The translations under genes were made by a program, and so were the position numbers. A stretch of 64,000 bases of DNA from Phaeosaccion multiseriatum (lineage: Eukaryota > Protista > Ochrophyta, other classes), in contig OZ218964.1 in the NCBI GenBank assembly GCA_965112735.1, forward strand, positions 1-64,000. The letters are read 5' to 3'. The notes under the pieces are model-generated. The model ran no database searches. It had not been told where the DNA came from and saw nothing but the letters and a program-made list of their open reading frames with translations. Numbering within the stretch: the first letter of the stretch is position 1; each line of letters begins with the position of its first letter. This document shows positions 1-64,000 of the stretch, piece after piece.

Positions 1-3000
1 GCCTGGCCTGGCCTGGCCTGGCCCTGGCCTGGCCTGGCCTGGCCTGGCTGGCCTGGCCTGGCCTGGCCTGGCCTGGCCTGGCCTGGCCTGGCCTGGCCTG
101 GCCTGGCCCTGGCCCTGGCCTGGCTGGCCTGGCCTGGCCTGGCCTGGCCTGGCCTGGCCTGGCCTGGCCTGGCCTGGCCTGGCCTGGCCTGGCCTGGCCT
201 GGCCTGGCCTGGCCTGGCCTGGCCTGGCCCTGGCCTGGCCTGGCCTGGCCTGGCCTGGCCTGGCCTGGCCTGGCCTGGCCTGGCCTGGCCTGGCCTGGCC
301 TGGCCTGGCCTGGCCTGGCCTGGCCTGGCCCTGGCCTGGCCTGGCCTGGCCTGGCCTGGCCCTGGCCTGGCCTGGCCTGGCCTGGCCTGGCCTGGCCTGG
401 CCTGGCCTGGCCTGGCCTGGCCTGGCCTGGCCTGGCCTGGCCTGGCCTGGCCTGGCCTGGCCTGGCCTGGCCTGGCCTGGCCTGGCCTGGCCTGGCCTGG
501 CCTGGCCTGGCCTGGCCTGGCCTGGCCTGGCCTGGCCTGGCCTGGCCTGGCCTGGCCTGGCCTGGCCTGGCCTGGCCTGGCCTGGCCTGGCCTGGCCTGG
601 CCTGGCCTGGCCTGGCCTGGCCTGGCCTGGCCTGGCCTGGCCTGGCCTGGCCTGGCCTGGCCTGGCCTGGCCTGGCCTGGCCTGGCCTGGCCTGGCCTGG
701 CCTGGCCTGGCCTGGCCTGGCCTGGCCTGGCCTGGCCTGGCCTGGCCTGGCCTGGCCTGGCCTGGCCTGGCCTGGCCTGGCCTGGCCTGGCCTGGCCTGG
801 CCTGGCCTGGCCTGGCCTGGCCTGGCCTGGCCTGGCCTGGCCTGGCCTGGCCTGGCCTGGCCTGGCCTGGCCTGGCCTGGCCTGGCCTGGCCTGGCCTGG
901 CCTGGCCTGGCCTGGCCTGGCCTGGCCTGGCCTGGCCTGGCCTGGCCTGGCCTGGCCTGGCCTGGCCTGGCCTGGCCTGGCCTGGCCTGGCCTGGCCTGG
1001 CCTGGCCTGGCCTGGCCTGGCCTGGCCTGGCCTGGCCTGGCCTGGCCTGGCCTGGCCTGGCCTGGCCTGGCCTGGCCTGGCCTGGCCTGGCCTGGCCTGG
1101 CCTGGCCTGGCCTGGCCTGGCCTGGCCTGGCCTGGCCTGGCCTGGCCTGGCCTGGCCTGGCCTGGCCTGGCCTGGCCTGGCCTGGCCTGGCCTGGCCTGG
1201 CCTGGCCTGGCCTGGCCTGGCCTGGCCTGGCCTGGCCTGGCCTGGCCTGGCCTGGCCTGGCCTGGCCTGGCCTGGCCTGGCCTGGCCTGGCCTGGCCTGG
1301 CCTGGCCTGGCCTGGCCTGGCCTGGCCTGGCCTGGCCTGGCCTGGCCTGGCCTGGCCTGGCCTGGCCTGGCCTGGCCTGGCCTGGCCTGGCCTGGCCTGG
1401 CCTGGCCTGGCCTGGCCTGGCCTGGCCTGGCCTGGCCTGGCCTGGCCTGGCCTGGCCTGGCCTGGCCTGGCCTGGCCTGGCCTGGCCTGGCCTGGCCTGG
1501 CCTGGCCTGGCCTGGCCTGGCCTGGCCTGGCCTGGCCTGGCCTGGCCTGGCCTGGCCTGGCCTGGCCTGGCCTGGCCTGGCCTGGCCTGGCCTGGCCTGG
1601 CCTGGCCTGGCCTGGCCTGGCCTGGCCTGGCCTGGCCTGGCCTGGCCTGGCCTGGCCTGGCCTGGCCTGGCCTGGCCTGGCCTGGCCTGGCCTGGCCTGG
1701 CCTGGCCTGGCCTGGCCTGGCCTGGCCTGGCCTGGCCTGGCCTGGCCTGGCCTGGCCTGGCCTGGCCTGGCCTGGCCTGGCCTGGCCTGGCCTGGCCTGG
1801 CCTGGCCTGGCCTGGCCTGGCCTGGCCTGGCCTGGCCTGGCCTGGCCTGGCCTGGCCTGGCCTGGCCTGGCCTGGCCTGGCCTGGCCTGGCCTGGCCTGG
1901 CCTGGCCTGGCCTGGCCTGGCCTGGCCTGGCCTGGCCTGGCCTGGCCTGGCCTGGCCTGGCCTGGCCTGGCCTGGCCTGGCCTGGCCTGGCCTGGCCTGG
2001 CCTGGCCTGGCCTGGCCTGGCCTGGCCTGGCCTGGCCTGGCCTGGCCTGGCCTGGCCTGGCCTGGCCTGGCCTGGCCTGGCCTGGCCTGGCCTGGCCTGG
2101 CCTGGCCTGGCCTGGCCTGGCCTGGCCTGGCCTGGCCTGGCCTGGCCTGGCCTGGCCTGGCCTGGCCTGGCCTGGCCTGGCCTGGCCTGGCCTGGCCTGG
2201 CCTGGCCTGGCCTGGCCTGGCCTGGCCTGGCCTGGCCTGGCCTGGCCTGGCCTGGCCTGGCCTGGCCTGGCCTGGCCTGGCCTGGCCTGGCCTGGCCTGG
2301 CCTGGCCTGGCCTGGCCTGGCCTGGCCTGGCCTGGCCTGGCCTGGCCTGGCCTGGCCTGGCCTGGCCTGGCCTGGCCTGGCCTGGCCTGGCCTGGCCTGG
2401 CCTGGCCTGGCCTGGCCTGGCCTGGCCTGGCCTGGCCTGGCCTGGCCTGGCCTGGCCTGGCCTGGCCTGGCCTGGCCTGGCCTGGCCTGGCCTGGCCTGG
2501 CCTGGCCTGGCCTGGCCTGGCCTGGCCTGGCCTGGCCTGGCCTGGCCTGGCCTGGCCTGGCCTGGCCTGGCCTGGCCTGGCCTGGCCTGGCCTGGCCTGG
2601 CCTGGCCTGGCCTGGCCTGGCCTGGCCTGGCCTGGCCTGGCCTGGCCTGGCCTGGCCTGGCCTGGCCTGGCCTGGCCTGGCCTGGCCTGGCCTGGCCTGG
2701 CCTGGCCTGGCCTGGCCTGGCCTGGCCTGGCCTGGCCTGGCCTGGCCTGGCCTGGCCTGGCCTGGCCTGGCCTGGCCTGGCCTGGCCTGGCCTGGCCTGG
2801 CCTGGCCTGGCCTGGCCTGGCCTGGCCTGGCCTGGCCTGGCCTGGCCTGGCCTGGCCTGGCCTGGCCTGGCCTGGCCTGGCCTGGCCTGGCCTGGCCTGG
2901 CCTGGCCTGGCCTGGCCTGGCCTGGCCTGGCCTGGCCTGGCCTGGCCTGGCCTGGCCTGGCCTGGCCTGGCCTGGCCTGGCCTGGCCTGGCCTGGCCTGG

Positions 3001-6000
3001 CCTGGCCTGGCCTGGCCTGGCCTGGCCTGGCCTGGCCTGGCCTGGCCTGGCCTGGCCTGGCCTGGCCTGGCCTGGCCTGGCCTGGCCTGGCCTGGCCTGG
3101 CCTGGCCTGGCCTGGCCTGGCCTGGCCTGGCCTGGCCTGGCCTGGCCTGGCCTGGCCTGGCCTGGCCTGGCCTGGCCTGGCCTGGCCTGGCCTGGCCTGG
3201 CCTGGCCTGGCCTGGCCTGGCCTGGCCTGGCCTGGCCTGGCCTGGCCTGGCCTGGCCTGGCCTGGCCTGGCCTGGCCTGGCCTGGCCTGGCCTGGCCTGG
3301 CCTGGCCTGGCCTGGCCTGGCCTGGCCTGGCCTGGCCTGGCCTGGCCTGGCCTGGCCTGGCCTGGCCTGGCCTGGCCTGGCCTGGCCTGGCCTGGCCTGG
3401 CCTGGCCTGGCCTGGCCTGGCCTGGCCTGGCCTGGCCTGGCCTGGCCTGGCCTGGCCTGGCCTGGCCTGGCCTGGCCTGGCCTGGCCTGGCCTGGCCTGG
3501 CCTGGCCTGGCCTGGCCTGGCCTGGCCTGGCCTGGCCTGGCCTGGCCTGGCCTGGCCTGGCCTGGCCTGGCCTGGCCTGGCCTGGCCTGGCCTGGCCTGG
3601 CCTGGCCTGGCCTGGCCTGGCCTGGCCTGGCCTGGCCTGGCCTGGCCTGGCCTGGCCTGGCCTGGCCTGGCCTGGCCTGGCCTGGCCTGGCCTGGCCTGG
3701 CCTGGCCTGGCCTGGCCTGGCCTGGCCTGGCCTGGCCTGGCCTGGCCTGGCCTGGCCTGGCCTGGCCTGGCCTGGCCTGGCCTGGCCTGGCCTGGCCTGG
3801 CCTGGCCTGGCCTGGCCTGGCCTGGCCTGGCCTGGCCTGGCCTGGCCTGGCCTGGCCTGGCCTGGCCTGGCCTGGCCTGGCCTGGCCTGGCCTGGCCTGG
3901 CCTGGCCTGGCCTGGCCTGGCCTGGCCTGGCCTGGCCTGGCCTGGCCTGGCCTGGCCTGGCCTGGCCTGGCCTGGCCTGGCCTGGCCTGGCCTGGCCTGG
4001 CCTGGCCTGGCCTGGCCTGGCCTGGCCTGGCCTGGCCTGGCCTGGCCTGGCCTGGCCTGGCCTGGCCTGGCCTGGCCTGGCCTGGCCTGGCCTGGCCTGG
4101 CCTGGCCTGGCCTGGCCTGGCCTGGCCTGGCCTGGCCTGGCCTGGCCTGGCCTGGCCTGGCCTGGCCTGGCCTGGCCTGGCCTGGCCTGGCCTGGCCTGG
4201 CCTGGCCTGGCCTGGCCTGGCCTGGCCTGGCCTGGCCTGGCCTGGCCTGGCCTGGCCTGGCCTGGCCTGGCCTGGCCTGGCCTGGCCTGGCCTGGCCTGG
4301 CCTGGCCTGGCCTGGCCTGGCCTGGCCTGGCCTGGCCTGGCCTGGCCTGGCCTGGCCTGGCCTGGCCTGGCCTGGCCTGGCCTGGCCTGGCCTGGCCTGG
4401 CCTGGCCTGGCCTGGCCTGGCCTGGCCTGGCCTGGCCTGGCCTGGCCTGGCCTGGCCTGGCCTGGCCTGGCCTGGCCTGGCCTGGCCTGGCCTGGCCTGG
4501 CCTGGCCTGGCCTGGCCTGGCCTGGCCTGGCCTGGCCTGGCCTGGCCTGGCCTGGCCTGGCCTGGCCTGGCCTGGCCTGGCCTGGCCTGGCCTGGCCTGG
4601 CCTGGCCTGGCCTGGCCTGGCCTGGCCTGGCCTGGCCTGGCCTGGCCTGGCCTGGCCTGGCCTGGCCTGGCCTGGCCTGGCCTGGCCTGGCCTGGCCTGG
4701 CCTGGCCTGGCCTGGCCTGGCCTGGCCTGGCCTGGCCTGGCCTGGCCTGGCCTGGCCTGGCCTGGCCTGGCCTGGCCTGGCCTGGCCTGGCCTGGCCTGG
4801 CCTGGCCTGGCCTGGCCTGGCCTGGCCTGGCCTGGCCTGGCCTGGCCTGGCCTGGCCTGGCCTGGCCTGGCCTGGCCTGGCCTGGCCTGGCCTGGCCTGG
4901 CCTGGCCTGGCCTGGCCTGGCCTGGCCTGGCCTGGCCTGGCCTGGCCTGGCCTGGCCTGGCCTGGCCTGGCCTGGCCTGGCCTGGCCTGGCCTGGCCTGG
5001 CCTGGCCTGGCCTGGCCTGGCCTGGCCTGGCCTGGCCTGGCCTGGCCTGGCCTGGCCTGGCCTGGCCTGGCCTGGCCTGGCCTGGCCTGGCCTGGCCTGG
5101 CCTGGCCTGGCCTGGCCTGGCCTGGCCTGGCCTGGCCTGGCCTGGCCTGGCCTGGCCTGGCCTGGCCTGGCCTGGCCTGGCCTGGCCTGGCCTGGCCTGG
5201 CCTGGCCTGGCCTGGCCTGGCCTGGCCTGGCCTGGCCTGGCCTGGCCTGGCCTGGCCTGGCCTGGCCTGGCCTGGCCTGGCCTGGCCTGGCCTGGCCTGG
5301 CCTGGCCTGGCCTGGCCTGGCCTGGCCTGGCCTGGCCTGGCCTGGCCTGGCCTGGCCTGGCCTGGCCTGGCCTGGCCTGGCCTGGCCTGGCCTGGCCTGG
5401 CCTGGCCTGGCCTGGCCTGGCCTGGCCTGGCCTGGCCTGGCCTGGCCTGGCCTGGCCTGGCCTGGCCTGGCCTGGCCTGGCCTGGCCTGGCCTGGCCTGG
5501 CCTGGCCTGGCCTGGCCTGGCCTGGCCTGGCCTGGCCTGGCCTGGCCTGGCCTGGCCTGGCCTGGCCTGGCCTGGCCTGGCCTGGCCTGGCCTGGCCTGG
5601 CCTGGCCTGGCCTGGCCTGGCCTGGCCTGGCCTGGCCTGGCCTGGCCTGGCCTGGCCTGGCCTGGCCTGGCCTGGCCTGGCCTGGCCTGGCCTGGCCTGG
5701 CCTGGCCTGGCCTGGCCTGGCCTGGCCTGGCCTGGCCTGGCCTGGCCTGGCCTGGCCTGGCCTGGCCTGGCCTGGCCTGGCCTGGCCTGGCCTGGCCTGG
5801 CCTGGCCTGGCCTGGCCTGGCCTGGCCTGGCCTGGCCTGGCCTGGCCTGGCCTGGCCTGGCCTGGCCTGGCCTGGCCTGGCCTGGCCTGGCCTGGCCTGG
5901 CCTGGCCTGGCCTGGCCTGGCCTGGCCTGGCCTGGCCTGGCCTGGCCTGGCCTGGCCTGGCCTGGCCTGGCCTGGCCTGGCCTGGCCTGGCCTGGCCTGG

Positions 6001-7780
6001 CCTGGCCTGGCCTGGCCTGGCCTGGCCTGGCCTGGCCTGGCCTGGCCTGGCCTGGCCTGGCCTGGCCTGGCCTGGCCTGGCCTGGCCTGGCCTGGCCTGG
6101 CCTGGCCTGGCCTGGCCTGGCCTGGCCTGGCCTGGCCTGGCCTGGCCTGGCCTGGCCTGGCCTGGCCTGGCCTGGCCTGGCCTGGCCTGGCCTGGCCTGG
6201 CCTGGCCTGGCCTGGCCTGGCCTGGCCTGGCCTGGCCTGGCCTGGCCTGGCCTGGCCTGGCCTGGCCTGGCCTGGCCTGGCCTGGCCTGGCCTGGCCTGG
6301 CCTGGCCTGGCCTGGCCTGGCCTGGCCTGGCCTGGCCTGGCCTGGCCTGGCCTGGCCTGGCCTGGCCTGGCCTGGCCTGGCCTGGCCTGGCCTGGCCTGG
6401 CCTGGCCTGGCCTGGCCTGGCCTGGCCTGGCCTGGCCTGGCCTGGCCTGGCCTGGCCTGGCCTGGCCTGGCCTGGCCTGGCCTGGCCTGGCCTGGCCTGG
6501 CCTGGCCTGGCCTGGCCTGGCCTGGCCTGGCCTGGCCTGGCCTGGCCTGGCCTGGCCTGGCCTGGCCTGGCCTGGCCTGGCCTGGCCTGGCCTGGCCTGG
6601 CCTGGCCTGGCCTGGCCTGGCCTGGCCTGGCCTGGCCTGGCCTGGCCTGGCCTGGCCTGGCCTGGCCTGGCCTGGCCTGGCCTGGCCTGGCCTGGCCTGG
6701 CCTGGCCTGGCCTGGCCTGGCCTGGCCTGGCCTGGCCTGGCCTGGCCTGGCCTGGCCTGGCCTGGCCTGGCCTGGCCTGGCCTGGCCTGGCCTGGCCTGG
6801 CCTGGCCTGGCCTGGCCTGGCCTGGCCTGGCCTGGCCTGGCCTGGCCTGGCCTGGCCTGGCCTGGCCTGGCCTGGCCTGGCCTGGCCTGGCCTGGCCTGG
6901 CCTGGCCTGGCCTGGCCTGGCCTGGCCTGGCCTGGCCTGGCCTGGCCTGGCCTGGCCTGGCCTGGCCTGGCCTGGCCTGGCCTGGCCTGGCCTGGCCTGG
7001 CCTGGCCTGGCCTGGCCTGGCCTGGCCTGGCCTGGCCTGGCCTGGCCTGGCCTGGCCTGGCCTGGCCTGGCCTGGCCTGGCCTGGCCTGGCCTGGCCTGG
7101 CCTGGCCTGGCCTGGCCTGGCCTGGCCTGGCCTGGCCTGGCCTGGCCTGGCCTGGCCTGGCCTGGCCTGGCCTGGCCTGGCCTGGCCTGGCCTGGCCTGG
7201 CCTGGCCTGGCCTGGCCTGGCCTGGCCTGGCCTGGCCTGGCCTGGCCTGGCCTGGCCTGGCCTGGCCTGGCCTGGCCTGGCCTGGCCTGGCCTGGCCTGG
7301 CCTGGCCTGGCCTGGCCTGGCCTGGCCTGGCCTGGCCTGGCCTGGCCTGGCCTGGCCTGGCCTGGCCTGGCCTGGCCTGGCCTGGCCTGGCCTGGCCTGG
7401 CCTGGCCTGGCCTGGCCTGGCCTGGCCTGGCCTGGCCTGGCCTGGCCTGGCCTGGCCTGGCCTGGCCTGGCCTGGCCTGGCCTGGCCTGGCCTGGCCTGG
7501 CCTGGCCTGGCCTGGCCTGGCCTGGCCTGGCCTGGCCTGGCCTGGCCTGGCCTGGCCTGGCCTGGCCTGGCCTGGCCTGGCCCTGGCCCTGGCCTGGCCC
7601 TGGCCTGGCCTGGCCTGGCCTGGCCTGGCCTGGCCTGGCCTGGCCTGGCCTGGCCTGGCCTGGCCTGGCCTGGCCTGGCCTGGCCCTGGCCCTGGCCCTG
7701 GCCTGGCCTGGCCTGGCCTGGCCTGGCCTGGCCCTGGCCCTGGCCCTGGCCTGGCCTGGCCTGGCCTGGCCCTGGCCTGG
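1..7780. repeat. (CCTGG)n terminal tandem array with scattered CCCTGG variants; telomere-position repeat, possibly miscalled (CCCTAA)n
   Basis: Near-perfect 5-bp periodicity from the window start. CCCTGG variants cluster at 1-365 and 7580-7780. The array runs directly into CCCTAA repeats. Confidence 0.9.
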
Positions 7781-7821
7781 CCTAACCCTAACCCTAACCC
7801 TAACCCTAACCCTAACCCTAA
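7781..7821. repeat. Canonical telomeric repeat: CCTAA + (CCCTAA)6, C-rich strand of a left chromosome end
   Basis: Sequence cctaa-ccctaa x6 at 7781-7821. Confidence 0.95.
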
Positions 7822-8305
7822 GGAAATATTATACATTAGGCAGGTATTGAGTTTCTTGTTCCCTGATGACTCGTCGAAGGCGACAGTTGTTTTTGAGGAC
7901 AACATGGGGTGTATCAAGCTGGCAGAGAGCAATGCATCGACGCGGAGGATGAAGCACATTGATGTTCGGTTTCATTTTCTGCAAGACGCAGTGAAGGAGG
8001 CTCTTATTGCATTTGAGTACGTGGCTTCGAAGGCGCAGTTGGCTGACCTTTTGACGAAGCATGTGACCCCGGCAGTACTTGTAGCTTTACGTGAAAAGAT
8101 GATGGGTTTTAGGGCGTAGTTAGCGGAATGGACAGTACCAGGCGAGGAGGTGTGTTGAGATAAATCGATGTCGACACTAGATATCGATCTCATATCGCTG
8201 GTACAAGTCCGTTCACTTCTTCTTTTAGTGTTATGTAGCTAATAAGACGCTTTCCCACACTCGTGCAAGTACGACACTAGTCTCCAGGAGGGAGATATCC
8301 CAACA
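7820..8305 (+). mobile_element. 3' remnant of a Ty1/copia LTR retrotransposon (RNase H C-terminus, PPT, 3' LTR)
   Basis: Frame from 7820 reads KEILYIRQVLSFL...VFEDNMGCIKL...RRMKHIDVRFHFL...QLADLLTK to a stop at 8119, matching copia RNase H motifs. Purine tract ggcgaggagg at 8141-8150. LTR runs TGTTG (8153) ... CAACA (8305). Confidence 0.9.
8153..8305 (+). repeat. Putative short (~153 bp) 3' LTR
   Basis: TGTTG...CAACA termini immediately after the PPT. Only one copy is in the window. Confidence 0.7.
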
Positions 8306-8647
8306 TGAGCTCTACCATAACAGCGCGGATTATTGTACAGAGGCGGCGGCAACTCAGGAGCAATGTGCGTGGGTGCTGCGTGCGTGCGTGTGGGTGAGTG
8401 GGTGCGAGGTCCACGTCGACTCCACTAGCTGTCGACGATACCCTAATCCTACCGGTACCTACTTGCGGGTGAGGCGTGTCTTGAGATGAGCAGTTGATTT
8501 GCCAGAATTGCACGGTCCTCTGGGGACATTTTTTTTTCGCCTTTCGCTTTTTTGGGCCCGGCCCTCGGCCACGGGAGGCTTAGAATCTATAGAAATTAGA
8601 CCCCCTTGCCTCGACGGTGCGTAAAGTGGGCCCATTACATTACCACC

Positions 8648-10472
8648 ATGTCGCGATCGTCGCGGCATCTCCTACTGTTTTGTCTCCCCGCGTTGGCCAC
8701 TTGCTTCCTCCCGCCTTGCCGAGTCCCGTCAGGCACCAAATTGGGGGGAGCATCAACAGCAGCAGTAGCAACAGCAGCACCAGCAGCGACGGGCGAAGTT
8801 AGAACACCGACCCAAACAACCCCCACCATGGAGCCTTTGTCGGACCGCTTTGAAGTACTGGGCTTTCACAGTATAGAGCTGTACTGCGGTGACGCGTCCA
8901 ACACGGCGCGTCGGTTCATGGTGGGTCTGGGTATGCCACTGGTGGCGCGCTCGGACATGTCTACGGGAAATACTATGCATGCCAGCCATGTGTTGCAAAG
9001 CAATGACCTCTGCTTCGTGTTTACAGCTCCGTATGGTGTGGCTGCTGCGGACGAGGCAGATGCGCAAGGTGGTGACGAGCAGGACGCCTCGACAAGCATG
9101 CCTGGCTTCGATGGTGGCCTTGCCCACAGCTTCTTTCGAGAGCACGGACTTGGGGTCCGGGCCATTGGTCTCAAAGTCAAGTGCGCCAAGACGGCTTTTC
9201 AGGAGTTTACTGGCAGCGGAGGTGTGGGGGTGCTGGACCCGGTGGAAGTGGTGGATGCGGCTGGTCTGGGATCCGTGGTTGTCTCCGAAGTGGCGGCGTA
9301 CGGAGACGTGGTGCTCAGATTCATTTCCGATGACGGGGATGGGCAGGAGGGCCAAGCATACACCGGGCCTTTCCTGCCAAACTTTCAAGCTGTGGAGACT
9401 ACTACTAGTACCGCTTTCCAAGATTTCGGGCTTCAGGTAGGCGAGAATCCCAGCCCCTCCTGATCATCGTTAGTCCTCTCCCTCACTCGCTCACCACTAG
9501 TTACGGCCCTTTGCCTCGCGCCCCTGGCTTGCGTCCCAATGCAGCGACTTGATCATGCGGCTGGAAATGTATGCAACAGGGCGGAAACTGTAGAGTATCT
9601 GATCAATGGCGTGGGGGTTCACGAGTTTGCGGAGTACGTCGCTGACGATGTGGGAACGCTCGACAGCGGCCTGAACTCCGTCGTCCTGGCCACCAAGGAC
9701 GATATGGTACTGCTCCCCGTTCAGGAGCCGACATTCGGTACACGCAGGAAGAGCCAGATTCAGACCTACTTGGAGCAAAATCGAGGACCTGGTAAGAAGC
9801 TGCTGAGCAAGGCGGGGGGGATTGCTGCTGTTTGCTTGCACCCGTTTTACACTGCCGCACGTGCTTTTTTGACGTCGACATGCAGGTGTGCAGCATCTGG
9901 CCCTCAAGACGGACGACATTTTCACCACAGTGAGGCGCATGCGAGCAGCCTCGTGCATGGGAGGAATGGAATTTATGCCGAGCCCGGGTCCCAGCTATTA
10001 CCGTGACCTTCCTAGCCGCGTTCCCAGCTTGACGAAAGACGAGCTCACACAGATCGAGGTTAGTAGGCGATAGCCATATGATGATAGAGAGAGGAGGAGC
10101 GCTAATACGTCACCCGCCCCGCCCCCCATCACAAATGACCACAGGAGTTGGGCCTGCTTGCCGACGAAGCTGACGACGAAGGTATTCTTTTGCAAATCTT
10201 CACCAAACCGGTGAGTGGTTGCCGGGTTGCAGTCCAGATCTCTTCTTTTTCGCAGCTTGCCCCCACTCACCACAGCCAGTCTCTTTGGTAACAATCAGGT
10301 GGGCGACCGTGCCACCTTCTTTCTCGAAATCATTCAGCGAACGGGATGCATGGTGGAGCAAGAGGACGGCTCCTTGCAGCAGAAAGGCGGGTGTGGAGGG
10401 TTCGGAAAGGGCAACTTCAAGGCCCTATTCAGTCAAGTCGAAGAATTGTTCAGCAAGAGCGCCTCAGCCTAG
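8648..10472 (+). CDS. HPD: 4-hydroxyphenylpyruvate dioxygenase, 5 exons, probable plastid presequence
   Basis: Exons 8648-9436, 9545-9791, 9886-10058, 10145-10210, 10299-10472 with GT-AG introns. Motifs FHSIELYCGDA, LDHAAGN, SGLNSVVL, KSQIQTYLE, GPGVQHLAL, LLQIFTKP, FLEIIQR, GGFGKGNF. N-terminus has a hydrophobic stretch then ATC-F. Confidence 0.95.
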
Positions 10473-10978
10473 ATGGGGGCGATGCCAACGGAAGGGCGTC
10501 ATCCCACGCCGGCTGGCGCAGGTGCGCAGGGACTACAGTGTGGTAGAGCTACCTCCCTTGGCCTAAGAGTGGGAAGGTACTCCCAAGCTGAGCGCTAACG
10601 TCCCGGTCCCAAAGAGAGAGTGAGGAGAAGTGATACTGAATCCAAGTGTATTAGAGACTAGGGCTTGATCCACCCAATGACCCTGGAAGCTTCCTTGTGT
10701 TTGAAGGAAGCTTTCCACTTGGTCTTTAGGGTCCGGATACTGAGGCAGGGGCCAACCAGCCCCAGCCAGGCTCCGTCAGCCTAATTGACACCTAAATTCT
10801 AACTACATACTAAATACGTAATTGAGCCCTGTAAAACGACATGCACTGTCGCCTACAGATAGGATAGAGCTAGACACACGGACAAGGTAACAGCAACCAC
10901 CTACGCACATGGGATAGTGAGAGCCCAGGCCACCCGTTCTCACTATACTGGCGTTGATAGCGTGTGCCACAACCTCAC

Positions 10979-11770
10979 CGTGCTTGCTCGCCTGCCCAAT
11001 CATGGACGTGAACACGTCGCCGCGCGGGGGGGCAAATCCTGTGGAGGTGTGCCCTGCGACGAGTGGGACCCTGTATACACTGACGTCCAGGCCCTCCTGC
11101 CCTGCCTGCATTACGAGCTTCTCTGCTACCCACTGCGGGGTTTGGGGGAAACGAGACAAACAGCGAGAAGGTGAGCATAGCGTGATAAGAGGGGAGAGTA
11201 AGGCAGTACTGCCTTTGATCGTACCTTGCTTTGGGAGTACCCGAGCTGCTTGCCGAGCGCGCACCCCGAGGCAGGAGCTGCAGTCATGTCTCCCAAGGGC
11301 GCGTCGGCGGGCATCCTCCCGTCCTCGTTGGCCATGTCCGGAGTAAGAACAGCTATTGTGGACACCATGTGCAGCGTCTTCAAAGAATTCGTAGCAGCGA
11401 AGCTGAGCACATGAAGAGTCCCCAGTACGTTCGGCGCGAACAGCTGCGCATAGCTCTTGGAGTAGCTGAGGAGAGCGGCCGAGTGGTAAACGAGAGTCAC
11501 TGTGCTGGCCAGGCGCTGATACACCTCTTTGGAAAGCCCGAGAGATGGAGAAGTGATATTCCCCTCGTAGACCATCAGCCTTCCTCTTTCCGACTCGCGC
11601 AGAGTAAGGTTGGCTTCTTTCAAGCCGAACAGAGTGCGCTGCATGGCGTCCTTATCATCCAAAGCGCGAACAATGCAGTGCACAGTCGACTGAGGGTGAG
11701 CCTGCAGCAAGTCCACCAGCAGATACCGCCCTACGAACCCTGTCACGCCTGTGAGCAGGATGGACTCTGC
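10979..11770 (-). other. PKS region: terminal thioester reductase (extended SDR) domain, C-terminal part not found
   Basis: ILLTGVTGFVGRYLL, HCIVRA, GNITSPSLGL, YHSAA, PNVLGT, VST, GYSQSK | intron 11133-11224 | WVAEKLV..YRVPLVAG. Confidence 0.82.
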
Positions 11771-14700
11771 TACTGGTGTGCTTAACCTCACACCTCCTGC
11801 TGATGCCTGCCACGCCATTTCCCGTGTCGTGGCGGCGATTTCGCTCGGCAGATACGCATCCGCCCACAGATCCGGAGCTTCTCTCTTACCCACCAGATCT
11901 GCCTCGAACTCTCCATCAGCGCCGTTGCGACTGTGGGCGCTTCGCGACATACGCACCGCGGGCACCCCTTCGAGCAGCACATCGTCCGTCTGCTGCAGCC
12001 CGGGACCAATGAGAGTTCCCGGATACACGCCGCAAGCACGGGGAAGAGACGCCGAGGCAGCAACAATGGATCCTGCCCCTACCGTCACCCTTCGGCCAAC
12101 CTGAACCTTCTCAAATAGAACACAACAGGTGGTGCTTTCCTCGCTGTGAGCTGGAAGCGCCCTCCCTTCTTCCACGCTCCCAGTCACGCTGTAATCAAAG
12201 GGTGTAGACGCCGAGTCGTCTGCCCCCGCTGTCGCTTTTCGTCCAAGAAGGACCTTCTCAAGCAGACTACAGCAATTGGTGCTTTCGTCACTGCGAGCTG
12301 GAAGCCCCCTCCCTCCTTCCACATGCACGACTCGTCGGGCATCGACCACGCAGTCCCTATCCACAACGCTTCCTGCCCCCAAGTGCACCAAATCGAAGCT
12401 GGACAGGCCATCCGTTGCAAGCACCACCGCATCTTTGCCCACTTCAGCTCCCATAGCTCGTAACCACAAGGAGTGTGCTGCAGTGCCAGCGAGGCCGTTG
12501 ACACCACTCTGTCTGGCTACCTGCGTGAAGGTAGTGCTGAACAAGTCTCTGTGGAACGTCACGCCCCCGACCGCCGCGTAGCAACCTGCGCGAGCTCGGC
12601 CAACGACGCCCCACTTGAGCACCATAGCCCACACAATCATAGCCATGCTGAGTGACAAGACGATCACAGGCGACGTGACCAGAGCCAGCCACCTACCCAA
12701 CGCAGTCACAAGCCACTGGGCCAACAGGGTGCTCACGTACACACTCGTGAATTGAAGCAGAAGAATGGCAACAGGGCCCACGATGGAGTACAACATGGTT
12801 CCCGCACCAGCCCACCGCGCGAGTCCCCCACCCGCCCGTGGCTCCTGCTGCTGCCCATGCCGCTTGTGGAGCTTGACTCGCACCACTAGGTCGCCACTGC
12901 GAAGAGTTCTCTGTCGCACCGTCGGATCGAAGGACGTCGATGACGACGCACACGTCAATGGGCCGACCAAAGAAGTGTCGCAAAGCTCAGACCCCGGACA
13001 CAGACAGGAGCCTGGTGCTGTCACCGCACAAGCTCCAATTTTGACTGTCCCTGTATATCCTTGCGCCCGGGTGGCGAAGCTCCCCGACGCCACAGAGTGA
13101 GGCCCCAGATCTAGCAAAGCAGGGTCCAGCACAGGGGAAGGAGCGCTCACTTTGGCAGTCCAGGCGACGCGAGCGCCCAGAGAACGAAGCCATATGACCA
13201 TGCCAGGCCCTCCTGAGTGCAGAACCATGTACCGGGGGTACACCAGTCGCATCATCACGTCGACAGCATGGACCTCTTGCCCCGTGACGCCGCGGCCACT
13301 GCTGCGGCTGCTGATGGCAGCAAGGGCTCCCAAGCATCGCCTCAGAGCGACACTCATGGCGGTCATGCAGATGCCCGCAACTGAATAGGACAAGGCCAGA
13401 ATCAGCATTGGCTTCGCCAGATACTGTTCCGTTGTCAGCTCCTTCAGCGGCGCGAGAGTGTCCACAAAACCAAGGGCGATGGGAAGCAGCGGCACCAGCG
13501 CCAGATCGAAGGTGGCGGCACATGCAGCCACGAGGTAGCCCACGTCGAGGGAGCGATAGTCCGGCACGTAGCGTCCAAGCTGAGGCACGTACGTGAAAAG
13601 GCCCCACGCTTTACTCATCTCCCCCCAGACAAAGTACGCGGGTACACTCGCGGCCACCATGCAAACTGCGGCCAGCGCGAAGCCAACCACAGTCCTCATG
13701 ACGTCTTTCACGAGTGTGGCTGCAGGGTCATTCACACTGGGCAGCAGGGAGCTGCTCCCCATCCTATCAGCATTGTCGTCGCACTGCTTGGCCGGAGAGC
13801 CCCCCCACTCTGTGCAAGGGGCAAGGAGCCCACACCGCCCGCTGACCACCGTGGACGGTCGCAAGCGCACCAGTTCTCCCATGGTTGTGCCTCCAAACAC
13901 CTGAGACGATGCCCCCAACACGCAATCTGCGCCAACGGTGATTTGTCGGAGAAGGAGATGGCGGTCCTCTATCACCGCAGGCCGAACCCGACAAAACTCC
14001 TCCACAGTGGACTGCCGCCCCAAGTGCACCAAGTCGAACTCCGATACCGACACCGAATGCAGGCGACACCCATGCCCAATCTTCGCTCCGAGTGCGCGAA
14101 GCCACCATGTCCACACCACACTCCCATGCAGCGGCAGCCGCTGCAACGCAAAGTCCGTCACGCGATCCACAAAGAGCCAGCGGAAGTAGTACCCGCTATT
14201 GATGGGATAAGACCCCGCCCGGTACCTGCCGATGACCACCCACTTGGTCAGCGTCACCACCACCATGAGCAGAAGAGCCCACGAGAGGAAAGCGAGAGGT
14301 ACACAGGCCAGCGCGGTCCACCTGCCCCACTTGTCTAGCACAATCGAGTCAAGGGCGATGACAGCGGGCAGCGCAGACGCGGCGACCAGCAGCGAGCTGT
14401 AAACCATCGCCACGATGCCCATGCAGAAGCTGACAATGTCGGAGGAGGACGAGCCAACGTAGTCAGCATCCCTGCCGTCCAGAGCACGGTCACCATCTTC
14501 TCTCTCGTCAGCATCCCTGGCGTCCAGAGCACTGTAGCCTTCTCTCCTCTCGTCCTCCCGCACAGCAGCGGCGTCGCTGGAGTCTGCTTTGATCACCACG
14601 CCCACACCTCTATTGTCTTCTAAAGGAAATAAAAGCCCCAGTATATGCCGCGCGATATCTGACGGTGTCGGGTGTTCGATCAAAATCGAAGGCGGTAGAC

Positions 14701-17700
14701 TACAGCCGATCCACGCGGAGAGTCGGTTGACAATCTCCACCGAGGCCAACGAGTCCACGCCGGCCTCCATTAGGAGAGTGGAGTCATGAATCAAATCATC
14801 TTCGTCTCCGATGCAGTGCTCCACAACCTGCTTCACCTTGTTCACAACCATTGCTTGGCGCGCCACCGGTGTCAGGTCCAACAACTCCTCATGCAGCTCC
14901 GAATCTCCTTCTCCTGCTTCCAGATGCCCCTTTACATCGCCCACAAGCTCTTCGAGCATGGAAACACGCCCACCTCTCGTGGCCTTCCCATACTTGGCCC
15001 AGTCCATCCCAGGCAGGATGGACACATCGCCCAAAGACGCTGAAGACGCTGACGACATAACAGCAGCGTCTAAGGCAGCCATGCCCAGCTCAGCTGACAC
15101 CATGCCCACGCCCGCAAGCTCAGACTGCTTTTGAACGACATCGAGCTGGGCGGCCATACCTATGTCAGCCCACGGCCCCCACTGCAATAACGTCCCTGTG
15201 AGCCCGAGGTGTCGCCTGTGCCGCATCAGCCCATCCACAGCAGCGTTCGCCGCAGCGTAGTTGGCCTGTCCAGCGTTACCCAGTACTCCGGCCATGGATG
15301 TGAAGCACACAAAGAAATCCAGGCTTGAGGCGCGATCCTCCTCCCTCGACCAACCCAAAGAAAGCTCGTGCAAGTTCACAGCTCCCTGCACCTTGGGTCG
15401 GAACACCTTCACCACGCTCTCCGTCGTTTGCTCACTCAGGATCTTGTCGTCCTGAACCCCGGCAGCATGCACCACACCGCGTACAGGTGGGAGAGACACC
15501 AGCACAGCTCCAGGCAAGCCCGAAGCGCCTGGGCGTCAGCCACATCACAAGTAGGGGTGTGGATACTCAACACCGATGTCTTCTGAAGCCGCTGCCACTG
15601 CTCATTCATACTCTCGGTGACCTTTCCACTCCGCGACAGCAGCACTAAGTGACGAGCGCCCCTCGAGGCGAGATGCTGGGCCGTCACGAGGCCAAGAGCC
15701 CCCAGACCGCCGCTGATGACATACGTGCCATCGGACACCACTGGCACACCATACGAGGGGTTGGTCAGGACCACCTTGCCGATGTGCTTCGCTTGGCTCA
15801 TGTATACCATGGCCTTCTGGGTATCCTCCCTCATGTCAAAGAGTATGGTCGGTAAGGGCTTCACATTGCCAGACATGCAGTCATCAGCAAGACGCTGCAG
15901 CCCGCCACTGATCCAGCCCGGCTCACCCGCCGACAAGTCAGACTCAATCATGCTGTCCAGTGCCAGCAGCTCGTACATCACATCGGACCGGGCGGTGCGC
16001 ATCTGGTCGTGATTCCACACGCCTCGCTTGCCAATCTCGACGAATGTACCACCCTCGCTTAGCATGGCCAGCGAGAAGGGAATGTAGTCGTCGCTGAGAG
16101 AGTTGAGCACCACATCGACCTTCACCTCCCCCATGGACAGCTTGAACGCCTCTGCGTCTCGCGATGACGCAATGTGCTCCACTCCCAAGCCCCGGAGGAA
16201 GTCATGCTTCACAGCAGCACCAGCAGTGGCGTACACCTCTGCGCCGACCCGCTGAGCATACTGCACGGCAGCAAGGCCCACACCGCCCGATGCGGCGTGA
16301 ATCAGCACCTTCTCTCCAGCCTTGAGGTCGTGGAAGGCCTTCACCACCGTCAAGCACACGGTGGGAAGTGCAGCGGCCTGCTCGAAGCTCAACACGGCCG
16401 GCATCACAGCCAGACACGCATCACTCGTCGTCATATGACTGCGCAAACATCCTCCGTCCGCAAAGCCAAATACTGCGTCGCCGACACGGAAGCGCGAGCT
16501 TCCTCCGACTCTGATCACCTCCCCGGCGAACTCGGAGCAAGGATCCCCAGGATCGCCAGGGTACATGCCAAGCACATTAAGCACGTCCCGGAAGTTCAGG
16601 CCAACAGCCCTGACTGCCACCTCTACGATGCTGCCAGCTGGGTCAAGGAGCTCATGTTTGGCCACATCAACATCATCGCGAAGGAGAAAGGCATTGGCTA
16701 TACTACCTCTTGCCCTAAGCTCCAGGGAAAACGGAAGATTCAAAGCTGGGCGTGAAAGCCGAGGCATCCAGCACTGACCATCGCGTACCCACACATCTTC
16801 TGTGGTGCCAGGGAAGGCCAAGCCTAAGGCAACCTCGCTGTCTGAGGCCTCCTTGTCGCTCAGGTCCACCACGCGAATCTGCATGTAAGGGTGCTCCATC
16901 CTTGCAGTCCGCACCAAACCTGCCACCCAGCTGTGACGCCAGTCCTCGCCGCTTTCGACGCCTCTTGTCAAAACCGTCAGCGGCACATTTGACGTAGTCG
17001 ACAGGCTCCTGAGTAGCGATATCAGGGCGTAAGCCGCTCGTGCTTGCTGGCCCCCTTCTGCGTCTTCTTCGCCAGCTCCGGGTATCAGCACGTACAAGAC
17101 GCGAGCCCACTCGTCCTCACCAAGAGGAAGAGCATCATCATCCCCGGAGACGTCTACCCCCCCATATCGAGTGTGAACGTGCACGTTCTCCGGAACGCAG
17201 CGCCGCACTGCGGCAATGATTGCAGTCTCTCCCTCCCTCTCGTCCTGTGGAATAACCACCAGCCACTTCTGTGGCGCCGCCGCCTCAGCAGGGTCAGTAT
17301 CACTACCACGGGCCTCCTCCTGTGTAGACGGTTCAGCAGCCTGCCACTCCAATGCGTACATTGCACGACGAATGGGGCTGACACGCACAAAGCCCCTCGC
17401 CCGCTGCACACGGAAGCCCCGCATCTCCACGAGCACCTCTTTGCTGTCGAAGTCTGCAATCACCACGTTGAACTTTGCGCTGTCCGCCACTGACTGGACC
17501 TCACTCAGTTTCGTGTGCACCCACACGTTCTTTCCCGTCATGAAGGCGGAAACAATCATCTCGTCAAAGCCAGCAGGTAGGAATGGAGAGCTCCCCCCCT
17601 CCTTGAGCAGCTTCCTTGGCAGCGCTTGCATGATGGCATGGGTAGCATTGTCCAGCACCGCGGGGTGCAGAGCAAAGCCCTTCATCTCCCACGGCTCGCA

Positions 17701-20700
17701 CAGCTCCTCATCCAGGGCACACACGACTGACAGAACCTCTCCGTCCCCTCCGTACATGTGGCGGGTCCGCTGAAAGCGGGGGCCGTACTGGAAGCCGGCG
17801 TCTGCGAAAGACTTGTACAGCTCACTCGATACGTCATGCTCGCCAACTCTAGCTCGAATGGATTCCACGTGCAGCGAAGTACGCGCCGTGCTTCGCTCCA
17901 AGACAGACACGTGCTTCATTCTTGCCGTGGTGCCCTCGTCGCCCGTGGCACCTCCGAAGAAGTGCATACTTCCATCTGCCGCGTGAAGGGCACTCATCCC
18001 GGCACAAACCATTGTATGACGGCTTTGCGCATGGTCCGTGCCGGCCTGTTGGAAACCCTCAATCTCCAGTGGAACCACAAAGCTGGCTCCTTGCAGGACT
18101 ACCTGCTGCTCCACCCCAAGCTGTCTGCCTCCTAGAGCAGCGACGACGCCCACTTCAATGTACGTCACCCCCGGAATGATCACCGTATTGTTGACGGCAT
18201 GGTCCTTGAGAAGGTCCTTGAGGTGAGGGGAGAAGGGGCTGGCGAGCCGCATTGCGTCTCCCTCTTGGACCACCTCACCACTGGGCATAAACGCCAGCGG
18301 AGGCTTGTACCAAGGAAATGATCGGCGAGTCGGATAAAGCTCAAGATGCTCCGGCCCCGTTACACTGCCCAGAGCCGCTGCAAACGAACCCCCAGAACTC
18401 TGCCCCTGCGTGAGGGAGGAGATCCATGCCAGCCCCTCGCGACGCTCCCACTTGGCTCCCATGTTGCTCAGCACAGGGTTGGGGCCCACCTCAATGATAC
18501 TCAGGCCAGCCTCCCTCTCGTCTCCCATCCAGTGCTCCACCAGCGTGTGGATGCTTTCGGCGAACAGCACAGGAGACAGCATATGCTGTACCCAGTACGC
18601 GGCCTTTGTCACCTCCTCCCCTCTCACCACCTCGCCCGTCACGTTGGACACCAGGGGGATGCGTGGGGCGCTGAGTGACACCTGCCTCAGAGCCTCCTCC
18701 AGAGCGCGTACAGCGGGCTGCATCAGAGGGGAGTGGAAGGCATGCGACACCTCCAGGCCCTTGCAGCCCACCCCATCTGCCGTGAGCTTCTCCACCACCT
18801 TGTCCACAGCGCTGCGAGCTCCAGAGATCACGCTCGCGCTCGGTCCATTCGACGACGCCAGCACCACCTCCCCTGCCCCCCCCGCAGCGTCGATGCTTGC
18901 CAAAGTCGCCGCCTTGCCTGACCTCACTGCGAACATCACTCCCTCGCCCTCGGGGCAGGCCTGCATGGCGGCTCCTCTCCTGGCGGATAGCATCAGCCCG
19001 TCCTCTAGCGACATCACGCCGGCCACGCAAGCCGCCACTACCTCGCCCAGGCTGTGGCCCATCACCATCGAAGGCTCCACGCCCTCCGACTTCCACAGCT
19101 CGCACAGGGCGTACTCCAGCACAAACAGGCACGGCTGGCAGTAGCGGGTCTCCTTCAGCAGCGCTTGTGGAGTCTCCTCCTCCTCCTCAGCGGCAGCAGG
19201 GTACAGGAGCTCCACCACAGATTTGTCCAGCCAGGCCCGCTCCATAAGCAGCCTGCTGCACCGCTGCACGCACTCGCGGAACACGCCCTCCTTCTCGTAC
19301 AGCTCCCTGCCCATGCCCACGTACTGCGAGCCCTGTCCGGTGAACAAGAAGACCACGGGTGGGTTCTCTCTGCTGCACTTCTTCTTCCACTGCGACAAGG
19401 TCTCGCTTCCCTCAACCATCGTTGGTCCGAGGCTGCTGAGCACAGCATGTGCATTGGTACCTCCGAATCCGAAGGAGCTAATGCCGAGAACCACTGATCC
19501 ATCGGAATTGATGGGAATAGGAGTCACGCAAGATGGGAGCAGGACGGCGAATCCCTCGACGTCAAGCTCGGGGCTTTGCTCCGTGAGGTGCAAATTTGGT
19601 GGAGCGGCCTTGTGCTGTGCCATCAGCACGGCTTTGATGAGTCCGGCAATGCCTGCTGCTCCCTCCAAGTGCCCAATGTTTGTCTTGAGCGCCCCAACAA
19701 TTAAAGGCTTTGTCTCGTCGCGGTCGTGGGCAAACACTCCTCTGAGAGCGCTCATCTCGATGGTGTCGCCGAGAGACGTGCCCGTGCCGTGCGCCTCGAT
19801 GACGCTAACGTCGTTTGGAGATAGCCCAGCGTCGAGCAGGGCGTTTGCGATGAGCTGCTTTTGAGCACCAGGGTTCGGAGCCGTCATCCGCGCGCTGGCC
19901 CCGTTATGGTTCACAGCCGAGCCTCGCAGGACAGCCAACACCTCATCTTTGTCGGCCAGGGAGGCATCTAGGCGCTTCAGCACGATAACTCCGCACCCCT
20001 CGCCTCTGACGTAGCCGTCGGCCGTCTTGTCAAACGTTTTGCAGCGCCTGGGAGGTGAGGGCGGACGGGGGAAACAGGGGAGAGGTAAGGAGACTGGAGG
20101 AGAAGAGTAGACTTGAGGTTCTCACTCTGCCGTCCTGAACGAAGCAGTCATCAGGTGCACACTCTTTACATCCACCTGATGGGTCATAATGCTCACTTGC
20201 TTACTCCCTCACTCCCTTCCTTCCTTCACTCCATCCTTCCTTCCTTCTCTCCTTCCTCCATCCTTCCTTCCGTCCTTCCTCCCTCCCCTGCCTACTTCCC
20301 ACTCCTTCCCTCCCTTGCTTCCTCTCTCTCCCTCCTTGCCCCGTCCCCCCCCGCCACCCCCCCTCGCTTCCTCTCCCTCCTTCCCTCCCCCGCTCACTCA
20401 CTCACTCACTCCTTCCTACCCTCCTTCCTTCCCTCCCTCCCCCTCTTCCCTCCCTTCCTCTTTCCTTCCCCCCCCTCCTCCCCCTCGCTCACTCACTCAC
20501 TCACTCACTCACTTCCTTACCCGTCTAGCGACAGAAATCCTCCTGAAGAAAGGAGCTTGAAAGGCGCCTCGCTCAGCAGGAGATTCACTCCGCCGACCAC
20601 CGCCGCGTCACACTTGCCCAATCGGAGGCTGCTGCAGGCACTGTCCAGGGCGACTAAGGAGGACGAGCACGCCGTGTCCACGGTTGAGCTGGGCCCATTC

Positions 20701-23700
20701 AAGCCCAGCGCGAAAGAAACTCGGTTGGCCAAATTGGACATGGAGGCCCCCGACGCAGCGTACACGCCATCACTTTCACTGGCTGCTCCTCGGTTCGCTT
20801 TGGCCTGCAGCCAATCGCTCCCAGCGCACCCAATGAAGATCCCTGTCTCGCTCTTGCGGAGACTGCTCTTGTTATAGCCTGCCCTGTGCAGCGCCTCGAA
20901 GGCCACCTCCAACAGCACGCGCTGGTTGGGGTCCATGCTCTGCGCTTCTGCTGACGAAATGCCAAAGAAAGTGCTGTCGAAGAGATGGATGCCCTCGATA
21001 AAGCCTCCTCGCCACTCCTTCGAGCCGCCTCCCCACCTGTCTGCTGGAGCCGTAGAGATGCAGTCCAAACCCGTGCAAAGCATACGCCAGAAACTCTCGG
21101 GTGAAGTCACTCCTCCTGGAAAGCGGCACGCCATGCCCACCACCGCCAGCGGAGCTCGCATGCTTTGAGGCCAAGTCGAGGTGTGGCTCAGCTCTCGCGC
21201 TAGGCCGGGGGTGCCTCCTTTTCCCATTACCTCGCCATCCAGCCAGCCCGCGAGCGCCGCAATGCTCGGGTGTTCAAAGAGCACATCAGTGGTGGCTGTC
21301 ACCCCCAAGTCGGTGTGAAGGCGATTGCGCACCTCCTCAAGTGCCATCGAATCCAGGCCTGCTTCCATCAAGGGCACATTGTCGTCCAGTGGTGGCATGT
21401 CTGCATCAACACACTTCAACACGACTGCCTTGAGGAGCTCCAACAGAGTCCCGTGGCGATCCTCGGGTGACAGCATAGAGAGAGTCCCGCGTAGCTGTGA
21501 GAGGGCGTCTCCAGCTGGGGGAAGGGCAGATGCAGGACCCACGCCACCGCGTAGTGGTGTTGCTATCTTCGGGAGGGAAAACTTTCGCGACGAGGGGAAA
21601 CCCCGCCACGGGGTGTCACCTCGCTCTGCTGCACCTTCGGGCCTTCTGTCGCCGTAGCTACGCAAGATGACGTGGGCGTTGAAACCACCAACAGCATAGG
21701 AATTGATGGCTGCGAGCAGCGTCGAGCCGTCGGAGCAGTAGGAGGACAGCGGCGTCCTTCGGGTGGGCAGCGTAACGGGCACGCCCTCCAGCTTGAGGTT
21801 GGGATTGACCTCCTCCAGGTGAAGGTTGGCTGGAGCTACTTGGTGCTGCATCACCAAGACGGCCTTGATGAGCTGAGCCATCCCCGACGCGCCCTCCATG
21901 TGGCCCAGAGTAGTCTTCACGGTGCCCACCACCAGGGGTGAGGCCTCAGGCCTATTGGGGGTGAAAGCCGCTCTGAGAGCGCCTGAGGAGGGAGGGGAGG
22001 ACATGAATGAGCTTTTCTTCAATCTGTCTCACCACAGCATCTTTCTTCGAGTTGAGAGGAGAGAAGGAGCTTACGATGATGGCCCAACATAAATGCGCGC
22101 CTCCTTCTACGTACCCAGTTCGATGGCATCGCTCATGACGGTTCCCGTGGCGTGGGCCTCGACGTAGTTTACTTCTCTCCCCTCGCATCCTGCCTGCCGT
22201 AGGGCGCTCCTCGCCAAGCTCTGTTGGGCGGCTCCCTTGGGGGCGGACAGAGAAGTGCTGACGCCGTTGTGGCTGACAGCCGCTGCCTTGATGACGGCGA
22301 GGACGTTGTCTTCATCCTTGATGGCCTCGCACAGGAGCTTAAGCACGACGGCCCCGCTGCCCTCGCTGCGCACGTAGCCGTCCCCGCCCACGTCAAAGGA
22401 CTTGCAGTGCCTGTGGAAGAGCATGGTGTGGAAGTAGGAGGAGAGGAGTCCGGGGAGGAGTGCAGGCACGTTCGTTAGGTGAGTCCAAAGCTCCGGTCGA
22501 GACATTCGAATCCAGGCAAGCCAACACAGAGAGGCTTCTCTCTGCACGACGAGACCTTACTCCTACAAAGTCAACAGTCAGCGAAGGCGACTTCATTGAC
22601 ACGGTACATTCCAAAGAGAGCGAGGCGCAAAAGCAAAATTTCTCACCCTTCTTTAGATAGAAGCCCCGCACTGGCCAGGCCGCCAAAGCCTTGGTCGTGG
22701 AGCAGCAGGTTGACCCCGCCAACCACGGCAGAGCTGCATTGCCTCAGTCTTAGGTTGTTGCAAGCGTTGGTCAGGGCCACTAATGACGATGAGCATGCTG
22801 CATCTACGCTTTCGCACGGCCCGACAAGGCCCAGCGTGTGCGAAATACGGCCTGCGAAGCAAGCTCGGCTTGCACCTGCCAGGGTATACGCGTTGGGAGA
22901 CGCACCACTCGCGCCCTTGCGCAGCACCGCGGACCAGTCGCTCCCTGCCGCGCCCACAAACACGCCGACTCGGTGCCCTTCAAGTCTGTGCCTGCCCTCG
23001 TAGCCGGCTCGATGCAGAGCCTCATACGCCACTTCGAGCATGATGCGCTGGTTGGGGTCCTGGGCCTCCGCCTCAGCGATGGACATGCCGAAGAATGCGT
23101 TGTCGAATGCTTCCACGCCGTCGATAAAGCCTCCTACGTATGATACGGGGAAGGAAGAGTGTCCAGAGAGGATTAGTGGGGCATTGAGAAGCACTGCAGA
23201 GGAAGGGATATAGGCTGAGACGCAAATTTCGTGTGCAGCATGGTAAAAACGCACCGCGCACTCCCGCTCCCAAGCCTCGCTCAAGAGGCGCATCGGTGAC
23301 GCAGTCTTCCTCATTGCACAGCTTCGTCCAGAGCTCTTGCGGGCTGTTGCAGCCACCAGGGAACCGACAGGCCATCCCAATGACTGCAATGTCGCCGCCA
23401 CCGTCGGAGAGGATAGCTCCCTCGCCAGCGACTGACGGGGACAGTCCTTCGTCTCCCTCGCCCTCTCCAAACAGGGCCACCTCTATATGTGCTGCGAGCA
23501 AGGTGGGTGTCGGATAGTCGAAGAGCGCCTCGACCCCAATCTCGAAGTCCTTGTCACCCCCCTCCTCCCTCGTCTCGCTGCCGAGAAAGTCCTCGAGCAT
23601 CACCGCCAGCTCGGCCATCATCACTGAGGTCATGCCCGCCTCCATGAAGCGGTCGTCGGCGGTCAAATCCTGATTCTGCCTCACCTCCACGGCAAACACA

Positions 23701-26700
23701 AGGACCTTTTCCAAGATGATGGTCACCCTTTCCTCCTTACTGAGGCTCTCCAAAGCACATACAGCCAGACTGCCTTCTTTCCCTCCTTTCCCAACAGGGA
23801 CCTCGCCTTCGATGAAGCGAGGTCTTTCCTCAGGAGCTGAGCGCATGCTGGCAAGTTTCACAGGAGGGTGGTCCTGTCGGTGTGAGTTAGGGGAGGAATG
23901 GGCACGACAGCAGGGGTGAGACTCGACGCAAAACCTTCAGCAGACGATTCCCTCACACAATTGTACGGATGAAAAGGGCTGTAAAGGGCAATTACCAAAG
24001 CACACAGATAGAATGGGGCAAAGGAAGGGAGAGATGGGCAAGAGACCTTCATCTCCTGCTCGCACGCACCTGTGACATCGCAGCGCTGTCCTCGATGAGC
24101 TCGTGCACCATGTGCAGCTCGCCAGCGTGAAGTGCCTGTCTCGTCGCCCGCCGTCGGATCTTGCCACTCGTGGTCTTGGGGATGGTCTTCTGCTTGATGG
24201 CCACCACCTTCGCCGCTCTGAGACCCAAGGAGGACGACAAGGCGGCTTGAGCGGCCTCCACCACTGCCTGGGCCTCGCCCTCTCGCTCTTGGCGGATCTC
24301 GAACACCACCTCCAGTACGCCGTCCCCTCCCGTCTCGTCGGAGGAGAAGGCCGCAATGCAGCCCTGCCGAACAGCGTCAGACGCTTCTTGCACGGCGAAC
24401 TCGACGTCCTGCGGGTAGTGGTTGACCCCGTTGAAGATGATGAGGTCCTTGATGCGGCCGCAGATGTACAGCAGCCCCTCTTCCACAAAACCCAAGTCAC
24501 CTGTCCGCAGGAACTGGCGAGGAGGCAAGCTGTCACTGCCCCCGGCCCCACCCTGGACAGAGAGCTTCGCCTTGAATACCTCCTTCGACAGTTCCGGCTT
24601 GCCCCAGTATCCGGCGGCGACAGAGGGAGAGGAGACCCAGACCTCTCCCGTGGCTCCTGCTTCGCTGACCTCGCCCATGGTGTCGGGATGGACTATTCGA
24701 ATGTCCATAAAGTCTGCCCTCTCGCTCGGGGAGCCGACGCTGGTGAGCTCCGGCCTCGAGGAGGAGCGGTACAGAGAGTCGATCGAGCAGGCTGCTCCCA
24801 TCGAAGACAAGAGCCAAATGAGCACACACACATTACAGAGAAGGTGGTCAGGGTAGGGTGGGGTGTCAGCAACACAAAAAGACAAAAAACAGTGCAGCAA
24901 TAATTGGATAAGCGCCACGCGAACGACACGTGTACGCACCTGATGCCACATGCTCAGCCAACCCGTAGGCCGATGCGAACCACCTGAGCAAAGGAGGCGA
25001 CGGTGTCAGGCGAGGGCATTGGTCCGGCCCACGAGGTGGAGAGGCCAATATTTCCCCCTCTTGAGCTCTACGGGACGAAGCAGGGGAGAGGAGAGAAATG
25101 AGCAGCGGGGGGCTTTTCGTTCCCGCCTGTCATACCTGTCTGAGAGGCCATGGGGGCGGAAGGCTTCTTCGAACCTCTCAACGGTCTCTCTCCGAATAGG
25201 CTCTGCTGAGCTGATGAGTGATACCAGGCTGGATAAGTCCAACGCGGGCTCTTTGCGAGTGCCGCGCACCTTGGCCATATAGCGGGCACAGAGGGCGCAG
25301 GCGAAGTCGGGGGCGACGGACCACTCCACGCGGTGCTGAGAGATGAGCTCCAGCCAGAGCAGGGGCCGCTTGATGAAGCTCACGGGGGACATGTAGTGCA
25401 TACACTGGCCAGTCAGGAAGGGGCCGATAAAGCCAACCACAAGACCCATATCCTGTGATGGGGGGGATAGAACAGCAACGAGGGGAAGAGGCGTACAGGA
25501 GAGGTGTGACGTCTGCGCTGTGACTCGATATCATGCATGGAGCGTGTCCTTATCCTCCTTCCTCTTTCACCCCCCACATACGGTTACATACAGACGTGTG
25601 TTGATCCTTCTCTCGCTTGTCATAAGCATCGTATACCAGATCTGCCACTTCCTCTCTGCAAGAGGGATACACTTCACTCACTCACTCATTCATTCACTCA
25701 CTCACTCACTCACTCACTCACTCACTCACTCACTCACTCACATGGTATTGTGGCAACCAAGAGAAGCCTCGCGCCGGCAGGGTGCCAACCTGAAGGCCCT
25801 CCCTTCTTGCTGCCACCTGCAGAGACACCTCCCTGAGAGTCTGCTGCCTCTCTTGTGAATCGACAGGCACAGTCGACTCCTTCGTCTCCTCCTCCTTCCT
25901 TGTCCGAGCCCTCTTCCTTCGCACGACGTGCTCATTGTCGCCCACCATGAGGTACACGTTGGCCATGAGCGCACCGAAGGTCACCATGACGCCCTTGGGG
26001 TCGCCGGTGGAGCCGCTGGTGTACTGCAGGAAGGCCAGGTCCTCTTCGGTCACGCAGAGCTCGTCAAAGCTCCTCGCTGAGGACGAGGAGGAGAAGAAAC
26101 TCCGGAGCAACCCCCCATCTGTAGCCTTAAAGTCGAGGTCCGTAGGCCACAGCTTGCTCGAGTCAGAGAGCGGATTGGCCCTGTCCACTCCGCGCAGAGC
26201 TGCGATCTTGGAGTCGGTAAGGCACAGCAGGGGCTTGCAGTCGGCCACGATCTTGCTCATCTTGGGCAGCGACTTGGACAGGGGAGGAGCGGGCGGGTAT
26301 ACCATCACCGCCACCACGCCCGCCCTCAAGCAGCCCAAGAAGGCGGCGAAGAAGTGCAGGCCCGGCCCATAGCACAGCACCACCATGGCTCCTTTGGGCA
26401 CGCCCCACTCTTCCCGCAGCATGTAGGCAATCTTGCCCGCCTGGAAACAAGAAAGAAGTCGAGAGACTTGTCCGGTGGGTGGTGGGTGCAAGAAATGTTA
26501 CCCTTGCTGTACGCATAGTAGGAGATGGGCATCACAACAAGGGTATGTCCGTATGGAAGAAAATACGTCGCTGGCTGCGGGCCCAAAGAAGTCCGTGAAA
26601 TCATTGCCTTCTCCTTCTACTCGTCCCTCCTACCTCATCCCACACGGTCTTGAAGGTGTGCGTCTCCACGTGCTTTCCCTTGCCATCATACCAGAAGGCG

Positions 26701-26921
26701 AAGGGCTTGGCGCCAAGCTCAGTCACAACCTGCCGCGCCCTCGCCAGCAGCAAAGGAGCGAGAGTGTGAGGAGGAGAGGAGCCTGCTGCCGCGGCCACCA
26801 CCTTTATGTCGCCGTCTCCCTCTTCGTCATCTGAAGAGATACTGTCGCCCCCCCGTTGGTGGCCGCCCTTCTTCTCGCTCCTCTTCTTTCCGCCCCCGCC
26901 GTCACTGCCATCAGTGCCCAT
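10979..26921 (-). CDS. Giant hybrid type I PKS: FAAL-like A-ACP-KS-ACP-KS-AT-DH-ER-KR-ACP-(TM+beta-helix)x3-thioester reductase; ~11 exons, ~4,600 aa, 1-nt frameshift near 15508; 3' end uncertain
   Basis: A domain: FLQYTSGSTGDPKG, SWLPQYH/DMGL, YGLAE, FLRTGDLGF, IPKTTSGKIRR. ACPs: GMTS, GLDS, GVDS. KS1: DAACSSS/EAHATGT/GHMEGASG. KS2: DTACSSS/EAHGTGT/GHLEGAAG. AT: GQGSQY, GHSLG, HAFHS. DH: HAVNNTVIIP, HPAVLD. ER: GLNFRD, HAASGGVG. KR: GGLGALG, HAAGVQDD, YAAAN. R: LLTGVTGFVG, YSQSK/WVAE. The junctions checked splice in frame via GT-AG introns. Confidence 0.9.
11950..14440 (-). other. PKS region: Pls/PosA-like (NRPS terminal domain, TIGR02353-like) membrane module with three TM + hexapeptide beta-helix repeats
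   Basis: Hydrophobic helices alternate with WWLRALGAKIG..EFDLVHLG, IWLRSLGARVA..DPALLDLG and LWLRAMGAEVG..SFDLVHLG. KWVVIGRYRAGSYP and KWGVVGRARAGCY precede repeats 1 and 3. Confidence 0.8.
14640..21150 (-). other. PKS region: fully reducing module KS2-AT(malonyl)-DH-ER-KR-ACP3
   Basis: Motifs as listed for the full gene. HAFH indicates malonyl-CoA specificity. VQDD is the LDD-like B-type KR motif. ACP3 LMEAGVDSL lies at ~14750. Confidence 0.9.
21230..23720 (-). other. PKS region: ACP1 - KS1 - ACP2 (module lacking AT and reductive domains)
   Basis: FMEAGMTSV (~23625). IAVIGMACRFPGG (~23390). KS Cys-His-His triad intact. Only a short linker separates the KS1 end (NSYAVGGFNAHVIL) from LMEAGLDSM (~21348). 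Confidence 0.85.
24070..26921 (-). other. PKS domain: fatty acyl-AMP ligase-like loading adenylation domain
   Basis: AFLQYTSGSTGDPKGV, SWLPQYHDMGL, MSPVSFIKRPLLWL, AEPI, YGLAE, GEVWVSSPSVAAGYW, GRIKDLIIFNGVNHYPQDVE. Confidence 0.88.
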
Positions 26922-27132
26922 GCTTAAAAAAAAAAAGGAAGAATGGAAGCCAATGGAACAAAGTTAACACCAGCCACAACCCTGTGTCGTATCGATCTCT
27001 CATGCCAAGCAGACTAAGCATGAGGTAATAGATGGTTTTATGGTTTCAAGATTTACCTGTGAGTTTGGGGCTTTGGTGAACCAACGGCCCAAGCAAATCT
27101 TCCAAAAAAAAAAAAAAAAGGGTCTCTCTATC

Positions 27133-27165
<33 letters not shown>

Positions 27166-27493
27166 GCCACTACCATCCGCAGCTTTCTGGCAGTAGTCCA
27201 CATGGCATGAAGCAACGTAACCGCAGCAACGGCCGCGGCGGCAGAGAATGAAGAGGAGGAGAAGAGAGAGGTTTGCAAATAATCCAGGTTGACAGCACCT
27301 CCTCCTCTCTCCTTTCTCAAGACCAGGCAGCTATACGAGCAAGACGGTAAGAAGGCTAGGCTCACTCCATTCCGAGGGGCAGCAGGTAGTCCTTTGCCTA
27401 AGATCGGCGTGGGCAGATCAAGTCTCTAAACCCTCGCCCTCACTTGCTGCGTTGTCCACGCCCCTCTCTCTCAGCCGAGACTCTGCTGCTTCC

Positions 27494-30400
27494 ATGCAGA
27501 TGGAGCGAGCGAGTGCCATGTCCCTCCAGGTCCAGGCGCTCCTCCGAGTAGCGAGCTTCGGGTCCTCCTTGCAGCCGCTGCAGCTGTGGGTGGACTGGGG
27601 GGTGGTACAGAGGAGCGGAAAAAGGAGGGAAGCAGCTGGGAGGGGCGAGGAATTTGCAGGGGACCGTAGCCATGGCAGAAGCTCCACCGCAAAGGAGAGG
27701 GCGGACTTACAGCGCCGGCTGCGGCAGAGCTCGGCCGTGGAGGTCGAGGTCCTTGACCTTGGTCGGCCGAAGAGGGCCCCCTGCGTGTGCGTGGGGCTGG
27801 TGCGAGACGCGGGCCTTCCTGAGGGCACGGCGGATGCTCAGAGAGCGATATGCTCGGCTTCAGCAGCAGCCGTAGCAGCAGTAGCAGCAGGAGGAGGAAA
27901 GGGGGGGGCGGTCGTCCCTGCCGTGGTGGTGTACCTCTCCCCCAGCCTGGCGGCAAGCCTTGGACTGACCACCAGGGATGGCGGTGACCGCGGCGGCAGC
28001 GGCAGCCCTGGACAGCAGCCATGGGAGTGCGGCACGCCGGGGGGGGCAGGTGGAGGGCAGGTCACCCCCCTCCTCTCCGTCGCTCTGACTCCGTGCTCAA
28101 GGGGTCCCTCTCCCTCTGGTGATGCGCTCATCTGCGAGGCTTCTTCCCTCACCCTCCGAGGCCCCTTCCCTCCCGCCGCCCTCCGCCGCTCTCTCTCGGA
28201 TCTCTCCTCCATGGCTAGCGCGAGTGCCACTGCCCCGCCCCCTGCCCCCACCCCTGCCCCTGCTCAGCAGCCACTCCTTCCCTCCAACCTCCTCCCTCCC
28301 CTCCTCGGCGCGGCTCTGTGCGGCGTGGTGCTGAGCGAGGGTGCAGTGCTGCTGAGGAGTCTCCACTGCTGGGACTTCCGAGTCGCGGCCGTGACCACCC
28401 ACGCGGGGGGGGGGGGGGAGGGCCTTTGAGGTGACCGCCAACACGCTCATACGCGTAGAGCCCTTCGAGGGGCAGGAGAGAGGGCGCGACGGGGGCGGGG
28501 GTGGAACGAGGGCCAGCGCGAAAAGCGGCGGGGAAGGGGGTGAGGCAAGCGCCAATAGCGACAGTGATCGCAGCAACGACGAGAATTTGGTCGAGCCGCA
28601 GCCCCGGAGCCTCGAGGCTCTGTGCTTGGTACTGCGGGAGGAGGTGGGGGGCTGCAAAGTGGCCGTGGAGCGACTCGTGGGTGTGCTGCATCACGCTGTG
28701 CAGGGGCAGGGGCAGGGGCAGGGGCAGGGCTGCTGTGTCACCAACTGCTGCAGTGTGGGAGGGGTGCGTCGCGCTCACGGAGTGCTCCTCCATGGCCCCG
28801 GGGGGGTGGGCAAGACACTTCTCGCCAGGTGGGTACTGAAACTGAATCTAGAGGCAGGACTGGCACCTCTCGTCTCCCATCCTCTGAGAGTGCACACCCT
28901 CCAACGTGTATGACTGTGTGATGTGTGCGACATCAGGGCCGTGGCGAAGCACTCCGGCCTGCCCGTCCGCTTCGTGGCGTGCCCGGCACTCTTCAGGAAG
29001 AACCGGTGAGAGGGGTAACGGGCGTGTATGCGTCAAAGAGGGACACACACAGGAGAGAGGGAGAGAGAGGGAAGTCGTCGACCTTTGTGCCTGCGGCACT
29101 CTTGCCTGGAGCCGTTACAGAGACATGTGTATTCGCTCATACACGCACCCACCTACACTCACACCCACACACACACACACACACACACACCCGCGCCCCC
29201 CACATCTCAGGGGGGAGGCCGAGGCGCTGCTGGCAGGGGTGCTTCGCGAGGCGACGACGGTGCGTATGACCAACGGCCCCTTCTACGGCCCCTCCGTGGT
29301 GGTGCTGGATCAGGTGGAGGCCATCGGGGGCAGGAGGGGAGCGAGCACAGGGGCCACCGAGCTCACGGTAAGGCAAGCACACACACACACCACCACACCC
29401 ACGCTCCCACATGCCTCAACTTGAGAGCCAAGCCTGCCTGGGCAGTGTCCTCAGCATGTCACTGTCCTTCCGTCCGTACCGCTACCTGGTGTCTGCGTGT
29501 GTGTGTGAATCTAGGTACTGGCGACGCTGCTGGAGGGCCTTGACCGCCTCTCCGCTTGCAGGGCTCCCGGGGGCTGCTCCGGCTGTGCCACCAACGGCTG
29601 TACCGCCAATGCGTGTGCGTCCTGCCCGTGCGTCATCGTCATCGCCACCACCCCGTCAGCGGCGTTGCTGGACCCTTCCCTGCTGCAGAGGGGCCGACTC
29701 GAGGTGCTGTGTGAGATGACGCCGCCCTCGGACACAGAGGAGGCGCTGCAAGTGCTCGCCATACACACACGGGCCATGCGGGGGGAGGGCGAGAGAGGCG
29801 AGAGAGGCGAGAGAGGCGACAGAGGGGGGCGGGCAGTGAGTGCGGCAGTGAGTGCAGCAGGGCTCGCGAGGGGACATGGGGAGGAGGGTGGAGTGCAGGG
29901 AGGACGGAGGTTGTGCATGGAGGGGGGGGAGGGGGGGGGGGATGGAGGGCGCCGGCTGGACATGGAGGGGCTGCGTTCTGTGGCTCTGCGCTGTCACGGG
30001 TACGCGGGGGCGGACCTGCAGCTCCTGTGCACTGAGGCGGCTCAAGCGGCCCTCAGAAGAGCAGGGCATGGCATGGGGCAAGGGGGCGGCTGTGACGTCA
30101 CCTTGGGGGACTTTGAGGTGGCGCTGGGCAGAGTGCGTCCGAGCGTGTTGTCCAGCCTCACCATGGCTGGGGGGGGGCAGGGAGCCTCTCCGCAGGGGGC
30201 CGTTTCTCTGTCCTCGCTGGTCGGAGCGGAGGAGGCCGTTCGCTCCCTGCGCTCTGCTCTTCTGCTGCCGCTGCAAATGCCCGGCCTGCTTCACGCGCTG
30301 GGCCTCGGCCTGGCCAAGGGGCTGCTTTTGCACGGTGAGGGGCGGCAGTGGAGGCAGGGGGAAGCGTATGGGTTGCTCATGCCTTGGGTGGAGAGTGCGC

Positions 30401-31756
30401 TTTGGGGGCAGACGGAGCACCAGTGAGCAGGAGGAGGCACACGCACGCACGCACACGCGGAGCGGAGCGATGGCACCAACCCCTGCTTTACTCTTGTTCC
30501 CTCCTCTGCTTGACTTGCGACCCCTCCCCCCTGCCCACGCCTCATTGCCTCGCTCTGCCTCCCCCTCCTCCGTCCATTGCCATCCCCTCCCCCTCCCCAG
30601 GTCCTGCGGGGTGCGGCAAGACGCTGGCCGCCCGAGCCATCGCCAGTGAGGCCCGCCCGCACGCCAACTTCCTCGCAGTGGAGTGCTCGCAGCTCGTGGA
30701 TAAGGTAGGCGTCCCAGGGGGGAACGGTGTCCCGAGGGGGGAGGGGTGTGGAGGTCCAGGGTGGAGGAAGGCTCTTACAGCCGCAGTTAGGGGCGTATGG
30801 GCCTCTCACATACACACCCTCCAACGGTCCCCCGTGCCGATGCGTGTCGCACGTGCGCCGGTGTGACGCACCCTACTTCCTCCCATCCACTGCCATCCCT
30901 CCCCTTTCCCCAGGTGGTGGGCCGCTCCGAGGCCGCGGTGAGTCGCCTCTTCGCCACGGCCCGCCAGGCCTCGCCCTGTCTGCTCTTCCTCGACAGCGTG
31001 GAGAGCCTCGCGGGGGTGAGGGGACACTCCTCCTCCTCAGAGCAGACCTTCGACCGCATACTGAGCACCCTGCTCACGGAGATGGACGGGGTGAGGGGTG
31101 GCGGTGGATGGCAGTGGATGGGACTGGCTGTGCGTGTGACTGATGGGTCTAGGGCTTTCGCGTTGGGCTCTTCTGTAACCGCGCACGAGCGGGGGGTGGG
31201 GATGGCAATGGGTGGCAATGGGTGGCAGTGGATGGGAGGGAAGGGAGGGCCGCCGCCGTGTCTGTTCTGCACATTCAAGCTGCTGCTCCTCCCCTCCCCC
31301 TCTCCATTCACCATGCACTCCCTCAATCAATCAAGCAATCATATGCATCGCTTCCTCCTCATCCTCATCATCCTCATCCTCCCGCCTCCCCCCCCCACCT
31401 GCTATATCACCAAATGCTGTAGGTGATGGGCGGTGGGCAGGTGGTGGTGCTGGCGGCCACAACGCGCAGGGAGGACCTCGACCCCGCCATCCTCAGGCCA
31501 GGCAGGCTCGACAAGCACGTGCACATGGGTGAGGCTGGGGATGAGGAGGGTCAGGGTCAGGGTCAGGAGGGTCAAGATGAGAAGCGTGAGGAGGGTCAGG
31601 GGTCAGGGTTAGGGTCAGGGTGAGGGTGAGGGCAAGGAGGGTGAGTGTGAGGGTGCGGGTGAGGCGGGGTCTACGTACTCTTACGTAGGCGGCATTGCTC
31701 GGGCTTGGGCTTTGCTTGAGCTTCTCCTTTGCTTGGGGTTGGGTTGCTCCACTCTC

Positions 31757-31807
<51 letters not shown>

Positions 31808-32308
31808 AGCTCCACTCGCGTCGGTCTATCTCTCTCTCTCTGCCCACTCTGCTTCTCGTCTCGTAAAGAAGCCGTGCCCGCCCCCTCCTCCTCTACCTCC
31901 ACTGCTCTGCACTGCCGTCCCATCCCCTCAGGCCTGCCAGACGCCTTGGCCCGGCGGAAGATGTTCGCCTCTCACTTGGCGCGCCTACCCCTCCGCTTCT
32001 CGGACAAAGAAGACAGCCCTCACAGCCCTCGCGACCCTCCTTCCGTCGCACCGCCCCTCACACCAGGCAGGAGTGCTCACACCAGCAGCAGTCATATGGG
32101 CAGTGTGGGCGCGTGCGCGGAGTGGCTCTCCCTGCAGACGGAGGGCTTAAGCGGGGCCGAGGTGAAGGGGCTGTGCGAGGAGGCGGCCATGGAGGCGCTG
32201 AGGGAGGACCTCAAGGCGGAAACCCTCGGCGCGAGACACCTCCACAACGCGCTGGCGAAGGCGATGGGGCACTCGGCAAAGGCGAGGGGAGGGCGGCTAA
32301 GGGAATAG
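27494..32308 (+). CDS. Double-AAA+ protein of the CDC48/AFG2(SPATA5)-like group, multi-exon; poly-G frameshift near 28420
   Basis: Walker [10 protein letters not shown] and HG|PAGCGKT. Walker B VVVLDQ and [21 protein letters not shown] and [12 protein letters not shown]. Also HGYAGADL and EGLSGAEV. Start codon uncertain. Confidence 0.8.
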
Positions 32309-33008
32309 GCGTGCGGGCCAGCAGAAGGGCCGTCGACGGTACACGCAGTCCCGTGTGTTGGGCTATGCCGGAGGAGGGCTTTCAGTGACTCAGGATGGTA
32401 TCGGGTGGGAAGTCCGGTGGGGGAGAGGGAAGGTGTCTGCGAGGGAAGAGAGGGCCGCCTCCTCCCTCACTGTATGTACTACGTACTCTCGCAGGCAGAG
32501 AACTCCTCTCTCAATGCTCTCACTGCCGTCGCATTGCGTTCTCTAACGTTGGAGAGCAGTGCCAAGAGCAGCGGGTGCCGGCGCTCTCGAGAGTCACAGC
32601 GGCATCGAAGCACGACAGCAGCAGCAGCTGGCCCAAGGCGGTGCTCTCGCTAGGAGGCTCCAGCAGAGTACAAGCGGGGGCACGGGGCCGGCAGGGGGGG
32701 GTGCAGCGCAGCGTGCAATGCCCATCGCTGCTTCGAAGTGCGGGACACAGCAGCGAAAGCTCCGCCAGCGGTCCCTACCTATCTCCCTCCCTCTCTCTGG
32801 CGGGACCACGCACGGCACGCAGGAAAGATGGGGAGAAGCAGCGGCAGGGCGGATGGCAGTCGACGGGGCTGGACTCGGCACTCCTCACCCCAAGCGGGGC
32901 GGGACATGCGCGCCTCCCTCGTCAGCCCCTATTCGAAGAGGCACAACGGAAAACTAAAGGGTTGGGACCATTCATTTGTATGAAAAGACAGTAAAATGAA
33001 GGATGCCG

Positions 33009-33795
33009 CTACTCGGCCTTCATTGCCTTGGCCTCCTCGAGGATGTTGCTGAAAAGCATGGTGGACAGGTAGCGCTCGCCGAAGCTGGGGATGATCACCA
33101 CGATGTTCTTGCCCTTCATTTCAGGTCGCTTGCCCAGCTGCGTGTTGCACAGAAAACAGAGAGAGAGAGGGAGAGATCGGAAACAAGCGCCATTGGTTAG
33201 TGAGTAGCAAGCCAACTTGCCCTCCAGAGAGGAGAGGGGTCAGTTCATCACGAGTCAAGCTGCATCCGCAGGGACGCGGCTTGCGCACAAGGCCAACCAA
33301 CTTTGGCTCCCTGCCTGACCCTCCTCCACGCTTCGCCTACCTCAACAGCGGCCTTGACCGCCGCCCCGCTGGAGATGCCCACGAGAAGGCCCTCCTTCTG
33401 TGCCATGTCCCTGGCCATGGCCATGGAGTCGTCGCTGCTGATCTGCACCACCTCGTCGAACAGCGACGTGTCTGCGTTGTTTGGGATGAAGCCTGCGCCG
33501 ATGCCCTGAATCTTGTGGGGGCCGGGCGGGCCACCGCTAAGCACAGCGGACTGTGGGTTGTGGGTAGGTGGAGAGAGAGGGCGCGTACGTGTGAGGCAGC
33601 GTAGCTCTACCAACGATACATACATTCGACTTTCCATCTCCCCTCTCTCACCTCCGTGGGCTCCACGGCGACGACCTTCATGGAGGGCTTCATGGGCTTG
33701 AGGAACTGACTGCAGCCCGTGATGGTGCCGCCGGTACCCACGCCACTCACCAGCGCGTCAACGTTCCCATCCTGCCAAGGAAGGTTGCAAGAGGA

Positions 33796-33864
<69 letters not shown>

Positions 33865-35271
33865 GGCAGACAGACGGGCATGAAGAGCGCTTCTCATGGA
33901 CTCAAAACATTTCCGCCTTTCCTTCCCCTCTCATCCACGTGTCGCACGTACCGTCTGCTCCCAGATTTCAGGGCCAGTGGTTTCTCTATGGATCTTGGGG
34001 TTGTCGGAGTTGTCAAACTGTCTCAGCATGAAACCATTGTCTCCCAAGTCGCTCAGAATCGCATCCGCCTTTGCCAAAGCACCGCCCATTCCTGGTGAAG
34101 AGCGTGATATAGGCCACGTATGACATGGGGCGAAGAGCAGAGCGAGGGAGAGAGGAAAAGGTGAGCGTGCGTCTTGAGTGCCCTACAGAGCGTGCGTGCA
34201 CAACACCAAGCTTGGGCAGCACACTCCACTCACTCACCCTTGGCTGCGGGTGTCAGGACCACTTCTGCGCCAAACGCCTTGAGAAGCACTCGTCTGAGAG
34301 AGTGATGGAAAATGAGGGGAGAGAGAGGCGGTGAGGAGGAGAGGAGAAGGAGGGGAAGCAGGGCCCTCCAGGCCACAGGAGGGCAAAGAAATACAGGATG
34401 ACGTACCGCTCCATGGACATGGAGTCTGGCATAGTGAGCACGAGCTTGTAGCCCTTGGCCGCAGCAACCATGGCCAGCGCGATGCCCGTGTTGCCCGAGG
34501 TGGCCTCCACGAGCGTGCTCTTCCCGGGGGTGATGTCACCCCTCTTCTCAGCCTCGCTGATCATGCTGTTTCCTGCGCACGAGGGGGGCGCAGGGGAAGA
34601 GGACGGGGGGGGGGTTACCTTCCACACGATAAGACACGGCATGCCCCGCATCTTGCACGAGACTTGCGGCTCATCGCTTCCGGTGCACAGCCCAGCAAAG
34701 CAGCGATTTGCCAGGTAGGGGGATTGAACCAAGGGCACGCACCGATCCTGTCCTTGACGCTGTTGCAGGGCTCCATGGCCTCAAGCTTGGCGAGGATGGT
34801 GGCACCGCATCCCTCAGTGACTCGGTTGAGCTTCACGATCGGGGTGCCGCCAATCAACTCTGTCACATCCTGGGCAATCTTGGGCCGTGTCATGGAAGAC
34901 TCGCTCTGGAGGTGACAAGAGCAGCAGCAGCAGTACCAGTGTTCTGTGAGGGAAAGATTTCCACGGAAGAAGTCGAGACTAAGACTACACGCAGGAACCA
35001 ACCAACTTACCGCCATGCTCATGGGCCTGCGAGTGACGACCGTCGTGCGAAGAGAATCAGTCAATACCCGCGTCGGTGCGGGCAAAACAAAGGCGGACGC
35101 TGGCAGAGGCAGCACAGGACGGGGGGAAGGGAATCACCCAAATGGGAGGTGAGCAGAGTAAACATGTGAAGGCAGCAGCAGCACGGAGGGCAGCATCTAG
35201 CAGCAGCACCCACACAGTCTGCAGTCAGGCTTACCTGTGCCGAGCAGACTGAGGGAAAGCAGGAGCTTCAT
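33009..35271 (-). CDS. cysK: Cysteine synthase (O-acetylserine thiol-lyase), plastid-targeted, multi-exon
   Basis: Spliced N-terminus [19 protein letters not shown] (exon 35235-35271 joined to 35099). Motifs [56 protein letters not shown]. Confidence 0.95.
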
Positions 35272-35329
35272 TGATCGCGAAAAAGGATGTGTGTGTGCTG
35301 GGAAAGGTGAGAAGTGAAGGATCGGGTGC

Positions 35330-36830
35330 CATCCCAATCATTTCCATCGTCTCCTACGACGCCCTGGCCGACTATGCAGGCTGCTGGTTGTTTACTGATC
35401 CCGATGAAACATGTGAGTGGCCGGCCATTGAGACTTACTTTCCCACTTGCCTTCCTCTCGCTCCGATTGTATGCCTTGACCCAGCTTTCTCACCCATCTC
35501 ATCCGTGTCCCTGCTCCTATCCCTCTGTGGCCACCCTCTCTCTTCGTCTGTTTCCCTCTCCCACTCTCTCTCGCTCTCCCCGTCTCCCCCTCTCCCTCTC
35601 TCGCCCTTGCCCTCTCATCTCTCTCTCTCCATCTCTCTCATCCTCTTCTCTCTCTCCCTCCCCACCAACCCCCACCCACCCCTCCTCTCTCTGTCGCTCG
35701 CTCTCTCCCTTACCGCCTCGCTCTCCCCCCCCCTCTCCCTCCCCCAGGCGGTGATTTGTGCCAATTCCTCGAAGTGGACACTGACTTCGACGCCCTCACC
35801 GCCATCCAGGCCCACGTCATTGACTACTGCGACAGCCACGGCGTGACACCCTGTCTGGACAACCTACAAGGATACGCTACGTTTGAGGATGGTAAGCAGA
35901 AGGGAGAGACAGGGGCAAGTCAGCTAGTACAATGGAAAGAAAGGATCTGTTCAATCCAGTCCATCCATCTTCCACCCTTGCCCTTCCACTGCTGCAAGTG
36001 GGGGGTGTAGTTTGTGTATCTTATGCCCTTCCAAACCAACCAGGCACACCCATCCATCCATCCATGCCTCCATCCATCCATCCATCCATCCATCCATCCA
36101 TCCACCCATAACATTGCACTTCTCGCCTTCTGTCTCACTGTCTCCCTCCGTCCCTCGCTCCGTCCCTCCCTACTTACTTACCTACCTACCTACTTACCTA
36201 CCTACCTACCTACCTACCTACCCGCCCCCCCCGACCATCCAAATTCTGCCAACCCTACCCACCATACCCCACCCTTTAGGTCTTCCCACGGCAGGCTTCG
36301 TTTTCACACCACCATCGGGGGTCGATATCAGGGAGCTTGCCCTCCTAACGGTCGCACCAACACCAGCGCCAGTCGCACCACCAACTGCCGCACCAACCGT
36401 TCCACCAACCCCTGCTCCCGTGGCTCCTCCTACCCCGGCGCCAACCGCCGCCCCTACCGTGGCGCCTACCGCCCCTCCGACGGCAACCCCCACCGCGCCT
36501 CCGACAGCAACGCCCACCGCGCCTCCGACAGCGCCCCCCACCACAGCCCCACCCACCCCGCCTCCCCAGGACACGACAACGGCGGCATCAACACCCGCCC
36601 CCCAGCAGGTCGATGACAGTACGGCTGTTGGTGATGGCGATGGATCGACAGCACGGGCCGGGCAGCAGTCGGCGCCCTCAAGCAGCGGCAGCAACAAGCT
36701 CAGCGCTGGGGAGATTTCCGGGATTGCAGTTGGCTGTGTAGCAGCGGTCGGGCTCGTGGGTGCGGCAGTGTACAAGACCAAGGGCGGAGGGGGAGGAGGA
36801 GGAGGAGGAGGCCAGCAGGACGTGGTGTAA
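35330..36830 (+). CDS. Single-pass membrane protein with Pro/Thr/Ala-rich mucin-like stalk; 5' end not found
   Basis: Exons ending 35412, 35748-35891 and 36280-36830 splice in frame (DET-C-GDLCQF...FED-G-LPTAG). PTAAP/PTAPP repeats, then [24 protein letters not shown] followed by KTK. Confidence 0.6.
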
Positions 36831-37248
36831 CGGTCTTGTAACGGTCTTGTAACGGGCTTGTATCGGGCTTGTCTATGTATCGGGGTCTGATTTCTTCATA
36901 GTGAGAGGTGCGGTGCGGAGTGAGGGGCCTCTACCTCAGGGGCCTCAGGGGCCGGGTGGATCCAAGAGATTCATTCATCCGTTCCAGAGGGGCATGCACG
37001 CCCCCCGCCGCGCCCCATTAAGTAGTACTTAGTACTAAGTAAGGGTCTTAGTAAGTCAGTGGGGGTCTTAGGAAGTCAGTAAGGATTCGATGAGCCATCT
37101 GTGATTACCCTCGGAGGAGGGCACAGCAGTGTATAGGTAGTGAGGGGGTGTACTAAAAAGAAGATAATAATGCTTACGCGGAGCGTACGTAACGAAATGA
37201 AACAGGAATGAACAAGGAGAGAGAGATTGGGCTGATGCCCCCCCCCCA

Positions 37249-37279
<31 letters not shown>

Positions 37280-37435
37280 ACTTTTATTGACTTGTTGTTA
37301 GCCCTTGGCGGGTCCATGCATTGAAGACAAAGGCAAAGACAGAGAGCAGGGCTACCACCACTGCCTCCACTGCCTCCACTGCCTCCACTGCCTCCACTGC
37401 CTCCACGGCCACCATCACTATCAGCACTATCAGCA

Positions 37436-41605
<4,170 letters not shown>

Positions 41606-42340
41606 CTGAGGACGGGAGGGAGAGAGGGAGAGAGAAGGGAGGGAGGGAGGGAGGGAGGGAGGGAGGGAGGGAGGGAGGGAGGGAGGGAGGGAGGGAGGGA
41701 AGGAGGGAGGGAAGGAGGGAGAGAGAAGGGAGGGAGGGAGGGAGGGAGGACGGGAGGGAGAGAGGGAGGGGAAGGGGGGTGGGGGGAGGGGAGGGAAGGT
41801 GGAAGAGAGGGAGAGAGGGAGAGAGGATGGGAGGGAGAGAGGGAGGGGAAGGGGGGTGGGGGGAGGGGAGGGAAGGTGGAAGAGAGGGAGGGAGGGAGAG
41901 AGGATGGGAGGGAGAGAGGGAGGGAGGGAGGGAGGGAGGGAGGCGGGGAGACAGACAGACATAAGCAGAGGGAAGGGAGGGAGAGGGGTCATGCTAGAGG
42001 CCTACGGGGCAGCGGACAGAGTCCCCGGGGGGGAGGGGAGGGGAGGGGAGGGGAGGGGAGGGGAGGGGAGGGAGATGGAGGGTCTATGGGTGAGAGAAGC
42101 GAAAGGACGCCAAAGGATCAGGCCTTTGAGTAGAGAACACAACCCTTAGAGATACCCGCTACTGACGCAGACTGACATCAAGCTACTGCACACACTGACG
42201 TCAGTCACTGACACACACAGTCTCCAGTTTTCAGTTTTCAGTTTATGTGACCTTGTCAAATGTCGAAAAAACCACGATAAATGGAGTCGATATCGAAGCT
42301 TACACACACTGACAAATCACACTTAAGACCAGGTACTGAC

Positions 42341-44909
42341 CGAGGTGTGTGATAGCTCTATGCTGCCTGATGGCTGTGGCAATGGCTGCCAGACCAACAT
42401 CGGTAAGCCCCCTTGCCCTCCGCGCAGAGAGAGAGGTCAGGTGCTTGCCACCGGAGCCCAGAAGCAGCTTGAAGCCCTGGGATGGCAGTGGATGGGTGGG
42501 GGGGGTTGGGTTGGCAGTGAATGGCGGTTGGGGAAGAGAAAAGAGTGAGGACAACGCACGCGGTAAAGTCAGAGAAAGGTCGGAGAAAGGTCGGAGAAAG
42601 ACCGCTGCGAAGGCCGTCACCTCAACTCTCTCCCTCCCTCTCTCCCTCCCTCCCTCCCTGCCCACGAAACAAACAACCCCTACCCACCCACCTCGTCATC
42701 AATCAACGGACAGTCTGAAACGTCCAAGACCTTCAGCCCCTGGAGTGAAGCTGCATATATCGCCCTGCAGCCCTCTGTACCGATGAGCCCACAGCCCGCC
42801 AGGTGGAGCTCTGCCAAGGAATCCCCCCCCCCCCCCGGGGAAGCTTATCTTTATCCGGCGACGACAGCAGTCCTCTCTCCCCCTCCTCGCCCGCCTCCTG
42901 GAACCAGCCCCCACCCCGGGATCCGCCCGCCCCCCTGGACCCGCCTGCCCCCCGGGAACCGCCTGCCCCCCGGGACCCCCCTGCCCGGGAGGAGGGCCCG
43001 CCAGCAGCAGCAGCAGCAGCAGCAGCCCCTCCGCTGCCCCTCACATGGGCGGTGAAGGTGGTGAGAAGGATGCCTAGACAAGCGTCGGTCAGGTGCTTGC
43101 AGCGACTGAGCTTGAGTGACGTCACTCCCCTGCTTTTGCGCTCCTCTCTATCCCTCTCCTCGCTGCGCTGGAGCAGCTGTCTCATCTTTTCCGCCTCCAC
43201 TTGCTGCTCCTCTGCCGTGGCGTAGGTCAATCTCGAGGCTGCGACTGACACTGGCCGGGATGAAGAAGCTTCCCCTGAAACGGAGACTGGCCGCGATGAG
43301 CTCGACATTGCTGTGTCCATGTCTTCCCCTCCCCCCCCCCTCCTCGGGAAGCAGTCCATGCCTCGTGCCGCCCCTGGCCCTGCCCATATGACTGTTGCCC
43401 ATAAGCCTCTAGCTGTCCCCCCCGGCCCTTGCCCATACACCTGCCCCACGTGCATCCCACACTCCTTCATATTGAGCCCTGCAAGCACCGCGGCCAGCAG
43501 TTTCATATCCCCCTCTCGCACGGCCCAGCCACTCAAGTCCAACACACCCCCTCGGGGCACACTCATTCCGCAGTCTTCAAATAGGTAGAGGAAGGGGAGA
43601 TATGGTGTCGGATTCTTTGCGGTTACATGACCACTGAAGGGAGGCCCGAGTGACCTGGGGGATGCTATGGGCGGCATGCAGCAGCGGTTGCTGAGAGGAT
43701 GTGGGTGAATGATAGGGAGAGGGAGACGCGGGAGGGCCCATCCTCTCAGATGTTCCGACCCAGTGTTGCGCACCTCCTCCTCCTCCTGCGCTATCCTCTC
43801 CTCTCCTCCGCCTGCGACTTGCCGTGCCAGGGCCAGTTCCAACCGTCGCAGCTCGTTGCCCCATCCTGTGCCGCCGCACAGGACTCGCCGCATCGCCTCC
43901 TTCACCAGCACCGACGAGACTCACGTCCGACGCGCTTGCTCTCCTCTTCGGGAGCCGACGAGAAGGGCCTTGATGATGATGAGGATGATGATGCTGCCGC
44001 TGCTGATGCTGCCCACCCCCCGTCCTCCGTCTCCGTCTGCAGCGTGTAGTTGTCCCCGCCCCCTCCTGCCATGAATACACTGTTCATAGTCAACGTATCG
44101 CCCACCGCCCAGCCCCCAATATCGTCTCTCCTGTGCCCCGTGGTGGTGTCTCCTCCTCCCCCCATATGACACTCCGGCCCGTCCAGCCCTCTGAGCACGA
44201 CCCTGGTGCTGTCCTGCGTGTGCCTGCGTTTGGCGGTCTTGGCGTATGGGGAGGGTGAGAGCACCGCTCTTCTGCCTCGCTTGTGACACTCCATCTCAGC
44301 CGAGAGCAACCCTCTTCGTCCCTGTGCCTTCTCTGCTCCTGACGTGTACGCTCGTTTATTGCCCCTGCTGGGCATCCTTGTGTTCCTCCCAAGGGGTTGG
44401 AGGGCTCGACTACGTGTTGGGGACATCTCCCCTCCTTCATCGGCAGTCTCGTCGACCTCCATGTAGGCGAGACCATCATGGCCGAAGGCCCTTCCTTCTT
44501 GATACTCGTCATCTTCTCTCTCGAACCATCCGCCCGCCGCTTTTCTCTTTACGCCCGGTCCTGCCCCTCGCCTCTCCCCTGCGTCTTTGTCTCTCTCTCC
44601 TCTTGCCCCAACTCCTCCTCCTCCTCCTCCTCCTCCTCCTCCTCCTCCTCCTCCTCCTCCTCCTCCTCCCCCGGCAGTGACCGCTTTCCGATACCCCTCC
44701 TGCTCGCCTCCAGCGACAGCGGCAGCGACCGTGAACGGCCTCCCGCCATTCACACCCCACCCCCCCGCGAAGGTGCGGCCAAGTGCCTCAGGCAAAGTGG
44801 TCTGCACAAGAAAGGCCGGCGAAGACGACGGCACGAAGCCGACCTGCTTCTTCTTCCTACCGCCCGCTGCTGGCAGCAGGACCGGAGGCCGCTGCTCCTG
44901 CAACACCAT
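42341..44909 (-). CDS. Low-complexity N-terminus plus cysteine-containing-type leucine-rich repeats (FBXL-like); 3' continuation unresolved
   Basis: VLDLSGW, VTSLKLSRCKHLTDACL, LTSLSARRARGLTDVGLAAIA, ITHL followed by a splice donor. Confidence 0.55.
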
Positions 44910-45071
44910 GCCTCTTTCTTTTTGTCTGTCTCAAGGAAGCCCAAATCCCAAATCCAGGCTGCTATCGCCCCCCCTGGGGAGTCCACCCTTGAAACCCCCC
45001 CTTATCCTCCCTTTCCGCTCTAGATTCGAAACGCCTTAAGGTGGGGCTCTCAGGAACTATTCGGATTCACC

Positions 45072-48000
45072 ATGACCCCTGAGGAGCTTCCGATAGTCCG
45101 TTGCTACAACTTAGCAAGTAGTGACGAAGTTCGGGAAGGGACTTGGAAGAAAATAGCCTCCTTTTTATTTAGTGTTTTCTTCGAGTACCCCTGGAAGGTG
45201 GTGACGGGGTGGAGGAAAAGGAGGAGGAAAGAGGTTACGCGCGAAGAGCAGCATTTGGAGCCCCCAAAGAAGAAACCAAGAGCTGGCGACCACAGCAGCA
45301 GCAGCAGCAGCGGCAGCTGTAGCAGTCGCAGCGGGGGCGGGGGGAGCGGCGAAGGGCCCGATGAAAATGTGGAGGAGGAGGGGGTGGAGTCGGCACGGCA
45401 TGAGGATGTGGGCCACACCGAAGCGGGACAGCAGCGAAGCAGCAGCGGCAGCGGCAGTAGCAGCGGGGGGAGCGGCGAAGGGCCCGATGAAAATGTGGAG
45501 GAGGAGGGGGTGGAGTTGCATGGGGATGTGGGCCCTGAGGAGCAACACGCCGAAGCGGGACAGCAGCGAAGCAGCAGCGGCAGCGGCAGCAGCAGCGGGG
45601 GCGGGGGGAGCGGCGAAGGGCCCGATGACAATGTGGAGCAGGAGGGGGTGGAGTTGGTACGGCATGAGGATGTGGGCCCTGGGGGGTCGAAGAAGAAGAA
45701 GAGGAGGAAGACGGGAAGCGGAAGAGGGGGGGGGAAGAAACGCAAGAGGAGGGGGGGGGGGGGCAGCGGCAGCAGCAGCGGCAGCTGTAGTCGCAGCGGA
45801 GGCGGGGGCAGCGGCGAAGGGCAGGACGAACAGCTTGAAGATGAAGACTCTCTGTATCTCCAGGTACGTGCGAATGAATGTAAGGACTACGAGTACATTT
45901 TCCCCCCTTTTTTGGGCTTGTTCTCCCTCCTCTTTCTTGCAGTTGCTGACTCCTATCCTCCTACCCCTCCTTGTTGTACCGTTCTGTCTCAGCTATGTCG
46001 CCAACCCAAGGAGCTGTTGGCACAACTGGAGAGCATGCTTAAAGATGTCGAAGCAGGGCTTAAAGATGATGTCGAAGCAGGAAACCGTACCCATGATCTG
46101 CTTCTGGGGCTGGCGAACATCATCAGACTTGCCATAGGGTGGGGTCGGATTAGGGAAAGGGGCTGGTGCACCGTACGGGTGCAAAGCATTGACCTCATGG
46201 ACGATGTTGGTCGCTTTCATGCCTACGCGGAGGTGGCCATGCCCTTGTACGAGTGGTGGAAAAACAATCCCGACTCCGCTGTCGACGACACAGACGACAC
46301 GTTCTCCTGCTGTGAGGAGTTGGACATCCCCGATGGGGTGCGGGAGGAGCTCAAGCGGGGCAGCCGAGGTGAGCAGTCTCATGCATTCCTGTACGAGGGG
46401 GATGCAGGCGACAAGGCGCGAGCCGCGCAGCTCAAGGATGCCGAAGGCAATGTCGTTCGAGAGCATGTTCCGGGGCCGCCCCCGAGTGGACCGGACCCCG
46501 ACAAACAAGCTGCTCAACAGCGGCTGCGTGGCCAGTTAGAGGCGTTAGGGGAGAAGCAGCTCGAGGATTGGCGGAACATTTCTCCGGAATCCAATGAGGA
46601 AGCGCGAGCGCTCCTTCGACAATATGCGGCCGTCACAGGGGCTATGAATGCGGGAGACTATGGGATTGGCCTAGACACGCTGGTGGGCAGAGCTATGAAG
46701 GCGATGCAGGAATCGGGGAGGCATCCGCTGTTCTTCGCCCAGCATCGCGCTGGCTCAGGGGAAGTTCTGAAGAGGGTGTTCAACGACCAAGGACTCGAGT
46801 GCATGGCCAGGAACAAAGGGTTGCTGCCAGCCGGGCCAGACGAACTCGGTCAGCTACTGAAGCCTGGGCCCTTCAACGTTGGGCTGTCGGACGGGCCAAC
46901 ATCTACGTCAACATCACGCCCGGGGAGTGGTTTGCTGTACCGCCTCGTCTGGACCGTCGACCCCCAGAAGCTTCTTGACGCGCTCGAGACGGAGGAGCTC
47001 AAGAGGGAGGTCGAGTTGCACCTTAGTGCATGGGCAAAGCAAAGGTGAGGTAGAAATAGAATACGGGAGTAGGGGGCGTTATCATTTACCTCCCGTTACA
47101 TGCTGGTCGTTTATTTCCATTCGCGCAAACCTCACCCCGCCGCTCTCCACTTCCTTCTCTTTTCGACCCCAGGGTGAATGAGCTGAGGTCAGCAGCAGCA
47201 GGGGCAGTGGAACAAGGGGAAGCAGAAATGCGCTTAGTGTACACTGGAATCTCAGGGGACACCGACCACCGCAGATACCGCAAGGAAATGGAGGCGGACT
47301 GGTCCTCTGTGAGTATAAAGGATGGCACTCAGCCGCCCATGCTTCAGGTAGCAAGGCAGGCCGCTGGAGACGCTCCCCACACGTACAACCACGTGACCGT
47401 CGAGGACATGCCCACCACCCTCGCAGCGGAGCAGCTCTGTGTGGCAGGCACAGAGTCAGCAGGGCTTATTTTCACCCTCAACCTCGCCCCAGGAGGGCAA
47501 AGGGAATTGTTGGAGGGGGAGAAATGGATTCAGGTGCTCTGCAGCTTGGTCCGTAGGAGAACGCCCATATCGCAGTTGCCCTTGCCCTTTCAACACTGGT
47601 GTGAGACTGTGGGGGTCGCAGATATTCGTGTGCTGCACAGACTTGTCTCTTCGTCCGGCGGTTCGTCCGGCGGTGAGTACATGTATAGGGCCGCTGCTTT
47701 GTTTCGTGAGTGAGTGAGTGGGGGCAAAGCAAGTAGTGGTAGTGGGGGGAAACCGGGGCCGTGGCGTGGCGGGGAATCCAAGTTCAAAGTAGTTAGGTAC
47801 GAGCAAGTTGTAGCGGTATATAAGGAGTCATTGGCTCGCTATAAACCATTCAGCGCGTGGGTGTGGGGGGAAACCGGGGCCGTGGCGTGGCGGGGAATCC
47901 AAGTTCAAAGTAGTTTGTTACGAGCAAGGTACCACGTCACATTTGTTATATTTGCTCACTGCCCCCCCTCGCTTCCCGTATGCCCTCGGTGTCTACTTTT

Positions 48001-50400
48001 TATACTTCAGCCACCAAGTGCAGCGAGTGTGGTGGCAATGAGAATGAGCCACCCCTGAACGGGTGCAAGAAGGTACATGGTGTCTCCAGAGGTAAGGCTG
48101 TTTCGTGAGTGAGTGAGTGGGGGCAAAGCAAGTACGAGTAGGCTGCTTGCGTGGGTAGTGGGGGGAAACCGGGGCCGTGGCGTGGCGGGGAATCCAAGTT
48201 CAAAGTAGTTAGGTACGAGCAAGTGCAATTGCTTTCCGCATGCCATCCGGAAACTACTTTTAGTTGTGAGGATTGGGGGGGGCAGAGTCTTACCCCCCCC
48301 CCCCCATTGAACATGCCCAACTCTTTGCTTGTCGTGCTCTGGCAGGCGCAAAGGTGTACGCACCGGGCGAGACCAAGGCAAACGGGACGGCGTCCAAGGG
48401 GACAAGGCAAGGCAAATCCGCCGGCGGTGAGTACATGGTTGTTTCGTGAGTGAGTGAGTGGGGGCAAAGCAAGTAGTACGAGTAGGCTGCTTGCGTGGGT
48501 AGTGGGGGGAAACCGGGGCCGTGGTGTGGCGGGGAATCCAAGTTCAAAGTAGTTAGGTACGAGCAAGTTGTAGCGGTATATAAGGAGTCATTGGCTCGCT
48601 ATAGACCATTCAGCGCGTGGGTAGGGGGGGGAAACCGGGGCCGTGGCGTGGCGGGGAATCCAAGTTCAAAGTAGTTTGTTACGAGCAAGGTACCACGTCA
48701 CATTTGTTATATTTGCTCACTGCCCCCCCTCGCTTCCCGTATGCCCTCGGTGTCTACTTTTTATACTTCAGCCACCAAGTGCAGCGAGTGTGGTGGCAAT
48801 GAGAATGAGCCACCCCTGAACGGGTGCAAGAAGGTACATGGTGTCTCCAGAGGTAAGGCTGTTTCGTGAGTGAGTGAGTGGGGGCAAAGCAAGTACGAGT
48901 AGGCTGCTTGCGTGGGTAGTGGGGGGAAACCGGGGCCGTGGCGTGGCGGGGAATCCAAGTTCAAAGTAGTTAGGTACGAGCAAGTGCAATTGCTTTCCGC
49001 ATGCCATCCGGAAACTACTTTTAGTTGTGAGGATTGGGGGGGCCAGAGTCTTACCCCCCCCCCCATTGAACATGCCCAACTCTTTGCTTGTCGTGCTCTG
49101 GCAGGCGCAAAGGTGTACGCACCGGGCGAGACCAAGGCAAACGGGACGGCGTCCAAGGGGACAAGGCAAGGCAAATCCGCCGGCGGTAAAAACGGCGGTA
49201 AAAAAGGGGGTGAGTACATGTTTGTTTCGTGAGTGAGTGAGTGGGGGTAAAGCAAGTACGAGTAGGCTGCTTGCGTGGGTAGTGGGGGGAAACCGGGGCC
49301 GTGGCGTGGCGGGGAATCCAAGTTCAAAGTAGTTAGGTACGAGCAAGTGCAATTGCTTTCCGCATGCCCTCCGGAAACTACTTTTAGTTGTGAGGATTGG
49401 GGCTGGCTGGCTGGGGGCGGTGAGTACATGTTTGTTTCGTCTCCTTGCTTTGCCTTGCTCCAGCCCTTCGTCACCGATGTATCGGCGTGTGTTGACGTGT
49501 CCCCTAACCTACTTGCATTTGGTTACAGGCTTGAAAAGCTCAACGCGGTGCAAGGATACCCTTGGCCGAAACTCACACGCCAGGTGCAAGGCGTGCGAGG
49601 AGGACCCCGACAGGCCAGAAGGAAGCGAGATGTACACTCTTTGCCTCGGGCACGTGGTACGGCGGGGTAACAACATCGAGACCGTTAGCGACATTCACCT
49701 AAACATGAATTCATGCCCCCACGCGCACAACAAGGCCGGCGAGCCAGTACGCCAAATAAGAGTGGGCAAGGTCTGGCTGAACATGGACGTGAACAAGTAC
49801 GTCACCCTCGTCAAAGAGTCGTGTGACAGGACCTCAGGGGAGATGGAGGGCGAGGGCGGGCCATTGTCGTGCGGAGCATACAAGTCGTGCAGACATGCCC
49901 GCACTCATCTGGGGTGGAAGTCATCTCCACAGCCCCGTACTTACACCGGAGAAGGAGGAGGAGGAGGAGGAGGAGGAGGGAGCACACCATCCAAGGGGGG
50001 CAGCAACGGGAGGCGTGGCGGAAGAGGGAGCACGTCAGGGGGGGGGGCATGGGGCCCAAGGGAGGAGAGAGTGGTGCCGCTGGCAGAGGGAAGAGGCCTT
50101 CCAGAGGCGGAGGGGGGGGGGGGGGCTGGAGGTGGGGCCTCAGTAGAGGGTGGTTCGAGGCCGGCGCCGGCCCACGACACTGGGAGAAGCCGACCGCCCC
50201 CCGCCTTCTCGCAGGGGTGCTCCTACGGTGACGCATGCAAAGCCGTTGGACCCGCTGCCCTCGAGGCCTGCAAAAAAGAGAAATGCGTTGGAACTTCACA
50301 CCACTTGTGTACGGTCGAGTACGCGGCTGCAAAGGGGGGTGACGAAGACGCGTGCGACCGCCGCTGCAGGCCCTGTGTCGACGCCATGCTACAGTCGTAG
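45072..50400 (+). CDS. Multi-exon protein: Ser/Gly/Glu repeats, putative GIY-YIG nuclease domain, duplicated Cys/His mini-exons, C-terminal Cys/His finger
   Basis: In-frame splicing of 45072-45863, 45993-47044, 47173-47672, 48011-48091, 48346-48426, 48772-48852, 49105-49209 and 49529-50400. Motifs GLLYRL...VYTGISG..RRY...LAAEQ...LNLAPGG. C-terminal C-x5-C..C-x4-C-x4-HH-x-C..C-x2-C. Confidence 0.55.
45290..45830 (+). repeat. Imperfect coding tandem repeat (~120-140 bp, 3-4 copies)
   Basis: Recurring SSSGSGSSSGG(GG)SGEGPDENVEEEGVE peptide, with the matching DNA repeat. Confidence 0.85.
47700..49440. repeat. ~760 bp tandem duplication with 7 copies of a ~50 bp core motif
   Basis: tatacttcagccaccaag recurs 761 bp apart (48001 and 48762). 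The core ggggaaaccggggccgtggcgtggcggggaatccaagttcaaagtagtt occurs at ~47746, 47866, 48161, 48505, 48627, 48922 and 49285. Confidence 0.9.
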
Positions 50401-50599
50401 AAAATAAAGATAAATGCATTTTAACCCCCACCCACTGCAAGCAAAACGAAAAACCACCGATTAGGGCCGGCCACGGACCCGCCCGTGTGTCTGGCGCCAA
50501 GCCCTGAGCGCCAAGGCCCACAAACAGCCCCCCTAAACCCCCCTTACGGCACGCGAAAAACACATGGATTATGTCAACAAACGGGTTTTAAAACCCTCC

Positions 50600-51450
50600 G
50601 TGGAGGAAAGGAAAGACGGAGGAAAGAAGGAATGAAGGAAGGAACACGGGAAGGAAGGAAGGAAGGAAGGAAGGAAGGAGGGAGGGAGGGAGGGAGGGAG
50701 GAGGGGAGGGAGGGAGGGAGGGAGGGAAGGAAGGAAGGAAGGAAGGAAGGAAGGAAGGAAGGAGGGAAGGAGGGAGGGAGGGAGGGAGGGAGAGAGGGAA
50801 GGAAGGAAGGAACACGGGAAGAAAGGAAGGAGGGAGGGACGGACGGAGGGAGGGAGGGAGGGAAGGACGGAGGGAAGGAAAGAACGAGGGAGGGAGGGAG
50901 GGAGGGAGGGAAGGAAGGGAGGGAGGGAGGGAGGGAGGGAAGGAAGGGAGGGAGGGAGGGAGGGAGGGAGGGAGGGAAGGAAGGAAGGAAGGATGGAAGG
51001 AAGGAAGGAAGGAAGGAAGGAAGGAAGGAAGGAAGGAAGGAAGGAAGGAAGGAAGGAAGGAAGGAAGGAAGGAAGAAAGAAAGGAAGGGAGGGAGGGAGG
51101 GAGGGAGAGAGGGAAGGAAGGAAGGAACACGGGAAGAAAGGAAGGAGGGAGGGAGAGAGGGAGGGAGGGAGGGAGGGAGGGAGGGAGGGAGGGAGGGAGG
51201 GAGGGAGGGAGGGAGGGAGGGAGGGAGGGAGGGAGGGAGGGAGGGAGGGAGGGAGGGAGGGAGGGAGGGAGGGAGGGAGGGAAGGAAAGAACGAACGAAG
51301 GAAGGAAGGAAGGAAGGAAGGAAGGAGGGAGGGAGGGAGGGAGGGAGGGAGGGAGGGAGGGAGGGAGGGAGGGAGGGAGGGAGGGAGGGAGGGAGGGAGG
51401 GAGGGAGGGAGGGAGGGAGGGAGGGAGGGAGGGAGGAGGGAAGGGAGGGC
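50600..51450. repeat. Polypurine (GGGA/GGAA)n microsatellite tract
   Basis: About 850 bp of almost pure G/A on the + strand. Confidence 0.95.
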
Positions 51451-51479
51451 CAAGACCATTGGAGAAGACATCATCTGTA

Positions 51480-52650
51480 AATACAGCGCGTATCGTGGGC
51501 CACGTCCAACAGCAATCGGATGCGCTTTACTCACCCTCGGGCGTTTGGGGTGCGTAGTGACAACTCCGAGACAAACGGGTGGAAGGTGACGTTGGACTTG
51601 GCGATGGTGCAGATACTGATGCCCAGGTACTCTGCGACGAAGCTTATGAGCTCCTCACTAGCGAAGCCCCGACCGACAGTCAGGACATGGTCTCCACTGC
51701 CTTCTCCAGGGTGCTGTGTTTGAGGACGCACACGCGTCTTCGTATCCTCGCCTTGCCGGTCCAGCCTGATTCGATGCGAAGGGATGTTCGGAGGAGTGAG
51801 AGGACCCGAAGAGTGTTGTTCAGTCGCACAGAGACAGCAGAGCATTGCCATCCCCCCCTCAGATCCATCGTCACCCCAGTGAACGCACCTAACGGCGAAG
51901 TACACGAGCTAAGCTGCCTCAGCGGCGATGTCCATCCCACAGCCCTCCTTGCCCGCCTTCCGCGGGTTCCGCTTTAGATGTGGAACACCCTTGGATCTGG
52001 TCTTCACGAGCTCGTCGTCAATCACTCCGTTTGATTTGGAAGGGTCGAACAGGTACCGGAGGGTCTTGCTTAGCACCTTTCTCTCAAAGTCGTCACAGTA
52101 CGTCGTCGGATCCACTGGACTGTGCCAGGCGTCACCACTCGGCTACCATCAGGAGTGAGCAGTATCAGAGCAGACAGGAGACAAAGGAACCTTGGCTTAG
52201 GAGGGCATGGGAGTGGAAGTCGCGTCCACCTACGCACACCCATGTAAGCATCGAAACCGGGGGCAACCAGAGGAGCGTAAAGTCCATCGCTCACCACACT
52301 CTCCCGAGCCCCCCACCTCCCACATGCGCACGCCTGTGCCACCGTCACCTGAGTCTTGGAAGCCGGAAAAGGGGAGAGGTGACGAATCTAAATCGTTCCA
52401 CGCTCAGGAGGCGTGCGTGCGGACACGCGCGGCGGCAGTCCTCAAAGGCCCGGGGCAGCGACACCTTCACCGTGCTCGAGTAGAAGAACACACCGATGAA
52501 GTTCCACATCTCCTCTATGTCAATCCGGTCTGCCCCGTTCCTATTCCCATCGTTCGCCCACCCGACGAGCTCCACCGCCAGGTCTTTGAGGAGGACCCGC
52601 AGACAATCCCCCTCCGCCAGGTCGCACAAGGGAGCTGGAAGTGAGGATAG
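51480..52650 (-). pseudogene. Degenerate piggyBac-like (PGBD) transposase fragment
   Basis: IDIEEMWNFIGV, LSVERFRFV, VIDDELV...RNPRKAGKEG and LTVGRGFASEEL..LGISICTI appear in the order of piggyBac motifs. Interrupted by stops and frameshifts. Confidence 0.55.
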
Positions 52651-52699
52651 GAGTCGCTGCCCTGAAAGCAGCTAACGCGGTGAATCTTCTCCGGGGGAC

Positions 52700-55600
52700 G
52701 GCTCAGTGCGGAGAGCAGATAAAATTAAGAAGGAGGAGAAGGAGAGAAAAAGAGGTGTGTTACGATGGGGGATAATTCTGCGAATCCCGCTCAGCTTCAG
52801 GCGTTCCAGGAAGCTTTCCGGCCGCTTATGTTCCAGCTCACGGAGCAGTTGCGGGGCACGGTTCGGGAGGGGGCGGCGGACAACAGGGCGGTGCTGGAAC
52901 GGCTCGAAGGGGAGGTCGGAGATCTTCGGGGGCAGGTCGGAGCGGTTCAAGGCCGGCTAGAGAGGGTGGAGGCTCAGGCAGGGGGGGGGGGGGCGGCAGC
53001 CGCGGCAGGCATGGAGGGGGGACCCGCGGCGGCAGAGGCGGTCGGGGGGGGCCAGGAGCTGACGGCGGTCCTGACGAAGGCATTTGCCGAAAATTCTTCG
53101 TTGAGACGATGGGCGATTGTGCGGGGGGGGGGTGGTGCCAACTCACGCGTCGGCGACGGGTCGGCACCCTAAGGCAACCAAAGAAGAGTGGGCGGTTATA
53201 TTGGCAAATGTGGCGGAGGCCACTGCTGACCTCGTGCGCCACATGAACGCCGTGTCTGCGGCTTCGGTGATGAAGTTTAGCCCGGCAGTGGTGCCGGGGG
53301 TTCAGAGGCAGGACACGTATACGTTAACTCAGCACATGCGGGCTATGGTGGGGGCGTGGAGGGCTGTGGTGTCCCGGCACATGACGGGCGCATCTGCGGG
53401 GGCGGTGGCGCGGCAGCAGTTTTTTCTTGCCAACTTGAAGAGAGGGGAAGACCTGGTGACGGCGGCAGAAAATTTCGACACCGCGGGGATGCGTCTTTTC
53501 CCCCGCCGTTTCGTGTACGCCATTGACTTGGACATGCAGAATTTCGTGATCGAACTGGGCACCGCGGCAGACGGATGGGCGAAGGCCCAGCACCGCGTAG
53601 CAGTGGCAGGGGGCTCGGTGGCCCATGTGGGCGAGCTGAACGCTCCCGAGCCACCGGCCTTGGTGTGGGTGAATCTGGAGCCGCTGTGCACCCGTCAGGC
53701 GGTTCAAGAGTTTGCGCAACAACAACAGCAGGTCACCCAAGAGGTCAAAGACCAGCTGGCGACGGTGGTGGCATCAGCATCTTTGTCGCTACGGGGCGAG
53801 GGCTCTCGGGCGAGCGGAACGGGGGGTGGAGGCGGGGGGAGCGGCGCGTCCGCCGGGTCGGGACCTCCGCCGAAGAAGCAGCGGGGCGAAGGGCAATTCT
53901 TCGACCGCATAGATGCGGCGAAGGCCGACGCAGTGGCCAGAGGTTTGGAGGGGAAGGCGGTGGCGAATCTGTGCATGATGTGGGCGAAGTCCGGATATAA
54001 GTCGTGCCAATTCGGGGACGACTGCATGTATGGCCAGCGAGGGGGCCACGGAGTCCCCCCTCGCCCTCCATCGTCCTCGGCGAGGCAAGGGGAGGGGCGG
54101 GGGGGGGGCGAGAAGTCCGACGACTGACGGTTAGGCTCGAGCGCTGCCGGGAGGGGCGGGGGTGGTCGAGCAGAGGGACACGGGGCCACAGCAGCTCATC
54201 ATCAAGGAGTGACGTACAGAGGTTTGCCGGGGCAAGGGGGCTTGCCCCGGTTATCGGGTGAGTATGCCCCACCGGGGCAGGGGTGTGGGACAGTGGGAGG
54301 GGTGGGGGGGCCTGGTGCAGGGGGCACTGGGGCGGGGCCCAGGGCAGGGGTCTCGGGGGTCGGGAGGTCTGAGGGCCCTGGTACCGTCGGTACCGGGGAG
54401 AGGTCTGAGGGCCCTGGTACCGTTGGTACTGGGGAGAGGCCTGAGGGCCCTGGTGCCGTCGGGACCGGGGGTAGAGGCCCTGGTACCGTCGATACTGGGG
54501 AGAGGTCTGAGGGCCCTGGTACCGGTGGTACTGGGGAGAGGCCTGAGGGCCCTGGTGCCGTCGGGACCGGGGGTAGAGGCCCTGGTACCGTCGATACTGG
54601 GGAGAGGTCTGAGGGCCCTGGTACCGTTGGTACTGGGGCGAGGCCTGAGGGCCCTGGTGCCGTCGGGACCGGGGGTAGAGGCCCTGGTACCGTCGGTACC
54701 GGGGAGAGGTCTGAGGGCCCTGGTACCGTTGGTACTGGGGAGAGGCCTGAGGGCCCTGGTGCCGTCGGGACCGGGGGTAGAGGCCCTGGTACCGTCGGTA
54801 CTGGGGAGAGGTCTGAGGGCCCTGGTGCCGTTGGTACTGGGGAGAGGCCTGAGGGCCCTGGTGCCGTCGGGACCGGGGGTAGAGGCCCTGGTACCGTCGG
54901 TACTGGGGAGAGGTCTGAGGCCCCTGGTACCGTCGGTACCGGGGAGCCGTCTGCGGGCCCTGGTGCCGTCGGTACTGGGGCGTGGCATGGTGCAGGGAGC
55001 ATTGGGGTGCGGTCTGTGGGCCTTGGTACAGTGGGTACTGGGGAGGGGCCTGGTGCAGGGGGCACTGGGGTGGGAGGCTCAGGCGTGTCGACTCGCATGC
55101 AGCGAGGGTGGGAAGAGGGGAAGGCTCGGTTGGCGGCAGGGCAGTCGTTGGGGGACCAGCTTGTGTGTCTGAAGCAGATGGCAGCAAACGCTGTTACCAT
55201 GGCGGAGGGACACGATGGCATTGAGGGGGTGGTCGAGGCAGTGGGGGGTGATCTCTTGGCCCCTCACATGGAGGCGGGGCGTATTGCGTCGTTTCTCGAC
55301 GAGCGGGGGGTGGGGGGCTTGGTGGCGGAACGCATCATTGGGATGGCAAAGTCGGGGGTAACAGCGGTGGTGGGGAACGGCAGCGGGAAGCAGCAGTGGT
55401 CGGGGGCGGAGATTGCCGCGGCTCGTCAGGAGGCTATCGAGAGGGGAAATCACGCAAGCGCGGCGCGGTTCCCGCAGGACATTACCGGGAAGATTGTAGA
55501 GGACGTTTTACTTGGGCGAGTGATGGTGTTTGACGAGGCGATGTTGGATACCCCTGCGGGTCAGCATTTGTGGCTGTCCCCGCTCGGGGTGGTTGATGAA

Positions 55601-56875
55601 GCGAGCAAACGTCGCATCATTCACGACCTGACTTTTGGCGCGGCGAGCATCAATGCTCGGTCGTCGGCGGATAGTGTGCCTGAGAGCTTGTGCGGCGGGG
55701 TATTTCGGGCTCTCATCGAGCTGGTGTGGTGTCTTCGGGCGAAATACCCGGGGCAGCACATCTTCTTGAGCAAACTGGATGTCAAGTCAGCTTTTCGGCA
55801 AGTGATGGTGGCGCTGGAGAGTGTGAAGTGGTTCTGTTACCGGTGGGAAGGGATGGTAGTGGTGGACTGTCGGTTGGTCTTTGGGTGGCTAGGGAGCCCT
55901 GGGTGGTTCCAAGCTGTGGCGTCAGCGATAATGGCAGCACACGAAGCGACGTCGGCGAGGACCCCGCTATCGGAGGAGGCGTCTTCATTGGCGAGCAGTA
56001 TTGAGGTGGTGGTGCCGGGGCCCGACGTGAAGATTGTGGAGGTAGAGGCGAGGGAAAGACCATCAGCGGATCTCATGGCGGCGGCGAGGGGCGGGGAGGA
56101 TGAGAGGCATAGGGGTCACATGTATGTAGATGATGCCCTCTTGGCGTGCATCATGCACAGTGAGGCGTATCTCCGGGCCGTTTCAGCGAGCTTGATTGAG
56201 GCCCACTTCCAGATATTGGGTTTCCCGAGGCCGGGTCATCCGTGCTGTGTAGCGGAGAAAAAGACGTCGCCCTGGACGGCCGAGTTGGAGGTGCTGGGTT
56301 GGGAGGTGAACACTGCGGCATTAACCATTACTTTGTCGAAGAAGAAGCTGGGAGAGCTCAAGCACTTGCTGGACGAAGTATGGACCAAGAGGAAGAAGGT
56401 GTACGCTACGAAGAAGGAGGTGGAGTCGCTGGCAGGGAAGCTGCTACACTTCTCCTTTGTGGTTCGAGCAGGGAAGTACTTCTGGTGGCGCCTGGCGACA
56501 GCACAAGCCACAGCGAGGAATGGCAGGTGGCGAGTGTCGAGTGAGGTCTTTGAAGACTTGGAGTGGTGGAGGTGGCTGGTGCACCGGGAGGACCAGATGA
56601 GGCAGTCGCTGGTTACCCCAATGATGGTACACAGCGAGCTACCACCGGTGATGGCGTGGTACACGGACGCATCAAAACAGGCAATTGGAGGCTATTGTGA
56701 GGAGGTTGGGGATGGAGGAGGTCGACGGAGTGAGCATGGAAGGACGTTTCGTGGGGGAGGAGGGTGATGGTGGAGACAAGCTGGCCAATCATCGGAGGGT
56801 GTCAATCAACCTCCTGGAACTGTTGGTGATGGTGGTGATGGCGGAGCTGGTGGTGGTTCAGTTTGAGCGCGTGGA
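52700..56875 (+). mobile_element. 3'-truncated DIRS/Ngaro-type (tyrosine-recombinase class) retrotransposon: gag-like ORF plus RT-RNase H
   Basis: Gag-like 52765-54127 (coiled coil, C-x8-C-x5-C-x7-H finger, poly-G frameshift ~53125). Pol motifs SPLGVV, RRIIHDLT, KLDVKSAFRQV, LVFGWLGSPGWF, YVDD, EVLGWEV, SLAGKL, WYTDAS, INLLELL. No integrase or YR ORF seen. Confidence 0.85.
54360..55075 (+). repeat. Minisatellite of 36/36/30-bp units forming a 102-bp higher-order repeat
   Basis: GTVGTGERSEGP-GTVGTGERPEGP-GAVGTGGRGP repeated about 5 times. Confidence 0.9.
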
Positions 56876-57116
56876 GTTCAACATAACAAAACAAACAGCG
56901 AACAACAACCCACAAGCCGTCTTGAGACAGAGTGTGCACAAGTTGGTGTGTATAACAATCATGATACATATATTACAATCCTGGTCAGGAAAGAGTTTTT
57001 CTCAAAGACGCCGCTGCTACGTCCTTTCTACGTCCTTTCCTGTCTGCCTCTCATTTCCCCCCTTCTGACCCAGTGTGACTACTCAGCAGCTAGATCTGTA
57101 CGTAGCGCGCTTTGCC

Positions 57117-58300
57117 TCAGATTCCAAAGCTCTTCCCACATCCGCAGCTTGACGTTGCCTGCACAAGAGGAAAGGAGGGAGGGGCGTGAGGAGGCATCAG
57201 CATGGACGGGTGCGAGAGAGGACAAGGAGGGCGGGCGACATGAGTGTGAGTGTGAGGCCCTGCGCAGAGGGGCAAACGACGCGAGAGTAGCTGCCCAGAA
57301 GCAGGGGCTCGCTCAGACTGAGCTTCAGGTGCGGGCGAGGAGAGACACTTTGTTCGTTTCCGCACCTGTGGGTTCTGGAACTGGAAGCCCCCTCCCACGA
57401 GGGCGTCGCTGTAGTCCAGCTCCAGCCCGAAGAGGTACAGCAGGCTCTTGGGGTCGATGACGCACTTGAAACCGTGGTCGGGATACTCCTGCAGGATATC
57501 ATCCTCGTCCACTTCCTGTACAGCAACGCGCGCGGGGGGGGGGGGGCGTGAGGGCCAGGGAAGGGGAAGGGACGCAGCTGAAAGCTCTTGCTCGGGTAGC
57601 TGGGGCACGCGCACTGCTTCACGTCTACCACTGGGACACCCGCTCACAAAATATTCTCAGACGTACTGACATCAAGCAGCTAGAAAAACAAGAGTCCTGA
57701 TACGGCGAGTGTACATGGAGACAAAAGGGACTGCCCAAGGAAAGAGTCGCAGTCTCCGCCTGGAATCCGCCAAGCTTGAGTCAACAGCTGCCCACCCTCA
57801 CGCACCTCCTGCTTGATAAGGTCCATCACGTAGGACATGCCCGAGCAACCCCCGGATCGGACCCCCATTCGCAGCAGAATCTCCTTTCCCTCGCCCGCCG
57901 TCTCTTTGAGATGGATGAGGTGCTCCAGAGCTTTGGGTTGAATGTTTACATACTCCATCTCGACATCATCCTCGTCCCCCTCGTCCAGCGCTGCCAGAAG
58001 CGCCTGCTCCTGCTCCTCCTCAGAAAGCTCTTCCGTCGACATGAGCAGGGGAGAAAGTCTCCTCCTCCTTGTGCTGCTGCTACTGCTGCTGCTCTCCCTC
58101 CAGGCCGTGGAGCGGGCCGTCGCAGAGTGCATCGCAGAGCTAGCCAGGGCCGGGTCCCGCCCTCCTCGCACACTGACGGAAAGGGCAGGAGCAACAACCG
58201 GGCCGACCACAAAGGCCTGCGCTGACTGCAGCAGCAGGAGGGAGCAGCAACACCCCGCTGCCCTCTTCAGGCTTCTTGCCCTTGCGCTTCCTCGCGCCAT
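57117..58300 (-). CDS. sufA: A-type Fe-S cluster carrier (SufA/IscA, HesB family), plastid presequence, 3 exons
   Basis: LRMGVRSGGCSGMSYVMD; IDPKSLLYLFGLELDYSDALVGGGFQFQNP; SSCGCGKSF. LLLLQSAQAF presequence. Confidence 0.9.
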
Positions 58301-58680
58301 TTCCAGGCGAGTAGAGCGACCGCAGCACCTTTTTCTTCCTCCCAAATTTTTATCACTCTCTCTCTCTCTCTCTTTCCCTCTTGTTCTTCTTTATTGATTT
58401 TGTGTAAAGCTTGGAGCAGCCCCCTGGGGGTGGTCGATATGCTTCTAAATGACAAGTGTGCGCCGGCCACGCGCACGCCGGCTCCAGCGTAGGTAGCACG
58501 TAATGGGGTCGAATACAACCTCGCTCTTCGGAAAGAGCTCCGCCCTCCTCATATGTATATATACTTACATCGCCCCCCTATTACATCATTTACAGAAGGC
58601 TGTCATTTGAAGGGGGGAAGGGGAGAAAGCTGAGTTATCGGCGATACCTCAATAGCGTGTCAGGGGCTGACCCTTCCTGC

Positions 58681-61162
58681 CTACTGCGGCCCTCCCTCAG
58701 CGGCAAGAGGGGCTTCCCGGGCCTCCCCCGTCGACGAGGAGCCGTCTCCGAGGGAGCGCTTGGCAAGCTGCATGGCCTTGATCCACTCTTGGGCCCGCTC
58801 CCCCTCCCCTGCATTGAGGCATGCTTGAATGGCTCCGCGGTAGCATCTTCGGTCGGGAGTCAAACCCTGGGCCTTCATCTCCTCCAGAAACGTTTCCGCT
58901 TTGTCATATTCGACAGTGCTGCCGAGCGCTTGCAAGAGCGTCTTGTAACTTTGCCAATTCGGCCTCAGGCCACTCGCCACCATGTCGGTCCATAGTCTCA
59001 GAACCCACTTGCCTGAGCGCTCCTGTAGCTTGCCCCTGCCAGCACACGCAAGGATCGCGCCGTTGAAAATCTTGACGGTCGGCTTCAAGCCTTCGGATTG
59101 CATCACCTGGAGCAAATCGAGCGCGCGCGAGGGCTCTCCAGCATTGCCAAGTGCCAGGATGAGTGCCCTGTAAGTTACGAGATCGGGGTTGAGGCCCTCC
59201 GCTCTCATTTCAGACAGCATGTTCATCCCCACACTCGCCCTCTCCTTCGCGTCTCGGAGGGTGCCCACGCCCTTGCCCAGCGAAGAGACCAGCGCGTTGT
59301 AGCTACGCACGTCGGGGCGAATGCCCTTTCCCTTCATCTCACTCCACATATCCAGCGCCTTTTGGTACTGACCCGCCTTTCCGCACGCAGTGATGGCCGC
59401 GGTGTATGCCACAAGGCTCGGTGTGAGCCCATCTTCCCGCATCAAGCCCAGCACATCAATGGCCGTCTCCCACTCTCCCGCATTCGCACACGCGGTAATC
59501 AAGCTGCCGTAGCTCTCCTCTGTCGGGACCAGCCCGTGCTGGCGAATGAGGGAAAACATGTGCACGGCCCTCTCGGACTGCCCCACCTTGGCCAGGGAGG
59601 AAATGAGGGAGTTGTAGGTGATGATATCGGGCTTGAGGCCTGCTGTCTGCATGTCCTGCACCAGGTCCAGGGCGGCTTCGAACTTCCTCGCTTTGCCGCA
59701 CGCCAAAATCGCAGCATTGTAGTTGGCCCGGTCTGGCACGATTCCCTCTGCGCGCAAAGAGGCAAACACCTCCAAGGCCCTTTCGTGCTGGCCGGCCTTG
59801 CCGAAGGCCGTAATGAGGGAGTTGTACGCCCACCTGTCTGCCTTGAGCCCCGCCTCCGGCATCTTGCCAATCACTTGGAGCGCCCTGTCCGTGTCTCCGG
59901 CCTTGCAGCACGAGTCGATGGCCGAATTGAAGCCCACAAGGCTGGGCGGCATGTCGTTGGCCAGCATGTCCTCCAGCACAGTGAGGGCCCTCTCGTGCTG
60001 CCCCGTCTTGCCCAGCGCAGTCACCACCGTGTCCAGCAAGGTCACGTCAGGGGTCACAGAAGCGTCCTTGAGCATAAACTCAAACACATCCAGCGCTCGG
60101 CCCCACTGCTTGCCCTTCCCGCAGGCCGTCATGCACACCGTGTATGTGAATATGTCTGGTGACAGCCCTCCCTCCCTCATCTGCTTGAGCACCTGCAGCG
60201 CCTTTTGGAACTGCCCAGTCCTGCTAAAGGCCACCAGGAGGCTATTGTAGCTCACCACGTCTGGCTCCACTCCGTCCTCAAGCATCTTGGCCCACACCTG
60301 CCCCACCCTCTGATACTCTTTATTCTTAACCATCGTCATAATGAGCGAATTCCATAGAATGATGTCAGCGCAAAGGCCCTTCTCCCGCATGTCTTCAACC
60401 AGTTTGAGCGCCTGTTTCGAGTTGAGGTTGGCACATACACACAGTGAGCTACTCATCGGGCGGGAGCGAGCCAGCGAACGAGGGAGGAAGGAAGGGAGGG
60501 TGCAAGTGAAACCCGGTCCCCCCTCATGGCCAAGCACGTACCTCTGTGAAGGCGCCCCCCTTGCCGCAGGCCGTCACGAGGCTCGAGTAAGTAATCAGGT
60601 CCGGCGCGATACCGTCCCTCTCCATGTCATTCAGTACTTCCATCGAGCGCTTCCACTGCCCGCACATGCCGTACGCCTTGGCAGCGCTGTTGTAAATGAT
60701 AATGTTCAGCGGAATGCCCCGTCCCCTGGCCTCGTCCAGCTCCTCGGCGATCGCTTCCCAGTTCTTCTCCTTGCCAAACTGCTGTATTTTGCGCATAATG
60801 TCGATTTGCACAAGCCTCCACACCCCCTGCTGAGGCAGCACCCCCCTGCCACTGGTCTTCGCCACGCCCTCTGCGGAGTCGGCTGGTCTTTCCTCCGCCG
60901 CCGAAGGAGATGATGATGAGGCGTAAAGCGCACACCCTGCCGTCATGGGCCGGGCCCTTGCACCGTAAGCCGCAGCCCCCGAGACGGGCCGTGCCCTCGA
61001 GCAGCGCGGGAGAGTCTTCACGGCAGGGGGGCTCCCCTTTGTCCTCCACCATGACACCGGACCCGCTGGTGAGAAGGCCAGCACACCCGCAGGCGCTCCT
61101 CGCCCACCCCAGCCCACACCACCAGCCAGAGACCTCGACACAGAAGAAAGGGGGTCGTGCAT
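58681..61162 (-). CDS. P-class pentatricopeptide repeat protein, 2 exons
   Basis: Many tandem 35-aa repeats (PDVVSYNSLL..G..ALQVL..M...G..PD). Intron ~60412-60541. Start codon uncertain. Confidence 0.9.
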
Positions 61163-61275
61163 ACTGTGCCTCGTCAGGTGGCCACTTTGTGAGCTTAGTA
61201 TGCACGACTTTCGAGTCCCTTCAATGCGATTATTGACTTATTTCCCCCCCTCTTCCTCACTTTCCTTTTCCTTTA

Positions 61276-64000
61276 ATGCTTTTTCCATTGAGAAGCGCAC
61301 TCCAGCTGCACCTCCTTCTTTTTGCTGTTACTGTTGTTGCTACTACTCTTGTGGCCAGAGTTGCTGCATTTGTATTGGTTGGGCCGTCCTCGCTGGAGAG
61401 CATACTCAGCAGGGCCAGAGACCATCAGGGTTGGGGTGGTGCCAAGGGGCGGCCCGGGCTTGACCACAGCAGAAGCTGCAACAGCTGCAACAGCTGCGCA
61501 AGAGAATCAGTAGATAGAAAGGTCAGGAGCTCCCTCCGCAGCAGCTGGGCAGAGCTTGGAGGCAGGAGGAGGAGTGGGAGATGGAGAGAGTGGGCACCGC
61601 GGCAAAAGGGGGCACGGGGGAGAGGGCGCGGCGGCGTAGCGTTGGGCTGCGGTGTCATCGCCATCTCACTAGCAGATCCCACGTCGACCGTGGCTGCCGA
61701 GCTCTATGATGGACTCACTTTGCTGCAGCATAGGGGCCAAGGTGAGGTTGTCCCGCTCTTACACATGTGTGCTTCTGTGCCTGTAGCAGGGCTCATTTCT
61801 CCCTGCGGGTCTCCAATCGCTGCTGCTTTCCTTCAGACTCCGCGGGCATGGCCACCTCCGACCATTCGCGAGTCTACCAACACAAGGGCAAGGGCCTGGC
61901 CAGAGACGCCTTCTCCGTTGAGGAGATGCTCGGCCTGCAGGGGCACGTCGGGGTGGGGCACGTGAGGTACCCCACAGCAGGGGCTAACACTATCGCAGAG
62001 GCTCAGCCCTTCTACAGCTGTGGTCCTCTAGGTAAAGGCGCGCTGATCACGGACGGAGAGGGTTTAGGCAGGGTTGTGAGCTGTGGATTGTCTCGCACTG
62101 CGTCACCTCATCACCCCCCGACTCTCCCACTTGCCTCCCCCCCCCCCTCCCACCCATCCTTTTCAGGATTTAGTCTGGCGCACAACGGGCATATCACCAA
62201 CGCCGCAGCCTTGCGTGCTGAGGTGTCCGTGAACTGCCATCTCAACACCAACTCCGACACGGAGGTGCTGCTGCAGGTACGTCCTCACATCGCACCGGAA
62301 GGAGCCCTTTCGAGGCGGGGCAGGTCTCACCCCCCCAGGCGCTCTCATCCGGGCCTGCCTCTGACCTGTCCACAGGTACTGGCCCAGGAGCTACTGCAGG
62401 GGCTGGGGCCTGCTCTCGCCAACACCTCCGAGGCTGCGCGGCCGGACAGGAGAGGGCTCCAGGACATCACGCCCGGTGAGCGTTGTACCCTCCGCCAGTA
62501 CCGCCCGCCTGCTCCAGTCCCTGCCCCTGTAGACTCACTCAACCCTTCCTTCCCGCAGCGGAACTCTTCTCTGTAGTGGGCCGCGTCATGGCGCGCTGCC
62601 GAGGAGGGTACGCCGTAACGGTCGTGCTCAACGGGGTTGGGCTGCTCGCCTTCAGGGACACGCACGGCATCCGACCGCTCTGCTTCGGCAGCAGGCCGAG
62701 CCAGGGACACACAGGTAAGCTACCGCACGTTGGGGAATGGGGGGGTAACCAATCCTAAGGGCCAAGTGTTGTCGGCCCTGCGCTCACTTCGATTTTTGCA
62801 ATCACCTCGTCAGACAAGCTGGACTGGGCCGCAGCAAGCGAGAGCGTCGGAATCACGGGCCTGGGCTTTTCGTTGAGGTACGTCCTTGGCGTGGGAGAGT
62901 GTGAGGTCTGGGAGGCCATGATTGAGAGCCCCTGCCCTATGCCCTCTTCCCCCCCCCCCCCCGCTGCCTGCCCCTGTCCTCTGTGGCGCAGTCGCGACGT
63001 GTGCGCCGGAGAGGCCGTCTTCGTGGACACCCACGGAGCCCTCCATAGCGCGGTGTGTGCAAAGGGGCCTCTGCCCACATTCACGCCCTGCATATTCGAG
63101 TACGTGTACATGGTGCGTGCCTGTCCAGTCGGTACATAGGTGGGGTACTTCTGTGAGTGTACATGGAGGGGTTGTGCTTTTTCAGTCAACCCTGCGGCCG
63201 TTCCCCTCCAACCAGTGCCCCCCCCCCCTTGGGCCTTCCCGTGCCATGATATGCGTCAGGCGCGCCCCGACGCAGTACTGGACGGCGTGTCCGTGTACAA
63301 GGCGCGTGTGTCCATGGGCACGCGCCTCGCAGCCAAAGTGCAGCGCACCTTCTCTATGAAGAACAAGGAGGCGGCCCTCGGCTTCGGAGGCGTTGTGCCA
63401 GCGGTGGATGTGGTGGTGCCCGTGCCGGAGACGAGCCGCATCGCCGCGCAGCACTGTGCGAGGGCTCTAGGCGTGCCCTACGAGGAGGGCCTGACGAAGA
63501 ACAGATACATCGGCAGGACGTTCCTTCTCACGGTACGATCGTCAGGCGAAGAGCTTAGAGTTAGTTGGGGTAGGCCTTCGTAGTTAGTGCCCTTATAGTC
63601 TCCTCCGCTCTGCCGCTCCCCCAGGGCCAGAAGCTGCGGCAGGACAGCGTCAAGAAGAAGCTCTCCCCGGTGACCGCCGTGCTGGAGGGCAGGCACGTGC
63701 TGCTGGTCGACGACAGCATCGTGCGAGGCACCACGAGCAGGCAGATCGTGGCTATGGTCCGGCGAGCAGGTAAGGCCAGGGAAGGGACGGGAAGGGACGG
63801 GCGGGTTAGGTACGAGATGCAGCGGCGCTCAAGAGAGCCCCTCAAGAGAGCCCTCCCTTTGATGCGATGGCGCTCTTGTCCCACGAGGAAGCAGAAATGA
63901 CACCTCTTGTCTTGTCTGCGGACCTCACACACACCGCCCCTGCTGCTGCCCCTGCCCTCCGCCCCTGCCCTCCAGGTGCGACTCGCGTGACGTTCTGTAG
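61276..64000 (+). CDS. purF: Amidophosphoribosyltransferase, multi-exon, runs off the right edge
   Basis: CGVIAI (Ntn Cys), LQHRGQ|[42 protein letters not shown]|[21 protein letters not shown] presequence. Confidence 0.95.

Follow-up and report, generated by a model that had tools for sequence, protein, structure and literature searches.

A minus-strand gene with introns in Phaeosaccion multiseriatum (OZ218964.1) joins a type I PKS to a membrane region related to epsilon-poly-L-lysine synthetase (Pls) and to a thioester reductase (R) domain. The exit of large algal and dinoflagellate polyketides and unusual lipids from their synthases is poorly understood, and many such enzymes lack a thioesterase. 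Here, one ORF clearly shows a PKS carrier protein followed by the Pls-related membrane region and the reductase; if this cassette is a membrane-coupled device for release or transfer, it would define a release mechanism. The protein may well belong to a little-known eukaryotic megasynthase family that combines membrane off-loading with reductive release, represented here by a damaged copy. The locus loses value through its frameshift and truncated reductase, and because FAS-I-like synthases with a terminal domain of this kind had already been reported in 2012.

Gene structure and domain order

Domains were assigned by Pfam and NCBIfam matches on stop-free minus-strand stretches of the 64,000-nucleotide segment analysed (the window). 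The order is FAAL-ACP-KS-ACP-KS-AT-DH-ER-KR-ACP, then a TM hairpin plus left-handed beta-helix three times, then R. The gene begins with an ATG at 26921, and its last recognisable exon ends at 10979, followed by a GTGAGG donor at 10978. The original prediction had the domain order and coordinates right, and the profile matches recovered AMP-binding, KS, AT, DH, ER, KR, PP-binding, TIGR02353, and NAD_binding_4/TIGR01746.

The predicted spliced protein has ~4,585 residues (roughly 4,600). Ten frame-keeping GT-AG introns were placed, nine of them against the homolog P0178 and the tenth (11224-11136) against the R domains of P0034-P0037. By sequence logic, the exons would make up one spliced gene; in the DNA-like sequencing runs, contigs span the 11224 intron boundary unspliced, with 0 splice joints. 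The PKS-Pls-R fusion is independent of any splicing assumption because it is held in a single stop-free frame (15535-11129; 1469 codons, 4.4 kb), which contains the C-terminal half of KR, ACP3, the entire Pls-like region, and NAD_binding_4 positions 1-183. Together with the domain matches, this frame confirms the prediction that a type I PKS, a Pls-related membrane region, and an R domain are joined. The features are as follows.

24070..26921, minus strand: FAAL-type adenylation domain with the start codon (Pfam AMP-binding and AMP-dom_DIP2-like)
26921-26634, 26440-25742, 25452-25136, 24983-24936, 24754-24070, minus strand: the five FAAL exons, junctions chosen against P0178
23484..23675, minus strand: ACP1 (PP-binding, E 5.6e-07; serine in GMTSV)
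21813..23393, minus strand: KS1 (ketoacyl-synt and Ketoacyl-synt_C; Cys in DAACSSS, His in HATGT and LGH)
21240..21407, minus strand: ACP2 (PP-binding, E 5e-10; GLDS motif)
19585..21152, minus strand: KS2 (Pfam KS N and C; DTACSSS, HGTGT, IGH)
18466..19353, minus strand: AT, malonyl-type (Acyl_transf_1, E 3.8e-52; GHSLGE, HAFH)
17398..18261, minus strand: DH (PKS_DH_N and PS-DH; His in HAVNNTVIIPG, Asp in DNATH)
15766..16626, minus strand: ER (ADH_N, ADH_zinc_N; LNFRDVL, GGVG)
15164..15729, minus strand: KR, split by a 1-nt frameshift (profile positions 1-73 in one frame, 78-180 in the next)
14642..14839, minus strand: ACP3 (PP-binding, E 1.7e-11; GVDSL)
14462..14554, minus strand: acidic linker from ACP3 to the first TM helix, from the translation (45-nt tandem repeat, 2.1 copies, TRF)
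13721..14470, minus strand: Pls-like unit 1, two TM helices and a left-handed beta-helix (24 of 35 classic columns kept)
12821..13735, minus strand: Pls-like unit 2, a larger helical membrane part and a divergent beta-helix (14 of 41 classic columns kept)
11891..12835, minus strand: Pls-like unit 3, two TM helices and a beta-helix (24 of 53 classic columns kept)
10979..11776, minus strand: thioester reductase, N-terminal ~60% (NAD_binding_4 1-183 and 182-220; TIGR01746, 132 bits)
10700..10898, no strand assigned: end of a high-copy repeat (summed depth ~20x that of its neighbours; contigs diverge at 10837-10898)

The loading domain combines AMP-binding core motifs (YTSGSTGDPKG, YGLAEH, and PKTTSGKIRR) with a DIP2/FAAL-type C-terminal subdomain, the whole match lying at 26497-24052 with an ACP next to it; the limits of its 48-nt exon (24983-24936) are uncertain. 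KS1 is interrupted by introns 23254-23134, 22646-22411, and 22114-21983, and is followed in module 1 by neither an AT nor reductive domains. The KS2 intron (20520-20048) contains a (CTCC)n run (TRF). The hallmarks of a type I highly reducing PKS are present, namely KS Cys-His-His, AT GHSxG, carrier serines, DH His and Asp, and ER and KR cofactor motifs. All the catalytic motifs that had been recognised in A, PKS, and R were found in the spliced translation, with the correction that KR is frameshifted and R is cut off. PKS sequence searches did not find an ortholog, the best identities being 39-46%, Chrysoparadoxa australica fragments among them.

In the proposed pathway, the FAAL-type domain would load a fatty or other carboxylic acid onto ACP1. 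KS1 would add one malonyl unit on ACP2, with no reduction encoded in module 1, and KS2-AT-DH-ER-KR would extend the chain on ACP3 by a unit that is reduced completely. Both modules would draw on the one AT, which is malonyl-specific.

The Pls-related membrane region and its clade

The predicted threefold repetition of TM helices and beta-helix is confirmed by hydropathy, internal repeats, structure prediction, and Foldseek. Hydropathy segments cluster in three groups across the region, and unit 1 shares 39% identity with unit 3 (E 1e-18), with unit 2 divergent. The AlphaFold2 model of the region has pLDDT 80 and pTM 0.86. The three units probably form a pseudo-trimer like the hexapeptide acyltransferases. 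Foldseek matched hexapeptide (LbH) acetyltransferases in the PDB and, in AFDB, carrier-domain/Pls-type proteins over the whole region (TM 0.64-0.72, best over 814 residues). A solved structure for the membrane region was not found by sequence search.

The original prediction was to fall if no HMM or structural match to Pls-like domains appeared; both kinds were found, in the AFDB whole-region folds and in TIGR02353 (Pls/PosA), which matched in two stretches with E 1.6e-49 and 168.9 bits, short of the curated cutoff of 423.1. Sequence searches with the region matched A-T-Pls proteins at E 2e-61 and Pls-R proteins at 1.7e-72. Three tandem beta-helix (C1-C3) domains with alternating TM helices lie right after the carrier, as in Pls/PosA. 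The Pls/PosA residues are not conserved in all three units, and amino-acid A and T are not the sole upstream parts.

Classic conserved columns were defined by a conservation of 80% or more across 41 classic A-T-Pls proteins. Unit 1 is the best conserved of the three and keeps the KW..GR motif, R97, D146, and the invariant K, G, and D positions. Among 13 tabulated proteins, unit 2 finds a match only in the middle units of P0037 and P0051, both from dinoflagellates. The beta-helix of unit 3 carries an in-frame duplicated insert at ~12137-12313, roughly 59 residues, modelled with low confidence (pLDDT <50 at model residues 720-778). The classic signature motifs of units 2 and 3 are missing from the entire R-bearing clade, the query included.

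This clade was recovered in a tree of the membrane region alone, with R left out, in which the query and 8 of 8 R-bearing proteins fell in one split (SH-aLRT 99; quick IQ-TREE search, long branches flagged). It is separate from classic Pls. Its membrane region is always followed by R, and its members, none of which was found to be characterised, are mostly microbial eukaryotes with PKS or NRPS front ends. In P0185/P0035 the Pls-R cassette is preceded by PKS domains, and in dinoflagellate proteins by C-A-T; PKS+Pls is present in a Stygiella transcript (P0120) and in P0178. The cassette recurs across stramenopiles, dinoflagellates, a jakobid, a chytrid, and environmental eukaryotes. The literature searched contained no characterised enzyme with the same architecture, as had been supposed, and no paper linking Pls to algal PKS; a review of algal biosynthetic genes leaves the terminal domain unmentioned. 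The supposed novelty is reduced in that related domain combinations recur in protists and were partly noted in 2012.

The name "Pls-type polymerase" is weakened by these results. It stood for a speculative scheme in which R turns some chains into alcohols and the three beta-helix domains repeatedly esterify ACP-bound chains to these at the membrane, giving a wax ester, an estolide, or an algaenan-like polymer of the wall. In its favour, the membrane region shares homology with Pls (architecture reviewed in PMC8506220), an enzyme that joins carrier-bound monomers to free acceptors. Within the clade, R and the membrane region always occur together, suggesting functional coupling, and the absence of reduction in module 1 means that a mid-chain oxygen function could act as a second nucleophile. 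Polymerisation is nevertheless unsupported, because the TIGR02353 score lies below the curated family cutoff, units 2 and 3 lack the classic motifs clade-wide, and the clade is separate; there is also no sign of iterative condensation. Since the cassette also stands behind C-A-T modules in dinoflagellates, it is not specific to lipid chains. We regard such a polymerase as improbable.

Lesions and the subtelomeric setting

The original prediction was right that the gene and its domains are real and under-stated the damage. The 1-nt frameshift in KR lies at ~15506-15507, at a site that is not a homopolymer. A short intron in its place was rejected: the two frames are no more than about four profile positions and two nucleotides apart, and no intron fits because only 20 residues separate CDVAD and GVVHAAG. 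A 271-nt read-derived Logan contig (X4 no. 24), possibly from the same sample as the assembly, covers 15456-15726 with 0 gaps and carries the same frameshifted sequence. No indel variant at this site is among the read variants listed.

The R domain, encoded by exons 11776-11225 and 11135-10979, keeps the NADPH-binding TGVTGFVG (TGxxGxxG) and YSQSK (YxxxK) motifs, and in NCBIfam it is matched best by TIGR01746, MxcG, and carboxylic acid reductase. The match stops at position 259 of a 421-position profile, with the last ~40% missing, and the TIGR01746 score of 132.1 is below the curated cutoff for a complete domain (213.35). Positions 260-421 turned up in none of the minus-strand frames between 7800 and 10970. 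With filters off, neither tblastn, queried with five R-bearing homologs, nor a profile HMM of eight R domains found R exons beyond 10971 in the minus-strand frames of 7800-11800; a weak match at 9700-9540 was not significant and was rejected.

The high-copy repeat begins 80 nt past the last exon, and telomeric repeats follow ~3 kb farther, the chromosome end having just six CCCTAA units with an odd (GCCTG)n array on their outer side. The 3.2 kb preceding the telomeric repeats holds no remnant of the R C-terminus, Pfam gave nothing informative on the subtelomeric ORFs, and no further copies of the subtelomeric stretch were found in the window. Because of the frameshift and the truncated R, this copy may not make a working enzyme. 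The locus probably represents a subtelomeric copy that was disabled recently or is specific to one haplotype.

It is conceivable, if rather doubtful, that the gene is fully functional, the frameshift being a peculiarity of the assembly or allele and the missing R exons a mis-join at the high-copy repeat close to the chromosome end, so that both are artefacts or belong to one haplotype. The ~4,585 codons contain no other stop or frameshift, and the repeat boundary at 10898 and the odd terminal array suggest a difficult assembly. The listed read variants are also skewed to synonymous: 20 of the 31 within the 4.4 kb ORF, the other 11 not, and 9 synonymous versus 1 nonsynonymous in the membrane region. 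This argument from selection is weakened because the variants may partly be paralogous rather than allelic. Full function is further opposed by the gap-free contig with no listed indel, by the non-homopolymer site, and by the lack of any R remnant before the telomeric repeats. Two lesions aside, the ~13.7 kb of coding sequence is stop-free, which fits a working gene with assembly problems and a very young pseudogene alike.

Proposed release and comparison with known systems

Off-loading at the membrane with reductive release is the best reading of the terminal part, and iterative polymerisation is not indicated. We infer that the terminal part would off-load the ACP3-bound chain at the membrane, with acyl transfer to a nucleophile by the beta-helix region and release of an aldehyde or alcohol by R. 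A carrier followed by the Pls-related membrane region and R, in place of a thioesterase, would then be the release end of this family.

The membrane region might instead be non-catalytic, anchoring or positioning the synthase or forming an export path, with R alone releasing the aldehyde or alcohol. Such a passive role would suit the loss of most classic conserved residues in units 2 and 3, the tolerance of unit 3 for its low-confidence insert, and the preserved NADPH-binding and Tyr/Lys motifs of R, which is complete in the relatives P0035 and P0036. It appears unlikely given the 24 of 35 classic columns in unit 1, including the invariant K, G, and D, and the nearly all synonymous variants listed in the membrane region, which go beyond the seeming need of a simple anchor. 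PKS+Pls proteins without R (P0120, P0178) also argue against it.

A further reading, to which we give little credence, is that the Pls-R cassette is an unrecognised protist release machine. R would make an alcohol acceptor or, after amination of its product, an amine acceptor, and the membrane-embedded beta-helix pseudo-trimer would join the next carrier-bound chain to it and move the product into or across the membrane. If true, this could yield esters or oligomers (wax-, estolide-, or algaenan-type) or off-load large algal polyketides.

The query R has the TGxxGxxG and YxxxK motifs in common with terminal thioester reductases (TIGR01746; carboxylic acid reductase, MxcG, and Lys2 types). Unlike in these, an 860-residue membrane region stands between it and its carrier protein, and it is cut at ~60% of its length. 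In the cyanobacterial olefin synthase Ols and mycobacterial FadD32/Pks13, a FAAL-ACP hands on a fatty acyl chain, which a KS then extends a few times; these systems end in a sulfotransferase-thioesterase or a thioesterase and are not embedded in the membrane through their own release domain. FAAL-ACP loading is common to these lipid PKSs and the query; the release end differs.

Among uncharacterised eukaryotic proteins, P0185/P0035 (KS-AT-FMO-DH-ACP-Pls-R), P0037 (Symbiodinium pilosum CAE7780214.1), P0051 (Prorocentrum cordatum CAK0807952.1), and P0036 (a EukProt transcript) share the membrane-region clade of the query and have the same R next. Unit 2 is divergent in these Pls-R proteins as in the query, but identity to the query is only 23-28% and they carry a complete R. 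The dinoflagellate members are fronted by C-A-T, in contrast to the PKS front of the query, and P0185 combines a single PKS module with a flavin monooxygenase where the query has two modules. P0120 (Stygiella incarcerata transcript, 4380 aa) and P0178 (metagenomic eukaryote, 2855 aa) share FAAL-ACP-KS...ACP followed by the three-unit membrane region; P0120 likewise runs two modules on one AT, and P0178 is 39-54% identical to the query in FAAL, KS, and AT. Both differ in lacking R, and their membrane regions lie across the tree split from the query.

In Pls itself, the carrier domain leads into three acetyltransferase-like domains in tandem that alternate with TM helices, and there is no thioesterase (PMC8506220). 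The query shares with Pls/PosA (TIGR02353) the carrier and three-unit beta-helix/TM build, with significant homology and a whole-region fold. It departs from Pls in its R domain, separate clade, sub-cutoff score, and units 2 and 3 without classic motifs, and in having a FAAL and two PKS modules upstream where Pls has only an amino-acid A and T.

In 2012, FAS-I-like synthases with an "NRPS terminal domain" at their end were reported from Coccomyxa subellipsoidea C-169 (Blanc et al., PMC3446292), as an expanded family of seven genes of unknown function with ESTs for at least two (PMC3446292). They are single FAS-like modules from a green alga, for which no FAAL, extra KS-ACP module, or R is reported (PMC3446292). 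We assume from the domain name, by description only, that their terminal domain is kin to that of the query. The query architecture agrees with the published description of KS-AT-DH-ER-KR-ACP with an NRPS-terminus domain replacing the thioesterase (PMC3446292).

Gene model and domain organization

Pfam and NCBIfam scans of stop-free stretches identify a single gene with eukaryotic introns on the minus strand at 10979-26921. The gene opens with an AMP-binding domain carrying a DIP2/FAAL-type C-terminal subdomain, followed by a PP-binding domain (ACP1). It continues through KS1, a second PP-binding domain (ACP2), KS2, AT, DH, ER, KR and a third PP-binding domain (ACP3). Beyond ACP3 lie a match to TIGR02353, the Pls/PosA terminal domain (E 1.6e-49, in two stretches), and a final NAD_binding_4/thioester reductase domain (R). 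The second half of KR, ACP3, the whole Pls-like region and reductase profile positions 1-183 are encoded in one stop-free frame of 1469 codons (15535-11129). Because this single frame spans it, the PKS-Pls-R fusion can be read straight from the DNA, independently of splicing. The scans and the unbroken frame thus confirm the domain order and the fusion in one gene that the original prediction had described.

The gene model was guided mainly by P0178, a metagenomic eukaryotic homolog (39-54% identical in FAAL, KS and AT), and each splice border was required both to follow GT-AG and to keep the frame. The model starts at the ATG at 26921 and contains ten introns. The YGLAEH motif is carried by a 48-nt exon bordered by an intron, and the last intron (11224-11136) was set against the R domains of homologs P0034-P0037. 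The spliced translation comprises ~4,585 residues with no stop, and its catalytic signatures are complete. The core motifs of FAAL, the serines of all three carrier domains and a Cys-His-His triad in each of KS1 and KS2 are present. AT has GHSLGE with HAFH, the malonyl type, DH retains its His and Asp, ER and KR contain cofactor motifs, and R displays TGVTGFVG and YSQSK.

Repeats and a further gene in the window were mapped as follows:

20204-20510: (CTCC)n microsatellite within a proposed intron
25674-25741: (TCAC)17 microsatellite within a second proposed intron
14462-14554, minus strand: 45-nt tandem repeat, 2.1 copies, forming the acidic linker from ACP3 to the first TM helix
12137-12313, minus strand: in-frame tandem duplication of ~45 residues in the unit 3 beta-helix
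58681-60537, minus strand: single-exon pentatricopeptide-repeat protein of 618 residues (PPR_2 E 1e-99)

The Pls-like membrane region

The membrane region consists of three TM plus left-handed beta-helix units (units 1-3). In the hydropathy profile, unit 1 is preceded by two hydrophobic segments, unit 2 by three and unit 3 by two. Sequence identity between units 1 and 3 amounts to 39% across 130 residues (E 1e-18), and unit 2 shows weak similarity to either. In an AlphaFold2 model built with 52 aligned relatives (mean pLDDT 80, pTM 0.86), long helices lead into beta-helix strands in each of three repeats. Foldseek against the PDB matched serine, maltose and galactoside acetyltransferases, all left-handed beta-helix enzymes. 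Because these acetyltransferases are homotrimers with active sites at the subunit interfaces, we infer by analogy that the three beta-helix domains may form a pseudo-trimer within one chain. Searched against AlphaFold DB clusters, the region matches carrier-domain/Pls-type proteins over its full 860 residues (TM 0.64-0.72). No solved structure matching it by sequence was found. Each copy of the unit 3 duplication contains a stretch that aligns to the motif of unit 3 in classic Pls proteins, and the duplication has pLDDT < 50 in the model.

At the sequence level, homology of the region to the Pls (epsilon-poly-L-lysine synthetase) family is beyond doubt, with E 2e-61 against A-T-Pls proteins and E 1.7e-72 when all 1.84 billion representatives were searched. 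With a score of 168.9 bits, the region falls short of curated TIGR02353 membership, for which the cutoff is 423.1. When the membrane regions alone were placed in a tree, by a quick search with long branches flagged, the query grouped in a single split with all eight proteins in which R follows the region (SH-aLRT 99). Of the columns in which 41 classic A-T-Pls proteins are conserved to 80% or more, the query retains 24 of 35 in unit 1, 14 of 41 in unit 2 and 24 of 53 in unit 3, and the classic unit 2 and unit 3 motifs are absent throughout the R-bearing clade. Together, the score under the cutoff, the separate split and the motif loss argue for a Pls relative with a diverged, and probably different, activity. 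Given this score and these lost motifs, nothing supports the Pls-type polymerisation originally proposed.

Lesions and the chromosome end

The locus itself appears damaged at two points. Within KR, the frame changes: profile positions 1-73 are read in one frame, positions 78-180 in the following one. Twenty residues separate the motifs CDVAD and GVVHAAG, a normal spacing that rules out an intron and identifies the break near 15506 as a 1-nt frameshift. A 271-nt contig from public reads spans 15456-15726 with no gap, although the run behind it may derive from the assembly's own sample, and no indel at the break is among the variants listed from public reads.

The second lesion affects R. Its last exon stops at base 10979, where profile position 259 of 421 is reached, and a good donor site comes next. 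The remaining ~160 profile positions were not found before the telomeric repeats by tblastn or an unfiltered profile search. Summed read depth rises ~20x and contigs diverge 80 nt past the last exon, at the edge of a high-copy repeat. A further 3 kb on come telomere-type units and the tail of a copia-like polymerase:

10700-10898: high-copy repeat within the expected last intron of the gene, with its edge at 10898; several contigs diverge at 10837-10898
7823-8116, plus strand: open frame abutting the CCCTAA units, with no Pfam match, which we take to resemble a Ty1/copia polymerase at its C-terminus
7783-7822: six CCCTAA units, the only ones inward of the pentamer array
1-7822: (GCCTG)n array of ~7.8 kb, with some extra C, together with the six CCCTAA units on its inner side

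A copia-like element seems to have been cut by the chromosome end. It is unusual for a pentamer satellite to lie outside the telomere-type repeat; the array may be genuine, or an artefact of assembly or base calling.

Contigs assembled from five public read runs (X1-X5) are very short and variant-rich over 10700-16600. Those of X5, a second sample, differ from the window by ~0.4-4.3% and give almost no cover over 14640-16018. Such variation suggests high heterozygosity, divergent strains or paralogs that are nearly identical.

No further stops occur in the ~13.7 kb coding sequence. Of the read variants listed in the 4.4 kb ORF, which are the best-supported ones only and may in part stem from paralogs, 20 of 31 are synonymous (9 against 1 in the membrane region). 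The absence of other stops and the mostly synonymous variants count against simple decay. Assembly problems at this chromosome end are a possible explanation of the damage; our reading is that the gene type is under selection in the species and that this copy of it was recently disabled or is specific to one haplotype.

Proposed chemistry and eukaryotic relatives

Based on what is established for FAAL-primed type I PKSs, FAAL would load ACP1 with a carboxylic acid that is probably a fatty acid, and KS1 would perform one extension on ACP2 with malonate from the sole AT. No reductive step is encoded in module 1. Together with DH-ER-KR, KS2 would then add a saturated unit on ACP3. Single use of each module would leave an oxygen function at C5, and iteration of module 2 would place it farther from the carboxyl end.

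The membrane region and R occur as a conserved pair, which suggests that a single carrier-bound thioester is acted on in two ways. The beta-helix region may transfer the acyl group to a nucleophile at the membrane, and R may catalyze NADPH-dependent reduction to an aldehyde or alcohol. The two activities may be coupled, as the original prediction proposed; its polymer reading we consider improbable. The part of its interpretation that is supported is a type I PKS with a Pls-related terminal region and R; neither polymerisation nor uniqueness is supported.

Relatives with informative architecture include P0185/P0035 (KS-AT-flavin monooxygenase-DH-ACP-Pls-R), P0178 (FAAL-ACP-KS-AT-KR-Pls) and a chytrid NRPS. 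C-A-T-Pls-R is found in P0036 (a EukProt transcript), P0037 (Symbiodinium pilosum) and P0051 (Prorocentrum cordatum). In Stygiella incarcerata, a single transcript of 4,380 residues (P0120) combines FAAL, two PKS modules with one common AT and a Pls-like end. The P0185 and P0178 contigs carry eukaryotic neighbor genes, such as reverse transcriptase, PH, YEATS, annexin and Nramp, and ESM Atlas look-alikes fall mainly in eukaryotic clusters.

The original prediction named no characterised enzyme with this architecture. Related architectures recur in eukaryotes, and our literature search found no functional study of the Pls-ending megasynthase family. It also found no paper linking Pls with algal PKSs. 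Coccomyxa C-169 has seven FAS-I-like proteins with an 'NRPS terminal domain' in place of the thioesterase, at least two of them with ESTs (Blanc et al. 2012, PMC3446292), and a large NRPS_term_dom gene family is mentioned for Symbiodiniaceae (2026 preprint). The gene is one of an uncharacterised family that is widespread in eukaryotes and had already drawn notice in 2012.

Follow-up and report, generated by a model that had tools for sequence, protein, structure and literature searches.

A divergent Pls/PosA-type membrane domain between a carrier protein and a thioester reductase in a polyketide synthase gene of Phaeosaccion multiseriatum

Chain release decides the final product of a polyketide or peptide assembly line. 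In the stretch of Phaeosaccion multiseriatum DNA analysed here (contig OZ218964.1, 64,000 nucleotides; the window), a polyketide synthase gene carries a long membrane protein segment between its last carrier domain, ACP3 (residues 227–292), and a thioester reductase, R (NAD_binding_4 from residue 1253). The gap measured ~960 residues, close to the ~950 given in an earlier note on this DNA. The locus raises the question of what this segment is and what it may contribute to the release of the chain.

The segment was located on the minus strand, as were all features described below, within one uninterrupted open frame of 1463 codons (11126–15517). Residue i of this frame starts at window position 15517−3(i−1). 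The frame encoded the C-terminal half of a KR domain and ACP3, then an acidic linker and three units of TM helices plus hexapeptides, followed by the first part of R; its 4.4 kb were stop-free with coding-type GC3 throughout. The gene order upstream of the segment was that of a FAAL-ACP-KS-ACP-KS-AT-DH-ER-KR-ACP polyketide synthase. The only AMP-binding domain in the gene was the FAAL/DIP2-like loader at its start. Two PP-binding domains lay upstream in the same gene, so the name ACP3 is correct. The C-terminal half of KR was found at 15164..15496 (residues 8–118; Pfam KR, E 1e-36), and the N-terminal half in a different frame upstream of ~15508. In tblastn the frame changed at 15508–15511 with zero bases between the halves, and contigs of two runs spanned this site gap-free. 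An intron at 15436–15517 joining the two long frames was rejected, because the frame changed without intervening bases. ACP3 occupied 14642..14839 and had a GVDSL serine motif (Pfam PP-binding, E 1.7e-11). From ACP3 to the first membrane helix (14438..14641), the translation was an acidic, low-complexity linker outside all profile matches.

Uninterrupted frames were used as queries in the searches. The threefold pattern noticed earlier was borne out: the W-L-R-x-L/M-G-A-x-V/I motif occurred at residues 472, 776 and 1018 (window ~14104, 13192 and 12466), it was followed in order by the D-L-V-H-L-G-like hexapeptides FDLVHLG, ALLDLG and FDLVHLG, and hydrophobic helices preceded each of the three units. 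A profile of 224 bacterial Pls units also found three units, well above chance. Unit 1 was matched at residues 363–579 (161 bits, E 1.7e-51), unit 2 at 672–859 (33 bits, E 1.6e-12) and unit 3 in two pieces, 912–1062 (73 bits) and 1135–1191 (17 bits). No further Pls-like units were found elsewhere in the window.

Unit 1 (13781..14437) was the best conserved. It was composed of long membrane helices at 361–394 and 399–428, a strand, two core helices and a left-handed beta-helix (LbH) at ~479–579, and its AlphaFold pLDDT was mostly above 90. Unit 2 (12878..13726) was degenerate. It contained a hydrophobic helix (598–624), a loop of ~34 residues, a proline-kinked, semi-hydrophobic helix pair (659–693), a membrane helix (701–740) and a degenerate beta-helix (~782–880), with an insertion of ~50 residues relative to bacterial TM3. 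The insertion was considered coding, because its GC3 was 0.70–0.77 and it was kept in all members of the clade described below; an unrecognised in-frame intron was rejected on the same grounds. Unit 3 (11945..12826) had membrane helices at 898–940 and 942–972 and a beta-helix at ~1024–1191, with pLDDT of 76–95 outside a duplicated loop. The duplication was a direct tandem repeat (12073..12322; spacing 147, 78% identity), and its 147 nt correspond to 49 residues, or one beta-helix coil plus loop. It was found in no relative compared. Its first copy was omitted from an alignment used for display only, from which no conclusion was drawn.

The segment matched NCBIfam TIGR02353, the terminal domain of Pls (epsilon-poly-L-lysine synthetase) and PosA (delta-poly-L-ornithine synthetase), with 168.9 bits (E 1.6e-49), which did not reach the curated cut-off of 423.1 bits. 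A word search gave 174 matches (best E 5.6e-59), all of which had the order A-T-(TM2-LbH)x3 and nearly all of which were from bacteria. The AlphaFold (AF2) model had a pLDDT of 74.7 and a pTM of 0.81. The whole-domain model was superposed on ESM Atlas models of bacterial Pls/PosA clusters with TM scores of 0.74–0.76 over 676–695 residues. As in Pls/PosA, the carrier domain was directly followed by three units in tandem, each with a pair of membrane helices and a left-handed beta-helix, and the framework motifs KW..GR, WLRxLGAxIG and W.GSPA were common to both. The mirroring of the C1-C2-C3 layout of Pls suggested earlier is thus supported by the TIGR02353 match, the unit profile and the model. 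The segment is almost certainly the C-terminal membrane domain of Pls/PosA in a divergent eukaryotic form.

The predicted beta-helix fold was also recovered by structure comparison of the model. All Foldseek matches were hexapeptide acetyltransferases with probability 1.0, and VIA-align placed unit 1 on serine acetyltransferase with Z 14.7 and an rmsd of 1.9 Å. The Pfam Hexapep match (25.0 bits) was slightly under its 27-bit cut-off, and a sequence search for a solved Pls structure gave only weak LbH matches (E 0.03 or worse). The units are predicted left-handed beta-helices, with three homologous pairs of membrane helices, and the three beta-helices would pack as one pseudo-threefold domain on the predicted cytosolic face. 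The fold of unit 1 matched those of trimeric LbH acyltransferases, including serine acetyltransferase, QdtC, PerB, PglD and the maltose and galactoside acetyltransferases (Z 13–14.7, rmsd ~2–3 Å, ~100 residues). The general base of these enzymes is usually a histidine at the subunit interface, whereas no equivalent was identified here. The P. multiseriatum protein also differs in that three unequal units are fused to membrane helices in one chain, and the donor would be a carrier-protein thioester instead of acyl-CoA. Threefold packing as in these trimers, with six bent helices and three packed beta-helices forming a single-chain pseudo-trimer, was described for the PosA model (PMC10522769). 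The pseudo-trimer proposed for this locus agrees with that model, and the idea is not new, having already been published for PosA.

An even number of membrane helices had been expected for ACP3 to reach R. Counted naively, the hydrophobic helices numbered seven instead of six. The additional one is in unit 2 and was kept in all Pls-plus-reductase relatives. The even count did not stand as such, but the contact that it was meant to allow would still be possible. Since the model can still be superposed on the bacterial fold with its six helices, and loops rich in K/R lie beside every beta-helix, we infer that ACP3 and R are on the same side of the membrane.

The differences from bacterial Pls/PosA were also clear. 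A PKS KR-ACP precedes the domain here, whereas an A-T pair precedes it in Pls/PosA; the domain is terminal in Pls/PosA but is followed by R here. Unit 2 differs by its additional hydrophobic helix and by a kinked hairpin, and constraint is concentrated in unit 1 instead of C2/C3. The earlier note had proposed alignment with Pls/PosA as a check on the catalytic residues, and their conservation was not upheld. The invariants of bacterial C2 (E-ST, ADD, GNS) and C3 (E.D, QTH, HDR) were mostly replaced, and the C3 motif QTHLFxDR was not retained in unit 3. The only aligned C3 invariants were D1042, H1065 and R1070; the last two border gaps when the clade relatives are aligned, and these relatives do not conserve them. 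Highly conserved bacterial columns were retained at 20/48, 21/61 and 28/73 in units 1, 2 and 3, respectively. To our knowledge, all characterised Pls/PosA-type domains, in bacteria and fungi, are amino-acid polymerases. Since the clade is without the bacterial C2/C3 invariants and its constraint lies in unit 1, a polylysine-type polymerase role appears unlikely here. An isopeptide-linked homopolymer of a diamino acid is likewise an unlikely product because of the PKS context.

Fusions of a Pls-like domain with R were found by exhaustive search only (1556 matches); word searches gave none in the 460–2560 aa range. Among the best 150 cluster representatives, R directly followed the Pls-like domain in nine, which came from Prorocentrum, Symbiodinium, a EukProt transcript, a chytrid and assembly/metagenome contigs. 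In the tree, the window protein was grouped with five of the nine with an SH-aLRT of 99 (98 in FastTree). The clade consisted of dinoflagellate NRPS-like proteins and assembly/metagenome contigs, always with the reductase after the Pls-like domain, and the chytrid A-T-Pls-R protein was outside it. The carrier - Pls-like - reductase order was present in Prorocentrum cordatum CAK0807952.1, Symbiodinium pilosum CAE7780214.1 and the ENA/JGI contigs P0264/P0349, P0224/P0350 and P0309. These proteins were collinear with the window protein over the three units, shared the insertion in unit 2, had the reductase directly downstream and were likewise without the bacterial C2/C3 motifs, but their identity to it was only 25–31% (whole-library search). 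The dinoflagellate members were attached to C-A-T NRPS modules, not to PKS, and their unit 2 was shortened.

Most polar residues invariant in the clade were in unit 1. K425, Y432, S441, R446, R485, E493, D495, E517 and S559-G-R561 were invariant or nearly so, and nearly all clade-invariant residues were kept in the window copy. No catalytic histidine was conserved across the clade alignment. E493, D495 and E517 coincide with invariant acidic positions of bacterial C3, and they could be putative substitutes for the catalytic general base.

A literature search for a described PKS-Pls fusion returned only a remark on Karenia brevis, in which multidomain PKS transcripts have C-terminal hexapeptide/LbH regions, with three LbH motifs in one contig (PMC5725682, Van Dolah et al. 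2017). The Karenia regions can be likened to the present domain by description; they were reported as LbH motifs only, without a Pls/PosA, membrane-helix or reductase link (PMC5725682).

The first part of R was located at 11225..11761 (NAD_binding_4, E 1.4e-37; TIGR01746, E 2.8e-38). It had a Rossmann fold with the nucleotide motif TGxxGxxG (LTGVTGFVG) and the catalytic YxxxK (GYSQSK; Y1427, K1431), and both motifs were kept across the clade. The tblastn match with the R domains of four relatives ended at 11225. Sequence and three-frame translation placed a 92-nt GT-AG intron (11133..11224) directly after the lysine codon of YxxxK. Contigs of the only four runs containing this stretch, which were not recorded as RNA, passed through the intron without splice joints. 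The next exon (10979..11132, WVAEKL...QASKH) corresponded to NAD_binding_4 profile positions 182–220 and had a weak tblastn match at 11037–11120. The profile was thereby covered up to position ~220 of 258. The rest of R, including the C-terminal substrate subdomain, was not found in 7800–11000, with Pfam and tblastn matches likewise absent from 8400–10980; this poorly conserved tail could perhaps be hidden in short exons.

As a whole, the locus is best explained, at about even confidence, as a divergent Pls/PosA-type domain in a membrane-coupled chain-release module with a reductase. Carrier, Pls-like domain and R would form a single module. Both termini of the Pls-like domain would be on the beta-helix side, which would bring R and the beta-helix domain alike within reach of ACP3. 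The reductase would convert a thioester on the ACP to the aldehyde or the alcohol. In Pls, a donor bound to the T domain is coupled with an acceptor that diffuses freely (PMC9205021); the beta-helix domain would by analogy pass an acyl group from the ACP to a nucleophile that is diffusible or held in the membrane, possibly the alcohol product of R. The main site of the beta-helix domain would be in or beside unit 1. This mechanism of acyl transfer plus reduction is proposed tentatively, with somewhat less than even confidence. Catalysis by the beta-helix domain is putative and unproven, because the C2/C3 invariants are replaced and no histidine is conserved in the clade. The two off-loading routes had been seen earlier as competing; since the pairing of the Pls-like domain with R is conserved throughout a distinct clade, the comparison argues for probable cooperation more than competition.

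In this gene, the Pls/PosA membrane fold is connected to a carrier of a PKS and to a reductase. The recurrence of its pairing with a reductase in dinoflagellates, in contigs and in a chytrid outside the clade points to an unstudied, widespread way in which eukaryotic microbes finish lipid-like or peptide products at the membrane. ACP - Pls-like - R is a concrete, testable tridomain for which a few conserved residues of unit 1 can be named, and the clade identifies the bacterial motifs as dispensable for the fold. A more speculative extension, which is improbable as it stands, is a self-feeding termination machine in the membrane. The alcohol made by R would be esterified with the next ACP-bound chain by the pseudo-trimeric beta-helix domain, possibly iteratively, and wax-ester-like or polyester (algaenan- or cutin-like) lipids would be delivered into or across the membrane. 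If true, one such machine would serve protist PKS and NRPS lines. Pairs of fatty-acyl reductase and acyltransferase in wax-ester and ether-lipid synthesis, including the FAR-acyltransferase fusion of Tetrahymena, couple an NAD_binding_4-type reductase to an acyltransferase at the membrane. They use an unrelated acyltransferase fold and acyl-CoA substrates, and the analogy is one of logic only.

Two other functions of the family were weighed against the chain-release module. The Pls-like domain might be an inert anchor or conduit that tethers the end of the synthase to a membrane or lets the product pass into or through it, with R as the sole release catalyst. The loss of the C2/C3 invariants, the low retention of conserved columns, the degenerate unit 2 and its shortening in dinoflagellates, the missing clade-wide histidine and the constant presence of an apparently competent R are all consistent with this. 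However, the complete three-unit fold is maintained in very distant eukaryotes, and ~10 invariant polar residues in unit 1, including the three acidic ones, exceed the needs of an anchor, so this reading is considered unlikely. Least probable, and very unlikely, is a true Pls-like iterative polymerase that would join polyketide-derived monomers head-to-tail into a membrane polyester or polyamide. It would fit the overall fold and the carrier-to-domain arrangement of Pls and PosA, and in Pls the growing chain is a diffusible acceptor (PMC9205021). It is opposed by the absent bacterial motifs, by the non-terminal position of the domain, which R follows, by a TIGR02353 score far under the cut-off, and by the fully reducing last module, which leaves no obvious second nucleophile.

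Whatever the function of the family, this copy may be non-functional, since the KR frame changes at ~15508 and the C-terminal subdomain of R was not found. It would then be a decaying subtelomeric paralogue, with the Pls-like frame as a remnant; this is a real possibility, though less probable than not. The gene ends ~3 kb from telomere repeats, and the duplication in unit 3 is private to this copy. The frame change involves no intron and was crossed gap-free by both runs, but it could be an assembly error, since the assembly may have been made from these very runs. The R tail could sit in short, poorly conserved exons. Against decay, the long frame is without a stop and of coding-type composition all along, and nearly all of the residues invariant in the clade are retained.

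Pfam searches of the minus-strand frames gave the domain order AMP-binding (FAAL/DIP2-like)-ACP1-KS-ACP2-KS-AT-DH-ER-KR-ACP3-Pls-like stretch-thioester reductase (R). Since two carriers lie upstream, the carrier before the Pls-like stretch had been correctly named ACP3. Uninterrupted frames were used as queries throughout. The first KS (20520-23936, minus strand) is directly followed by ACP2 and lacks an AT, KR, DH, and ER in its module; the sole AT of the PKS gene is in the second module. The Pls-like stretch lies in an open frame of 1463 codons (11126-15517, minus strand), in which residue i starts at window position 15517-3(i-1).

The motif WLRxLGAxV/I occurs three times in the stretch, at residues 472, 776, and 1018, and is followed by FDLVHLG, ALLDLG, and FDLVHLG, respectively. 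The stretch matched TIGR02353, the NCBIfam model of the terminal domain of the Pls and PosA synthetases, with an E value of 1.6e-49 and 168.9 bits, below the cut-off of 423.1 bits. A word search with residues 360-1200 returned 174 proteins (best E 5.6e-59), nearly all bacterial and all of the form A-T-(TM pair + hexapeptide)x3. A profile built from 224 bacterial units was run against the frame and found unit 1 at residues 363-579 (161 bits), unit 2 at 672-859 (33 bits), and unit 3 in two pieces at 912-1062 and 1135-1191 (73 + 17 bits). The match to unit 3 was divided because it is interrupted by a 147-nt tandem duplication (12073-12322, 78% identity), which forms one extra beta-helix coil and a Cys-rich loop. 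The duplication was absent from every relative compared and is private to this gene. The threefold TM-plus-hexapeptide repeat of the earlier note was thus confirmed far beyond chance, with units that are unequal. Contigs matching only the 887-bp segment 11972-12858, followed by 131-255 letters unlike the window, occurred in all four sequencing runs; this part of unit 3, and no more of it, recurs at another locus or on another haplotype.

The structure of residues 360-1200 was modelled by using AlphaFold2 with an 88-sequence alignment (mean pLDDT 74.7, pTM 0.81). Foldseek against the PDB returned hexapeptide acetyltransferases only, with probability 1.0, so the beta-helix fold on which the earlier proposal depended was present in the model. 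With VIA-align, serine acetyltransferase superposed on unit 1 with Z 14.7 and an rmsd of 1.9 A over 96 residues; the values for QdtC, PerB, and PglD were close to these, with unit 1 matched in every case. ESM Atlas representatives of Pls/PosA clusters superposed on the whole model with TM 0.74-0.76 (676-695 residues, rmsd 3.3-3.6 A), which indicated that the relative placement of the helices and three beta-helices is that of the family. Patel et al. modelled PosA as three packed five-turn beta-helices over six bent helices with approximate threefold symmetry (PMC10522769), so a single-chain pseudo-trimer is not new. Together with TIGR02353 and the ESM Atlas superposition, the PosA model supported the proposed Pls-like layout and a predicted pseudo-trimer.

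Hydropathy and the AlphaFold2 model gave seven long hydrophobic helices rather than six; the extra one sits in unit 2. In place of the single bent TM3 of bacteria, the algal unit 2 has three elements: a helix (residues 598-624), a low-confidence loop of ~34 residues, and a proline-kinked helix pair (659-693), after which TM4 follows (701-740). The insertion is coding, as its GC3 is 0.70-0.77. This three-element layout was found in all Pls-plus-reductase relatives compared; the middle element of the dinoflagellate unit 2 is merely semi-hydrophobic, with an FGPP break. Lys and Arg residues number 4-9 in the segments beside each beta-helix and 1-3 in the short loops between paired helices. This distribution and the overlay of the model on the six-helix family fold suggested six crossings and one non-crossing or re-entrant element. 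Of the earlier topology, the even count did not hold for the hydrophobic helices, but the same-side placement of ACP3 and R was supported: fold homology and the K/R-rich flanks suggest that both would be cytosolic.

An exhaustive search covering 1.84 billion cluster representatives yielded 1556 matches. Most aligned as bacterial sequences do, in three separate stretches that all fell on unit 1; a few were collinear with the entire query. Pfam and cluster look-ups identified the collinear matches as CAK0807952.1 of Prorocentrum cordatum and CAE7780214.1 of Symbiodinium pilosum (both C-A-T-Pls-R), the EukProt transcript P0286 (C-A-Pls-R), the ENA contigs P0264 and P0349 (AT-flavoenzyme-DH-ACP-Pls-R), and the Pls-R fragments P0224, P0350, and P0309 on ENA and JGI contigs. 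Non-collinear matches included P0282 (KAJ1556441.1; A-T-Pls-R) of the chytrid Cladochytrium tenue and a Stygiella PKS with the domain at its end and without R. In P0200 (JGI metagenome, 1890 aa), a 4'-phosphopantetheinyl transferase domain comes after A-T-Pls. R directly followed the Pls-like domain in 9 of the 150 best representatives. The window sequence and five with-R rows formed one group (SH-aLRT 99 in IQ-TREE with a mixture model; 98 in FastTree), and the bacterial sequences formed their own clade with 100% support. The deeper branching order is unsure because the branches are long. The window domain is a member of a protist Pls-like-plus-reductase branch. A paper on the Karenia brevis transcriptome reported three multidomain PKSs with C-terminal LbH (left-handed beta-helix) regions and drew no link to Pls (PMC5725682).

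Few of the bacterial columns that are at least 85% conserved were kept in the alga: 20/48 (unit 1), 21/61 (unit 2), and 28/73 (unit 3). Invariant polar residues of bacterial C2 (E-ST, ADD, GNS) and C3 (E.D, QTH, HDR) were replaced in the alga, and the C2 and C3 invariants were missing from the whole with-R clade. Constraint in this clade was concentrated in unit 1, where K425, W426, Y432, S441, R446, R485, E493, D495, E517, S559-G-R561, and the W.G.P end were invariant or nearly so; E493, D495, and E517 align with acidic, invariant positions in bacterial C3. The TGxxGxxG and YxxxK motifs of R were retained in all clade members.

The C-terminal domain of Pls couples the unit carried by the T domain to an acceptor that diffuses freely (PMC9205021). 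A true polymerase is a rival but unlikely reading of the algal stretch, against which the replaced C2 and C3 residues speak. An inert anchor or conduit is another rival, against which the constraint in unit 1 speaks. The conserved Pls-like/R pair, the fold kept in distant eukaryotes, and the polar conservation of unit 1 suggested that the stretch and R are most likely a membrane-coupled chain-release module. The chain bound to ACP3 would be the donor, the thioester would be reduced by R, and the beta-helix domain would pass acyl groups to an acceptor other than an amino acid, possibly the alcohol made by R. Wax-ester and ether-lipid synthesis likewise combine a reductase with an acyltransferase. 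The conserved pairing favours cooperation between the Pls-like domain and R over the two competing off-loading routes of the earlier note.

Independently of the anchor and polymerase readings, this may be a dead gene copy. The KR halves lie in different frames and abut at 15508-15511 (minus strand) with zero bases between them; an intron was thus rejected, which leaves a frameshift or an error in the assembly. Contigs from two runs cross the site gap-free. A second contig family diverges nearby, at 15493, and may represent a paralogue or allele that reads differently. A clean GT-AG intron of 92 nt precedes the last reductase exon detected (10979-11132, minus strand), and the C-terminal reductase subdomain was not found 3' of this exon in 8400-10980. 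Either the gene is cut short near the end of the chromosome or its last exons may be too divergent for detection; both are possible. No splice joints occurred in contigs of the four runs holding the stretch, which are not on record as RNA; these contigs continue through the intron. The copy in the window may be damaged.

Contig depth at 10688-10900 was 10-80x that of the neighbourhood, which indicated that this sequence has a high copy number in the genome; the window itself has it only once. At the window start (1-8119), a CCTGG pentamer repeat of 7.8 kb is followed by only six CCCTAA units. The translation of the fragment after these repeats (KHIDVRFHF ... ADLLTK) resembles the C-terminus of copia-type Pol; the fragment had no Pfam match. 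The repeats and this copia-like fragment, with genes beyond them, indicated that the window is a eukaryotic chromosome end.
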